64,000 nucleotides of DNA. It comes from Macrostomum lignano (taxonomy: Eukaryota). Of this stretch, positions 1 through 64,000 are shown piece by piece (within the stretch, counting starts at the first letter, position 1; the number at the start of each line of letters is the position of its first letter). A program made the position numbers and the translations under genes. The DNA lies in NCBI GenBank assembly GCA_002269645.1, contig NIVC01000297.1, forward strand, positions 124,001-188,000, read 5' to 3'. The notes beneath the pieces are model-generated. The model was not told where the DNA came from. It made no database searches and saw only the letters and a program-made list of their open reading frames with translations.

Positions 1-347
1 CGAACGCAACGCTACTGGTTTCGAAGAAAAACCCCCAACTTTCCAAATCCAAATTTCTATTTTCTTTCTCCACCCCCACCTCACATGTTTAGTGAGTTGG
101 AACACTGCACATATAACAAAATTAGTGTAGGCTTCAAGTGCACTTCTTATAATATTTTAAAGCATTTTCTTATAAGGGTAGTCTAATGAATTTTATGGTG
201 GAAGCCAAAAATTCTACATGACAAAATTTCTACATTGTTTTGGGAATCGGTGTCAACATTTCATTTTGACGCCGAATGCGCTATGCCTATACATGTATAG
301 CTAATTGCTATGGCGGCCCAGCTACGCTAGTGGTTTTAGCCTTAACA

Positions 348-650
348 GGGGTTGTAGCCTAGCGGCTGAGCGTCCACGCGGACTCGACTTGAATTGCTAT
401 ATAGGTCGGAGGTTCGATTCCCGATCCCACTGGAACAATTTGTGTCCTTGAGCAAGACTTCACATTAACTCTGCATTGCTTCATTTCACTCAGCTGTAAA
501 ATGAGTCCCAGCATCAGTTTGCCGGTGTGGGGGGGGGCAAAAAGTTTTGGCATGTCCATAGCTTTTACTGAGGACATGTCTCCCCTATCCCCGGTGGCGA
601 CGCCCCCGCTTATATGTATAAAACTTGTCTCAATGTGTATACATATACCT
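348..650 (+). mobile_element. tRNA-derived SINE with a CORE-like central domain
   Basis: Pol III A-box TAGCCTAGCGG (~355) and B-box GGTTCGATTCC (411-421), followed by TGTGTCCTTGAGCAAGAC...CTCAGCTGTAAAATGAG, which resembles the CORE/MIR central domain (recalled consensus, not a database match). The 3' end is approximate. Confidence 0.6.
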
Positions 651-1343
651 TTGAAAGCACCAAGGACTGCTGGGTGCAATATCAATTGATTTTTGTTCAC
701 TGAGAGAGTTTGCAAGCTGTTCTTCAGCGGCCACATTGCTCAATTTCTAAAAAAAACCTTGTAATGTAAAATCATTTTCCATTATTGACTATACTGTAAT
801 TGCTTTATGCGAATATTCATAATTTTCAGTAACAATAAACAAATAATTTATACAGATAACATATGTGATGCATGGCTTCCCAGTGCCAGCACAGCTGAGT
901 GTACTCGTGGGTAAAAAATTGTATTCTAATGATCATGCAAATGTACATATGCTTTGTGCTTGTGCACTTTTACATAGATTTTTATAGTTATCGTAAAATA
1001 TTGACTGTTGAGGTTGAAGCGCCTCTCTTGCGTTGCTGACCGGATTACAGAATTATTTCTGGTCCTGACTCCTGCTCTCCAGGTAGAAGCAGCACACGAT
1101 CTTGACTGGAAATAAGGATGAAAAATGTTCTGTTTGTTGACATTTATAAAAGTTATTGACTGTGAAAATTGTTACATGCACATGTAAAGCGTTGTGCAAA
1201 GTGTGACATGCGACTTTAAATAAATTATGAGTACCGTCTTAAGGTTAGAAAATACGATCGAGCAGACTTGTACATGTATAGTAGTAGTCTGTAAACACAT
1301 CTAATTTTCTAAAAATACGAATTTCAACAATAGCTTTCAATCT

Positions 1344-4061
1344 TTACCCCGCTCTGTGATGCCGCTGATTTGGAGGCTGCAAACTCGTGTTGAGGGGGTC
1401 TCTTCTACGTGTAGCCGATTCTGGCCTGGTCATTTTCGAAGTCACTATCGCAGTTTGACGATGTCTGCAGCTGGGATCTGCAGCCAACTGTTGCACCTGA
1501 TCACTGGCCGTCCTATCATGGGAATAATGGCCGCTTTGCTGTTCATCTGTCGCTGCGGACCTGCTCTGAGGAGTCCGCAGAGACTCCATGCGAGCTTGCA
1601 CTCGAATTGCGGTGTCCCGCCGCTCCGCGCCGTCCAGCAGCTGGTCGTCGTGAAGTCGCATGTCGCGGCACATTTGCTCCAGTCCCTCGATGGCATCTTT
1701 AGCACCCTCACCACTCTTCATGGCCGCGGCCGTTGCTGCTCGCTCGCGTCGAAGAGCCAGCACCCGCTGAAGTTCCCCGACCTCAACGTTGTCCATGCGA
1801 GGCAGCACGCGTACAGCGTTAGGCGGTAGGTGCGGTCCGCTCGGCAGTTGACTACGCTTCGGTTCGAGAGTCGTTGCTGTCCTGCCGGAGCGCGGGTTGG
1901 TCTGGATCCGAGTTGGGTTGGCGGGACTCTCCGCTGCCGGCCTGGTAGGCTCGCTGGCCAGCAGGTACTCGCCCGATGACTGGCCGCAGCCGCTGTCATC
2001 CTCACCGCTGCCGCCGGCATCATCTGGGGGTGGCGGTGCCCTCAACTGGTAGGTTGACAAAAGCGGCTTCGGCGCCGGCTGGACCCGGTTGTAAATCTGC
2101 TGCTCAACAGCGGACTGAGCGCGGCTCAGCTGATGCGGGCTGGGAACCTGGTGGTCGAGAAACTGCTGCTTGGCTCGCCTAGGTGGTAATGGCGGCGCCT
2201 GCGTTGGAGTTTGCGCTATTTGCGGAGAATATCGGGCTGTTTGGGAGACAGCTTTGGGCTGGGCTTTATGAGGCTGGACTTGAGCTGCTCGTGATGGAAG
2301 ATGTGGCGACTCGAAGAGCGCTTTGTATGCTGTTTGCTCGTGGCGTGGTCGATCATGCGGAGCCACTGGAGCCGGTGAAGCATGTCGCTGATGAGAGTAT
2401 CCTTGAGGTGATGCTTTATATGGCTCGTGATGAATTGCGCCATGGACAGCAGAACTGCTTGAGCTGCGAGAGTTATAATGCTCAAGAATATTCGAAGAAG
2501 CTTGCTTAGGTGTTGCGTCATAATGCGAGTTCGCTTCTTGCCGACTACCTTGACTGGGCTGCGGTGTCCATTGTTTTTGGCTGCGCGGCATCTGCTGTGG
2601 CTGTTGCGGAGTTGAAGCCAGCGATCTCGACGTTGGCTGCTGTCTCGACATCAACATCTCCACAGCGGATTGGCGTCCGTTGCCATGCGGATGTGCTGGC
2701 TGCGGCTGCGCCTGCGGTGGCTGATGAATCACGTGACTCGCTCGTAACGGCATGTACTTTTGCCTTGCTTTATTCAGCTCCGCGCTGACGTCATGCTCCG
2801 CTATGGGCTTTCGGGGCGGCTGAGGCTGCGTCTGCTGGGTGGGCGCTCGGTGCAGCATAATATGCGGACTGGGGTTGTGGAACAGGCTGCGGAGCTGCTG
2901 CGAGACGGTGGCAGAGGACGGCAACTGCTGGATGGAGCTGCAGCGGCCTCTGGGCACCAGAATCTCCACAGCGCTTTTTGGTCGGCCAGAAAAATCCGCC
3001 GACGCCGCCTCCGACGGAGCGTCCCTGCGCAGCAGGTCCGACACCTCCAAGTCTGCCGAGTCCGGCACAGCTGGCAGGACGCGTCGACTGCGTGTCAATG
3101 TCGCAGTCTTCGGCTTGTCTGGCACAAGTGGCGCCGGCTTTAACGCGGTTAGCAGTCCTTGCTGTTTGAAACTTCCGATCAATGGCTCGCTGACAGGGAG
3201 CTCTGGTCCGACTGCTGGCACTGCTGACCTGCTCAGCTCAACCTCCACGTTGACTCCGAAGGAACCGTTGCTGTGTGTCGGAGCGTCAGTGCTGACCTGC
3301 AAGCTTGGCTTGGACATTCGAATGCTCAGGTTCACCGGCTGCGAGTTTCGGCTTTCCGACGCTTTCCACTGCCCATCCAGCACTGCCGGTGAGTGGCCAC
3401 CGAATTCGGTCCAAATCTCGCCGCTGGTGCCCTCATGCGCCCTGCCATCCTGCTGAAAACCATCGCCCCTGCGCTCAGCCTGCTCGGGTGTCATCCGAGA
3501 GTCTAAAGCTGGCCTGGACACGTCAAGATAGGGGCTGGAGAGTTTGGGCCCACTGGCCAGCTGCCAAGTGTCAGTTGCGAGAGTATTCGCAGCGTCGCTG
3601 GCCAAGGACTCTGAGCTGCTGGAAGTCAGCAAGCCTGGCCCCGTGGCCTGCTGGCGATTCAGCTCCGGGTTGTACAGCGTCTCGAAGGAGGACTTCAGAT
3701 GCTTAGAAGTCTCGTGCAGAGTCCTGCGGGCCACCGGCTCGCGGTAGGAGCTGGGCCGAGCCTCCTGGTACGAATTCACGTCATCGTCAGATGTCAGCAT
3801 CTCGAGCGTCGCCCGCCGGTCCTTGCGCAAGATGCGTCGTCGGACTGGCGTCTTCCAGCTGGGGTTGCAAGCGTCGGCGTCTTTCTGGCCCATGGAGGCG
3901 GTCCGCCTGTAGCGCTTTCGCCGAGCGGCGCCGGACCCGACGGGCGCCTCGTCGGCCTCGTTGTCGCTTTCATCGGCGCTGTCGCGAGTGTCGCTCTCGT
4001 CCGAGCTGCCGCTGCTGACCGCAGCCGCCGACAGGAAGCTGGCCGGAACTGCGGTCGCCAT
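1344..4061 (-). CDS. 905-aa low-complexity, probably disordered protein (S/P/Q-rich); no recognised domain
   Basis: Uninterrupted 2.7-kb GC-rich ORF flanked by AT-rich DNA. A GT-AG intron at 4086-4162 lies just upstream of the ATG (5' UTR), consistent with a transcribed gene. Confidence 0.7.
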   Translation of the reverse strand: MATAVPASFLSAAAVSSGSSDESDTRDSADESDNEADEAPVGSGAARRKRYRRTASMGQKDADACNPSWKTPVRRRILRKDRRATLEMLTSDDDVNSYQEARPSSYREPVARRTLHETSKHLKSSFETLYNPELNRQQATGPGLLTSSSSESLASDAANTLATDTWQLASGPKLSSPYLDVSRPALDSRMTPEQAERRGDGFQQDGRAHEGTSGEIWTEFGGHSPAVLDGQWKASESRNSQPVNLSIRMSKPSLQVSTDAPTHSNGSFGVNVEVELSRSAVPAVGPELPVSEPLIGSFKQQGLLTALKPAPLVPDKPKTATLTRSRRVLPAVPDSADLEVSDLLRRDAPSEAASADFSGRPKSAVEILVPRGRCSSIQQLPSSATVSQQLRSLFHNPSPHIMLHRAPTQQTQPQPPRKPIAEHDVSAELNKARQKYMPLRASHVIHQPPQAQPQPAHPHGNGRQSAVEMLMSRQQPTSRSLASTPQQPQQMPRSQKQWTPQPSQGSRQEANSHYDATPKQASSNILEHYNSRSSSSSAVHGAIHHEPYKASPQGYSHQRHASPAPVAPHDRPRHEQTAYKALFESPHLPSRAAQVQPHKAQPKAVSQTARYSPQIAQTPTQAPPLPPRRAKQQFLDHQVPSPHQLSRAQSAVEQQIYNRVQPAPKPLLSTYQLRAPPPPDDAGGSGEDDSGCGQSSGEYLLASEPTRPAAESPANPTRIQTNPRSGRTATTLEPKRSQLPSGPHLPPNAVRVLPRMDNVEVGELQRVLALRRERAATAAAMKSGEGAKDAIEGLEQMCRDMRLHDDQLLDGAERRDTAIRVQARMESLRTPQSRSAATDEQQSGHYSHDRTASDQVQQLAADPSCRHRQTAIVTSKMTRPESATRRRDPLNTSLQPPNQRHHRAG

Positions 4062-5919
4062 AAATTTCCTTGAAGGCGACGAAACCTAAATGTGGTTTAT
4101 TGGAACAGTTTGCATTGGGCATAACGCGCAAAATGATGCCTACTGCTAAGTGAGTCCACTCACCAGTCGCAATGGGACAGGATTAGGAGTAAAAATGAAG
4201 GTAAACTACGGCACTTTGCAACAGCTTCATTTGATACTGTACTACGTAGACCTGCCGAGAAATCCAGAATCCTGATGAACGGATTGAGTAAAAGCTAAAA
4301 TTCGCTGCTTTAAATACACGTGCGTTGCATTGAAATGGGCAAAGTTTTCGCAGTCAGAACTCGCAGATACAGATATCGGTCCCACTGCCAGAGAAGAGCT
4401 AATAAAACTTTTAGCTAATGCTGCACTCTCGTACACACTCGTGTTGAAACATTTTCGCCATAAAAGCTGAAATGCATGCCTGAGCGTCCAGCCCTGACCC
4501 CTGTGGACAGCTCTCATTGTAGGCGTGCATTTAAGAGCTATCTGGCCCGCATATTGGAGCTGCTTGATAAGAAATGGCAGACAGTCGCCCAAATTTGCAA
4601 GCCTTTTACTAGCTTATGAGATTTTCTTGGAGGGCGGCACGCTCTGTGATGTTTGGCAACACTCATGCTGCACTTTTATGAAATTTGCTTGTTTCCAATA
4701 TTCGAGAGGGTTAGTGGGAGTAGAACCGGGAGATTAAACAGAAAATGTTATCTTAGCCTTACCTTAGAAAGAGCTGTGTCGGCTGGCGAGCAAGTTGAGA
4801 ATGCTGGAAACTCCACTTCGCTTTCAAGGCTTTTGAGACACAACGCACAGGTCCGCTACTGAGACCGCTTATACGTTGGCCAGTTGTACTCACGGCGAAA
4901 TTCTTGTTTTTCTACCTGAGCTCCTTCTCTCTCTGCCATATTTGTCTCCCGCTCATAGCCCTCCTTTCCAAGGTAAGTTGTAGAATAAGTTTTCATGTCT
5001 CAAGTCGCTGTGCGCTGGCGAGCGGCCAACCAACTGCGCAGATGCTGCTGAGCCCCGAGCGTACAGGCCGCCACCCCTGCGAGCCCCGCTGCCCCACCTC
5101 ACAGCCAGCACAATTCTGTCGCCAAAAAGCAAAACTCACAGGCAGCAATGCACGCCGGCCATTAAAGCACAATGCCCGATCCATCAGCGATGTCACACGG
5201 GCACAGCGGCCTACGCACCGGCCCTCGTGTCAAGTGGCATTCATGCAGTGCTCTGAGTCGCCGCGTTTCCGCTGCGGAACCTGCAGCTGTTACTCATAAT
5301 GTGATGCATTCGAGTTCTATAGAAACTATGCACGAAGCGCACTGCGTGTAGCTAACCGTTTTGCGAGCACGCAACTAGGCAGGTGCAATTAAGACCTGAT
5401 AAAGCTCGTAGCATAATTAGTCGACCTCGTGCATCGATTATCGACCTCTAATTAGGCTACTGAACTCATTAATTTACAGGAAAAACCCATTTTTGCTTAG
5501 CAAACTGTACCTGCACAGTTCAGTGCCTCAAATCAGAGCTGTGCAAGATTTTTTTTCAAATCTTCAGCCAAAGAAATACGCGGAGAAGGATTTGTTACTA
5601 CTCAGCTTTCTTCAATCTCTTGCTTCGCCTTTGAGTTCAAAGGCAGTTGCTTGGTTGCATGGCATTGGCTCTGTCCAGTCGGTACAATTTCCCTCAGCTA
5701 ACAAGCTGTGGGGAACTATTGTCCCTCCGAGCGGCTCAGGAAGACTTCAATGCTGGTTGGCAAGTCACTGTAGCCGAACGGCTGCCCACTTGCGGTTCGC
5801 TATCGATTGCGCACCCAACGATAAATGGCAGCAGCGGCGATCGGACTGGGGAATCGCTTGGTCTGCCCGAGACAAATGCAACACTAGCCAGCTAGCAAGG
5901 CACGGACACGAAACTCCCC

Positions 5920-6990
5920 ATGGCCCAAAGCTCCCCGAGTCCTCCGCTGAGATCCCGGACAGCCAGCGGAGGCGCCAAGCGCTACCTAGAGCAGCGCCGC
6001 CAGCAGCAGAACCAGCAGCTGCTTCAGCAGTGCAGACAGTCTGCCGAAGGGGCCGACCACCGAGCGAGCGGCCGGACGTCGACTGCAGAGAGCAACGTTG
6101 AAGCGACCGAGACGATTCGGCTGTTCCTGGAAAGTCTGGAGGCGGCGGAAGCCGAGGATCGGCAGCTTCAGCAGCCGAAATTTCCTGCCGCTGCAGCCTC
6201 CACGAGGCGGGCTTCGCTCGACTGGAGCGAGGAGCGCTTTGGCTGCTGGCGTCCGCCGCCAGACACGCGTCGCGAACTGCTGGCGGCCGCCGAGCAGCAC
6301 CTGCAAGCGACCACAAGCCCAGCGAAAAGCGAAGCTGGATCCGGCGACACCGACAGCGAGCCGGAGTCCTGCTACGTGCCGCGGTCCGTGTTCGACTTCA
6401 AAAGTCGCGCCGCTTGGAAGCCGAGCGCCAGGCCGAGACCGGGGACCAATCAGCTGCCAAGGCAGGCCGAGCAGCATGAAAACCTGCCGGCCTCAGCCAA
6501 AAGTTCAAGCCATTTGGAGAACAGCTCAGAGGCTCCTACTAGAAGTCTCAGCGATTCACCAGAGCATCAGACGCGAGCATCAAGCGGGGCTCCCACCGAC
6601 CACTATGAGCACCAGCCGCGAGCCTCAAGCGGGGCTCCAACCGGCCATCATGAGCACCAGCCGCGAGCCTCAACCGGGGCTCCAACCGGTCGCCATGAGC
6701 ACCAGCAGCAAGCCTCACCCAGAGCTGCCGATAGCAGCCAGAATCAGCCAGCTCGGACCGAGTGGGAGTCCCGCAGCTGTCAGTCGGAGGTGCCCCACCT
6801 GGAGCAGCTGCGGGCTCTCCGACAGGCCCCCGCCTACTCGAAGGCGAACCCCCCGACGGACGGTGCAGAGGTCGATCCAAACAGACGGCTGTTCATCGTG
6901 AAGCGCTACCACCCGGCCGAGGTGCCGAACAACTTCATCAGCGCCACCTGCAGTCAGTTCGACGACCAGATGAGCGAAACCTCCGTCTGA
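5920..6990 (+). CDS. 356-aa orphan protein, single ORF with an internal 15-aa repeat
   Basis: GC-rich 1.07-kb ORF with C/G-ending codons, AT-rich 3' flank, and a non-repetitive C-terminal block (RRLFIVKRYHPAEVPNNFISATC). Confidence 0.55.
   Translation: MAQSSPSPPLRSRTASGGAKRYLEQRRQQQNQQLLQQCRQSAEGADHRASGRTSTAESNVEATETIRLFLESLEAAEAEDRQLQQPKFPAAAASTRRASLDWSEERFGCWRPPPDTRRELLAAAEQHLQATTSPAKSEAGSGDTDSEPESCYVPRSVFDFKSRAAWKPSARPRPGTNQLPRQAEQHENLPASAKSSSHLENSSEAPTRSLSDSPEHQTRASSGAPTDHYEHQPRASSGAPTGHHEHQPRASTGAPTGRHEHQQQASPRAADSSQNQPARTEWESRSCQSEVPHLEQLRALRQAPAYSKANPPTDGAEVDPNRRLFIVKRYHPAEVPNNFISATCSQFDDQMSETSV
6562..6710 (+). repeat. Coding 45-bp tandem repeat (EHQPRASSGAPTGHH-like, ~3 copies)
   Basis: Repeated GAGCACCAGCCGCGAGCCTCAAGCGGGGCTCCAACCGG units, in frame within the 5920-6990 ORF. 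Confidence 0.75.
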
Positions 6991-7395
6991 TTCAGCAGAG
7001 CCATTTAGAACTCAATATAAAACCTGCTCTGAGTAAGGAAGCCCAACTACCCGTACTATAAAATATACTAATATAGCAAACATACTGATGGCGGGCTCCA
7101 GAATTGATCAGTTTGAGTTGAATTGCTTTTCTTCTTATGGGGCATTTGAAAATCGAAAACAACTCAACCAGAAGTCTGAAAACACCTTCATCTGAGTCTT
7201 ATTGCTCAGGGTATGATCATGCTGGAAAATAAAAAACTGTTTAAAACAATTAACAGAAACAAATTACTTCAGCAATCGTCCATGTTGAACGTAAGCAATA
7301 AACAATATGCTCATCCGCTGTATTTAACCTGCAATCAGACTAACTCCACAAGGTATGTCTCGATCGGTACTTCGTCAATCAACAAAGTTGATAAT

Positions 7396-8715
7396 TTAAG
7401 CTTTTCGCAGGTGGCGTTTCTTGTTTGGCTTGCGCAGCTTAGCACTGCTGGTCTTGCGCAGGGAGCCCATGGCCACCGACACGATGCGGTTGCGGATCTG
7501 CGGGTGAATGCGGAGAGCCAGGCTTAGGGACTGATCACGGAGCGGAGCCAGGCTCAGGGACTGATCACGGAGCGGAGAGCCAGGCTCAGGGACTGATCAC
7601 GGAGCGGAGAGGCAGACTCAGGGACTGATCACGGAGCGGAGAGGCAGACTCAGGGACTGATCACGGAGCGGAGAGCCAGGCTCAGGGACTGATCACGGAG
7701 CGGAGAGGCAGACTCAGGGACTGATCACGGAGCGGAGAGGAAGGCTCAGGGACTGATCACGGAGCGGAGAGCCAGGCTCAGGGACTGATCACGGAGCGGA
7801 GAGGCAGACTCAGGGACTGATCAGGGAGAGGAGAGGCAGGCTCAGGGACGGATCAGGGAGAGGAGACTCAGGAGAGGCAGAGTCAAGGACTGATCAGGGG
7901 AGCGGAGAGGAAACGCGAAATTTCACAACCGCTAAATCACCTACTTTCACAACCGCGAAACTTTATAACCGCTTAAAGTGATTTAGCGGTTGTAAAATTT
8001 TGCGTTTGTGAAAGCAACCCTGATCAGAGAGCGAAGAGCCAGGCTAAGGGACTGATCAGGGAGCGGAGGCAGGCTCAGGGACTGATCAGGGAGCGGAGGC
8101 AGGCTCAGGGACTGATCAGGGAGCGGAGGCAGGCTCAGGGACTGATCAGGGAGCGGAAGCAGGCTCAGGGACTGATCAGGGAGCGGAGGCAGGCTCAGGG
8201 ACTGATCAGGGAGCGGAGGCAGGCTCAGGGACTGATCAGGGAGCGGAGGCAGGCTCAGGGACTGATCAGGGAGCGGAGGCAGGCTCAGGGACTGATCAGG
8301 GAGCGGAGGCAGGCTCAGGGACTGATCAGGGAGCGGAGCAGCTGCCAGCAGCCGGACCCACCTGCTTGGCCCGCGCACACCTGAAGCGATCAAAGTCGGT
8401 CATGCTGGCCCGCAGCCGGCGAGCCTCGAGCTTCTTGGCCCAGCTGGTGCCAGTCCAGCGCTCGTCCAGCTTGGCGGCCAGCCACTTCCTCCTGACCACG
8501 GCGGTGCGGGAAGAGTGCGGCAGGGGCAGGTGGAAGCCGGTCAGATGCAGCCGCTTCATGTCGCACACCTGCCGGCGCACGCCGGTGCAGGGGCCGTCGA
8601 TAAGCACACGGTTCTGGTCGACAATCTCGGCGATGGCGCACACCTTGCCGGAGTCCGCGCCGTTGGCAATGAAGGCCACGCGGCCGACTTGGACGAACTT
8701 GTCCAGCTTGCCCAT
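7396..8715 (-). CDS. RPL14: 60S ribosomal protein L14 (eL14), 151 aa; exons 8362-8715 and 7396-7497
   Basis: FVQVGRVAFI...IVDQNRVLIDGPCTGVRRQ...WAKKLEARRLRASMTDFDRF matches eL14. Phase-0 GT..AG intron 7498-8361; exon 2 continues IRNRIV..., matching the eL14 MRNRII motif, and ends in TAA. Confidence 0.92.
7511..7908. repeat. ~30-32-bp minisatellite array 1 in the RPL14 intron
   Basis: Unit AGCCAGGCTCAGGGACTGATCACGGAGCGGAG, about 12 degenerate copies. Confidence 0.9.
8036..8338. repeat. 30-bp minisatellite array 2 in the RPL14 intron (same family as array 1)
   Basis: Unit AGGCAGGCTCAGGGACTGATCAGGGAGCGG, about 10 near-perfect copies. Confidence 0.92.
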
Positions 8716-9040
8716 CGCTGCTGAAGCAGTTAGGAGAGTCCAGCTAAGTGTACACTGGCTGCACTTACAGATCTAAGTTACCTAAGCGTTTTTTATATTT
8801 AAAGATTACTGCCATTTAACAAATTGACAAAAGTCTAAATGCATCAGAAATACATCGTTTATAATTGAAACTTAGTTGACTGATGGCATGGCAGTGGCTA
8901 CTTCTATATACCATCTCAACTTTAGATACTATACACATGCCATTGCCAGTCACCCAACAAAATAAAAAGAAATTTTAAAAGCATAAAATATTCTTTAAAA
9001 ACATTGGTTACTGAATATTTTCATAACGGTTTGCATATTT

Positions 9041-10930
9041 ATGGTGTATAAGAGCAAGAATGAATTTGTCTGGGAAGAAGAGCATCACAGAGCATTCACT
9101 GCCATGAGGAAAGAATTAGCAACTGTTCCTACACTGGCGTATTATGATTCAAGCAGACCTACGGCGCTACACACAGATGCGTCAAGACTCAAAGGTCTTG
9201 GTTTCCTGCTAAAACAGAGGCAGCGCGATGGCGCATGGAAGCCTGTACAAGCTGGATCAAGATTTCTCTCTGCTGCAGAAAGCAGGTACGCAATGATAGA
9301 ATTGGAATTATTAGCTGTTGCCTGGGCTGATAAGAAGTGCCACCTCTTCCTGGAAGGACTGCATCACTTTGAAATAGTGATCGACCACAAGTCATTGGAG
9401 CCCATTTTAAACGATTACACCCTGGACCAAATCGACAACCCGAGAATTCAGCAGCTATGGCAAAAGCTCGACTGATTCTGCTTCACAGCTCAGTGGATCA
9501 AGGGCAAGCTAAATGAGGACTGTCCAGAGCGCAAGTGGAGAAGCCTAAAGCGAGCGATCAGATCCTGGAATTTGACAACAGGGAGTAGGCTATCAGCTCA
9601 GTACACGCTCTGTCGCAGTCAGAGAAAGAAATCTCCAAAGCAGCAAAGCGTGATTCAGAATATCAGCTTCTTAAGAAGACAATCCTAGATGGTTTTCCAA
9701 ACTGCAAGGCGAACCTCCAAGAGAACATCCATGCATACTGGCACCTACGGCAACAACTCTGCGTCAAAGACGACCTTATCCTGGCTGGACGACGGCTACT
9801 GATTCCTAGGAAGCTAAGGAGAAGCATCCTCGAAAATCTCCTGAAGATGCACCAGGGATGCCACAAAATGAAGGAGCGAGCAAGGCAAAGCATTTTCTGG
9901 CCTGGCCTGATCAAGATTGCTAAGACATGCAAACCATGCCAAGAAAATCTTCCTAGCCTGGCAAAGGAACCCATGGTTGTTCAAGAGCCACTGGAACAAG
10001 TCTTCCAAGAGATCCACGCGAATCTATTTGAATATGCAGGGAAGAATTTCCTTGTCATTGTGGATGGCCTATCCGGTTGGGCAGCTCTCAATTACCTCAG
10101 CGATGATACACCCGCAACCAAAGTTGTCAGAGCTATCCAACAGAGATTTCTTGAGAAATTGGTCCCTGACATTTTCTGGTCAGACAGCAGTCAACAATTC
10201 AATGCAAAAATTTTCAAGAATTTCCTAGCACACTAGAATGTCAAACACCGAGTATAGTCTCCACATTATCCACAAACCAACAGATGCGCCGAAGCTAGGG
10301 TGAAAGAAATAAAAAAGATAATCAGAGGGTCTTGGAACCATCAGACTGGCATGTTGGACTAGGAGAAACTGTCACAAGGTCTTCTAGTCTATCTCAACAC
10401 TCCAAGATACGAGGGCAAGTCACCAGCTCAAACAGTGTTTGGCCACCTAATTTGTGACACAATTCTAGCACCCAGAAGAGCGTTTGCACCTGAATGGCAA
10501 AAATCTGCAGATGAGATCGAGAAGCAGGCTAGAGTCAAGGCAACTTTGGAGAAATACTATAACCAATATGCTCAGCCCCTGCCGGACATTAAAGTCCATG
10601 ACAGAATGGTGGTTCAAGACTGTCGCACCAGAAGATAGGACAAGTATGGCATGATTGTGGAAGCCAGACACAACCAAGATTTCATGATTTGACTGGCAAG
10701 TGGGAGATGTCTATGGCAGAACCACAAGTTTATTAGGAAGTGGATCCCAGTCAGCCCATTCAAGGCCAAGGAGACCACCACAGACAGTGCTACTGAGCAA
10801 GGCATGCCTGGAGCATCTAGAGGGTTGGCCGAGCCAAAGAGGACCCAATTTGGCCAAGAGACTAAGAAACCTCAGAGGTTACAGGTTGACGCTAGGAGGA
10901 AAACCTATGATAATTGAACTTTGAAAGGGG
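9041..10930 (+). mobile_element. Decayed Ty3/Gypsy pol fragment (RNase H + integrase)
   Basis: FVWEEEHHRAF...LHTDASRLKGLGF...YAMIELELLAVAWA...IDHKSL (RT-RNase H), HQGCHKMKERARQSIFWPG...CKPC (integrase zinc finger) and FLVIVDGLSGW (integrase core). Many stops and frameshifts; PPT-like AAAGGGGAGA at ~10924. Confidence 0.85.
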
Positions 10931-13556
10931 AGATAGTATAGTATCCCTAGCCACTAGCCTTAGTTGTGTAGCTTTGGCCATAAACAATTATATATGTGAT
11001 TGTAACCATATGCAAGTATATTGAAGATGGCCTTTATGACTGAGCAGATTATTAGGGGGCCTAAGCTAAGCCTATTTTCTATTAGATATACAACAATTTA
11101 TTGCAAAAAAAATGGTTTCCTTAAAAAAGACTAAAAAGTGATACAACATGCCATGGCTAAAATATCTATGCATCTTAGCCATATTAAAAAATATCTTATA
11201 ATACAATAGGTCTAAGTGAGACATAAAAAGCATTATTGAATAAATATAGGCCTAACTGTCATACTAATAGGCCTACCTAAAGAAGCTCAAAGCCTTTTTG
11301 GATCTAATTAGGGCTAGTAGCCAGTAGTGTTGTGTTGCTTAGGAATTGAAGCTATCAAGGCCAAGGATACATTGTTACAAGAACAAGGGGTAGGCCTAGG
11401 GCCTATACAGAAAATAGGCCTAGTGTACTTTTTGTGGACACTTGGTATTTAGAAGAGGGCTTCATTTACATGTATTATTGATTCACCTACGTGTACTTTT
11501 CAAATCATTAATTTTTGTATAGGCCTACACATGTACATTTCAGCCCCAGTCCCATTTCTAATAGGCCTATATTCAATAGCACCCACCCCATTTATTTAGA
11601 GAAATTTAGTTTTTTTTGTTCAAGTAAAAGTAAATACGAGCCTCGTATTATAATAGTTGCATTGACAATGACAAGTTTGGTGTCATTTAAAAAGTGGCAA
11701 GTCTCTTTTTCAAAATGACTTAAACTGCTATTGATTTAGATTTACATATTTTTTAGATGGCTAAGCCAAGGACAATGTCAAGGACAAGATCGTAAGCTAG
11801 TCATAATAATATAGGATAGTTGGTTATTTTTTTGAAGATTGCCGAATAGTTGGGTAGTGGCCTGGTTGGCACATTTCTTCCCGTAATGGAATAAAAACGG
11901 TGATATTGTTTTTCGTTTATAATAATTTTATAATTTTATAATAATTTTAAAATGTTTTGGATAAGCAGCTAGTGCTGTGTTCTCAATTTATTAAGAAAAC
12001 TAGGACTGGTTTGTTTAACTGCTATAAAATTCATAGTTTATACTGTTGCTAAATGAATTTGATTCAAAACTACGATTCCAATTTTTGGATCTTATGAGTC
12101 GTGACCAATCGTACAGGACGATACAGTCAGCTGAATAAGCAAAATAATAAAACCATTTAAAGGTTAATATTGTATTGACTCTGATAGATAAAGATTACAA
12201 TTAAAGATGCCACGAGACTATGAACTCAACCGACATATTCGATATGAGGTTATTGGTACAAAAGAAGATCCAAGCGCAAAAGCCCAGAAAGCCAGATTGG
12301 CGGTAAGTGTTTTCTTTGTCAACATTAGGAGCGGATTTAGTACAACGGGCTCACCCCCATTCAAATTAAATTTTTTTCTATACGGGTATTTGAAATTTTT
12401 ATACGAATAAATAATCAAAGCAAAGATACTTGAGGATAGTAATCTGCGCCATCCGTTCAAAATTTTCTGGATACGCGCTTGGTCAACAGTGAGTTATTTG
12501 AGAGTATTGCTAATATATTGTCTTCCTTTTCTGATCATTCTATTCTGAGAAAAGTGATCCACTTAAAATCTCGAAATAAAAAAGATGATTTGATTGCAGA
12601 AAATTTGGAAAAAGTCCATACACACTGACTAGTTTTAATTTGAGACATCTCCATTCATCCCTTATCAGTTATCACATATGCCACGTGTTGATGGCTGTAT
12701 ATAAAAAATATTTTATATAGAAGCAATGGTCTTTTCTGTTGTTTTTTGGTACTCAAAATGTTGTCCTAGGCCATAGTCAAAAATTTTTATTAGTAACTAG
12801 CCTAGCAGAATAATATATAGTGCAGTCACATCACATGTACATGTAACTATTATTAGTGCTTACGTTAATAAACTTAGTAATGCATTTCACGATTTTGGAC
12901 ACCGGTCAAAGCTTCAGAGTTAAAAGAGTCTCTAGCCTAGGCTATTTAGTATTGAGTTGTCAATGTCCAATTGCTATGCAATAGAAGAGAGCTCATAGTT
13001 AATGGAGCATTCCATTTTTCATAATTCAGATAAAATTTAATTGGGGTGTGAATACTTTACACCCCTCCCGACTATTTTCTCTTCCTGAGCATCTCAATCG
13101 GCGTGTACAATTCCTGATATTTTGTCCCTTTTACTAGAGCGGTGACCGCTACGGTAATTTTTTTCGCAGAAAATTTCCTATAGAGCCTACTTCAAGCAGT
13201 GCTGTTAGTTACGTTATGCTTTATTTATTTAGGGTCGAAATACCTCCCCCAGGATGGATAATTTCGCGAACCCGTGCAAAGGATTTCATTAAGCCTCCTT
13301 TGTTGGCCTTGGCTTCTATTCTTATCATGTTCTGTTTGCCTGAGAGGATCAGAAAAGCGGCTTGGGAGTCCCGGACTCGTTGAGATTCGATCTTCGCATT
13401 CCCGCCTGTTTGCGGCAGGAGAAATTGCTAGTTTGAGTGGCGACCGCTGATTTTTGTAACCTGGAACTGGCTTGAAGTGCGGGGCTGGTGAGGCAGATTA
13501 GATTTTAGTTGAATAGTAGGCTGCGAGATTCCAGAAAACACGCGCGCTAACTTTTT

Positions 13557-13877
13557 GTTGCCCACCTTCTCGAACAAGTATCAAGTCTCCAGCCCTCCGG
13601 ACAGTCGAGATATTCAACGATTCTGCCAGGAGGTCGGATTTTTTTCCATAAGCGCCAGTGTATTCAACGCACCCCTGTGCGCCAATCAGCACTGCATCTC
13701 AGTGCAACCTTTCCGCACTTCCAAATTTCATCAGCACGTCGACTACATGCGTCTGCACCAGCTCTGACTTGGTTGGTCACTGGCCTTCACCCAGGCGGAA
13801 CTTCTGGTCCTTCAACGGGTGACACCAGGTGACTATGAACACCCTGTTGCGAATTTCTCTGATGTTTCTGATCAAGC
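13557..13877. repeat. Dispersed repeat homologous to 40081-40417, with one module inverted
   Basis: 13640-13877 aligns directly to 40081-40313 (e.g. CACCCCTGTGCGCCAATCAG, CCAAATTTCATCAGCACGTCGAC); 13557-13648 aligns to the reverse complement of 40325-40417. Confidence 0.8.
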
Positions 13878-14195
13878 TTTGGCAGTGGCCAAACCTCAGC
13901 TGCTGGACATCGATACAGCTCGATAGACACTGGCAGCGAGTGGCGGCGCTGCACTTTAATCAGCTGCAGCACAGGCCTGTCGGAGGGCGCGTGGGTGGGC
14001 GCGGCGTCTGTCTGCGGGAGCGGGCGGTGCTTGACGCGGCCAAATGTTTTGGCGCTATGCAATTACTATTGCTAATCACAGCACATGCATTCAGTGCAAT
14101 CACTCGGTGCTGTCAGTTTGAGGATGCGTATGGCGTTGCTATGCACAAAATTTTAGGGCAAAATTTTTAGTCTTCACTGATAAAGTGAATGGTCG

Positions 14196-14351
14196 GGTGA
14201 TCGAGTTAATGCTCAGGTGATCGAGTTAATGCTCAGGTGATCGAGTTAATGCTCAGGTGATCGAGTTAATGCTCAGGTGATCGAGTTAATGCTCAGGTGA
14301 TCGAGTTAATGCTCAGGTGATCGAGTTAATGCTCAGGTGAATGCTCGGGTG
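14196..14351. repeat. 20-bp minisatellite (GGTGATCGAGTTAATGCTCA) x~7
   Basis: Perfect tandem copies just 3' of the GPCR stop codon. Confidence 0.95.
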
Positions 14352-14362
14352 TCAAGTCCAGC

Positions 14363-15641
14363 TCAGATTTCATTCGTACCCTCCGGTCTATCGAACCTGG
14401 CGAGCTGAATGAGCTGCCGCTGCCGCTGCCGCAACTGGCAAGTCTGCAGCACCGCGGGCTGCTGGTAGCGGCGGCAGCGCTGCGGCCGCTGCAGCTGGTA
14501 GACGATGGCCGGCCAGCCCCGTCCGCCGAGCGTTCGCCGCCGCCTGGCGACGCCGCACCAGGCGCTGCATCTGAGAACGCGCTGGAAGGACGGGCTGAAG
14601 GCCAGCAGGATGAAGAAGTTCAGGCAGGAGTCCACCGGCTGGAACACTCCAGCCCAGTTGGCCGCGGTCTCGAATCGATGCAGCCGCTCAAGCTGCGCCT
14701 CGTCCACCTGGCGGAGCCCCGAGCCCAGCAGGTCGGCCAGGGTGGCCACGTAAGCCACGGCGAAGGGGAACTGGCAGAGCACGAAGCTCACGGCCAGCAG
14801 CAGGATGATCTTGCTGGCGCGCTTGCTGGACGGGTGCTGCGTGAACCGGACCCGGAGGCTGTGGGCGATCTTGGCCGACACGATGAGGATGCTGCAGCCC
14901 GGCATGATGACGCCCAGCACTGCGTAGCTCAGGAACTTCAGCATCGGGGCCGAGGCCGCCCCGAAGTCCTCGTACGAGCTGCTCGAGCCGTTGGAGGCGT
15001 TGCTGGCGATCCAGGCGGTGTCTCGCCGCTGCAGCAGCTCGTCCAGGGCGCTGGTCAGGAGCACCTCGCACGCGCTGAGCAGCGCCACGCCGGACAGCAG
15101 GGCGGCCTGACGACGCATCGGCGTCTGCAGGCGAGGCCGGGCGGTCAGGTCCGGCCGCACGGTGAGCGCCAGGCGGTACAGCGAGATGCCCAGCAGCCAG
15201 TTGGTGCGCAGCATCTGCAGGCAGTGCGTGGCGACTCCCATCTGCAAGGTAGAGGGGGTGACGGTGAGAGCCTTCAGGCCACCAGCACTGCTTCAGTCCC
15301 TTACAGCCCTGGTCACTGATCTCGGACTTCTCATGCGATACCCCACTCACAAGGGCCGACCCTCAAGGCACAGACCGCACAAGAGATTAAGGCAGAGCAG
15401 GAGCAAACGAACCCACCTGCCAGGGACCGGGTCCCTGCCGAGCCAGCTGGCAGGCCAGGTAGGCCGCCATGGCCGCATTGGACAGAATCTCCAGCCTGCT
15501 GAGGGTGAGCATGGCCGCTCTTGCGCTCCCGGTTTCGCTTGCTGATGAGGATGGCACAGCGCAGTTGAGCAGACCAGCAATGCTGCCGAAGGTCAGAAAC
15601 TCAGGCTGGCTGATCGCGCGGCTGGCGTTGGCGCTCTGCAT
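14363..15641 (-). CDS. Class A (rhodopsin-like) GPCR, peptide-receptor type; main exon 14363-15241 (TM3-TM7); N-terminal exon(s) ~15350-15641 uncertain
   Basis: LLGISLYRL (TM3, DRY variant), IILLLAVSFVLCQFPFAV (TM6), VDSCLNFFILLAFSPSFQRVL (TM7 + helix 8). CAG acceptor at 15242-15244; the upstream segment has TM1/TM2-like hydrophobic stretches. Confidence 0.8.
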
Positions 15642-15807
15642 GGCTGAGCAGGGGGGGGGGGGGGACTGCGATGGCCTCTCCTAGCGCCACCTTCTCAAGA
15701 TTTTAACCCTCCCGCTCGGCTCGCGATTGTAAGAGCCGGCCGCCAATTAACCGGTTCCAGGAGCTGTCCAATGGCTTCTGAGCTCACGGCAGCCCAAGCC
15801 TATGAGA

Positions 15808-16602
15808 CCGCGGCCACAGAACTTACACAGAATGCTCAATCAGCGATTTAATGAAATTAAACTGCGTAGAAATAGATATGCGTACAAACTACTAATCCGG
15901 TGAAGAAACATAAGTAGCCATAGACTATTACTCAAGTGTGTAGCACAAGACCGCCTGATTTATTAAGTCAGTAACCAGAAACCATGCAGCAATCGAAACG
16001 TAAAACGTGAAACGTAGAAACCAGTTAAACTGGAGCACAAAAAGTTTTGAAGTGATGCAACGCAAAAAGTTGGATAAAAAACGGACAAGTGTCATTAAAG
16101 CACTGCCATTAGTTGCCAACGTTCATTCGCAAAAATTTCTTGCTCACTGCGTCTGCGCCGAACACTTGCTTCCTCTTCCTTTGCCTTTGAGTTTCCCGTC
16201 GCTGATTGCTGCACCAATGGTGCAGCCGTAGGCGGCAATACAGCGCTGCAAAGCTGATTGCACAACTTACCGAATGGGACTCAATGTGCAGATTGAGAGC
16301 GGGCTGAATCGCTGCGGCAAATTTTCGCTGAAGGTCTTTGCCAACGCCTTTCTGTTGGAAATAGGATTTGTCACTGTCAAGAAAGATTTGCTCCATGATC
16401 CTGACGGCAGATACCAATTTGTCACCAGATAGAATTTGTAATTCTATTAAATGAATATATCTTGTGCTACACACTTGAGTAATAGTCTATGGCTACTTAT
16501 GTTTCTTCACCGGATTAGTAGTTTGTACGCATATCTATTTCTACGCAGTTTAATTTCATTAAATCGCTGATTGAGCATTCTGTGTAAGTTCTGTGGCCGC
16601 GG
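15808..16602. mobile_element. Non-autonomous foldback DNA transposon with 143-bp perfect TIRs
   Basis: 15808-15950 is the reverse complement of 16460-16602. The internal minus-strand ORF 16109-16474 carries ...LYCRLRLHHWC...RKRK, resembling the C-terminus of P-element/THAP9-type transposases (inference). Confidence 0.85.
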
Positions 16603-16867
16603 CTGCTGCATGCATCCCATTCTCAGGGCGAGTCGCCTCAGCTTCACGTGAAGGTGTTGCATTCGTGCGTAAAGACTGACAATTCTGAGAACCTTGCACT
16701 GCTGCTCTGCGTTCGCGAAAGGATAGGAAATTTCACCTCAAAATTTCGAGGCACAAGAATTGCAGATGGAGGTGTACTCAAGTCATCTGTATTGCACTCA
16801 AGTCATCTGTATTGCACTCAAGTCATCTCCATTGTACTCAAGATACCTCTACGAGTGTTGCACTCAA

Positions 16868-16868
16868 G

Positions 16869-16901
<33 letters not shown>

Positions 16902-17215
16902 AACAACAACAAAAACAACAACAACAACAACAACAAAGTACGCAGCCTCGCATGCAAAGCCACAGTTAGAGCGGGGCGCGTCAGATGGCATGCCGCAGAG
17001 CCTGAGAGCGGACGAAGTCCGCCCCGTTGGCAGTGTCGGGCGCCCCGGCGTCGCGTAGCAGGCAGTCCACGTATCGACGGGTTTGGGCCTGACCCCGCCT
17101 GAACGGACCATGCAAGGTGAGCGGCAGCACGTCCTGAACAGGTTGGGGGCAGAAGCCCTCGACCGGATCACGTGGCCCGCCAGTTGAAGTCGCCGCCGGC
17201 GCAGGATGATGGATG
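16868..17215 (-). mobile_element. 5'-truncated RTE-clade LINE 3' end with a (TTG)n tail
   Basis: Minus strand reads RRRRLQLAGHVIRS, typical of the RTE ORF C-terminal region, followed by a trinucleotide tail seen as (AAC)n at 16868-16937. Confidence 0.7.
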
Positions 17216-17463
17216 TACTCAAATCACCTATATTGTACCCCTTCTCCATCAAGCCTCTTCTGCCAGCGACACTAGTGTTTTCCTGCATTTCCATTCACAC
17301 TCACACTCCATTCAAACTTAATGTCGGGTTTCCATTCTGGGACCTCACCGGCATATATCTAACAAATAAGGAAGGAAGACCTCTGTAAGCAGTAGCCTTG
17401 GCAACGAGATAAATTGGCTTCATTTTGAGTAGCGCAATAAAAGCAAGCTTTCTAATCGATAGG

Positions 17464-19483
17464 ATGGTAATTTCGAAAATTTCTCTCCAATATTCGATGT
17501 TCATTTCAGGCGGACGAGGCAGTGGAGAAGCACCAGGCAACTCTGAACGAGTGAGTGAAGACCGGAGCTGTTTGGGTGACAAATTCACTGGCACCAAATT
17601 CACTGGCACCAAATTCACTGGCACCCAATTCACTGGCACCAAATTCACTGGCACCAAATTCACTGGCACCAAATTCACTGGCACCAAATTCACTGGCACC
17701 AAATTCACTGGCACCAAATTCACTGGCACCAAATTCACTGGCACCAAATTCACTGGCACCAAATTCACTGGCACCAAATTCACTGGCACCAAATTCACTG
17801 GCACCAAATTCACTGGCACCAAATTCACTGGCACCAAATTCACTGGCACCAAATTCACTGGCACCAAATTCACTGGCACCAAATTCACTGGCACCAAATT
17901 CACTGGCACCAAATTCACTGGCACCCAATTCACTGGCACCCAATTCACTGGCACCAAATTCACTGGCACCAAATTCACTGGCACCAAATTCACTGGCACC
18001 AAATTCACTGGCACCAAATTCACTGGCACCAAATTCACTGGCACCAAATTCACTGGCACCAAATTCACTGGCACCAAATTCACTGGCACCAAATTCACTG
18101 GCACCAAATTCACTGGCACCAAATTCACTGGCACCAAATTCACTGGCACCAAATTCACTGGCACCAAATTCACTGGCACCAAATTCACTGGCACCAAATT
18201 CACTGGCACCAAATTCACTGGCACCGAGATCATTCACACCCAGAGTTGTCAATACTACGAGCGTATTTCCTCGCAGTCCCTTAACACAGCGCCTCCCCGC
18301 CCGCAGGGAGTGGAAGGTGAACATGAAGTCGGACTGGGAGGCCCGCTGCCAGGCGCGCCATCGGGTCAACGCGGCCAAGGCGGTGCAGAAGCAGCTGGAC
18401 GGAGAGTTGAAGTGCACGAAGGCTGTGCTTATCGAGGTGGGCGCAGCTGCTCTCTGGGATTTGCGGCGGGGGATTTGTTTGTTTTCTGTACCCAGTGTGG
18501 GATTTCTATACTCAGTGTGGGATTTCTATACTCAGTGTGGGATTTCTATACTCAGTGTGGGATTTCTATACTCAGTGTGGGATTTCTATACTCAGTGTGG
18601 GATTTCTATACTCAGTGTGGGATTTCTGTACCCAGTGTGAGATTTCTGTACCCAGTGTGAGATTTCTGTACCCAGTGTGAGATTTCTGTACCCAGTGTGG
18701 GATTTCTGTACCCAGTGTGAGATTTCTGTACCCAGTGTGGGATTTCTGTACCCAGTGTGGGATTTCTGTACCCAGTGTGGGATTTCTATACTCAGTGTGG
18801 GATTTCTGTACCCAGTGTGGGATTTCTGTACCCAGTGTGGGATTTCTGTACCCAGTGTGGGATTTCTGTACCCAGTGTGGGATTTCTGTACCCAGTGTGG
18901 GATTTCTGTACCCAGTGTGGGATTTCTGTACCCAGTGTGGGATTTCTGTACCCAGTGTGGGATTTCTGTACCCAGTGTGGGATTTCTGTACCCAGTGTGG
19001 GATTTCTGTACCCAGTGTGGGATTTCTGTACCCAGTTAGGGATTTCTGTAAATGAACTCCCGTGACTCCTAATGACTCTCGTGACTCTCACGACTCCTAT
19101 GACTCCCATAGCCCCTGTGACTCCCATGAATCCAGTGACTCCTGTGACACCCATGAATCCCGTGACTCCTGTGACTCCCATGAATCCCGTGACTCCCATG
19201 AATCCCGTGACTCCCATGAATCCCGTGACTCCTATGAATCCCGTGACTCCCATGAATCCCGTGACTCCCATGAATCCCGTGACTCCCATGAATCCCGTGA
19301 CTCCCATGAATCCCGTGACTCCTATGAATCCCGTGACTCCCGTGATGCTCATGACTCCCTCTCCACCCCTCTGCTCGCAAGGTCCGCAAGGAGGCGCTGC
19401 GGCAGCTGCTGGAGCGGGAGCGATCCGCCTACGCCAAGGAGCTGGAGGCGGAGGGCAAGACCTTCTACACGCAGCGAGCCTGA
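17464..19483 (+). CDS. CFAP141: Cilia/flagella microtubule inner protein CFAP141 (C1orf189)-like; exons 17464-17466 (tentative ATG), 17510-17550, 18307-18436, 19382-19483
   Basis: Spliced product MADEAVEKHQATLNEEWKVNMKSDWE...ELKCTKAVLIEVRKEALRQLLERERSAYAKELEAEGKTFYTQRA. The C-terminus matches the recalled human [33 protein letters not shown]. All introns are GT-AG with consistent phases; the 5' end is tentative. Confidence 0.8.
17581..18225. repeat. 15-bp minisatellite (AAATTCACTGGCACC) x43 in a CFAP141 intron
   Basis: Near-perfect tandem array; the long repeat ORFs here are artefacts. Confidence 0.97.
18485..19048. repeat. 20-bp minisatellite (CCCAGTGTGGGATTTCTGTA) in a CFAP141 intron
   Basis: About 28 copies with two variant types. 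Confidence 0.95.
19056..19358. repeat. 18-bp minisatellite (GACTCCCATGAATCCCGT) in a CFAP141 intron
   Basis: Tandem copies ending ~20 bp before the final acceptor. Confidence 0.93.
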
Positions 19484-19774
19484 CCCAACCTGAGCTGCCG
19501 AGACTCAGCTTATTGTAGAGGCACCGTGTTTTAATGCCTGCTGAAATGCGCTAAGCTGCTTCTGTTTGTGTTTCTGGTTTTCCTAACAAGTACATACGAA
19601 TATATATTTATACATAACAGTTTCTATGAAAACTTTGACTGCTACTGGTAAAAACTAAAAAGCAAAATTTTCAAACGAGTTGATGCGTTATGTACTGCTT
19701 TCAGCGTGTCGCTGTGCGCTTGGTTCTTGAAAGCCCCCCCCCCCCCAAATCCTCGTTTGCTTGTCCACCGCTAG

Positions 19775-20640
19775 CCTCCCAAATCCCCAGTTGCTGGGCC
19801 AGCCTCCCAGATCCTCAGTTGCTTGGCCAGCCTCCCAGATCCTCAGTTGCTGGGCCAGCCTCCCAGATCCTCAGTTGCTGGGCCTGCGTCTCAGATTCTC
19901 AGTTGCTGGGCCAGCCTCCCAGATCCTCAGTTGCTGGGCCAGCCTCCCAGATCCTCAGTTGCTGGGCCAGCGTCTCAGATCCTCAGTTGCTGGGCCAGTC
20001 TCCCAGATCCTCAGTTGCTGGGCCAGCGTCCCAGATCCTCAGTTGCTGGGCCAGCCTCCCAGATCCTCAGTTGCTGGGCCGCCCTATCAGATCCTCAGTT
20101 GCTGGGCCAGCCTCCCAGATCCCCAGTTGCTGGGCCAGCCTCCCAGATCCTCAGTTGCTGGGCCAGTCTCCCAGATCCTCAGTTGCTGGGCCAGCCTCCC
20201 AGATCCTCAGTTGCTTGGCCAGCCTCCCAGATCCCCAGTTGCTGGGCCAGCCTCTCAGTTCTTCAGTTGCTGGGCCAGCCTCCCAGATCCTCAGTTGCTG
20301 GGCCAGCCTCCCAGATCTTCAGTTGCTGGGCCGGCCTCCCAGATCCTCAGTTGCTGGGCCAGCCTCCCAGATCCTCAGTTGCTTGGCCAGCCTCCCAGAT
20401 CCCCAGTTGCTGGGCCAGCCTCTCAGATCTTCAGTTGCTGGGCCAGCCTCCCAGATCCTCAGTTGCTGGGCCAGCCTCCCAGATCTTCAGTTGCTGGGCC
20501 AGCCTCCCAGATCTTCAGTTGCTGGGCCAGCCTCCCAGATCCTCAGTTGCTGGGCCAGCCTCCCAGATCCTCAGTTGCTGGGCCAGCCTCCCAGATCCTC
20601 AGTTGCTGGGCCAGCCTCCCAGATCCTCAGTTGCTGAGCC
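19775..20640. repeat. ~28-bp minisatellite (CTCCCAGATCCTCAGTTGCTGGGCCAGC)
   Basis: About 30 slightly variant copies. Confidence 0.95.
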
Positions 20641-21506
20641 GGCCAGCCATACATATAAATATTTAAGACGCCGCTCTTTTTTTATTTGAGGCAAAACTGA
20701 TTTCTGTAATTTTTGTCTGCACCCCTACAAACTGGAGAATTTCAATTCGATTCTTGGCTCAAAGGCCGCGCTTTGACTCGAGAAAAGCTCCGGCTTTAAA
20801 GCTGAGAGCTACTAACAAAGGGTGGAAAATATTTAATTAAAACGATGAGTTTAATGAAAGACTCGCCCGCGTCCAATGATCCACACAAAGAAATTGTAAA
20901 ATGGGCATCAGCAGAAGCTTCTCAAGTGACTTTCAAGGTAAATTTCATGACCTTTATTCTATTTTACGCTCATACTGTAGTTAAAAAATCAGTTCGTTTC
21001 ATCCAGCGGCTTGTTTGTTGGCTTCGCAGTCTTTAAGCCTCGAATTTCACTGTAGCCAATATAAATTGAACTTCTTGTTAAGAGTGAATACATGTAAGTC
21101 CATTAATTAGCCGTGATTATTTTTCCTTGACTCTCTGCTCACTACATGGCAGTCTTGGTCCAAGCAGGGACAACTGGAATCACAGGGGCGCAAAACGAGC
21201 CAAAAAATCTTAAGAGCCCGTTTGAATGCACTGCCAATTCCCATTAGTGTTTGTACACATGTTAGAACTCTTATATTATAGGTGCATCTCTCTCCACCAT
21301 GTAGATGTACGAGTGCTACGGATAAAGTGAAGGTGAATCAAACTGAAAAAAGCCTAATTTTGTGAGGATTGGTGTGAGTTTAGAAGATCATACAGACACT
21401 CCACCAGAAGGAGACGGTATCGGCATGGAAGAGACGGTTTTGCGTACTTTTCGGCACAATTTCGCGGAACACCTGACAGACTTGTGAGCACTGAATGAAT
21501 AACCTT

Positions 21507-22020
21507 TGCTGCGTCAGTCTCCGTGCTGACTTATCCCGTACCTGCTATGGTAGTAGTTGCTGCGTCAGTCTCCGTGCTGACTTATCCCGTACCTGCTATG
21601 GTAGTAGTTGCTGCGTCAGTCTCCGTGCTGACTTATCCCGTACCTGCTATGGTAGTAGTTGCTGCGTCAGTCTCCGTGCTGACTTATCCCGTACCTGCTA
21701 TGGTAGTAGTTGCTGCGTCAGTCTCCGTGCTGACTTATCCCGTACCTGCTATGGTAGTAGTTGCTGCGTCAGTCTCCGTGCTGACTTATCCCGTACCTGC
21801 TATGGTAGTAGTTGCTGCGTCAGTCTCCGTGCTGACTTATCCCGTACCTGCTATGGTAGTAGTTGCTGCGTCAGTCTCCGTGCTGACGTATCCCGTACCT
21901 GCTATGGTAGTAGTTGCTGCGTCAGTCTCCGTGCTGACTTATCCCGTACCTGCTATGGTAGTAGTTGCTGCGTCAGTCTTCGTGCTGACTTATCCCGTAC
22001 CTGCTATGGTAGTAGTTGCA
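21507..22020. repeat. 51-bp minisatellite x10
   Basis: Unit TGCTGCGTCAGTCTCCGTGCTGACTTATCCCGTACCTGCTATGGTAGTAGT, near-perfect. Confidence 0.96.
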
Positions 22021-22289
22021 GCGTTCGGGGATGAGGCAGTGACAACAGCTTCATTAGGTAAACGTGTGCCGAAGTGCTAATTCAACACATCAATCCCTGT
22101 TGGGAACTATGGTGAAATATCGTAGTAACGACTTTTCCTGCGTATCAAAGTAAGTGTCTAACATGTTTATAGTCGGATAATTCTCTATACGAGATGCCTC
22201 TGCCTCATGTTCTTCCTGGTGAGGAGTTATTTGTGGGGAATTCTTCCTGGAGAGAAGCTATTAAATGTACACCTCCTCACATTTACATA

Positions 22290-22460
22290 GTAAATGTAGT
22301 ATCACTCTAGACAAGCCACTGTGATATACATGTAGTATCACCCGAGATAAGCCACTGTGATATACATGTAGTATCACCATCACCCGAGATAAGCCACTGT
22401 GATATACATGTAGTATCACCATCACCCGAGATAAGCCACTGTGATATACATGTAGTATCA
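22290..22460. repeat. ~39-45-bp tandem repeat x4
   Basis: Repeated GATAAGCCACTGTGATATACATGTAGTATCACC. Confidence 0.9.
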
Positions 22461-22973
22461 CCCGAACAGACTAATCAATCGTGACTGCAAAGCCGTCCGC
22501 CACAGACTGGCGGCGAGTCTGGCTGCCAGACAAGCCGAAGATTCGGCTCTGCGCCCTGCCACTTTCAGTCCCGAGTCCCCCGCTGCTCCTGGGGCTGTTC
22601 GAATTCGGTTGACATCATGCTGCAGGATGCTGCAGCTCTTGCAGGCTTGAGCCAAAATTATTTGGGCAATCGGTCCTCACACGCTCTCTGTGGCTGCTGT
22701 CAGTTTTAGAGTGTTGGCTGCTAGAAAGCACATTCAATCTGTTCATTTTTGCGAGCAACATAAACGACCAACCGTTTTTTATCTCATTACAAACACTATA
22801 GAGAGATTCGTTTCACATTCTTCTCTCGCTACTCGGTAGTAGGTAGTGGAATAATGTCATGTAAAAACTTTATTGATACAAAAAAGTACAACAAATATGC
22901 AGGCCGGAAACCATTTATTGTCAATCGCTCTGGACTCACCTTTACCTGCAGCTGCTAACAAGTACATTCATAA

Positions 22974-23000
22974 AGAGAGAGAGAGAGAGAGAGAGAGAGA
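22974..23000. repeat. (GA)n microsatellite
   Basis: Directly visible. Confidence 0.95.
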
Positions 23001-23149
23001 AGGGAGGGAAACATAGCGGTGCAACCCAACCCAGCACAAGGTACCAAGTTACCAAATCTTCCACGCAAAGAAAAATAAAAATTTTCAACATAAAAGCAAC
23101 TCCACCAAGAACAATTAAGGTTTACTGAAAGTTCAGTTGCACTCGTAGG

Positions 23150-23660
23150 TCAGTCTATCCGGTGCCCTTGTGGTCCTCTCCGATCGCCGCAACCTCGGGT
23201 GGTTGTAGTTGTTGTAGCCCAGGCCAGTCGGTGGGCCGGGGCCAGCGCCCGGGAAGTTGGTCTCGAGAAACGTGGTGATCTCCTGAGGCTAGGTCCAGAG
23301 ATGCACGTCTTGGTTAAATTGGCATGCGACTGATGAGCTTCGTCTGATGAGCTTCTTTGGTACCGCAGTATCCAAGCTGGGATTCTTTGGGACTGTCGGC
23401 TGCTCGACTGAGTCGATTGGCCGCTTTCAGGCATCGTTTATAGCCGTCGAGGCGTTGAAGACTGCATGGTCGCGTTTTCTTCCTAGGTAGCGCCGCACGG
23501 TTCGTTCAGTCGTCGACAGGAAGATTTTTTCAATTAATAAGCGCGGCTGTTTGACGAGATGCACTATAGCCATAGTTGTTTGACAAGACAAATAGCTTTT
23601 TATCCCACTGCTCGCTTTCCTGATTTCTTGCAAGACGCAAGCAAAATCAGCACTCATCAG
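23150..23660 (-). mobile_element. Probable Gypsy integrase C-terminal remnant
   Basis: Minus strand ends in LRRSERTTRAPDRL, the LRRSxRxxxxPxRL-type motif common at Gypsy pol C-termini; interrupted by stops. Confidence 0.45.
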
Positions 23661-23689
23661 TGTTCTCTATGGTCAAACTAAGCCACGCA

Positions 23690-23945
23690 ACTCAGTTGTC
23701 TTTGGGTAAAACAACTCTTAAAACAGCCAATTGAAGCATGATAAAAAGTGTGGAATAATGACAGCGACAAAAGTGTGGAATAATGGCCGCAAAAGTGTGG
23801 AATAATGACTGAGCGCTGAGTGAAAGTATAAATACAATGCACTTGTATAGTATGCAACTTCGTTGAATAATGGCCATAGACACTCGTGCGCTACGCGCAC
23901 TCGAGTTTTGGCCATTATTCAACTCAGTTGCATACTATACAATCT
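23690..23945. mobile_element. Small non-autonomous element with a 33-bp terminal hairpin and internal short repeats
   Basis: 23843-23875 and 23910-23942 are inverted repeats (2 mismatches); AAAAGTGTGGAATAATG occurs three times. It sits where the Gypsy integrase breaks off after YFWWP. Confidence 0.55.
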
Positions 23946-26900
23946 ACCATTGTAAGGCCACCAGAAGTACTCTCGAGCTAGTCTGATCATGCGCACAATG
24001 CCCGGATGATTCTCGTGAAGAATTTGAATTCTTTTCGCATGGACTTTGGAGGCACGATTCGGAATCCCATTTTGAATGGAGTATTCCGCCTTGGATTTGG
24101 TGTACGGAAGCAGCTGTTTAGAAATGTAGCTTGGCCAACCTTGAGTAAGAAACTTCTTGATAACAGCAATTTCAGGGTCTCTGGTGTTGGCGACACGCCA
24201 AAGAATTGTCCCAGAAGAAGAAAATTCTACGAGAGAGTTTACCTTTAGCAGATTGACATCAAAATTTGAAAACGAAGTAGAAGCGTTTGTTGAAGGAATT
24301 CTGGACAGAGTATCTGCTGCGAGCATGGTGTCTCCCTTTTAGTAAGTGACTGTGTAGTCATAGGATCTGAGCAGCAATGCCCATCTCTGGAGTCTCGCAG
24401 AAACTCGGTCAGGAACTTTCGTTGTAGAGAAGATGTACTGCAAAGGTCTGTGATCAGAGATGATTGTAAAATGACGGCGTGCCAGAAATTGATGAAAATA
24501 TTTTACACCCTCGATAATTGCAAGAGCCTCCCGCTCAATGTTGGCGTAGTTGGCCTCAGCCTTGGTCAAAACTCTGCTTCCCAGCCATACAACTTCTTTT
24601 TGGTTCGTGTCGTGGGACAGCACAAATCCGACTCCACTCTGAGAAGCGTCGCAAGTTAGAAACAACGGCCTTTTTATATCATAAAAAACGATTCGACCTT
24701 CCGTTACAGCAGCTTTCAGTTGGGAGAACGCACTTGAGTGAACGACAGTCCATTTCCACTGAACCCCTTTCTTTAGGAGGTAATAGAGCGGCTTGGCGAT
24801 CATAGAGAAGTTCCGACAAAAAATCCCGTAGTGTCTTAAGGTGCATATAGCACTTCTCAATTGATCCCGGTCTTTTGGCTCTGACAAGTTGGATAGAGCT
24901 TCCACTCTTGCAGGATCAGGCAAAAGTTTCCCATCTCGGAGGAGAAATCCCAGAAATGTGACTTCTTTCTTGCACTCCTGAGTCTTACGCTCATTGATCT
25001 TGTATCCATGCTTTTTCAGTTTTTCCTTGACTTGCACCAGGATCTGTCGATGCTGCTCCATTGTTTCAGTGCCTAGAATGATGTCGTCCTGATAAGAAGC
25101 AGTGCCTGGTATTCCTTTGAGCAAGATATCCATAACTTCCTGAAATATCAGTGGTGCTGCCGATATCCCAAATTGTAACTTGCGGAAGGCAAAATGTCCT
25201 ACGTGGGTGGAAATACACGTAAGATCCTGACTTTCTGGCGTTAGGGGAATCTGCAAGAATACGTCTTCGAGGTCGAGCACTGAATACACTTTCGAATTTG
25301 GGATCTTTTGAAGGATTTCTTTCAAAGTTGGAAGTCGATATCGATCTCGATCTATTAGTCTGTTGAGAGTGACTGAATAGTCTCCACACAGTCTAATGGG
25401 TCTCTTTGATCCTTCTGGTTTCAACACAGGAACAATAGGGCACGATACCTTAGGCGAGTGAACTGGGTAGATGATACCTACACTTTCCAGTCTTTTCAGC
25501 TCCAGTTCAACCAAAGTTTTAATTGAGAACGGAAGGGATCTGGCAGGAAAGCACATTCCATCGGCAGAGGCACCGTCCTTCAGGCGAAAGCTGGCCTGGA
25601 ATCTTGAATTTTCATCACACTGCACTGGATGGCACAGAAATTCGTCTGCCGTCAATAGGTTGAAGGCACGAATAAAATTTATTCCCAAAATGGCTTGACT
25701 AGATGGGTCCCCGACATATATGCCTCCGCATGCCGTTTTGCCGTTTCTCAGCTCAATCGTGACGTCCTTAGCCATGCCTCGTACGGAAATGAAGCTCCCC
25801 CGAAAACTTTGAGTGATCGAATGTCCGCGTCAACCATGTGCAATCCGGCTTGCTCTACGATGGTTATACTGGCAAAATTGTCAAAATACTGGCACCTGAC
25901 TACCAGAGTCGACGCACATATGGACTGTGGAATCACCGATCGTGCAGACTATTTTCCAGAGTTCGTCGCATGGAGTAGCCTTGATCACCGAGTACACAGC
26001 TGAATCAGGTGGATCAGCGTCGGTTGCTTCAACTTCCGCGCACGTGACTTTCTTGCTGCCACCGATGTTGGACCTGCATGCTCTGGCAATGTGCCCGGTT
26101 TTTCCGCACTTGTGACATGTCGCATTACGGAACTTGCAGGTATTTCTAAGATGACCCGGGTTACCACAGGAATGGCAGCTAGACTTAGAATGATTCGGCG
26201 TTGTTGGCATTGGCCTGGATACCGTTGGATACTTTTGGTTGCTGCCGGTCTTCTTGTGAGTGGTTTTCTGCACTGCTGCGACGGTTTTGCTCGAATCAGT
26301 AGCTTGAGATACGGACTCCGATAAGAGACTATCCTTAACCGCAGTCTCTAGATCCAGCTTTTCCTTCACTAGTAATTTTTGCTTCAGAGAATTATCAGCC
26401 AGTCCGAAAATATACTGAGAAAGAATTAACTCTTCTCGCAGGTTGCCGAATTCGCATTTGTTGGCCTGTGTCTTCAGTCTCTCCAAAAACTTTGTCACCG
26501 ACTCACCCTGTATTTGGACCATGGTATGTAGCAGATGTCTGTCGTAGTGAAGAAGGCGCTTGGGTTTCAAGTGGCTCAGTACCGCTTCTTTGATGAAATC
26601 GAACGTACACTTTGTATCGTTTAAAATGTTTTCTGGCTGCACAAGTGTCTCAATCAGTGAAAATGCGGCATCTCCACAAGTAGCAAGTAGAACGGCTTTG
26701 CTCTGGTCATTCTTTTCCGTTGCGCTCATGTAAAAACCGAGGCGCTTGAAATACTGTTCGACATCGGGGTAGCACAGCGGCATCTCCCCCAGTCGGAAGT
26801 CGAGTCCGGAAGATATCGGAATGAAGATTTGGTGACTGCAGTATCGTCCCCCGGAGAATTAAATTTTCCTCGTCGCCATGTTGTACTTTTTGTAGTAACA

Positions 26901-27044
26901 AAGACGAATGCAGGGTGCCAAGTTAGGAAGAGGTCGTAGATGCATGCAGCGCGTATATTTTAGCAGCGAAGTAGCTGGCTGCTATACTTAAAATATGAAT
27001 AAGGCTTCGCCCATAAATCATAGAACTTAAGTTCATCCACAACA
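23945..27044 (-). mobile_element. Decayed Ty3/Gypsy element: 5' LTR 26879-27044, PBS, gag (25881-26783), PR-RT-RH (24339-25775), truncated integrase
   Basis: LTR TGTTGTGG...AGTACAACA followed by TGGCGACGAGGA (complementary to the tRNA-Ser(GCU) 3' end). Two CCHC knuckles, protease VDSGS, RT YQDD, RNase H CDAS, integrase LHENHPG...YFWWP. Frameshifts near the protease and a stop before the integrase; no matching 3' LTR. Confidence 0.9.
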
Positions 27045-28914
27045 CTGACCTACTAGTTGATGGTGCAATTGGCATTGGACCTGAGCTGAATGAGTTCTTG
27101 AATGCTAGGGTCAAGATCGAGTTTGTTGCTTCATCATGTTGTCTCTTGGCGAACAGGAGTTGACATATTTATGAGTACCTAGCATTGCGGTCTTAAGACA
27201 AAAAATGTGGCCTTAAATAACTTCGTAAAACAGAATAAGTCGGTAAAACAGAATGAAGACGCAATTTGATGCAGCTTGAAAAATTTCTGCCTCCAAAACC
27301 ATAGACACAGTCTACCATTGTCTGCCTCCAAAACCATAGACACAATCTACCATTGTCTGCCTCCAAAACCATACACACAATCTACCATTGTCTGCCTCCA
27401 AAACCAGACACACAATCTACCATTGTCTGCCTCCAAAACCAGACACACAATCTACCATTGTCTGCCTCCAAAACCATAGACACAATCTACCATTGTCTGC
27501 CTCCATAACCATACACACAATCTACCATTGTCTGCCTCCAAAACCAGACACACAATCTACCATTGTCTGCCTCCAAAACCAGACACACAATCTACCATTG
27601 TCTGCCTCCAAAACCATACACACAATCTACCATTGTCTGCCTCCAAAACCAGACACACAATCTACCATTGTCTGCCTCCAAAACCATACACACAATCTAC
27701 CATTGTCTGCCTCCAAAACCATACACACAATCTACCATTGTCTGCCTCCAAAACCATACACACAATCTACCATTGTCTGCCTCCAAAACCATACACACAA
27801 TCTACCATTGTCTGCCTCCAAAACCAGACACACAATCTACCATTGTCTGCCTCCAAAACCATACACACAATCTACCATTGTCTGCCTCCAAAACCATAGA
27901 CACAATCTACCATTGTCTGCCTCCAAAACCATACACACAATCTACCATTGTCTGCCTCCAAAACCAGACACACAATCTACCATTGTCTGCCTCCAAAACC
28001 ATACACACAATCTACCATTGTCTGCCTCCAAAACCATACACAACATCTACCATTGTCTGCCTCCAAAACCATACACACAATCTACCATTGTCTGCCTCCA
28101 AAACCGTACACACAATCTACCATTGTCTGCCTCCAAAACCATACACAACATCTACCATTGTCTGCCTCCAAAACCATACACACAATCTACCATTGTCTGC
28201 CTCCAAAACCGTACACACAAACTACCATTGTCTGCCTCCAAAACCATACACACAATCTACCATTGTCTGCCTCCAAAACCGTACACACAAACTACCATTG
28301 TCTGCCTCCAAAACCAGACACACAATCTACCATTGTCTGCCTCCAAAACCGTACACACAATCTACCATTGTCTGCCTCCAAAACCATACACACAATCTAC
28401 CATTGTCTGCCTCCAAAACCATACACACAATCTACCATTGTCTGCCTCCAAAACCATACACACAATCTACCATTGTCTGCCTCCAAAACCATACACACAA
28501 TCTACCATTGTCTGCCTCCAAAACCATACACACAATCTACCATTGTCTGCCTCCAAAACCGTACACACAAACTACCATTGTCTGCCTCCAAAACCAGACA
28601 CACAATCTACCATTGTCTGCCTCCAAAACCATACACACAATCTACCATTGTCTGCCTCCAAAACCAGACACACAATCTACCATTGTCTGCCTTCAAAACC
28701 ATGCACACAATCTACCATTGTCTGCCTCCAAAACCAGACACACAATCTACCATTGTCTGCCTCCAAAACCATACACACAATCTACCATTGTCTGCCTCCA
28801 AAACCGTACACACAAACTACCATTGTCTGCCTCCAAAACCAGACACACAATCTACCATTGTCTGCCTCCAAAACCGTACACACAATCTACCATTGTCTGC
28901 CTCCAAAACCAGAC

Positions 28915-31900
28915 TGTCGTGTCGTGGCTGGCTAGCCAAACTTGAGCCGCAAATGGGCGAGAGGTTGTTATTTATTGTAGTTGGCATTGCACATAGATGT
29001 ACATGCAGATACGAGTAAAGCATCAGCTAATAGATTAGACGGTTAGGCATAAGCGTACATTGACAGACAGAGCAGGCGGGGAGAGAGCAAGCAGTCCTAA
29101 ACTCAGCGCCAATAACAATTGGGGTGCAGCCCCACACTGCGCACTTCAAGTCAAGTCACGATACAACATCCCCTCATCACCAACGAGGAGACAGTCGGTC
29201 TGGGGCGACCCCTTTGGTCGACCTGCAGCTTCGTCGGGGCTCCGGTGTAGCTTCAGCGGCCTGCTGCGGTGGTGCCGCTGCGTCTGGCCGCTGGCTATCA
29301 GGTTCCGGGTTCCGGCCGCCTTCGTCAGGGTTCCGGCCGCCTTCGTCAGGGTTCCGGTCGCCGTCGTCAGGGCTCCGGCCGGCATCGTCAGGGTCCCGGC
29401 CGCTGTCGTCAGTGTTGTCCGTAACTTCCGCCCGGCTTGGACTCGGACGCAAGCGCAGCTGATCCCGGTGTGCCAGCACAGGCCTGTCATCCTTGTCCCG
29501 GGTGACCACGGCCGTGTTGTGGCCGGCCTGTACCACAAAGCGGACGGTCTCAGCCGGCCCCCCTGGCCGCGACTGGTAGACGAGCGGCGCATCGGTGTCG
29601 AATTGGAGGGTCAGCGGACTTCGCAGCTGTCGCCCCATAAGCGCAGATGGACTGCCACGCCCGTCGCCCCGCGGAGTGGCCCGGTAGTTAAGCAGCAGCT
29701 TGGCGAGGTACGCGTCGAACCGGCCCTGGTGCACGGCGAAGGCCCGCAGCCCCTTCTTGACGGTCTGGACCATGCGCTCGGCGCACCCGTTTGACTGCGG
29801 ATGATACGGCGGCGAGTGCATCGGCGAGCAGCCGATCTTCTTGAGCCACTCGTGCAGCTGCTGGTCACGGAACTCCGGAGCATTGTCCGCCACCAAGGTA
29901 TGCGGCACACCCAGGCGGGAGAAAATCAGGCGGAGTACCTTGATGACCGTCGTCGCGCTCTTGTCGGCAACAGGCACCGCTTCCGGCCAGCCGGAGAAGG
30001 CGTCCACCACAATGAGCAGCAGGCCGAAGCCGGGAACGTGAGCATGGTCCATGTGCACGCGTCTCCAGGGACCATCTTCAGCCGGCCAGGTGTGGCACGT
30101 TCTGGCAGGCATTGGACGGATCTCCGCGCATCGCTGGCATTGCTTGACGAAGTTTTCGACGTCCTCGCAGTGACCCGGCCACCAGGCTTCCAGCTTGAGT
30201 CGATTTCTTGTCGCTAGGGCACCGCAGTGCGAGTCGCCGTGAGCCGCTCGCAGCACGTCTTGCCGCAGCCGGCTAGGCGGGACCACCAGGTCTCTCAGGC
30301 AGACGACGCCATTCTCCACTGAGAGCTGCTGGCGGACGGCTTTATACGGTCGCTCCGCTGCCGAGCAGTTGTTCCACGCATTGCTGCGGATCCTGCGCTT
30401 GACGCTGGCGAGCACCGGGTCATTGTCAGTGGCGTCTCTGATCTGCTCCAGCTTGAGCACCTCCGTCTCTGTCCAGTGAACGAAGCTTTCCTGGCAGTCG
30501 TCTCCATCGCCTTCCTCCTTGAATTCAATTCGAGACAGCGCGTCGACATGCGGGATGCAGCTGCCCTTGATGTACGAGGTTTCGTAGTCGAAGGCCGACA
30601 GCTGCAACGCCCAGCGCATGATCCTAGCCGATGTGACCTTTGGAAGCTCCCGAGACGGACTAAAAATGAACTCCAATGGTTGATGATCGCACTGGAGCAC
30701 AAACTTGCTGCCGAGAAGAAAGTGTCTGGCTCTCTGAGTGGCCCACACCACAGCCAGGGCCTCTCGCTCGATATTCGAGTAATTTCTCTCAGCCGGTGTC
30801 AGCCGTCTTGACAGGTACATCACTGGGTGCTCGTCCTGAGAGAGGATTGCTGCTATGGCCTTTTCGCTGGCGTCAGTAGTCAGAGTTGTGCGCTTTCTTG
30901 CATCGAAGATTCGGACCACTGGGGAAGCTGCAAGCGCCTGCTTGAGCTCGTCAAACGCTTTCTGCTGCCGAGGTCCCCAATGGAACGCGACTTTCTTGCT
31001 CCGCAGCTCGGTCAGCGGCTCGGTCTTCTCCGAGTAGGACTTGATGTAGCGCGAGTAGTACACCGTCATTCCTAGAAACGATTCGAGTTCCTTTTTGCTC
31101 GCCGGGGTGCTCACGCCGAGGATTTTCTCCACCAGCTTCCGATCAGGGCGCACGCCGTCAGCCGCGATGCGGTAGCCAAGGAAACTGATTTCCGTGCTGC
31201 GGAAAACGCACTTTTTTTCGTTGATTGACATGCCGGCATCAGAAAGCGCTCTCAGCAGGTCCCGGACTTTGCTGTCCAATTCGTCCGCTGTGGTGGCGCC
31301 AACGCACATGTCGTCTTGGTAGATCACCAGGTTGCTGACCGCACCGCCGACCGTTGCCTCCATGGCAGCCTGGAACTGCGCACTGGCCGTCTTCACCCCG
31401 TATGGCATGCGCGTCCATCTGAGCAGGCCTAGGGGCGTGTTGATGGTGAGTATTTCTCTGGAGGCCTCGTCTAGCTCAATCTGGTTGTAGGCATTTGTTA
31501 AGTCTACAATTGCGAAGTGCTTCATACCTGCCAGGGCACTGAAGGCTTGCTCGATGTTGGGCAGTGGGTAGGCGTCAGAGCAGATCTTCGGGTTCACCCC
31601 GACCTTGTAGTCGGAGCAGATTCTCAGGTCTCCGTCGGCCTTGCGCACCACCACAATGGGCGATGCCCAACTGCTGCCACCTGGCGGCACAGGCTCGAGG
31701 ATCCCGGCGTCGATCATCGTCCGCAGCTTAGCCACCACCAGCGGCTTGAGATGAATCGGGAGCGGCCGGGCATCGAAGAAGCTGGGCTGAGCGTTCTCCC
31801 TGAGCAGGACCCGAGCACGGAAACCTTTGAGCTTGCCTAGCGGTTTGCTGCTGCGCTCCACTTGATTGACAGTCGCTGTGTCCAGCTTGAAGTCCAGCAC

Positions 31901-33300
31901 GTCTGTTCCGATGAGGCCGTGCTCCTTTGTGCATTCTGTGACCGTCACGTCCGCACAGGCGATTTGTCTCCCGACTTCGATGAGCGCCGTGAAGCATCCT
32001 CTAGTTCTGATGACCGTTCCGTCAAATTGTCGCAGTCTCAGCTTGGACTTTCGTAGCTTGGGCTCACCGAGGCTCCTCCAGAAGTTTATCGGAATGATGC
32101 TCGCACCGGATCCAGAGTCGAGCTGCATTTTGAACGGCTTGCCTTCAATGAGCACAGTTTTTATGCTGCCGCTTCCGCTCTCGTTGCCGACGATGGTGTA
32201 GATGCCTGCCTGCTCACACTCACTCGTGTCGATTTCATGGGCAGGTGCAACCGACTTGGACTTGGCGCTGCTCCTGCAGACTGCAGCAAAGTGGTTCCTG
32301 CGGTGGCACTTGTTACAGGTCTTCCCGAATGCAGGGCATTTGCCTGGCTGGTGCTGCAGACTACACGACCTGCACTGAGCACCGCTATTGCGGTTCCTGT
32401 CGATGCTGGAAACTGGTGTCGAACTCTCAGCCGTCTCGGAGCTTCTGCTAGGCTCTCGGGCTTCAGCAGATCGGTCGCTTGAGCTGTAGCTCTGGATGAG
32501 CTCTAACTGCTGGATGTACTGCAGACACGTGTCCAGAGTCACTGGATTCTCAGAGCTCTGAATGTGCTCAAGTGTTTTAGTCCGCTGGCTGTGGTCGCAC
32601 AAGCCGCTGATCAGCAGTGTTTGGATCAAGTCATCCTCGGCTGACTGTTTGCAGTCTTTTTCGTTGAGCTTGTCAAACTCACAGTGCTTTGCCGCGTCTC
32701 TCAAGCGCTCCGCGAACTGCTGGGCCGACTCTGTTGACAGCTGCCGCTGGGACATGAACCTTGTGCGCTCTGCAATCACCAGTTTCTTTTTGGGCTGGAG
32801 TCGCCCGATGATCATTTTCTTGATGTCCTTGAAGGTCATATCCTCAATGTTTTTCGGCTTTGCCATGATAGAGACGGATCGGACTGCATTGATTCCTGCT
32901 CGAGCAAGGAAGAGGTCTGTCACCTGCTTCTCTTCGTTTGTATCTTGCAGTTTTTTGTGCCTGCACAGTGCTTCAAAACTTTGCAGCCAGGCCTCAGCCA
33001 TGGCTGGATCATTGAGAGGTAATTCACTGGCTGCTTGCGACGCCATTGTCGTGTCGTGGCTGGCTAGCCAAACTTGAGCCGCAAATGGGCGAGAGGTTGT
33101 TATTTATTGTAGTTGGCATTGCACATAGATGTACATGCAGATACGAGTAAAGCATCAGCTAATAGATTAGACGGTTAGGCATAAGCGTACATTGACAGAC
33201 AGAGCAGGCGGGGAGAGAGCAAGTAGTCCTAAACTCAGCGCCAATAACAATTGGGGTGCAGCCCCACACTGCGCACTTCAAGTCAAGTCACGATACAACA
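28915..33300 (-). mobile_element. Intact full-length Ty3/Gypsy LTR retrotransposon (4386 bp)
   Basis: 254-bp LTRs at 28915-29168 and 33047-33300 (TG...CA) differ at one site (29092 C vs 33224 T). 5-bp TSD CAGAC at 28910-28914 and 33301-33305; PPT GATGAGGGGA beside the 3' LTR; PBS-like TGGCGTCGC beside the 5' LTR. Confidence 0.98.
29177..33046 (-). CDS. Gypsy gag-pol polyprotein, 1289 aa, uninterrupted
   Basis: CCHC knuckle (CNKCHRRNHFAAVC), protease LDSGS, RT YQDD, RNase H TDAS...YSNIEREALA, integrase HHCC and DDE core (IVVDAFSGW, VADNAPEF, SNGCAERMVQT). Confidence 0.97.
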   Translation of the reverse strand: MASQAASELPLNDPAMAEAWLQSFEALCRHKKLQDTNEEKQVTDLFLARAGINAVRSVSIMAKPKNIEDMTFKDIKKMIIGRLQPKKKLVIAERTRFMSQRQLSTESAQQFAERLRDAAKHCEFDKLNEKDCKQSAEDDLIQTLLISGLCDHSQRTKTLEHIQSSENPVTLDTCLQYIQQLELIQSYSSSDRSAEAREPSRSSETAESSTPVSSIDRNRNSGAQCRSCSLQHQPGKCPAFGKTCNKCHRRNHFAAVCRSSAKSKSVAPAHEIDTSECEQAGIYTIVGNESGSGSIKTVLIEGKPFKMQLDSGSGASIIPINFWRSLGEPKLRKSKLRLRQFDGTVIRTRGCFTALIEVGRQIACADVTVTECTKEHGLIGTDVLDFKLDTATVNQVERSSKPLGKLKGFRARVLLRENAQPSFFDARPLPIHLKPLVVAKLRTMIDAGILEPVPPGGSSWASPIVVVRKADGDLRICSDYKVGVNPKICSDAYPLPNIEQAFSALAGMKHFAIVDLTNAYNQIELDEASREILTINTPLGLLRWTRMPYGVKTASAQFQAAMEATVGGAVSNLVIYQDDMCVGATTADELDSKVRDLLRALSDAGMSINEKKCVFRSTEISFLGYRIAADGVRPDRKLVEKILGVSTPASKKELESFLGMTVYYSRYIKSYSEKTEPLTELRSKKVAFHWGPRQQKAFDELKQALAASPVVRIFDARKRTTLTTDASEKAIAAILSQDEHPVMYLSRRLTPAERNYSNIEREALAVVWATQRARHFLLGSKFVLQCDHQPLEFIFSPSRELPKVTSARIMRWALQLSAFDYETSYIKGSCIPHVDALSRIEFKEEGDGDDCQESFVHWTETEVLKLEQIRDATDNDPVLASVKRRIRSNAWNNCSAAERPYKAVRQQLSVENGVVCLRDLVVPPSRLRQDVLRAAHGDSHCGALATRNRLKLEAWWPGHCEDVENFVKQCQRCAEIRPMPARTCHTWPAEDGPWRRVHMDHAHVPGFGLLLIVVDAFSGWPEAVPVADKSATTVIKVLRLIFSRLGVPHTLVADNAPEFRDQQLHEWLKKIGCSPMHSPPYHPQSNGCAERMVQTVKKGLRAFAVHQGRFDAYLAKLLLNYRATPRGDGRGSPSALMGRQLRSPLTLQFDTDAPLVYQSRPGGPAETVRFVVQAGHNTAVVTRDKDDRPVLAHRDQLRLRPSPSRAEVTDNTDDSGRDPDDAGRSPDDGDRNPDEGGRNPDEGGRNPEPDSQRPDAAAPPQQAAEATPEPRRSCRSTKGVAPDRLSPRW

Positions 33301-36300
33301 CAGACACACAATCTACCATTGTCTGCCTCCAAAACCATACACACAATCTACCATTGTCTGCCTCCAAAACCATACACACAATCTACCATTGTCTGCCTCC
33401 AAAACCATACACACAATCTACCATTGTCTGCCTCCAAAACCGTACACACAATCTACCATTGTCTGCCTCCAAAACCATACACACAATCTACCATTGTCTG
33501 CCTCCAAAACCATACACACAATCTACCATTGTCTGCCTCCAAAACCAGACACACAATCTACCATTGTCTGCCTCCAAAACCATAGACACAATCTACCATT
33601 GTCTGCCTCCAAAACCATACACACAATCTACCATTGTCTGCCTCCAAAACCAGACACACAATCTACCATTGTCTGCCTCCAAAACCAGACACACAATCTA
33701 CCATTGTCTGCCTCCAAAACCATACACACAATCTACCATTGTCTGCCTCCAAAACCATACACACAATCTACCATTGTCTGCCTCCAAAACCATACACACA
33801 ATCTACCATTGTCTGCCTCCAAAACCATACACACAATCTACCATTGTCTGCCTCCAAAACCATACACACAATCTACCATTGTCTGCCTCCAAAACCATAC
33901 ACACAATCTACCATTGTCTGCCTCCAAAACCAGACACACAATCTACCATTGTCTGCCTCCAAAACCATACACACAATCTACCATTGTCTGCCTCCAAAAC
34001 CAGACACACAATCTACCATTGTCTGCCTCCAAAACCATACACACAATCTACCATTGTCTGCCTCCAAAACCATAGACACAATCTACCATTGTCTGCCTCC
34101 AAAACCATACACAACATCTACCATTGTCTGCCTCCAAAACCATACACACAATCTACCATTGTCTGCCTCCAAAACCAGACACACAATCTACCATTGTCTG
34201 CCTCCAAAACCATACACACAATCTACCATTGTCTGCCTCCAAAACCATAGACACAATCTACCATTGTCTGCCTCCATAACCATACACACAATCTACCATT
34301 GTCTGCCTCCAAAACCAGACACACAATCTACCATTGTCTGCCTCCAAAACCAGACACACAATCTACCATTGTCTGCCTCCAAAACCATACACACAATCTA
34401 CCATTGTCTGCCTCCAAAACCATACACACAATCTACCATTGTCTGCCTCCAAAACCATACACACAATCTACCATTGTCTGCCTCCAAAACCAGACACACA
34501 ATCTACCATTGTCTGCCTCCAAAACCATACACACAATCTACCATTGTCTGCCTCCAAAACCATACACACAATCTACCATTGTCTGCCTCCAAAACCATAC
34601 ACACAATCTACCATTGTCTGCCTCCAAAACCATACACACAATCTACCATTGTCTGCCTCCAAAACCAGACACACAATCTACCATTGTCTGCCTCCAAAAC
34701 CATACACACAATCTACCATTGTCTGCCTCCAAAACCATAGACACAATCTACCATTGTCTGCCTCCAAAACCATACACACAATCTACCATTGTCTGCCTCC
34801 AAAACCAGACACACAATCTACCATTGTCTGCCTCCAAAACCATACACACAATCTACCATTGTCTGCCTCCAAAACCATACACAACATCTACCATTGTCTG
34901 CCTCCAAAACCATACACACAATCTACCATTGTCTGCCTCCAAAACCGTACACACAATCTACCATTGTCTGCCTCCAAAACCATACACAACATCTACCATT
35001 GTCTGCCTCCAAAACCATACACACAATCTACCATTGTCTGCCTCCAAAACCGTACACACAATCTACCATTGTCTGCCTCCAAAACCATACACACAATCTA
35101 CCATTGTCTGCCTCCAAAACCGTACACACAAACTACCATTGTCTGCCTCCAAAACCAGACACACAATCTACCATTGTCTGCCTCCAAAACCGTACACACA
35201 ATCTACCATTGTCTGCCTCCAAAACCATACACACAATCTACCATTGTCTGCCTCCAAAACCATACACACAATCTACCATTGTCTGCCTCCAAAACCATAC
35301 ACACAATCTACCATTGTCTGCCTCCAAAACCATACACACAATCTACCATTGTCTGCCTCCAAAACCATACACACAATCTACCATTGTCTGCCTCCAAAAC
35401 CGTACACACAAACTACCATTGTCTGCCTCCAAAACCAGACACACAATCTACCATTGTCTGCCTCCAAAACCGTACACACAATCTACCATTGTCTGCCTCC
35501 AAAACCAGACACACAATCTACCATTGTCTGCCTCCAAAACCATACACACAATCTACCATTGTCTGCCTCCAAAACCAGACACACAATCTACCATTGTCTG
35601 CCTCCAAAACCATACACACAATCTACCATTGTCTGCCTCCAAAACCGTACACACAAACTACCATTGTCTGCCTCCAAAACCAGACACACAATCTACCATT
35701 GTCTGCCTCCAAAACCGTACACACAATCTACCATTGTCTGCCTCCAAAACCAGACACACAATCTACCATTGTCTGCCTCCAAAACCATACACACAATCTA
35801 CCATTGTCTGCCTCCAAAACCATACACACAATCTACCATTGTCTGCCTCCAAAACCATACACACAATCTACCATTGTCTGCCTCCAAAACCGTACACACA
35901 ATCTACCATTGTCTGCCTCCAAAACCATACACACAATCTACCATTGTCTGCCTCCAAAACCATACACACAATCTACCATTGTCTGCCTCCAAAACCAGAC
36001 ACACAATCTACCATTGTCTGCCTCCAAAACCAGACACACAATCTACCATTGTCTGCCTCCAAAACCATACACACAATCTACCATTGTCTGCCTCCAAAAC
36101 CAGACACACAATCTACCATTGTCTGCCTCCAAAACCAGACACACAATCTACCATTGTCTGCCTCCAAAACCAGACACACAATCTACCATTGTCTGCCTCC
36201 AAAACCATACACACAATCTACCATTGTCTGCCTCCAAAACCAGACACACAATCTACCATTGCTGGGCAGAGAAGGGTCACAAGCCACAGCAAACAGGGGG

Positions 36301-37394
36301 GGGGGATCACGTAGCGGACTCGTGCTGCATTTAGCGTCCCACAATGCCAGAAGACTGAGCAATAGTTTTCACAACTGGCCAATCAGCCAGCGTCAAATAT
36401 ACACTTATAATTTTTAATCCCGTTTTAATTTCTAATAGTTGTAGGAATTTATTTAAGCTGCTGCAGAAGCAGAAGAGCCGCTCAGTTGTGAGGCTTTCAG
36501 CCCAGAGCACCAATTGGCCAGCGTGCTCATTCTGCCAGCCCCGACCCGGCGCATGCACTTGTCATGCTGGTGTAGTCGCTCGCTCTCAACAGCTGACCTG
36601 CCTCACCAACGCATCCTCTCAATGGCGGTGCATGGATGGACTCTGAAATTACTTGACTGAGAATACGATTGGAATTCAAGTGGGAATCCAATCAAAGCAA
36701 TCTTTTAACTTATACTCCAATAAAATGCTCCAAGAAAATGAGCAATAGTACTGTAGAATCGACTGAGTTATTGGCACATTCTGTGTAAAAGTACAAATAA
36801 AAATGACTAGAAACAATGACTGAGATAAGAAAGTTTGCAAAACTGTGTTTGGGGAGGAATTTCTGCTTTAGATTAAAGACAAAGATCTTCTTGGCTTAGT
36901 TAGTTAGAATCTATTTAGTTACCGGTAGTATTGGGTCACAATGGCAGTTTAATGGAGTTTATTAGTGGTAAATACGCGTCTTTTTTGTTTGTTTGGCCTC
37001 ACATCTATTAGAAAGCACACACTATTTATATTTAGGCGACAGTCATTACAGCGAAAACTTGCCGGATGCGGATTTCTTTGCATCAAAAGGAACCGATAGC
37101 AGGGTAAAAAGATAAGATAAAACGTGGCTCACACGAGCAAGCATTGCTTCAAAAGGCTTAGAAAAGGCAAAATGGTCACCCTGCAGCAGAATGGTTTGCA
37201 CGGACGCGCCCAGTTACTCAGCATGCAGAGATTGCATCTCCAGCAATAACAAAACATATCCTCTTGACCTTTAAATCAAAATAAAAACTCTGCACTGGCT
37301 ACCTAGAGGCCAGAGCTGATGGGGGGCTGTCGTCATTACTTTTTTTAGACAGTGAGAGAGCAAGCCTTGCACTGCTGCCGTCCCAGGGCTGTTC

Positions 37395-37868
37395 AGGGAG
37401 TAGCGGCACTCTGTGGTAGCACTGGCAGGGAGTAGCGGCACTCTATGGTAGCACTGGCAGGGAGTAGCGGCACTCTGTGGTAGCACTGGCAGGGAGTAGC
37501 GGCACTCTGTGGTAGGACTGGCAGGGAGTAGCGGCACTCTGTGGTAGCACTGGCAGGGAGAAGCGGCACTCTATGGTACATGTAGCACTGGCAGGGAGTA
37601 GCGGCACTCTATGGTACATGTAGCACTGGCAGGGAGTAGCGGCACTCTATGGTACATGTAGCACTGGCAGGGAGTAGCGGCACTCTGTGGTAGCACTGGC
37701 AGGGAGTAGCGGCACTCTGTGGTAGGACTGGAAGGGAGTAGTGGCACTCTGTGGTAGGACTGGCAGGAAGAAGCGGCACTCTATGGTACATGTAGCACTG
37801 GCAGGGAGTAGCGGCACTCTATGGTACATGTAGCACTGGCAGGGAGTAGCGGCACTCCGTGGTAGGAC
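37395..37868. repeat. ~30-38-bp minisatellite (GGCAGGGAGTAGCGGCACTCTGTGGTAGCACT)
   Basis: About 14 copies, some with a TACATG insertion. Confidence 0.92.
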
Positions 37869-38426
37869 TTTTCAGGTTTTTGACATCGCCGCGCAGATTG
37901 GACGAGCAAGACTTGAAAGAGAAAATACAACGTTTCTGAAACTGGCAGAGGGATTTCGCGGAAAACTTCGCTGGTTATTTAAGATGTTCTCAGCGAATGA
38001 TAGGATAAGTTTTTGGCGGAGTTGGTTATTGAGTGAGTCCAGCTGCTGCTGTCGCTTTTGCTGCTCGGATTTTTCGATTTCTGGACGCCATTCGGGCAGG
38101 TCGGTGAGTTGCTGTCATCAAATAGCACGGTGCATTTCTGTTTTATGACCGGTATTGAAGACTTGAGAAGTCAAACTTTTACACGCGAGCATGAGGTCGC
38201 TGTCAGCCCAATGACCAATCAGAGCTGGATCATTTCTGCCAGCATCTGAGAGTTAACACAAGCCCTCTCAGCTTTATAGCCAGCATCAATGCGAATTGGA
38301 AAATTCTTTTCGATTAGCTCATGCCATCTCACCGAAAGCGCGCGCCCAGCCAGCATTTTGGACTTGCGCCTCACTGTGGCTGGGGAAGACTGAATTAGCG
38401 CCACGTATTGACTGCAGGCAACTGAA

Positions 38427-39287
38427 GTGGCAGAAGTGCGCAGTGTTCCATCCTGGCATAAGCGCGCATTGGCAGAAGTGCGCAATGTTCCATGCTGGCA
38501 TAAGCGCGCATTGGCAGAAGTGCGCAATGTTCCATCCTGGCATAAGCGCGCATTGGCAGAAGTGCGCAATGTTCCATGCTGGCATAAGCGCGCATTGGCA
38601 GAAGTGCGCAATGCTCCATGCTGGCATAAGCGCGCATTGGCAGAAGTGCGCAATGCTCCATGCTGGCATAAGCATGCATTGGCAGAAGTGCGCAATGCTC
38701 CATGCTGGCATAAGCATGCATTGGCAGAAGTGCGCAATGTTCCATGCTGGCATAAGCGCGCATTGGCAGAAGTGCGCAATGCTCCATGCTGGCATAAGCA
38801 TGCATTGGCAGAAGTGCGCAATGCTCCATGCTGGCATAAGCGCGCATTGGCAGAAGTGCGCAATGTTCCATGCTGGCATAAGCGCGCATTGGTAGAAGTG
38901 CGCAATGTTCCATGCTGGCATAAGCGCGCATTGGCAGAAGTGCGCAATGTTCCATCCTGGCATAAGCGCGCATTGGCAGAAGTGCGCAATGTTCCATGCT
39001 GGCATAAGCGCGCATTGGCAGAAGTGCGCAATGCTCCATGCTGGCATAAGCGCGCATTGGCAGAAGTGCGCAATGCTCCATGCTGGCATAAGCATGCATT
39101 GGCAGAAGTGCGCAATGCTCCATGCTGGCATAAGCATGCATTGGCAGAAGTGCGCAATGCTCCATGCTGGCATAAGCATGCATTGGCAGAAGTGCGCAAT
39201 GTTCCATGCTGGCATAAGCGCGCATTGGCAGAAGTGCGCAATGCTCCATGCTGGCATAAGCATGCATTGGCAGAAGTGCGCAATGCT
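38427..39287. repeat. 42-bp minisatellite x~20
   Basis: Unit TGGCAGAAGTGCGCAATGTTCCATGCTGGCATAAGCGCGCAT. Confidence 0.96.
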
Positions 39288-39389
39288 TAAGCGCGCTTGT
39301 GTCGCTAAAACGCACGTCAAACTGGGAGAAAGAACTACCTTTGCTTTTACGGATAGTTGAAACAGAAAAAAGCAAATAATCCCATCAAA

Positions 39390-39490
39390 GAAACACAAGC
39401 TCCGAAACACAAGCTCTGAAACACAAGCTCCGAAACACAAGCTCTGAAACACAAGCTCCGAAACACAAGCTCCGAAACACAAGCTCTGAA
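39390..39490. repeat. 15-bp tandem repeat (GAAACACAAGCTCC/T) x~7
   Basis: Directly visible. Confidence 0.92.
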
Positions 39491-39849
39491 GCTTTGCGAT
39501 ATCCGGATTGTGATGTCCGGGTCAAAGAACAATAATGTATTAAAAAATGATTTTATGAAGCAAAAAGATCAAGTGAAAGTGTTTCAAGGAGGTAAAATGA
39601 TGAGTTGGGAATAATTTTAAATGTTTCTAAATACTAATGTGGTGAATGAATGCCCTGCTAAGCTCGTATTTATTGGTCATTGTCCTTTGGTTGGTCACCC
39701 CCCTTCGATCCTCCCTCAAAAAAATTTCATATACCGAATCTTCGATAGACCCCCATGCCTCTATCGAATTTTAGGTGTAAAAAATCAATCCCCATGCAGA
39801 ATCTCCCCACCCTAAACCCCCATTCCCCATGCCCATGTATTCCCATGAG

Positions 39850-40430
39850 TGGCTTTAAGCGACTCTTCGCTGTAGAATCGCGCGGTAAGGAGGCCATGTG
39901 ACATGACTCGACATGCAGTGTTTTGATCTTTTCCCTGACTTCATCCTCCGTAAAGAGCACACGCCGCTCTGGGCGCCTTTTCTTGCCGCAGTTCCGCTTT
40001 CCCTTTGTAAAAAATGACCGTCTTGGAAGGCAAGGCTTTACTTTTCTCCTACCAAGTAGGAATTCCCGCCCCTCTGACAATTTTTTTCCATAAGCGCCAG
40101 TTTATTCAGTGCACCCCTGTGCGCCAATCAGCCCTGCCCCTCAGTGCAGCCTTGCCAAGCCTCCAAATTTCATCAGCACGTCGACAACATGCGTCTGCAT
40201 CAGCTTTGATTTCGTTGGTCACTGACCTTCACCCAGGCGGAGCTTCTGGACCTTCAGCAGGTGGCACCATGTGATTATGAACCCCCTGATTTCTCAAGTT
40301 TCGCTGATCAAGCCTCGACTGTTCTGGAAAAAATCCGACCTTCTGACATAATCGTCGAATATCTTGACGGTCCGGAGGGCTGGTGACTTGATTCTTGATT
40401 GAGAAGGTGCGCAACAACAACACGCACGGA
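39850..40430 (-). mobile_element. Decayed Gypsy-like-integrase (GIN/Ginger-type) transposon fragment
   Basis: RRVLFTEDEVREKIKTLHVESCH resembles the pre-HHCC segment of GIN1/Ginger integrases (recalled similarity); a second diverged copy lies at 13557-13877. Confidence 0.4.
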
Positions 40431-40870
40431 GACTGCAAAGCCTAACACTGAAACACTCTATTTTTTCCATCTTGAGTAGTCAATTTCAGATCAGTAAATT
40501 TTTCCACAAGAAGAGGAGAGAATAAAATCAGAACGTTGTGGGGCGGAGGTGGGGCACAGGTGTGGCGGACTACGAGCCATGACTGACTGATGAAGGCAAA
40601 CAAACCGGAGCCTGGTCTGCTTGAGCGGATTTGAGAGACAGAAGCTGGAGGGAAACACTTGCCAGTTTCCACCCCCTATTTGAGTTTTGTAGCGTATCGA
40701 TTGATTAGATTTCTTGCCGACTACATGGGATGGTCCGAGTTTACCAACCTCGCGAGTTTATCTCTGGGAGGAATATTTTGAAGAAATCTTGAAGTGACTC
40801 GCGTCCCGTATTTCAACAAGTGTCATTTTCAAACTGCAGTTCGTATTTGCTAGATAAACAGTATAGGTTT

Positions 40871-41416
40871 CTCATTCTAACTCAGCCAACGAGCAGCCAA
40901 TCTCAGCCAGACGATAGCACAAAGTGCTAGCCGTAAGTGGGTTTTGACCATAGACATGCTCTCTTTTTACAATCAAAGTCAGCCTACGAGCAATCTATCT
41001 CATCCAAATGGTCTATTTCAATGCCACGGTCTTCAAGCCACGCTAATGTGTTAAGTTTACATAAGGAAACTGATTGAATGTAAGTAAAAGAAACATTGAA
41101 CAACGCAATCTACCCTGCTTAGCGCCGGACGATCTTAATGAACTTTATTCCTAAAATACGCGATGCTGTGCTCAAAGGGTGGCCGTCCACCCAAGCAAAA
41201 GCAGATCGTCATTGAATGTTTGCAAGGACTGAGCCATGGAGAAAGACAAGATAAATGACAGAGCATGTCTGTTTGTGCTTTAGATGAGACAGATTACTCG
41301 TCGGCTGACTTTGATTGTAAAAAGAGAGCATGTCTATGGTCAAAACCCAGCTCCGGCTAACACTTTGTGCTATGAGCTGACTGAGACTGGTTGTTCGTAG
41401 GCAGAGTTAGAATGAG
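40871..41416. mobile_element. MITE-like element with ~135-bp imperfect TIRs
   Basis: 40871-41006 is approximately the reverse complement of 41279-41416, including a perfect core GGTTTTGACCATAGACATGCTCTCTTTTTACAATCAAAGTCAGCC. No TSD seen. Confidence 0.8.
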
Positions 41417-41674
41417 GCTCGCTCTGAGTGACGGTTATAAGTGCCGCACGCTAATGATTCAATGAGCGACATGTCGTTAGGCAAAATGCTTCATACTGTC
41501 TGTCTTCTCAACTCATCGCTTTACTTTGCTCATTCATCTTCACATTTTCTTGTTTCCATGGCAATTCCAGAGTGTTTTTCAAGCATAATGTGTATAAATT
41601 AAGGAACAGAATCCGCAGGGAGCGCGGACTGCAAAGGCATATTAACTAGAATAAGAAGCAGCAGAAGCCAAGTT

Positions 41675-43149
41675 ATGCACCTCGCTACTCTGACTGCCTG
41701 GGTCCTGCTGCTGCTGACATCTCTGTCGTTCGCCGCCGACCAGTACATGTACACCCCGGATCAGGCTGCCTGGGGAAGTGACGGAACAGCTTCAGACACA
41801 GCTTCCTCCTCTGCCATCCTTGACGCCCGCTCCGAAGTCGAATGCGCTGCCATGTGCGAGGCGATGAGCTCGGCCTGCTTCGGCGTTGTCTGGTGCTCGC
41901 CTGACCAATGCCGGCTGCTGGGCGACACCGCAGGAGCCCCGTCTGCTCTGCCAGCTGGCTGTCGAGTCTTGGCCCTGACCAGCCGGCGCCGGAGTGAGTC
42001 TTTGTCCATTTTGATGCCACAGACCTACGAGGGGTTCCTCAGCCGGAGTGATTCTTTATCCATTTTGATGCCACAAACCCCAGCGGATTCCTCAGTCGGA
42101 GTGAGTCTTTGTCCATTTTGATGCCACAGACCCCAGCGGATTCCTCAGTCGGAGTGAGTCTTTATCCATTTTGATGCCACAAACCCCAGCGGATTCCTCA
42201 GTCGGAGTGAGTCTTTGTCCATTTTGATGCCACAGACCCCAGCGGATTCCTCAGTCGGAGTGAGTCTTTATCCATTTTGATGCAACAAACCCCAGCGGAT
42301 TCCTCAGTCGGAGTGAGTCTTTGTCCATTTTGATGCCACAGACCCCAGCGGATTCCTCAGTCGGAGTGAGTCTTTGTCCATTTTGATGCAACAAACCCCA
42401 GCGGATTCCTCAGTCAGAGTGAGTCTTTGTCCATTTTGATGCCCCTGCGGGTTCCTCAACAGGAGTGAGTCTTTGTCCATGTCTTTTGTCCATTTTGATG
42501 TTTAGAGACCTTAGCAGTTCCTCGACGAATCCAGCCTCAATGTCTTGAAGCTCTAAGATTTTATCTCCCTCAAAATTCTTGCCAGTAAGCGGCGGCTGGT
42601 GCTCCTGGAGCGGCTGGTCTGCCTGGACGCCTGCCTGTCACGTCGGATCGAAACGGCGCACCCGCCAGTGCCAGTGCCCGGAGCCGCAGGCGGCGGCAGC
42701 GAAATGCAACGGCCCATCGGCGAATGAACTGTTCATCGGCTGGTGCGCCTGGAAAGGCTGGAGCTCGTGGAGCTCGGGTAGGACGCGATATTATAGATAC
42801 TTCTATAATAACATCTTCCGTTTAAAATTTTCGGATATCCGTACACCGCAACTTCACAGGGTGCAATAGGAACCAGCAGCGCAGAAGGAAGAGAGACTGC
42901 AGCTGCCTCATCGAACCGGTGCCGAGCCCGCTGGCCAAGTCTTCGCAGCAGCAGACCAGATTTATTGGCTGGTGCCCGTGGAGCCCCTGGAGCAGCTGGT
43001 CCAGCTGGGATAAAAGCGATTGTGGCTACAAATGGGGCAGGAAGAAGCAGAGGACGCGCGACCGCGCTTGCGACTGCACTGTTACCCAGACTGCGACTCC
43101 GAGCACAGCAGCTTCGGAAACCGAGAATTCGGACTGCCGATATGGTTGA
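41675..43149 (+). CDS. Secreted PAN/Apple-domain + three TSP1-like repeat protein, 266 aa; exons 41675-41993, 42586-42777, 42860-43149
   Basis: Signal peptide MHLATLTAWVLLLLTSLSFA, PAN-like ARSEVECAAMC...CFGVVW...CRLL, and WxxWxxW + RxRxC motifs three times. GT-AG phase-1 introns give an open 801-nt CDS. Confidence 0.85.
41990..42480. repeat. 53-bp minisatellite containing copies of the 5' splice site
   Basis: Unit CGGAGTGAGTCTTTGTCCATTTTGATGCCACAGACCCCAGCGGATTCCTCAGT; GTGAGT at 41994, 42101, 42154, 42207, 42260, 42313, 42366, 42419 and 42465. Confidence 0.93.
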
Positions 43150-43329
43150 CGAATACACGGAGGAAATGAGCCGGCAAAGTGACTGGAGTGGTCAAGAAAT
43201 ATTTTAACGGAAACAATGACGATATTTCAGACAAAACGAGCTTGTCTGAATTTTGCTCTATCGGCCAAAATGCTTTAATTAAGCTTTAAAATGCTTTTTT
43301 AAAGTAAACTCCACTCGCTTGCAGCCCCT

Positions 43330-43900
43330 GTTAAACATTTATTTCTTGAAAAATGGTTTCCAGTTATCTGATGCGCATTTCGAATACAGTTCAGGGGGTC
43401 GTAGCCTAGTGCTAGCGCGGCGCTCTGATGTGCCAGCGGCCCACTCTGTTGTACTCGACACGAGGCCAGGAGAATTTGCTGAATGAATGATGCTCGGTTT
43501 TGCACCCCGGGCGTTGTTCTTTTCCGTTAAACCGCGGGAAAGGTGGCTGGCTTGGCTGGGGCGGGTGTGTGTGCTGGATCTGGTGCCTTGTCCACCGACC
43601 GTCGCAGCTCAGGCTCCTTTCTGCAGCCTTAGCAGTTCAATGCGCCGTCGGGTGAGATCGATCTCCGCATCCAGTGCCGCGCCACCCGAAGAGGTGTCGC
43701 CCCCCCCCCTTTGGACCGCCGGCTGCTCCCTCCATCGGACGAGTCGTCAGAATCCCTCAGTGGCTCTCTGTTGGAAGTCCTGCTCGCGGCATCAGCAGCT
43801 AGACGCTCGTTGAGAATCGCGTCGCACAGACGAGAACGTAGAGCGGCCTTGCTACCTTTCGTTGGCAGTTTGCGCGCCTGCAATGCCGTCTTTATTTATA
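43330..43900 (-). pseudogene. Retrotransposon gag N-terminal remnant with a SAP-like motif
   Basis: VPQL*IKTALQARKLPTKGSKAALRSRL (SAP consensus with an internal stop), followed by DAEIDLTRRRIELLRL (coiled segment typical of Gypsy gag); frameshifted. Confidence 0.5.
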
Positions 43901-44368
43901 GTTGAGGCACACTCAGATCGGTGACTGATTGCAGTTGAGTTGCGGTGGCCTTATCGATTGTGGCTGAGAATAAATATCTGAGCAAACGAGAACGTATAGG
44001 CAGGCGTACAAGCGGAGAAAAGAGTAAATATAGTAACAATTACTTGCAACTGAAAATGAAACTTGGCAGACTTCGGTCCGAGCACCCGATAAATACGAGT
44101 GCTGGCGTAGATGCTGCCGACGCAGTCATTCTTCTATTATAGTGTCACAGAAGTGTTTTTTCAAATCTTATAATTGAACACTAGAATTTTAAGTAATTAA
44201 ATAACACTAAACAAGGTAAATTAAAGAGTATGAATTTGGCAGTAACCATTTTTAATAAAAATAAAAGCTAATTTACATACATTTGTCTAAAAGATAAGGC
44301 AACGGCTACCTGGCAGGTGTAAATCTTAATTGGTCCTGATAATCTGACCGTCTACGAGCTTCATTATA

Positions 44369-44830
44369 CCGGTGTCCCAAAAGTTCCCGGAATCTTTGCC
44401 CTAGCTCCTCAGTACCTTGGCCAATTGTTATGTTTTATGTGTCAGACTAAAGATAATTTTTCAACGAAAGATGCAGAATTCGTCAGAAAGATGCAGAAGC
44501 GTCTATGGGTTTCATAAAACTTGCTGATCAGATCTTGCGTTGCCAGCGCTTGCTTATTCCATACCAAGTGCTTGCTTTTCGCTAAGAGTTCTCTCCATAG
44601 CCTTGAGAGTCAGCGGAGTCAATGATGAAAAAAGGATTGCGCAACACTAGTACTGACCTTCCTTCACAGTTCCTGGTGTAACTCTTTACCAAAACCAGAT
44701 AGAAAGGAAATTCATATGACAAGTTTTTCGTTGAAAAAATTTCTTTAGTCTGACACATACAACATAAAAATTGGTCAAGGTACTGAGGGGCTAAGGCAAA
44801 CATTCCGGGAACTTTTGGGACACCCCTCGG
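44369..44830. mobile_element. Tc1/mariner-type MITE with ~100-bp TIRs and TA TSD
   Basis: 44369-44470 is approximately the reverse complement of 44725-44830; termini CCG..GTGTCCCAAAAG; TA at 44367-44368 and 44831-44832. Confidence 0.8.
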
Positions 44831-44833
44831 TAG

Positions 44834-47635
44834 TTAAAAGACTCGTTTTTGGCCCTTGAACGGAAGGGAAAGAGATGGGCTACGGCACACAGTAAACAGC
44901 TGGCACAGAGGCATTGCATGTCGGATATTCGAATATTCGGATCTAAGCGGCTCTTGCGTCAACCGAGTTCCAATCAGAAAGTGAGCTGGTGTCAACACGT
45001 CGTTGATCTCATCTGCCGATACGTAGACCAGTGGTCTGCTGTTTACAATGGATTCGACTTCGATAACCGAAGTGGATAGTTCATCAAATGTTAGTAAAGC
45101 TTTGCCAATGCTCTTTCGAAGGCCGTCTTTTACCATACAGACGAGCCTTTCCCAGAATCCTCCCCACCAGGGAGCCTTTTCAGGAATGAACGCCCACGAT
45201 ATTCTCTTGTTAGCACAGAACGATTGAACTTCGTAACTGGTGCTTGCTCCTAGAATCCTTGCAGCGGCCTTGAATGTCTTTGCGTTATCACTGATAATGG
45301 AAGGTATTCCTCTCCGACTGACAAATCGTCGTAAGCCGTTCAAGAACTGAGCTGTAGTCATATCAGAAAGTAGTTCTAGATGAATTGCGCGAGTGGAGGA
45401 GCACGTGAACAGTAGTACATACGCTTTTCCCGTTTCACTACCATCCTCCCCCGTCCGATAGAACATCGGACCACAATAATCAATGCCGACGGATTGAAAA
45501 GGTCGAATATCGGCAAGACGAAAGTCCGGTAACTGAGAAATCTGAGGCACTGTGTAGGAGCGTCCTTGAATCTTTTTACACACTACGCACTTCGACAATT
45601 CCTGCTTTGTTCGCTGACGGCCTTTCACGATCCAGTACTTTTCACGGACCTTACATAGCGTCGACGCGACTCCTTCGTGAGCAACTGCCTGATGAGCGTT
45701 TCGAATTATAAGCTGCTCTAACGGACTGTGTCGAGGCACTAAGATCGGATTGTTTACATCGAAGGACATCACCGAAATCCGACCGCGCGAACGCAACAGA
45801 CCAACTTCGTCCAGCCAAAGATTCAAATCTCTATTTAGTGGTGTGGCCGCCGAACCATTCTGAATGTGACAAATTTCTTTTGAAAATTCTTGTCGTTGAA
45901 CTGACATCAACAAAAGCTCTTCTGCAGTATTGAGCTCTTGTGCTGTCAGTGCTACTGCTCTGTTAGTCGTCTGACCGACTAGACTACTTTTAAGGTTGTT
46001 GACAAATCTCCTTATCCAAGCTAGGACGCGTACTAAACGGGAATAACGTGAAAATCTACTTATGTCAACGACGGAAGAGACGTTCAGTGTACCATGTGCT
46101 CCTTCGCTCTGGTCATCACTTTGTGACACTACTCCTGTAATGAAGTCCTCAGCAGCAACGCTTAACTGCAGATCGTCAGGCGAAGGCTGGTAGAAGGAAG
46201 TGTGAAGGAAGTTGGGACCGCTTAACCACACAGCATTATTCTGCAGCTGTTCCGGCAGACAGCCGCGAGACGGCAGGTCGGCAGGATTCAACTCCCCCGG
46301 AACATGTCGCCATTCAGATGTCGAAGTTAGAAGTCGAATCTCTTTGATGCGATTCTGGACGAAAACCGGTCGAAGTTTTTCTGTGTTCGTAATCCACAAG
46401 AGAGTCGTCCTGCTATCTGTCCAGAGATAACGAGGAACCTTCGGAAACTGAGACGAAACCATTCGCATCAGACGCGCCAAAATGAGAGCTCCCAACAATT
46501 CCAGTCGGGCGATACTAAGATTCGAAAGCGGTGCTACGCGCGTTTTTGCCTGAATTAGCTGCGTCGTAATCTTGCCTGTGTCCGAATAAGCCTTGATATA
46601 CACGCAGGCGGCATACGCTGATGAACTGGCGTCACAGAATCCATGCAGCTCCAATTTTGTCGGCACTGACTCGAGAGTGGCGAATAAATAACGAGGAATT
46701 ACAAACTGCGAGTGCATCAATGACTGCAACCACTGGTTCCAAATCTCGGCGATGTCTGGTGGTAGTTCGTCGTCCCAACCATACTTTCGAACGCACAGCT
46801 TTTGCAACAGCACCTTGACAACGGTCAAAGCAGGCGATAGAACGCCCAATGGATCGTACACCGAGGCAAGCACTCCTAACATCAACCGCTTAGAGGAAGG
46901 CGAGGCAATAGCCTTGTCAACCAGATCCTGGAAGTGAATGAGGAAGACATCCTGAATAGAGTCCCAGCGGAGCCCTAGAACTCTCTCAGCGTGACCGACA
47001 TCCTGACCGGGCACCGACCTATTAAACGAATCCGAATTGGACTTCCACTGTCGCATATTCATGCCTGCGGACTTGAATATCACTTTAGTATCCTGGTACA
47101 GCTGGAGGGCTTCCGTTAGAGATTTACAGCTAGTAACTAAATTGTCGACGTATAAGTCTCGGCGAATGACATTGACGGTCGTTGGAAAGGTCTGCTGGTG
47201 AAAATCAAGGTGTTGAACTACCGTAGCTCGCAAGATACCAGGAGAGCACGTGAGACCGAACGGTAACCGACAGAATCGGTAGTGAAAAACGTTGTTTGGC
47301 TCGCTCGGAGAGTCCACAAAAATCGTAAGTAATCTCTGTCCTGAGTTTCAATGGCTATCTGCAGAAAGGCCTTCTCGATGTCACCTGTGACAGCAATAGG
47401 ATTGATACGGAACCGCATCAGAATTTCTGGTATCAGCGGAACATCAGTTGGACCGACGTGAAGTAGATTATTAATAGAGACGTCTCCACCCCGACTTTTG
47501 GCCGATCCATCAAAGACAATGCGTAACCGTGTGAACTCACTGTCGGCCTTGGTGACGTGGTGATGGGGTAGATAGTGGCAGTTCTTATTGCCTAAATCCT
47601 CCTCAGGCACTTTTTCAATTATGCCAGATGCTTTG
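44834..47635 (-). mobile_element. BEL/Pao LTR retrotransposon pol fragment (RT, RNase H, integrase), truncated at both ends
   Basis: YLPHH...RIVFDGSAK, DIEKAFLQI, LYVDN, LHGFCDAS, PLSNLSIARLELLGA, WRHVPGELNPADLPSRG, GIDYCGP, SDNAKTF, PWWGGFWERLV. Frameshift near 47290. Confidence 0.95.
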
Positions 47636-47829
47636 TTTTAACAAAATGAATAACTGACTGCATCCTCCCCCCAAAAAACTAATTTAATTTTTTTTTACAT
47701 CGAGACTCGAGGAAAAAAGAAAAAAACAAGGACCACAAGTTAGGTTAATTAGTTTAGGAAAGATTTAAGACGCTCATACTATAGTTAAATGAATGAAGAT
47801 GAAGCGAATTCAGAAATTGACTGGGTGGA

Positions 47830-48672
47830 GGAATGAGCAGAAGACGAATCCGAGAGACGAGCGAGACTGAAGTGCCCCCGGCCAACAAATCGAGACCAGG
47901 AACCGGCAGACACAACAGGACGCGCACTGGGCAGACGAATGAGCAGAAGAAGACGATCCAACGAGCGAGACTGAAGTGCCCCCGGCCAACGAATCGAGAC
48001 CAGGAACCGGCAGACACAACAGGACGCGCACTGGGCAGACGAATGAGCAGAAGAAGACGATCCAACGAGCGAGACTGAAGTGCCCCCGGCCAACGAATCG
48101 AGACCAGGAACCGGCAGACACAACAGGACGCGCACTGGGCAGACGAATGAGCAGAAGAAGACGATCCAACGAGCGAGACTGAAGTGCCCCCGGCCAACGA
48201 ATCGAGACCAGGAACCGGCAGACACAACAGGACGCGCACTGGGCAGACGAATGAGCAGAAGAAGACGATCCAACGAGCGAGACTGAAGTGCCCCCGGCCA
48301 ACGAATCGAGACCAGGAACCGGCAGACACAACAGGACGCGCACTGGGCAGACGAATGAGCTGAAGAAGACGATCCAACGAGCGAGACTGAAGTGCCCCGG
48401 CCAACGAATCGAGACCAGGAACCGGCAGACACAACAGGACGCGCACTGGGCAGACGAATGAGCTGAAGAAGACGATCCAACGAGCGAGACTGAAGTGCCC
48501 CCGGCCAACGAATCGAGACCAGGAACCGGCAGACACAACAGGACGCGCACTGGGCAGACGAATGAGCTGAAGAAGACGATCCAACGAGCGAGACTGAAGT
48601 GCCCCCGGCCAACGAATCGAGACCAGGAACCGGCAGACACAACAGGACGCGCACTGGGCAGACGAATGAGCT
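47830..48672. repeat. 104-bp tandem repeat x~8 (within a putative LTR-element 5' leader)
   Basis: Near-identical 104-bp units, followed by three 21-bp repeats at ~48675-48740. Confidence 0.95.
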
Positions 48673-48800
48673 GCGAAGGCCAGACGAGAAGACAGCGAGG
48701 GCCAGACGAGAAGACAGCGAGGGCCAGACGAGAAGACAGCGGGATCACATCACTGTCACGATTTGCACTTGACGAGTGCTGTGCAGATCTATGTTATTTT

Positions 48801-49160
48801 TGTTCGGGCGCCATGTAATTAATATCAGTAAACACAGACAGATTTTTATTGGAATTGAACTACACAAACCAGCAGGAGAGGGCGCAGGGCCCAAAATTCA
48901 TATATTTATAAGACATTGCCTAAATTAGGGGGGGGGTGCATTCACGATAAGAGACGGGGGTGAATGATTAGAGCACGAGAGCGCGAGGGGGTAGAAAAAT
49001 GATAACGAAGAGCAAATAAGCGTGCAATGGGGAGTGGGTACAAGGTGCGACCAGAAGGCAGAGAAGGCAGAGATAGAGATAAGCACAGAGAGGCAGCCAA
49101 TCAGAATTAAGACATACAAACATACGCGAGAAGGTGGAACAAATGAAGAAAGTCGCTACA
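48801..49160 (-). mobile_element. Gypsy-type 5' LTR (48814-49160) with a tRNA-Lys PBS (48801-48813)
   Basis: Minus strand TGTAGCGAC...AATAAA...AATTACA immediately followed by TGGCGCCCGAACA, a 13-nt match to the tRNA-Lys(UUU) primer-binding site. Confidence 0.8.
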
Positions 49161-52100
49161 GCACATTACGAGTCCCGTTAGTAGGTAGCACAGGTGGACA
49201 TGACACATTACCAGTCTCGTCAGTAGGCGGCACAGGTGGACATGGCACATTACGAGTCCCATTAGTAGGTAGCACAGGTGGACATGACACATTACCAGTC
49301 TCGTCAGTAGGCGGCGCAGGTGGACATGGCACATTACGAGTCCCGTTAGTAGGTAGCACAGGTGGACATGACACATTACCAGTCTCGTCAGTAGGCGGCA
49401 CAGGTGGACATGGCACATTACGAGTCCCGTTAGTAGGTAGCACAGGTGGACATGACACATTACCAGTCTCGTCAGTAAGCGGCACAGGTGGACATGGCAC
49501 ATTACGAGTCCCGTTAGTAGGTGGCACAGGTGGACATGACACATTACCAGTCTCGTCAGTAGGCGGCACAGGTGGACATGGCACATTACGAGTCCCGTTA
49601 GTAGGTAGCACAGGTGGACATGACACATTACCAGTCCCGTCAGTAGGTGACACAGGTAAACACGGCACATTACCAGTCCCGTCAGTAGGTGGCACAGGTA
49701 AACACGGCACATTACCAGTCCCGTCAGTAGGTGGCACAGGTAAACACGGCACATTACCAGTCCCGTCAGTAGGTGGCGCAGGTGGACACGGCACATTACC
49801 AGTCCCGTCAGTAGGTGGCACAGGTAAACACGGCACATTACCAGTCCCGTCAGTAGGTGGCACAGGTAAACACGGCACATTACCAGTCCCGTCAGTAGGT
49901 GGCGCAGGTAAACACGGCACATTACCAGTCCCGTCAGTAGGTGGCACAGGTGGAGAGTGAGAGATCGAGGCCGACTGCAGCAGAGCTGGGGACGCTGAGC
50001 TGAGGACTCGCGGATCCTCAAAGCTTTGATTTGAGGCGGAGGCTGGGTAACTCGCATACGGATTCGCTGCTAGAAAATCGTTTCCTCTGTGCGGAGCGGC
50101 CTGCGCATTGGGATCGCCAGCCGACTTTTTTCCCAGACTGAGCAGCCGCAGCTTCAGTACAGACAGGTAGCAGAGATGGAACAGGAGCTCCACCATTTCC
50201 AGCAGGGTGATGGTCGACACTCCAACCCAGAGACCTGAAGTTGCGGCAAATGCAAAAAGTGAAAATTTTGGTTTCTGGGATTAAAGTAAGAGCCGCGAAT
50301 CACCAACTGCTTTGAAACTCACCAAGGATTCCGCCCAAATCGGAAAACAAGTTCCGCAGCTCGTAGGCGAATGACTCATTAAAGAAGCTGACTTTGATAG
50401 ACTTTGGATGCAGATCGAGGACGCTGATGAACTTTTCTCTTATCATGAATGACGCATGCATGTAAAGGGTTTGCGGCCGATAGGTGGACAGATTCCGGGC
50501 GGCAGCTTTACTGATCAGTTCTGTCGCATAGTCTTTCAGAGCCACCTCAGCGAGCCAGGAGTCCCGGGGCCAAGAGGCCAGGTGGGTGGCGACGCTGTAG
50601 CGGGTGTTGCTGCAGCGGACCGGGCACTGCTTGGCCCACACGCCCTGCGACTTCTGGCGTTGAAGAACCCGATGGAAGCATTTGACCCGCTGAGCAACGT
50701 GTTTGTACACGTCCCAGTTCTGCTGCAGGTACTCGGACAGGGTGATGTATGCCGAGCTCCGATTCATGATAGTGTACTCCGTCCTGTTGAACCTGTTCTG
50801 CCGGTGGTTTATGTCCAGGAAAAACACCTGGAATTGGAAAAATGATTCGCCTGTCTGCATCATGGAACGTCGAACAGAAATTATTTGTCTTCATTGTTGA
50901 GCTTGTCATTCTCAGCCCAGATGCATAAGCTTCATCTTTTAACGATTCTATGTATAACTTAGTGACCATCTAAGACGTTTTGTTTACCTGAAGCTCTCCA
51001 AAATAGCTTTTTAAGTTTCTTTTATTTTTATTTCCCAATTCGAATTGGCGAGCTGGTTAGTGAATTAAATTGGCCTCACCTCCTCAGGCAGCAGGTGGCA
51101 CACCTCGGTGCTCTTCATGAGGTCACTGGGCAGCGCCAAATGAGATCCCAGGCAGCCGCAGGTGTCTCTAAACTCCTCCTGCATGATCTTCATGACGCAG
51201 TCCTGGTAGGTGCCAAAGAAGGTCTGCTTCTCCAAGTGGCCTGGCATCGAGAAGTTTGCGATGTAGGTGGCGTTTGGCAGTTCAACGCTGCACGGCGCGG
51301 CTTTCCGGTTGACTTTCGTTTCCAACTGCACTCTCATCTGGGCTGTGGTCTTGTAGCCGTAGGGGACGCTGAAGCCGGTCTTCATGTCCGGTTTGAAACC
51401 TTTGAGTGAAATTATCAGCACGAATCTCTCGTTTCACAACGAATCACAAAGTTCTAAAAAACACACAGTCTACAGTCTAGTGTGCAACATCAAGTAGAAA
51501 ATGTCTATTCTGCTACATCTGCTAAGTTAAAAGTTCTGGCTCAGATCTAATGCAGTTATTAGCCACTCAAAATGACTGCGTTTCCCGAATGGATAACAGT
51601 TAAAATACTGTGTTCGGGTAAAACATACTTCAGTTAGTCTAATATTCAAAAATAGAAGCAAAAGTGCTGAGACAAAATTAGATAGTTGTGGTGTGGCACC
51701 AAGTAGAGCATTCAACTGCGAAAAACGGATGGGTAAATTATGGTTCCAAATTGAGCTACTTTGTTAGAATGTATCAGAGTTACTTTCAACTTTGTACCTG
51801 AATTTTTGTCGGGTGGGCACTTGGTTTTTTAATTTGCGCTCCTCTTAGAAAGAAATAAAATTCTCCGAGGATCCAAGTGAAGCACTATACCTCGGAAGTG
51901 CTGCTGTAACGGTTTATGTGTTAGAGCTTCGTCTTCTGACTTGGTGTGAAGTTAGTGAATTGGATCAGTAGTGCAGGGCATCAACATTCGGCAGTGCTGT
52001 ACGGACATTGCAGGCAGTGAACTTCTTCAAAGCGTATATTCGATAAGATAGGACTTGTTGGGACAGTGTGCATGTGCGTTTGTGTGCATGTCGACCGCGC

Positions 52101-53968
52101 TGACCGCGACCGCGCTGACCGCGACCGCGCTGACCGCGCTGTGGTGTTCACCGCGTTGTGGTGTTGACCGCATTGTCGTGTTCACCGCGCTGTGGTGTTC
52201 ACCGCGCTGTGGTGTTCACCGCGCTGTGGTGTTCACCGCGCTGTGGTGTTCACCGCGCTGTGGTGTTCACCGCGCTGTGGTGTTCACCGCGCTGTGGTGT
52301 TGACCGCATTGTCGTGTTCACCGCGCTGTGGTGTTCACCGCATTGTGGTGTTCACCGTATTGCAACCGGCCCAACAAGTGCCGCATGCATATTAATTTAA
52401 GCGCGCTTGTCTGCGTACAATGTCCGCACGATTTTTATGTGCGCTGCAGTCAGCAAATGGGCGGAATTGTTGGTGGGACAGAGTCGCCAAAGGCGTTGCG
52501 CCAGGGGCCCTACAGCCGCCATGCAGTTATTTTTAGTTTTATTACTATTAAAATTATTACCACTAATATTTTATTCCATAGTGAAAAAGCATACCATTTT
52601 CATGCAGGGCCACTCGAAACCCAGGCGTGTTGTCGACCAACTCCGCATTTGTCAAGAATGAGAAAGCATAGTTGTAGAGCACCAGGTACAGCCCGTTGCC
52701 TTCACCAGATTGCGCGATGGTCTGGTTGGTGGGATTGAAGGACATGCACATGAACCTGCCGGGTTTGTGATGGTCGGGTTGGTGGGATTGAAGGACATGC
52801 ACATGAACCTGCCGGGTTCGTGATGGTCCGGTTGGTGGGATTGAAGGACATGCACATGAACCTGCCGGGTTTTTGAAATAAAGCGGAGCAAATTTCCAAA
52901 TCGCATAATTGCATTTACTTTGAGTGCACTGCAGCTGCCCCTGCTGCGGCATGTCAGCAACTCTGCCTGGGTCTAAGAGTTTGCTATTCACTTTCCGACA
53001 CACTTTGGGTCTGGCTGCTATGATTGAAATGCTTGATCATTGAGTATAATTAAGTTATTGAATGAAAGCATGGACTGTCACCTGTCCTCGTCCTTGTAAA
53101 CAGTAAAGTTCTCAAATGAGCAGGGCTCCGAGTTGTACCGACAGTAGATGATGGTCTCATGCGGAAGCTGGAAGTTCACTCCCCGGTAAGCTATGGACCG
53201 CAGTCCCAGCTTTCCATCGAAGTAGGCATCGAAGTTCTCCTCAGGCATGGAGACGTTCCAGTTGTCCAGCTTCAGCTGGTAGAACAGCAACGGGATGTCG
53301 AAGATCATGTTGTTCAGGTTCCTCCAGAGGCCTGCATCGCAAACTCAGCGATATTGCACATCAGTTGGATGCGAAATCACTCGAGATCAGCTTACAGTAA
53401 CGGATTGATTGCTGCATCATTCTACAGAAACGTTTACTATGAACCGTAACTTTATTTTTGCTTTAGGACTTACGTCACAGAGAAAATCCCAAAGCTCCTG
53501 TTTAGTTTCTAACCAAGGCATATCGGTATGCTTCACGAAGGTCTCAATTCAGAGACATCTGGGTTTCAGAATACTCGAGAGCTCACCTGGGATGGCATAG
53601 CTGCTCGGAACCGAAGGACCCTTAAAAATGATGAAGTAGGTCGGGCAGATGGTCACGGTCGGGCAGATGGTCACGGTCGGAAACTTGAAGTCCGCCCCCT
53701 CGCTTGAGAACTCCGTGCTCACCGGGTAGCTCAGGTACCGCTCGATGAGCTGATGGAGGTGCAGGGAGAATCCGGCAGCAGCGCCCAGAATCACCAATAC
53801 CCATAAGAATCGACTCAGTCGAGAGCCCCGAGTCAGGTGCATAAATCCGTGAGCTGAGGTGCTCTCCGCAAAGGAGACAATTGCCTCTTGGTGAATCTTT
53901 CCTAGCTGGGAGCTCGGCAGCTCTGGCTGCTCCTGCCGTCTGGATTCCATGTCGATGCTTTCTGCCAT
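49156..53968 (-). CDS. DEG/ENaC (ASIC/FaNaC-like) channel paralog 1, ~898 aa; exons 53587-53968, 53082-53331, 52595-52755, 51080-51399, 50323-50827, 49156-50234
   Basis: STSAHG motif, TM1, FPTVTIC, Cys-rich thumb (CGCL, CPVRC) and pre-TM2/TM2 DLGGILGLWVGVSTITLLE with GxS filter. All GT-AG junctions are phase-consistent; exon sizes 250/161/320/505 match paralog 2. Confidence 0.9.
49161..49950 (-). repeat. 39-bp minisatellite in frame with the channel's last exon (PTDGTGNVPCLPV-like x~20)
   Basis: ORF 49156-50220 runs from TM2 through the whole array without a stop. Confidence 0.93.
52090..52360. repeat. ~12/17-bp tandem repeat (ACCGCGCTGTGGTGTTC) in a channel intron
   Basis: Directly visible. 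Confidence 0.9.
52703..52870 (-). repeat. 53-bp triplication spanning the exon-3 acceptor of DEG/ENaC paralog 1
   Basis: CCGGCAG|GTTCATGTGCATGTCCTTCAATCCCACCAACC occurs three times; exon starts at 52861, 52808 and 52755. Confidence 0.93.
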
Positions 53969-55334
53969 TTGGATGCGAGATGGACTGAAATTTGTCTGAC
54001 TGGGAGCCGCGGTCTCAGTTTTGATATAAAGCCCACACATTCAATTAAAATTTGAGTCCAACAATCCCACTCCCAAGATAAGAGTCAAATGAGATTTCTG
54101 CCTATTTACAATAAGCAAATGCCCAGATGTTGCTGGCAAATAGCCATGATGAGCGCGGCATATCAATAGTGATTTCAGCCTCACTTTTAGCCACGGTGGC
54201 TGACAGAGCCGCTCGTGTGAGGGGGGGGGGTCCGCTGGCGCTCTGTCAGTTTTACACAGCTTCCATATTTCTGAGTTTTACAGTATCATATACGGGTAGT
54301 TAAGCAGGCAGAAAAAAAGCATTAACATTTGCTAATTAAAACAGAGCAGATCTCCAATATTGTGCCCTGTACGGACTTTACGCCTACAATATTCCGATGC
54401 AGCTACGAAGTGTGTAAGAACGCTGTGAGCTCCGAGAAGAATGAAGGAGAAGTAGCTAACAGACACTGCTAAATTCATCACTTTTGGTTCTTCGTCAAAA
54501 AATGCTTTAGAAACGTCTCTGTGGTTATTGGAGAATCAGCTCACTATGGGTGGATACACTCCCATACAGCAAGTAATCCTCATGACTGCTTGCTTGTTCC
54601 CCGTGTTAGACACATGTATAGGGAGCACGCAGAAGATTTGCCCGTCGAGATTTGCCAACCGAGATTTGACCGAGACAAAGCGACTTGTCATATGCATGAA
54701 TTAATGGCTAACCGATATACCCCTGCATGATTTAGAAACGGATCGGCTCGAACAAGAAAAATATGCATTTGATATGCAGTTACTATCGAAATGTTTTGAT
54801 CGGGTAAATCTCTTTATTAAGACTGACTTAGCATTGGGGGCATTGCAGACAGAATCTGCCGCGTGGCTAAATGCTGTGGCGAATTGCCAATTTTAGTTAA
54901 TCAATTTGAGTCTATTTTGATTGATGGAGCCGCTTGTTTACATCCCAGAGTAGTTGACGCACTCAATGCAGCTATTTTTATCTGTTTTTGTTGACTACAT
55001 TTTAAGTGCACGGGCTTTCCAAACTTGCTGGCCAGATATTGTTCCCGTGGAAGCAAAAGCCGCCCAAAACTGAGCGGCCTCCCCAAACCCGCATGCTCAG
55101 GCTTTGCCTCGGCCAGGCTCTGTTTGGGAGGATGCTGCTAATGGCGCTTCTGGGATCTTTTAAAAACACAAAATCAATTTATTTACAAGTTTCAAGTACT
55201 CGATTTTGCCAATTTAAGTGCTTTGCGTCTCTGCAACCCTTAGTTGCCGGTATTTGGTTAGCGCCGCAGTAGGTTAGCAGCAAGGGGCTTGATTTTGCCA
55301 AAGGTAAAAACGCTTCTACAAATTTCTGTTACAT

Positions 55335-58300
55335 TTATATAGAGAAGATTCGCTGGAACCAGGAAGGATTGTACTGCTCGGAGAAGCCCCGCCCGCCATC
55401 GGAGCCGTCCGGCGGGACCCCCTGAGGCTTCGGCGGCAGCGAGATGTGCAGCTGCAGCTCCGACTGCCCGTCAGGACTCTCCGCCTTCGCTTCGCCCGAC
55501 GCGTAGATGTCGCGGAGCGAGTTTTCCAAGAAATCCGATTGAGCGGCTGGGCGCGGCTGAACTTGCGCGCTGGCGCTGTGCAACCGGAGCGCCGATAAGT
55601 AGCCCAGCTGCACGACGAGCTCCAGCAGCTCCATCAAGGTGATCACCGATACGCCAACCCAGAGGCCTGGCGAAACAAACCGAAGCAAACAATTCTTGTG
55701 GCACGCACACGGACTCATGCACACGGACTCATGCACACGCACTCATGCACACAGACTCATGCACACGGACTCATGCACACGGACTCATGCACACGGACTC
55801 ATGCACACGGACTCATGCACACGGACTCATGCACACGGACTCATGCACACGGACTCATGCACACGGACTCATGCACACGGACTCATGCACACGGACTCAT
55901 GCACACGGACTCATGCACACGGACTCATGCACACGGACTCATGCACACGGACTCATGCACACGGACTCATGCACACGGACTCATGCACACGGACTCATGC
56001 ACACGGACTCATGCACACGGACTCATGCACACGGACTCATGCACACGGACTCATGCACACGGACTCATGCACACGGACTCATGCACACGGACTCATGCAC
56101 ACGGACTCATGCACACGGACTCATGCACACGGACTCATGCACACGGACTCATGCACACGGACTCATGCACACGGACTCATGCACACGGACTCATGCACAC
56201 GGACTCATGTACACGGACTCATGCACACGGACTCATGCACACGGACTCATGCACACGGACTCATGCACACGGACTCATGCACACGGACTCATGCACACGG
56301 ACTCATGCACACGGACTCATGCACACGGACTCATGCACACGGACTCATGCACACGGACTCATGCACACGGACTCATGCACACGGACTCATGCATACGGAC
56401 TCATGCACACGGACTCATGCACACGGACTCATGCACACGGACTCATCCACACGGACTCATGCACACGGACTCATGCACACGGACTCATGCACACGGACTC
56501 ATCCACACGGACTCATGCACACGGACTCATCCACACGGACTCATGCACACGGACGACGCGTGGAAGCACCCGGAAGTGGAACTCTCACCCAAAATGCCAC
56601 CCAAGTCGGAGAACAAGTTGCGCAGCGGGTAGGCCCAGGACTCCGTGGACACGGTGGCGCTTGTGGACTGAGGGTACAGATCCAGCACGCTGATGAACTT
56701 TTCTGAGATCATTCTGGAAGAGTACCTGTACAGCACCCTGAGTCGGTAATCGGACAGATTTGTGCCAGCGATTGAAGCTCGGATGTCCTGCGCGTAGCCC
56801 CGCAGTGCTGACGCGGCCTTGGAGGACTCGCGCGGCCAAGCCGCTAGGCTGGTGGCCACACCATAGCGCGTGTTGCTGCACCGGACCGGACACCTCGTGG
56901 TGGCTACGCCTTGCGTCTCTTGGCGGTATCGAACCCTACGGTAACAAGCAATCATATTGGCAGTGGCATTGTACACCTGCCAGTTGGACAGCAGGTAGCT
57001 GGCCAGGCTGATCCAGTCCCATGTGCTGTTGGTTATCTTGTACTCCCTCAGCTTGTACTCGTTCGTCTTGTAGAAAATGTCGAAGAAAAACAGCTGAAGC
57101 GGGGAAATTGTTTAGGATTGATCGAGATTGCATGGATTATGTATGAGGTTCATGGACAGGTGAAGCAGAAGTGATCTAGATTGCACAGATGATTTATGCA
57201 GGTTCATGGACAACTGAAGCAGAAGTGATCGAGATTGCACAGATGATGTATGCAGGTTCATGGACAGGTGAAGCAGAAGGATGTTACGATCGCAAATCTC
57301 GCACATTTCACTGGAGGTCGGTTTTCACTGCAGAATGCATTGGCGAGACGGGAAGTTTTCAGTTATTCAGAGCTGAATTCAAAATTGCTCAAATTCTGCT
57401 CATCCAGATCCCAAGTGAAACAAGTTTGTGTTCCGCTCGAAGTTTCTAGACTGAAAAAAAGCAAATCCTGACGACATTCTTTTAGAAAACACTGCTTTCT
57501 AAGAGCGCTATCGCTTTCTAATGATCTTTTTTCCAACTTATTCTCAACAAACTTGTGATTAAACTTCGAACGAAACATACACTTGCTACACTTGCACACA
57601 CTCCAGAAGGTGCAAATAGTGCAAAAAAACACTGACAATTTTCTATCTCAGCCATGCATTGTACAGCAAAAACCGGTCTCGAGCGAAATTTGAATGATTT
57701 GCGAGTGCAGCGCCCGTTGTACTTTAGTGGCTCATGGCGAGTAGCTCGAACGAGCACTTGACACAAATCTTTTCAAAAGTACAGTCATCCAACTTTTCTG
57801 TTGGTCGCACTTCTTCGGGTAGCGAGTGGCACACGCCAGTGTCGCTCATGAGGTCGCTGGGGAGCGCGAGGTGAGTCCCCAGACAGCTGCAGGTGGCCTT
57901 GAACTCCTCCTGCATGAGTCGCGTGATGCAGTCGCGAGTGCTGCCAAAAAAGCTCTGATTTTCAAAGCTGTCGGGCCACGAGAAGTCCACAGTGTAGGTG
58001 GCGTTCGGCAGGACATCGCTGCACGGCGCGGCTTCCCGATTCAGTTTTGTGTCGGTCCGAACCGTCACCTCAGCCGAGGTTTTGTAGCCGAATGGAACCG
58101 TGAATCCGGAGTTCAAATCGGGTTTGAAGCCTCCAAGGAAAAAAAACAGGTTGCGATGTTTTATTGGGTTGCTCAATATTAAAATATCAGAAAGAATTGT
58201 ACCATCAGAAGATGCGTTGCGGGATTTTAAATCGCTGTTCCGATGGTCAGTTTAGCTCGTAGAGGAATTCCAAATCCATGTGCAAAATTGAGAGCCACTA

Positions 58301-58985
58301 GTAAAATCGAACATTCCATTGCAGCATTTAGACTGACCTTTCTCGTGCAAAGTGACTCGGAAGCCGGGAACATTGTCAATCTGCTCTTCCTCCGTTAGAA
58401 ACGTTTTGCCGTAGTTAAACAGCACCAGGTAGAGGCCGTTGCCTTCGCCAGAGCGCACGAGCGTTCGGTTTGCTGGGTTGAAGGACATGCACAAGAATCT
58501 GAAAGTCCGATAAGCAATTGAATTTGAATTTTTTAAGTTCTTTTCAGCTTGGAACTACCTGGACCGTGGCAATCCCAGCTGAAACCTCTGGAGTACATGC
58601 AAGCCTGATGAATTGACACAAACCAATCAATACTCTTACTTACGTAGTATTCCCTCCGTACCTACAGACTCATCATTTTCGTGACATCAAGTAAGCAAAA
58701 GATCGCACTTTTTTCTGACTTCAGATTTCACTAACCTACTCTCGTCCTTGTAGATGGTGAAGTTTTTAAATGAGCACAGCTCCGAGTTGTATCGGCAGTA
58801 AATGACGGTCTCATAGGGCTGCTGGAACAGCATCTGACGATAGGCCAGAGCTCTGAGGGCCAGCTTGCCATCCTGATAGGAGCTGTAGGCCTGGACAGGC
58901 ATAGACACGTTCCAGTCCGCCTGCTGCAGCAGATGGTACATCCTCGGTATATCGAAGATCATGTCACCCAGGCCTCTGGGGTGCC
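55335..58985 (-). CDS. DEG/ENaC channel paralog 2, partial (exon 1 not in window); exons 58736-58985, 58338-58498, 57811-58130, 56589-57093, 55335-55666
   Basis: Homologous exon by exon to paralog 1 with identical lengths and phases; DLGGILGLWVGVSVITLME; C-terminus YNPSWFQRIFSI. Confidence 0.9.
55705..56552. repeat. 14-bp minisatellite (GCACACGGACTCAT) x~60 in the last intron of paralog 2
   Basis: Near-perfect array filling the intron. Confidence 0.97.
57118..57290. repeat. ~54-bp tandem repeat x3 in a paralog 2 intron
   Basis: Repeated GATCGAGATTGCACAGATGATTTATGCAGGTTCATGGACAGGTGAAGCAGAAG. Confidence 0.85.
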
Positions 58986-59169
58986 CTGAAGTGCAGCGTT
59001 GTTGCTCATGCTTGCAGTGTTTAAAGTGCATCGCACAGAATAAAAAGCTTTAGTTTGTTAGTTGGCTAAAAGGAAAAATAAAAGCAAGATTTTTGTTCAT
59101 GGTAAGATTTGATGGTGGTGTGAATTTGAGCGATCTCGCAGCAGTGATCCAGCACGCCTGTGAAATATG

Positions 59170-62100
59170 AGCCAGACTAGGCCCACGGGCTATGGTCTGC
59201 GATTTTTTACACCTGCTTCCCCTCTCCAAAGCAGGCATGGCTGGAGATCCAATCTCCATGCTGCATCACTAGCCGACCCAGGGGTACACGCCCCGCGGGT
59301 GTTCAAGGTGGACCCTAGGGCCACTGGACAGACCCTAGCGCCGGCCACCCTTCCGGGGCTTTGGCCTTAGCCAAGCCGCTAGGGTACGGGTTCTCCCGGT
59401 GCGCGTACCTGTGCGCTATCAGGTGCCTCTGGCTACGGCTTTGAGGTAGAGGTGCTACCCCTTTGACCTTACAGGGTATGCGGCCAGTCCGCAGTTTCGC
59501 GTACCTGTGCGCTATCAGGTGCCTCTGGCTACGGCTTTGAGGTAGAGGTGCTACCCTTTGACCTTACAGGGTATGCAGCCAGCCTGCAGGCTCTTGCACA
59601 CCCAAAAGTGCACTCCAAGCCTTCGGTGTCTGCCGTGCCTATGGGTTCTTGGCTGGGGAGTAGTCCAGTCGCGAGCGGCTCTTTTCTTTTTTCTTACCTC
59701 TCTTCTTTTCTCGCTTCCAGCTATGGCCTCTTCCACCACTCCAAATGAAGCTGGGCTAACCCCAGCCGCTCCGGATGCTGCCAAAGGCAGCTCCAACTCT
59801 GCCCCGCCCAGCCCGACTGGTGGGGACAAGATCGACACCACTGCCGGCGCTGCCGGTGGTGAGTCGCGCACAGGGCGCAAGCAAAACCGCCATGGCGGTC
59901 GCTCCGCTGAAGCCCGACGCAACCGCCAGGCGCGCAAGATCGAGTGGCGGCGACAAAAAGCTGCTGCGGACTCGGCACAGTCGGCTGGCGGTGCTGCGTC
60001 GGAGAAGCCCCATGGTGAGGATGGGGCCGCGGTGGAGCCGAAAGACTCTGCCGCTGGCTCTGCCTCCCTCAAGGGCACCTCCACCTCTCAGCATGCCGCC
60101 AACCAGGCTACAGCGGCCGGACCCTCGGGAACTGCCGCGTAAGCCACCACCAAGACCAAGACCAAGGAGAGCTACGCCTCCAAGGTTCAACGGACTGCAC
60201 TCCCACCGGCCACCATCATTCTCGGCGAGGAGCGCAACCTTACGGCCCCCGAGCGCATCATCGACGCTGGGCTCATCGACCTCACCATGGAGGGCATCTC
60301 CGTGGAGGTGGTGAAATCAGCCAAGACTGACGGCTGCATTTTTCTCTGGTGCTCATCAGAGGAAAACAGCCGCCGGCTTCGCGAGCTACTTCCCCGCCTT
60401 AAGTGGAAGAAGGAGCTCGCCAAGCTATTTTTCGCCTCTGAAGGCGAACGCAAGAGGACCGAACGCTATCGTGTTTGGATCCCGGCCATGAGCGCCATCA
60501 AGTCTGGGGAGCAGCTGAGGCTTCTCATGCTCAAGCGCTTCCCTGACCTGACCTTAACGCCAGTGAGCTCTACTGCCATGGCTCCGCCTAGAAAGGTGCG
60601 GGGGGTTTTACGGCGATCATGGGGCTCTCTGACGAATGGTCTAAGCGGGTTCCGCACAAGACCACTATCTGCATCGGCCTGCATCAGCTGACTTTCCTCC
60701 GATGCGAGGAAGGTAAGGCTGAAGCTAAGCCGACTAAGCGCACCGCACCTCCTAAGGGAAAGGACGCGGCTGCCCAAAACCTGTTGGTGGATCCCCACCC
60801 AAATAAAGCAGTTCGTGCTGCCGAATCTGCCCCGCGCCATCGCAAACCTGCCCGCAGCACACGCAAGTCGGGCCTGGTTCAGCGTGCGCTAGCGCAGGCC
60901 CATGACCTTCGGGAACACCTGGAGCGTCGACGCGCCAAAAAAGACCCTCCTCAAACCGGACTGTGTGGGTCAGGAAGTGATGGTGCGGCGGGCACTGACT
61001 GGGCTGAGGAATCCAGCCATCAGGCAGAAACCGCCGTCCACCATGACCTACCCACCGGCTCGGTTCAGGACTCCCCCAACGTTCACGCTGCGGCACAGGA
61101 TGAGGAAGGTGAAGCCAAGCGGTCCAGGCTCTCGCCAGCTGGTGGCACCACCACCCTCTCTGCGCCGCACGCTGTGGATGATGAGGAGCCCATGGAGGTC
61201 AGCAGACCCTCCATTTCGGAAGAAATGAAGGAGGAGCTGCTACGTGAATCCCCGAGCAACTAGCCATGCCTAGTAATGCGACAGGGATCAAATATCTGCA
61301 GATAAATCTGCAGCACAGCGTCGCAGCTTCGGTGAACCTAATGAGGCATGCCGAGCGCGACAAGCCGGGTCTTATCCTAGTCCAAGAACCCTGGACCTTT
61401 AAAGGAAAGCCCCAACACGTGCCCGGTGGGTATCAGTGTTTTAGCACGTGCCCTAGGGACGGAACACTACCACCGAGAGCTTGCATCTACGTGGTAAACT
61501 CCTTAAATGCCTGGATCAGAGGAGACCTTTCAAATAGGGACCTCTGCGTCATTCAAACGGAAAATCTCCTACCGGGAAAGACGACCAGCTGATCGCCTCG
61601 GTTTACTTACCGGGCGACAAGGTTGTTGTCTCGGAGGAGCTTATCTCACTGGTGGAACTCTGTTCTGCCAGAAACTACGAGCTAATGGTTGCTGGCGTTA
61701 TAAATGCTCACCATACTCACTGGGGCAGCACAAACATTAATCAGAGAGGCGAAGACCTCCTGACCTATGTTGCCTCCACAACGCTCGAGTTCTGCAACTC
61801 AGGCAACACCCCTACTTTTGATAACGGGCGTTGGGCGGAGGTCATCGATGCCACTCTTGCCACACCAAGACTCTACCAGAGAATTGATGAGTGGCAGGTC
61901 CTTCCTGTGGCGTCTCTCTCTGACCACAAGCTCATCTCCTTTAACGTGACCAGCGCACAGCGCAATGACCATATCATCTGGAGACGGAATGCTAGGAACA
62001 CTGATTGGGAGGCCTTAAAGTTCACCCTGGATTCAACCCTTCGGGACTCCTACTTTCCGATCTCCATTGACTCTTGCCAAGAAACGGAGGTTTGTGTGGC

Positions 62101-64000
62101 TGTTCTCACGGACTCGCTAACCTCCGCTTTCGAGGCCTCCTACCCGCTTAAAGCCTACAGGGGCAAAACGTCGGCTCCGAGGTGGAACCCTAAGCTTGGC
62201 GACCTCCGCCGCAAAGCCAAACGGTTACATCGCAGGGCCACCAAATCTAAACGCCCAACGGACCAGACCGCCTACCTTGAAGCAATTCATGAGTTCAAAA
62301 AGGAGGTCATGAACGCTAAGGCTAACAAATGGCGCGAATACTGTGAGGAACTGGAGGGCGCACGCCCTACATCCCGCATAGTAAAAGCGCTGAACTTGGA
62401 CAAAATTTCCAAACTTTCCTCGGTAAAGCGGGCCGACGGCACGCATACCGAGAATCCTGGGGAGACGCTGGAGCTTATGCTTTCAGCCTCCTTCCCAAAT
62501 GAGGCCCTCGCAAATGATCCCTCGGACCATGCTGAAGGCTCCACCGTTTCTGGCCTCTTCCTTTATTATGAAGGAGCGCATCATGAAAGCTGCAAACTCT
62601 TTTAAACCTTATAAAGCGCCTGGACCAGACGGCATCGTATCGGCCCTAATTAGAGAGGCGGTCCAATGCAAGAGGTTCCTCACGCACCTTTGCAAGATTC
62701 TCAAAGCCTGCATTACGTTTGGCTATGTCCCGAAACTGTGGACTGAGGCGAGGGTAATTTTCATTCCTAAGCCCGGCCGCCCGGACTACCATTCTGTTAA
62801 ATCCTTTAGACCAATCAGCTTGACCTCCTCGATGGTCAAACTGATGGAACGGCTGGTGCTCTGGCGCCTGCAGTCCGTGGAGCTAAAGAACATGCCGCTT
62901 AGCGAGAACCAGCACGCTTTTCGGGCAGGACTCTCCACCGAAAGTGCGCTGCATATACTGGTGGAGAAGCTGGAGAAAGCTGTGCTTGGCAACGGCTATG
63001 CCCTAGCGGTCTTCCTGGATATCGTGGGAGCCTTTGACAACGTCCTCTTCGAGGCGTTTCGAAGGGCTCTACAAACGAGAATGACACAGTCTCACCTCAC
63101 GCGGTGGATCATGTACATAATTAGCCACAGATCTGCTACGGCACACCTGCTAGGTCATGAACGGACGGTTCCCGTCTGCAAAGGCTGTCCGCAAGGTGGT
63201 GTCCTATCTCCAATTCTCTGGAATATGGTTATCGACGAGCTTCTACGGGATGCCTGTCCTAACTCTATTCTGAAGGTTGGTTATGCTGACGATGTCACGG
63301 CGGTAGCCTCTGGGCCATCGCCGGACACCCTGTGTGATCTCCTTCAGAACTTCATTAACAGAACTTCGTTGGGCGGACCGATGCGGTCTGAAGCTCTCCG
63401 AGACTAAGACCGCTGTGGTCATATTCACCAGCAGGACGAAATGGCAATCCCGCCATCTCACGCTCTACGGACAGGAAATCCCCTTTCGTAAGCAAGTCGG
63501 AAACGGCCCCTCACCATTGCTGAAGGGTCTTGGGGTCACCCTTGATCACAGGCTGAACTGGTCCCCGCATGTTCATGCCAAGACTAAAAAGGCCTTCGCG
63601 ATCCTGGCGCAACTGCGCAGGGCGGTTGGCACTACTTGGGGCCTTACCCTCAAACGCCTCTGGTGGATCTACACTGCTATGGTCAGGCCGGCGATCTCCT
63701 ACGCCGGACTGATCTGGGCGAGTGAGCTGCAGATTAAGACCTGCTTCGAGGCTCTTAACGAGTGCAGGGGCGCGCTTGTCGAATGATAATGAGCGCCCCG
63801 CCCTCTGCTCCCTTCGACGGCCTCAACGCCTTCCTTGACCTGCCTCTGCTGGACATTTTCGTCCGCAGTGCGGCGGCCAAGGCAGCCCGGCGTCTCATCG
63901 ACACCGGCATCATTCTCAAGCCCCAGAGGGCAATGGCTAAGCGCAAGCTTCTGCCTCACTCCGACCTCTGTCTCAAAGATTTGCTGGAGAGCGGCGGCCT
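59170..64000 (+). mobile_element. Non-LTR retrotransposon (R1/LOA-type): ORF1 ~59723-61263, ORF2 from 61266 (APE + RT), runs off the window, with disabling mutations
   Basis: APE LQINLQHS...LVQEPW, INAHH, TPTFDN...IDATL, SDHK; RT KAPGPDG, RPISLTS, FLDIVGAFDNV, GCPQGGVLSPILWN, YADD, LGVTLD. In-frame stop at 60140-60142 and several frameshifts; the 5' boundary is approximate. Confidence 0.93.

Follow-up and report, generated by a model that had tools for sequence, protein, structure and literature searches.

The DEG/ENaC genes of the window

Two DEG/ENaC genes lie in tandem on the minus strand of the window (the whole 64-kb stretch of Macrostomum lignano DNA that was analysed); the downstream one is referred to here as paralog 1 and the other as paralog 2. 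The spliced model of paralog 1 comprises six exons with GT-AG introns and encodes 898 residues. The Pfam ASC profile (PF00858) matches this model with E=6.4e-54 (184 bits, cut-off 23.6) over its full length, i.e. profile positions 1-455 of 455 on model residues 33-537, and the match runs through the second transmembrane segment (TM2). The hallmarks of the family can be read in the model, including the HG motif (SAHGF), TM1, FPTVTICP, the conserved ectodomain cysteines and the G-x-S motif of TM2 (LWVGVS).

All exons lie on the minus strand. Exon 1 (53587-53968) starts with ATG at 53968 and carries the HG motif, TM1 and FPTVTICP. Spliced exons 2 (53082-53331), 3 (52595-52755, with the third of its acceptor copies used, see below) and 4 (51080-51399) are 100% identical to the M. 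lignano gene model P0271 (UniProt A0A1I8I7M7), an identity that ties the window to this species. Exon 5 (50323-50827) ends with ...NLFSDLGGILG, the start of TM2, which is continued (LWVGVSTITLLEMVELLF) in the unique part of exon 6 (49954-50234; acceptor AG at 50236-50235), followed by 93 codons of cytoplasmic tail. Read from the acceptor (AG / 50234), the exon-6 ORF consists of G-LWVGVSTITLLEMVELLF (TM2), the 93 unique codons, 19 repeat units and a stop codon, without internal stop. No database protein covering exons 5-6 was found, and exact-protein database look-ups of the exon-6 ORF, P0271 and P0122 (a close relative described below) returned no record.

Paralogs 1 and 2 are about 58% identical in amino acids, a distance at which Ks is saturated and Ka/Ks would be uninformative on recent constraint. 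In paralog 1, each of the six exons is open and flanked by canonical splice sites. The retention of open exons and splice sites despite this divergence implies that paralog 1 was constrained for most of its history, and therefore that the lesions described below are recent. Paralog 1 need not be dead.

A 42-nt minisatellite in the last exon

After the unique codons, the gene frame enters a minisatellite of 19 units of 42 nt (49161-49953, minus strand; identified with TRF and by direct reading). TRF reports a single array at 49161-49954 with period 42, 18.9 copies, 88% matches and 0% indels. The unit measures exactly 42 nt, or 14 residues, with the consensus PPVPPTDGTGNVPC, and the 19 units together encode about 265 residues. 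A preliminary description had correctly placed an in-frame array after TM2; its estimate of about 20 units of 13 residues (some 260 residues) is replaced by these figures. The array is composed of two blocks, the first with eight A units (LPVPPTDGTGNVPC; 49953-49618) and the second with 11 units in which B (PPVLPTNGTRNVPC) alternates with C (PPVPPTDETGNVSC), forming an 84-nt higher-order repeat (49617-49161).

A period divisible by three and a unit free of stops in the gene frame let the channel ORF run on through the array; all 19 units are open in this frame, and the array is open in three of its six frames. Each unit also contains GTAATG, a possible splice donor. The units differ by 13 types of variant, of which three are synonymous and ten non-synonymous in the gene frame, as against an expected synonymous share of one third, and more of the changes are synonymous in either of the other two frames; with 13 variant types only, and concerted evolution between units, this comparison is a blurred one. 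The variation among units looks neutral, i.e. at this low power the constraint on the peptide that would mark a coding VNTR was not seen.

The encoded peptide contains 38 bare PxxP motifs, five [RK]xxPxxP motifs, no PxxPx[RK], no PPxY and 18 cysteines. The five [RK]xxPxxP motifs, which match the class-I SH3 ligand consensus, sit in the B units; SH3/PxxP motifs are of low information content. On this peptide composition, a function of the tail is conceivable. No protein with a similar repeat was found among database proteins, and a literature search on coding minisatellites in cytoplasmic tails yielded nothing useful. Further copies of the unit were found neither in the window (fuzzy 42-mer search) nor in L001. 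Another array of 42-nt period (38428-39287) was considered as a possible relative and rejected, as the units agree in at most 19 of 42 positions in any rotation.

The LTR and the BEL/Pao element

The last unit is broken off after AATGTGC; an intact unit goes on with CATGT, and here TGTAGCGAC follows instead. Direct reading confirmed the preliminary description in that the ORF ends AAT GTG C/TG TAG, with the first bases of an LTR providing the stop codon: the TAG at 49156-49158 (minus strand) represents LTR bases 3-5 (TG/TAG). This 5' LTR of BEL/Pao type (48814-49160, 347 nt, minus strand, thus gene-sense) was recognised by its internal features, as a single copy in the window. It has TG..CA ends (TGTA...TACA; in full TGTAG...TTACA), a CCAAT-like box, a TATAAA sequence at 48910-48905 and, as also described earlier, its own AATAAA (48850-48845), about 306 nt past the stop codon. 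This poly(A) signal is where transcripts of paralog 1, if there are any, should terminate. Immediately after the terminal CA of the LTR, a putative primer-binding site starting with TGG could be read directly (TGGCGCCCGAACA; 48801-48813, minus strand); the window holds no tRNA gene.

The expected place of gag and protease is occupied by element-internal tandem arrays (22 nt x3 and 104 nt x7.8; 47857-48741, minus strand). These are followed by a BEL/Pao pol region with RT, RNase H region and integrase in two ORFs (44834-47637, minus strand), after which there is no 3' LTR. Profile matches above cut-off identify BEL/Pao (PF05380, 4.6e-46) and integrase (PF17921, 8.5e-08) sequences, and matches below cut-off were obtained for rve (27.3 bits) and RVT_1 (22.5 bits). 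All 505 homologues of pol are of BEL/Pao type, the best with 36-43% identity, and no pol homology was detected upstream of 47637. Self-BLAST with word sizes of 16, 11 and 7 revealed neither a second LTR nor a target-site duplication in the window. A search for further copies of the retroelement, against which the end of the LTR could be verified, found none: identity to the best pol homologues is at most 43%, and L001 contains no copy. The element, with no second LTR, gag or protease, is a truncated, non-autonomous remnant.

The conserved C-terminus and the origin of the array

The last exon of paralog 2 (55335-55666, minus strand) ends with ...LQLHISLPPKP...NPSWFQRIFSI, the conserved C-terminus of the family, its final residues being ...YNPSWFQRIFSI with the stop at 55335. 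The conserved end (PSWFxRIFS[IF] or WVHRLFGI) is common to paralog 2, paralog 3 (P0184) and P0123, and the tails of paralogs 2 and 3 align with a score of 98, compared to 26.7 +/- 5 for shuffled sequences, none of 2000 shuffles reaching 98. Paralog 1 lacks this end, which bears out the earlier suggestion that its ancestral C-terminus is gone. Neither a displaced remainder of the array nor the ancestral 3' end was found elsewhere in the window by blastn and tblastn with the paralog 2 tail and flank, or by a fuzzy search with the 42-mer.

The proposal that the unit resembles a stretch of paralog 2 did not hold up: the local protein alignment scores (29-37) are those of shuffled sequences (29-34 +/- 6; p=0.34-0.50), and at the DNA level 868 of 1000 shuffles score equally well or better. 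When the whole tail of paralog 1 is compared to paralog 3, the best local alignment does fall exactly on the unit (PPVPPTDGTGNVPC against PPKPP-PGSTEQPC), with p=0.13; at the DNA level nothing is detectable between the unit and the paralog tails (p=0.3-0.9). The array starts about 16 codons ahead of the position of the paralogs' stop codons. Growth of the array from coding sequence is plausible, as its position would fit and paralog 3 offers a similarity, at p=0.13.

Alternatively, the array could be foreign DNA, for instance a repeat-bearing mobile element, which landed in the last exon and is open in frame by luck. Mobile elements in this region do carry internal arrays, as illustrated by the 104-nt and 22-nt arrays of the BEL/Pao element and by a dispersed repeat with a 32-nt array common to the window and contig NIVC01000151.1, and the comparisons of the unit with the paralog tails are not significant for either protein or DNA. 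We nevertheless consider a foreign origin unlikely, since the unit has no second copy in the window or L001, the array starts at the position of the homologous PPxPP...PC stretch of paralog 3, which gives the best local match of the whole tail, and its flanks show neither terminal repeats nor any other signature of insertion.

Further repeats in paralog 1, and a twin copy of the gene

Two additional repeats affect paralog 1. In exon 1, an 18-nt tandem duplication (53639-53680) adds a second TVTICP, i.e. a duplication of six residues within the conserved FPxVTxC motif, which is single in P0124 and P0001. At exon 3, a 53-nt sequence repeated three times (52716-52876, minus strand) triplicates the acceptor (cccggcag/G) together with the first 44 nt of the exon. 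Use of the acceptor AGs at 52861 and 52808 would lead to stops at residues 264 and 263, respectively, and only the third, at 52755, preserves the frame and would give the normal product. Paralog 2 has a single exon-3 acceptor.

The protein P0122 (UniProt A0A1I8HIE6) represents a 97% identical twin copy of paralog 1. Four of the four differences that could be polarised are derived in the copy of the window, a bias that is not significant (one-sided p=0.06). An exact-protein look-up gave no record of DNA of the twin copy or of the paralog 1 locus in public assemblies.

Repeat background of the window and the genome

Tandem arrays are abundant in this region, with 33 of them covering 22.7% of the window, and arrays unrelated to that of paralog 1 generate ORFs of 276-387 residues in several frames. 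Since such long ORFs arise in other arrays, and three of the six frames of the paralog 1 array are open, its open reading frame is to be expected by chance. In the same window, a gypsy element (27286-36261) with 254-nt LTRs of 99.6% identity sits inside a 35-nt satellite, so insertion of an LTR element into an array has a local precedent. More than half of the M. lignano genome consists of repeats, including 21% LTR retrotransposons and 15% simple and tandem repeats, and the genome is partly duplicated, with 180 Mb in duplicated blocks of at least 95% identity (PMC5730564). We considered the missing GenBank BOX15 model of paralog 1 as a sign of silence and rejected it as such, as transcripts overlapping repeats were filtered out in that annotation (PMC5730564).

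Probable erosion of a redundant copy

The array and the LTR are real in the sequence, and a new protein tail is unproven. From these features, paralog 1 is probably a decaying redundant copy, and we infer that its lesions accumulated without selection; the array tail would then be no evolved interaction module. We propose that a 42-bp minisatellite expanded in the 3' part of the final coding exon, about where the tails of the relatives end. A gene-sense LTR retrotransposon of BEL/Pao type would have inserted in the array or at its end, its first bases (TGTAG) closing the ORF after two nucleotides. Everything beyond the junction, including the conserved PSWFxRIFS[IF], is gone from the locus, and the element itself is a wreck with neither gag/protease nor a 3' LTR. 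If the gene is transcribed and correctly spliced, the 265-residue extension, rich in Pro, Thr, Val and Cys, would be a by-product tolerated in place of the normal C-terminus. The working channel with a new polyvalent tail that was envisaged in the preliminary description is not supported: three of the six frames are open, the units vary in a neutral-like way, and of the two other repeat lesions in the gene one puts the frame at risk.

It is quite unlikely that the array is a translated and selected new C-terminus, in which a multivalent PxxP/Cys tail rewires scaffolding or trafficking and the LTR has been domesticated as stop and poly(A) site. Several properties would suit this reading: the array is in frame with a 3n period, its peptide is rich in PxxP, [RK]xxPxxP and Cys, the other parts of the exons are intact, the LTR provides a canonical, sense-oriented AATAAA, and replacement of the conserved hydrophobic motif would change the binding partners of the channel, if expressed. 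They are countered by the lack of an excess of synonymous variation, the chance expectation of an open frame, the absence of PPxY and of any similar repeat among database proteins, the two additional disruptive repeats within paralog 1 and an amino-acid change faster than in the twin copy (4:0, p=0.06, not significant). Moreover, LTRs lying within genes in sense orientation are as a rule harmful and under negative selection (PMC1794541, PMC6466679). Were the array translated after all, a conserved, PDZ-ligand-like hydrophobic C-terminus would have been swapped in one step for 19 Pro/Cys modules (a class-I SH3 consensus being present in five), with the LTR serving as stop and poly(A) site, and copy number might vary between worm lines and make the interaction of channel and scaffold tunable; such a scenario seems distinctly improbable.

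It is very improbable that the junction was created during assembly, by a chimeric join or the collapse of a repeat, and that the real gene has a different 3' end. An artefact of this kind would fit the single LTR of the element, its lack of a target-site duplication and gag, the absence from the window of both the remaining array and the gene's 3' end, and the difficulty of M. lignano assemblies, which is due to repeats and duplicated chromosomes (PMC5730564). Against it, the break coincides to the nucleotide with a canonical LTR terminus, and the LTR, primer-binding site and pol that follow form a coherent series of one orientation; moreover, the independent annotation of another assembly is 100% identical over exons 2-4, and long reads easily span arrays of about 0.8 kb.

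Comparison with known systems and significance

The closest parallel to the array is the 48-bp VNTR in exon 3 of the human dopamine D4 receptor gene DRD4, a proline-rich coding repeat with motifs of SH3-ligand type (PMC3877354). In both cases the gene of a membrane signalling protein carries a coding minisatellite of 3n period, whose proline-rich unit falls in a cytoplasmic region. Translation of the DRD4 repeat is established; it lies internally in the third loop and is polymorphic in populations with 2-11 copies, whereas the paralog 1 array, with its 19 copies, is located at the very C-terminus, is truncated by a transposon and is known here from the sequence alone. For the LTR, comparable cases are the mouse IAP/ETn mutations, in which LTR/ERV insertions in sense orientation truncate genes by premature polyadenylation (PMC6466679, PMC3337433, PMC1794541). 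There too, a gene-sense LTR supplies termination and a poly(A) signal and the normal 3' end is removed. The mouse insertions are mostly intronic and proven by transcripts; in paralog 1 the LTR lies within the last coding exon and contributes the stop codon itself, and the use made of its poly(A) signal is an inference.

The gypsy element of the window likewise represents an LTR retrotransposon inside a minisatellite array. It has both LTRs and both halves of its array, and no gene is involved, whereas the locus of paralog 1 has a 5' LTR without a 3' LTR, and array sequence on one side only.

The C-termini of DEG/ENaC channels are cytoplasmic and contain short motifs that control trafficking. 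Regulatory motifs in the C-termini of ENaC and ASIC channels include PPxY, which binds Nedd4, and PDZ ligands, as in the binding of ASIC to PICK1. The relatives of paralog 1 end in a conserved hydrophobic motif (...RIFS[IF]) of hydrophobic-x-hydrophobic type; in paralog 1, by contrast, this end is lost and PPxY is absent.

If the tail were expressed, the locus would be a clean natural example of two mutational processes, minisatellite growth and LTR insertion, that together gave an ion channel a new cytoplasmic domain; since M. lignano is amenable to transgenesis, the case would be testable. For now, the main value of the locus is a warning for annotation: arrays with a 3n period routinely produce long in-frame ORF extensions in the M. 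lignano genome, and gene models that read through arrays are no evidence for new protein domains. Tandem duplications can, in addition, multiply splice acceptors. Finally, PSWFxRIFS[IF] is a conserved C-terminal motif in this Macrostomum DEG/ENaC subfamily and may merit study.

The last exon of paralog 1

Paralog 1, a DEG/ENaC channel gene on the minus strand, could be assembled as six exons (53968-53587, 53331-53082, 52755-52595, 51399-51080, 50827-50323 and 50234-49156) separated by introns with canonical GT-AG borders throughout, and the predicted product of 898 residues matches the Pfam ASC family from end to end (6.4e-54). The frame entering exon 6 from its acceptor (ttcag/GT, exon start at 50234) encodes G-LWVGVSTITLLEMVELLFHL..., the DEG/ENaC TM2, followed by 93 unique codons and then by 19 units of exactly 14 codons each. 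These units form a single array (49161-49954; period 42, 18.9 copies, 88% matches and 0 indels according to TRF), for which a second repeat search gave the same register. The first eight are near-identical A units (LPVPPTDGTGNVPC), while B (PPVLPTNGTRNVPC) and C (PPVPPTDETGNVSC) units alternate in the following 11, as an 84-nt higher-order repeat. The final B unit is broken off after AAT GTG C; an intact unit would go on with CA TGT, in place of which TG TAG CGA C adds a leucine and a stop codon (49158-49156). Direct reading of the minus-strand frame agrees with the exon coordinates and the junction of the preliminary description, in which the unit was taken as 13 residues instead of 14; its estimates of ~20 copies and ~260 residues come close to the 19 units and ~265 residues counted here. 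A donor-like GTAATG is present in 19/19 units (49161-49953, minus strand), as ACTGGTAATGTG or ACTCGTAATGTG, and the array might conceivably be spliced out at such cryptic sites.

A BEL/Pao remnant at the end of the frame

The stop codon lies in an LTR of 347 nt (49160-48814, minus strand) that begins with TGTAG and ends with TTACA, and that carries a CCAAT-like box, TATAAA at 48910-48905 and, 60 nt further, the AATAAA previously ascribed to it (48850-48845). Directly after the LTR, TGGCGCCCGAACA has the form of a putative tRNA primer-binding site; beyond it on the same strand follow a 22-nt array (three copies) and a 104-nt array (7.8 copies, 99%), together at 47857-48741 (minus strand), and then a BEL/Pao pol (Pfam PF05380, 4.6e-46) that also includes integrase domains. 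The coherent order of 5' LTR, primer-binding site and pol supports the earlier identification of the LTR. The two arrays occupy the place between the primer-binding site and RT where gag and protease are expected, and these are missing, since pol homology begins only at 47637. The element is a remnant. No 3' LTR was found within the window, and with it both a target-site duplication and the sequence beyond the insertion are lacking; neither the remaining array nor a homologue of the paralog 2 3' end was found in the window. Immediately past the pol stop codon lies a MITE-like foldback of ~460 bp (44370-44828) with inverted termini of ~90 nt (GGGGTGTCCCAAAAGTTCCCGGAA...).

Other lesions and relatives of paralog 1

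Besides the 42-nt array, two further tandem repeats strike exons of paralog 1. A perfect 18-nt tandem duplication (53639-53680, minus strand) adds a second TVTICP within the conserved post-TM1 FPxVTxC motif, which is single in the related proteins P0124 and P0001. A 53-nt repeat in three copies (95% matches; 52716-52876, minus strand) spans the exon-3 acceptor, single in paralog 2, together with 44 nt at the start of the exon. Since 53 is not divisible by 3, the mRNA stays in frame only from the third AG, the first leading to a stop at residue 264 and the second at 263; the original pyrimidine-rich tract is upstream of the first AG. All exons are still open and every splice site is canonical, implying that any decay would be recent.

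An exhaustive HMMER search identified P0122, a twin copy with 97% identity to spliced exons 2-4, and its cluster mate P0271 (UniProt A0A1I8I7M7, Macrostomum lignano), with 100% identity to the same exons. Paralog 1 differs from P0122 at 5 residues. Comparison with paralog 2, P0278 and P0001 allowed four of these to be polarised; the derived state is in the window copy in 4/4 cases, which is suggestive of relaxed constraint (one-sided p=0.06). The duplication that gave rise to paralogs 1 and 2 is old, as their exons are 53-69% identical.

The second DEG/ENaC gene, paralog 2, is situated upstream of paralog 1 in the same orientation, with exons spanning 58968 to 55335 and a C-terminus ...YNPSWFQRIFSI*. 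A tblastn search of the window upstream of it (59050-64000) revealed no DEG/ENaC exon 1 homologue; either its first intron exceeds 5 kb, or the gene may be 5'-truncated. Most of its last intron is occupied by a 14-nt minisatellite (55705-56554, 60.7 copies, 98%) that stops 38 nt short of the acceptor and contains ORFs of ~300-355 residues in three plus-strand frames. A third paralog, P0184, is located on contig NIVC01000151.1 (Mlig_3_7 assembly), which also has a dispersed repeat in common with the window; together with the match to P0271, this identifies the window as M. lignano.

Loss of the conserved C-terminus and origin of the array

Paralogs 2 and 3 share a homologous tail, ...LQLH[IV].LPPKP...PSWF[QE]RIFS[IF], with an alignment score of 98 against 26.7 +/- 5 for shuffles (0/2000 reach 98). 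It ends in ...PSWF[QE]RIFS[IF]* (window 55335-55420; NIVC01000151.1 sequence, 10750-10825), and the related protein P0123 in WVHRLFGI*. Both ends have a hydrophobic-x-hydrophobic form, which we take to be like that of class II PDZ ligands. The comparison shows that this C-terminal motif, conserved among the relatives, is absent from the predicted product of paralog 1.

The likeness of the unit to a stretch of paralog 2, noted in the preliminary description, is at chance level (protein p=0.34-0.50; 868/1000 DNA shuffles as good). Paralog 3 makes a slightly better case: the best local match between the tails of paralogs 1 and 3 is exactly the unit (PPVPPTDGTGNVPC against PPKPP-PGSTEQPC), and its distance from TM2 is as expected, but p=0.13, and no DNA-level similarity of the paralog 1 tail to paralog 3 was detected. 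We therefore consider growth of the array in situ from coding sequence, as proposed earlier, to be plausible. That the array is of foreign origin seems rather unlikely, and would be compatible with the reading preferred below.

Interpretation of the open frame

The open frame of the array is not beyond chance expectation. The unit is open in 3/6 frames, including 2/3 sense frames, and clearly non-genic arrays of the window have ORFs of 276-387 residues in several frames. The 19 units show 13 variant types (12 transitions). In the gene frame 3 are synonymous and 10 non-synonymous (expected synonymous share one third); the corresponding figures for the remaining two frames are 6/7 and 5/7. In this weak test there is no sign of purifying selection on the array peptide.

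We propose that paralog 1 is a redundant DEG/ENaC copy in which a minisatellite arose at the 3' end of the coding region and a BEL/Pao element, inserted in sense orientation, cut the gene short, in either order; the long ORF would be a by-product of the 3n period. We regard this history as probable. Transcripts, if any, would end at the LTR poly(A) signal, as they do in mouse genes that carry an LTR in sense orientation (PMC6466679, PMC3337433), and would encode a channel minus the conserved C-terminus. The lack of a gene model in GenBank carries no information here, since repeat-overlapping transcripts were filtered out of the annotation (PMC5730564).

The array might also be an adaptive addition, predicted to serve as a new cytoplasmic tail of the channel. 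Its peptide has 38 PxxP, five [RK]xxPxxP and 18 Cys, a content loosely like that of the DRD4 exon-3 VNTR (PMC3877354); we regard this reading as improbable. A mis-join in the assembly, by which the arrangement would be artefactual, is very improbable.

Repeat landscape of the window

The M. lignano genome is more than half repetitive, with 21% LTR retrotransposons, 15% simple and tandem repeats, and duplicated blocks at >=95% identity totalling 180 Mb (PMC5730564). With a heavy repeat load and many redundant gene copies, a copy that combines repeat expansion with truncation by an LTR is the kind of lesion to be expected. Tandem arrays (n=33) make up 22.7% of the window; the period is divisible by 3 in 15/33 (45% against 33% expected), an excess that is not significant (p ~0.1, a rough, non-computed estimate). 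A Ty3/gypsy-type element (27286-36261; pol ORF 29177-33046, minus strand), with LTRs of 254 nt (28915-29168 and 33047-33300) that are 99.6% identical, lies within a 35-nt satellite, with 46 copies to one side of it and 84 to the other. It represents a recent insertion of an LTR element into a minisatellite, and so provides a precedent 15 kb away for such a landing. A dispersed repeat family with a 32-nt minisatellite (36470-37980) recurs on contig NIVC01000151.1 (5257-6615 and 11368-12088 of the sequence compared) with 85-94% identity.

A 905-residue ORF without a Pfam match lies in a GC-rich (61%) stretch (1344-4061, minus strand). Another ORF (14363-15247, minus strand), adjoining a 20-nt array (14184-14340), has a weak rhodopsin-family GPCR match, barely over the cut-off (7tm_1, 2.8e-07).
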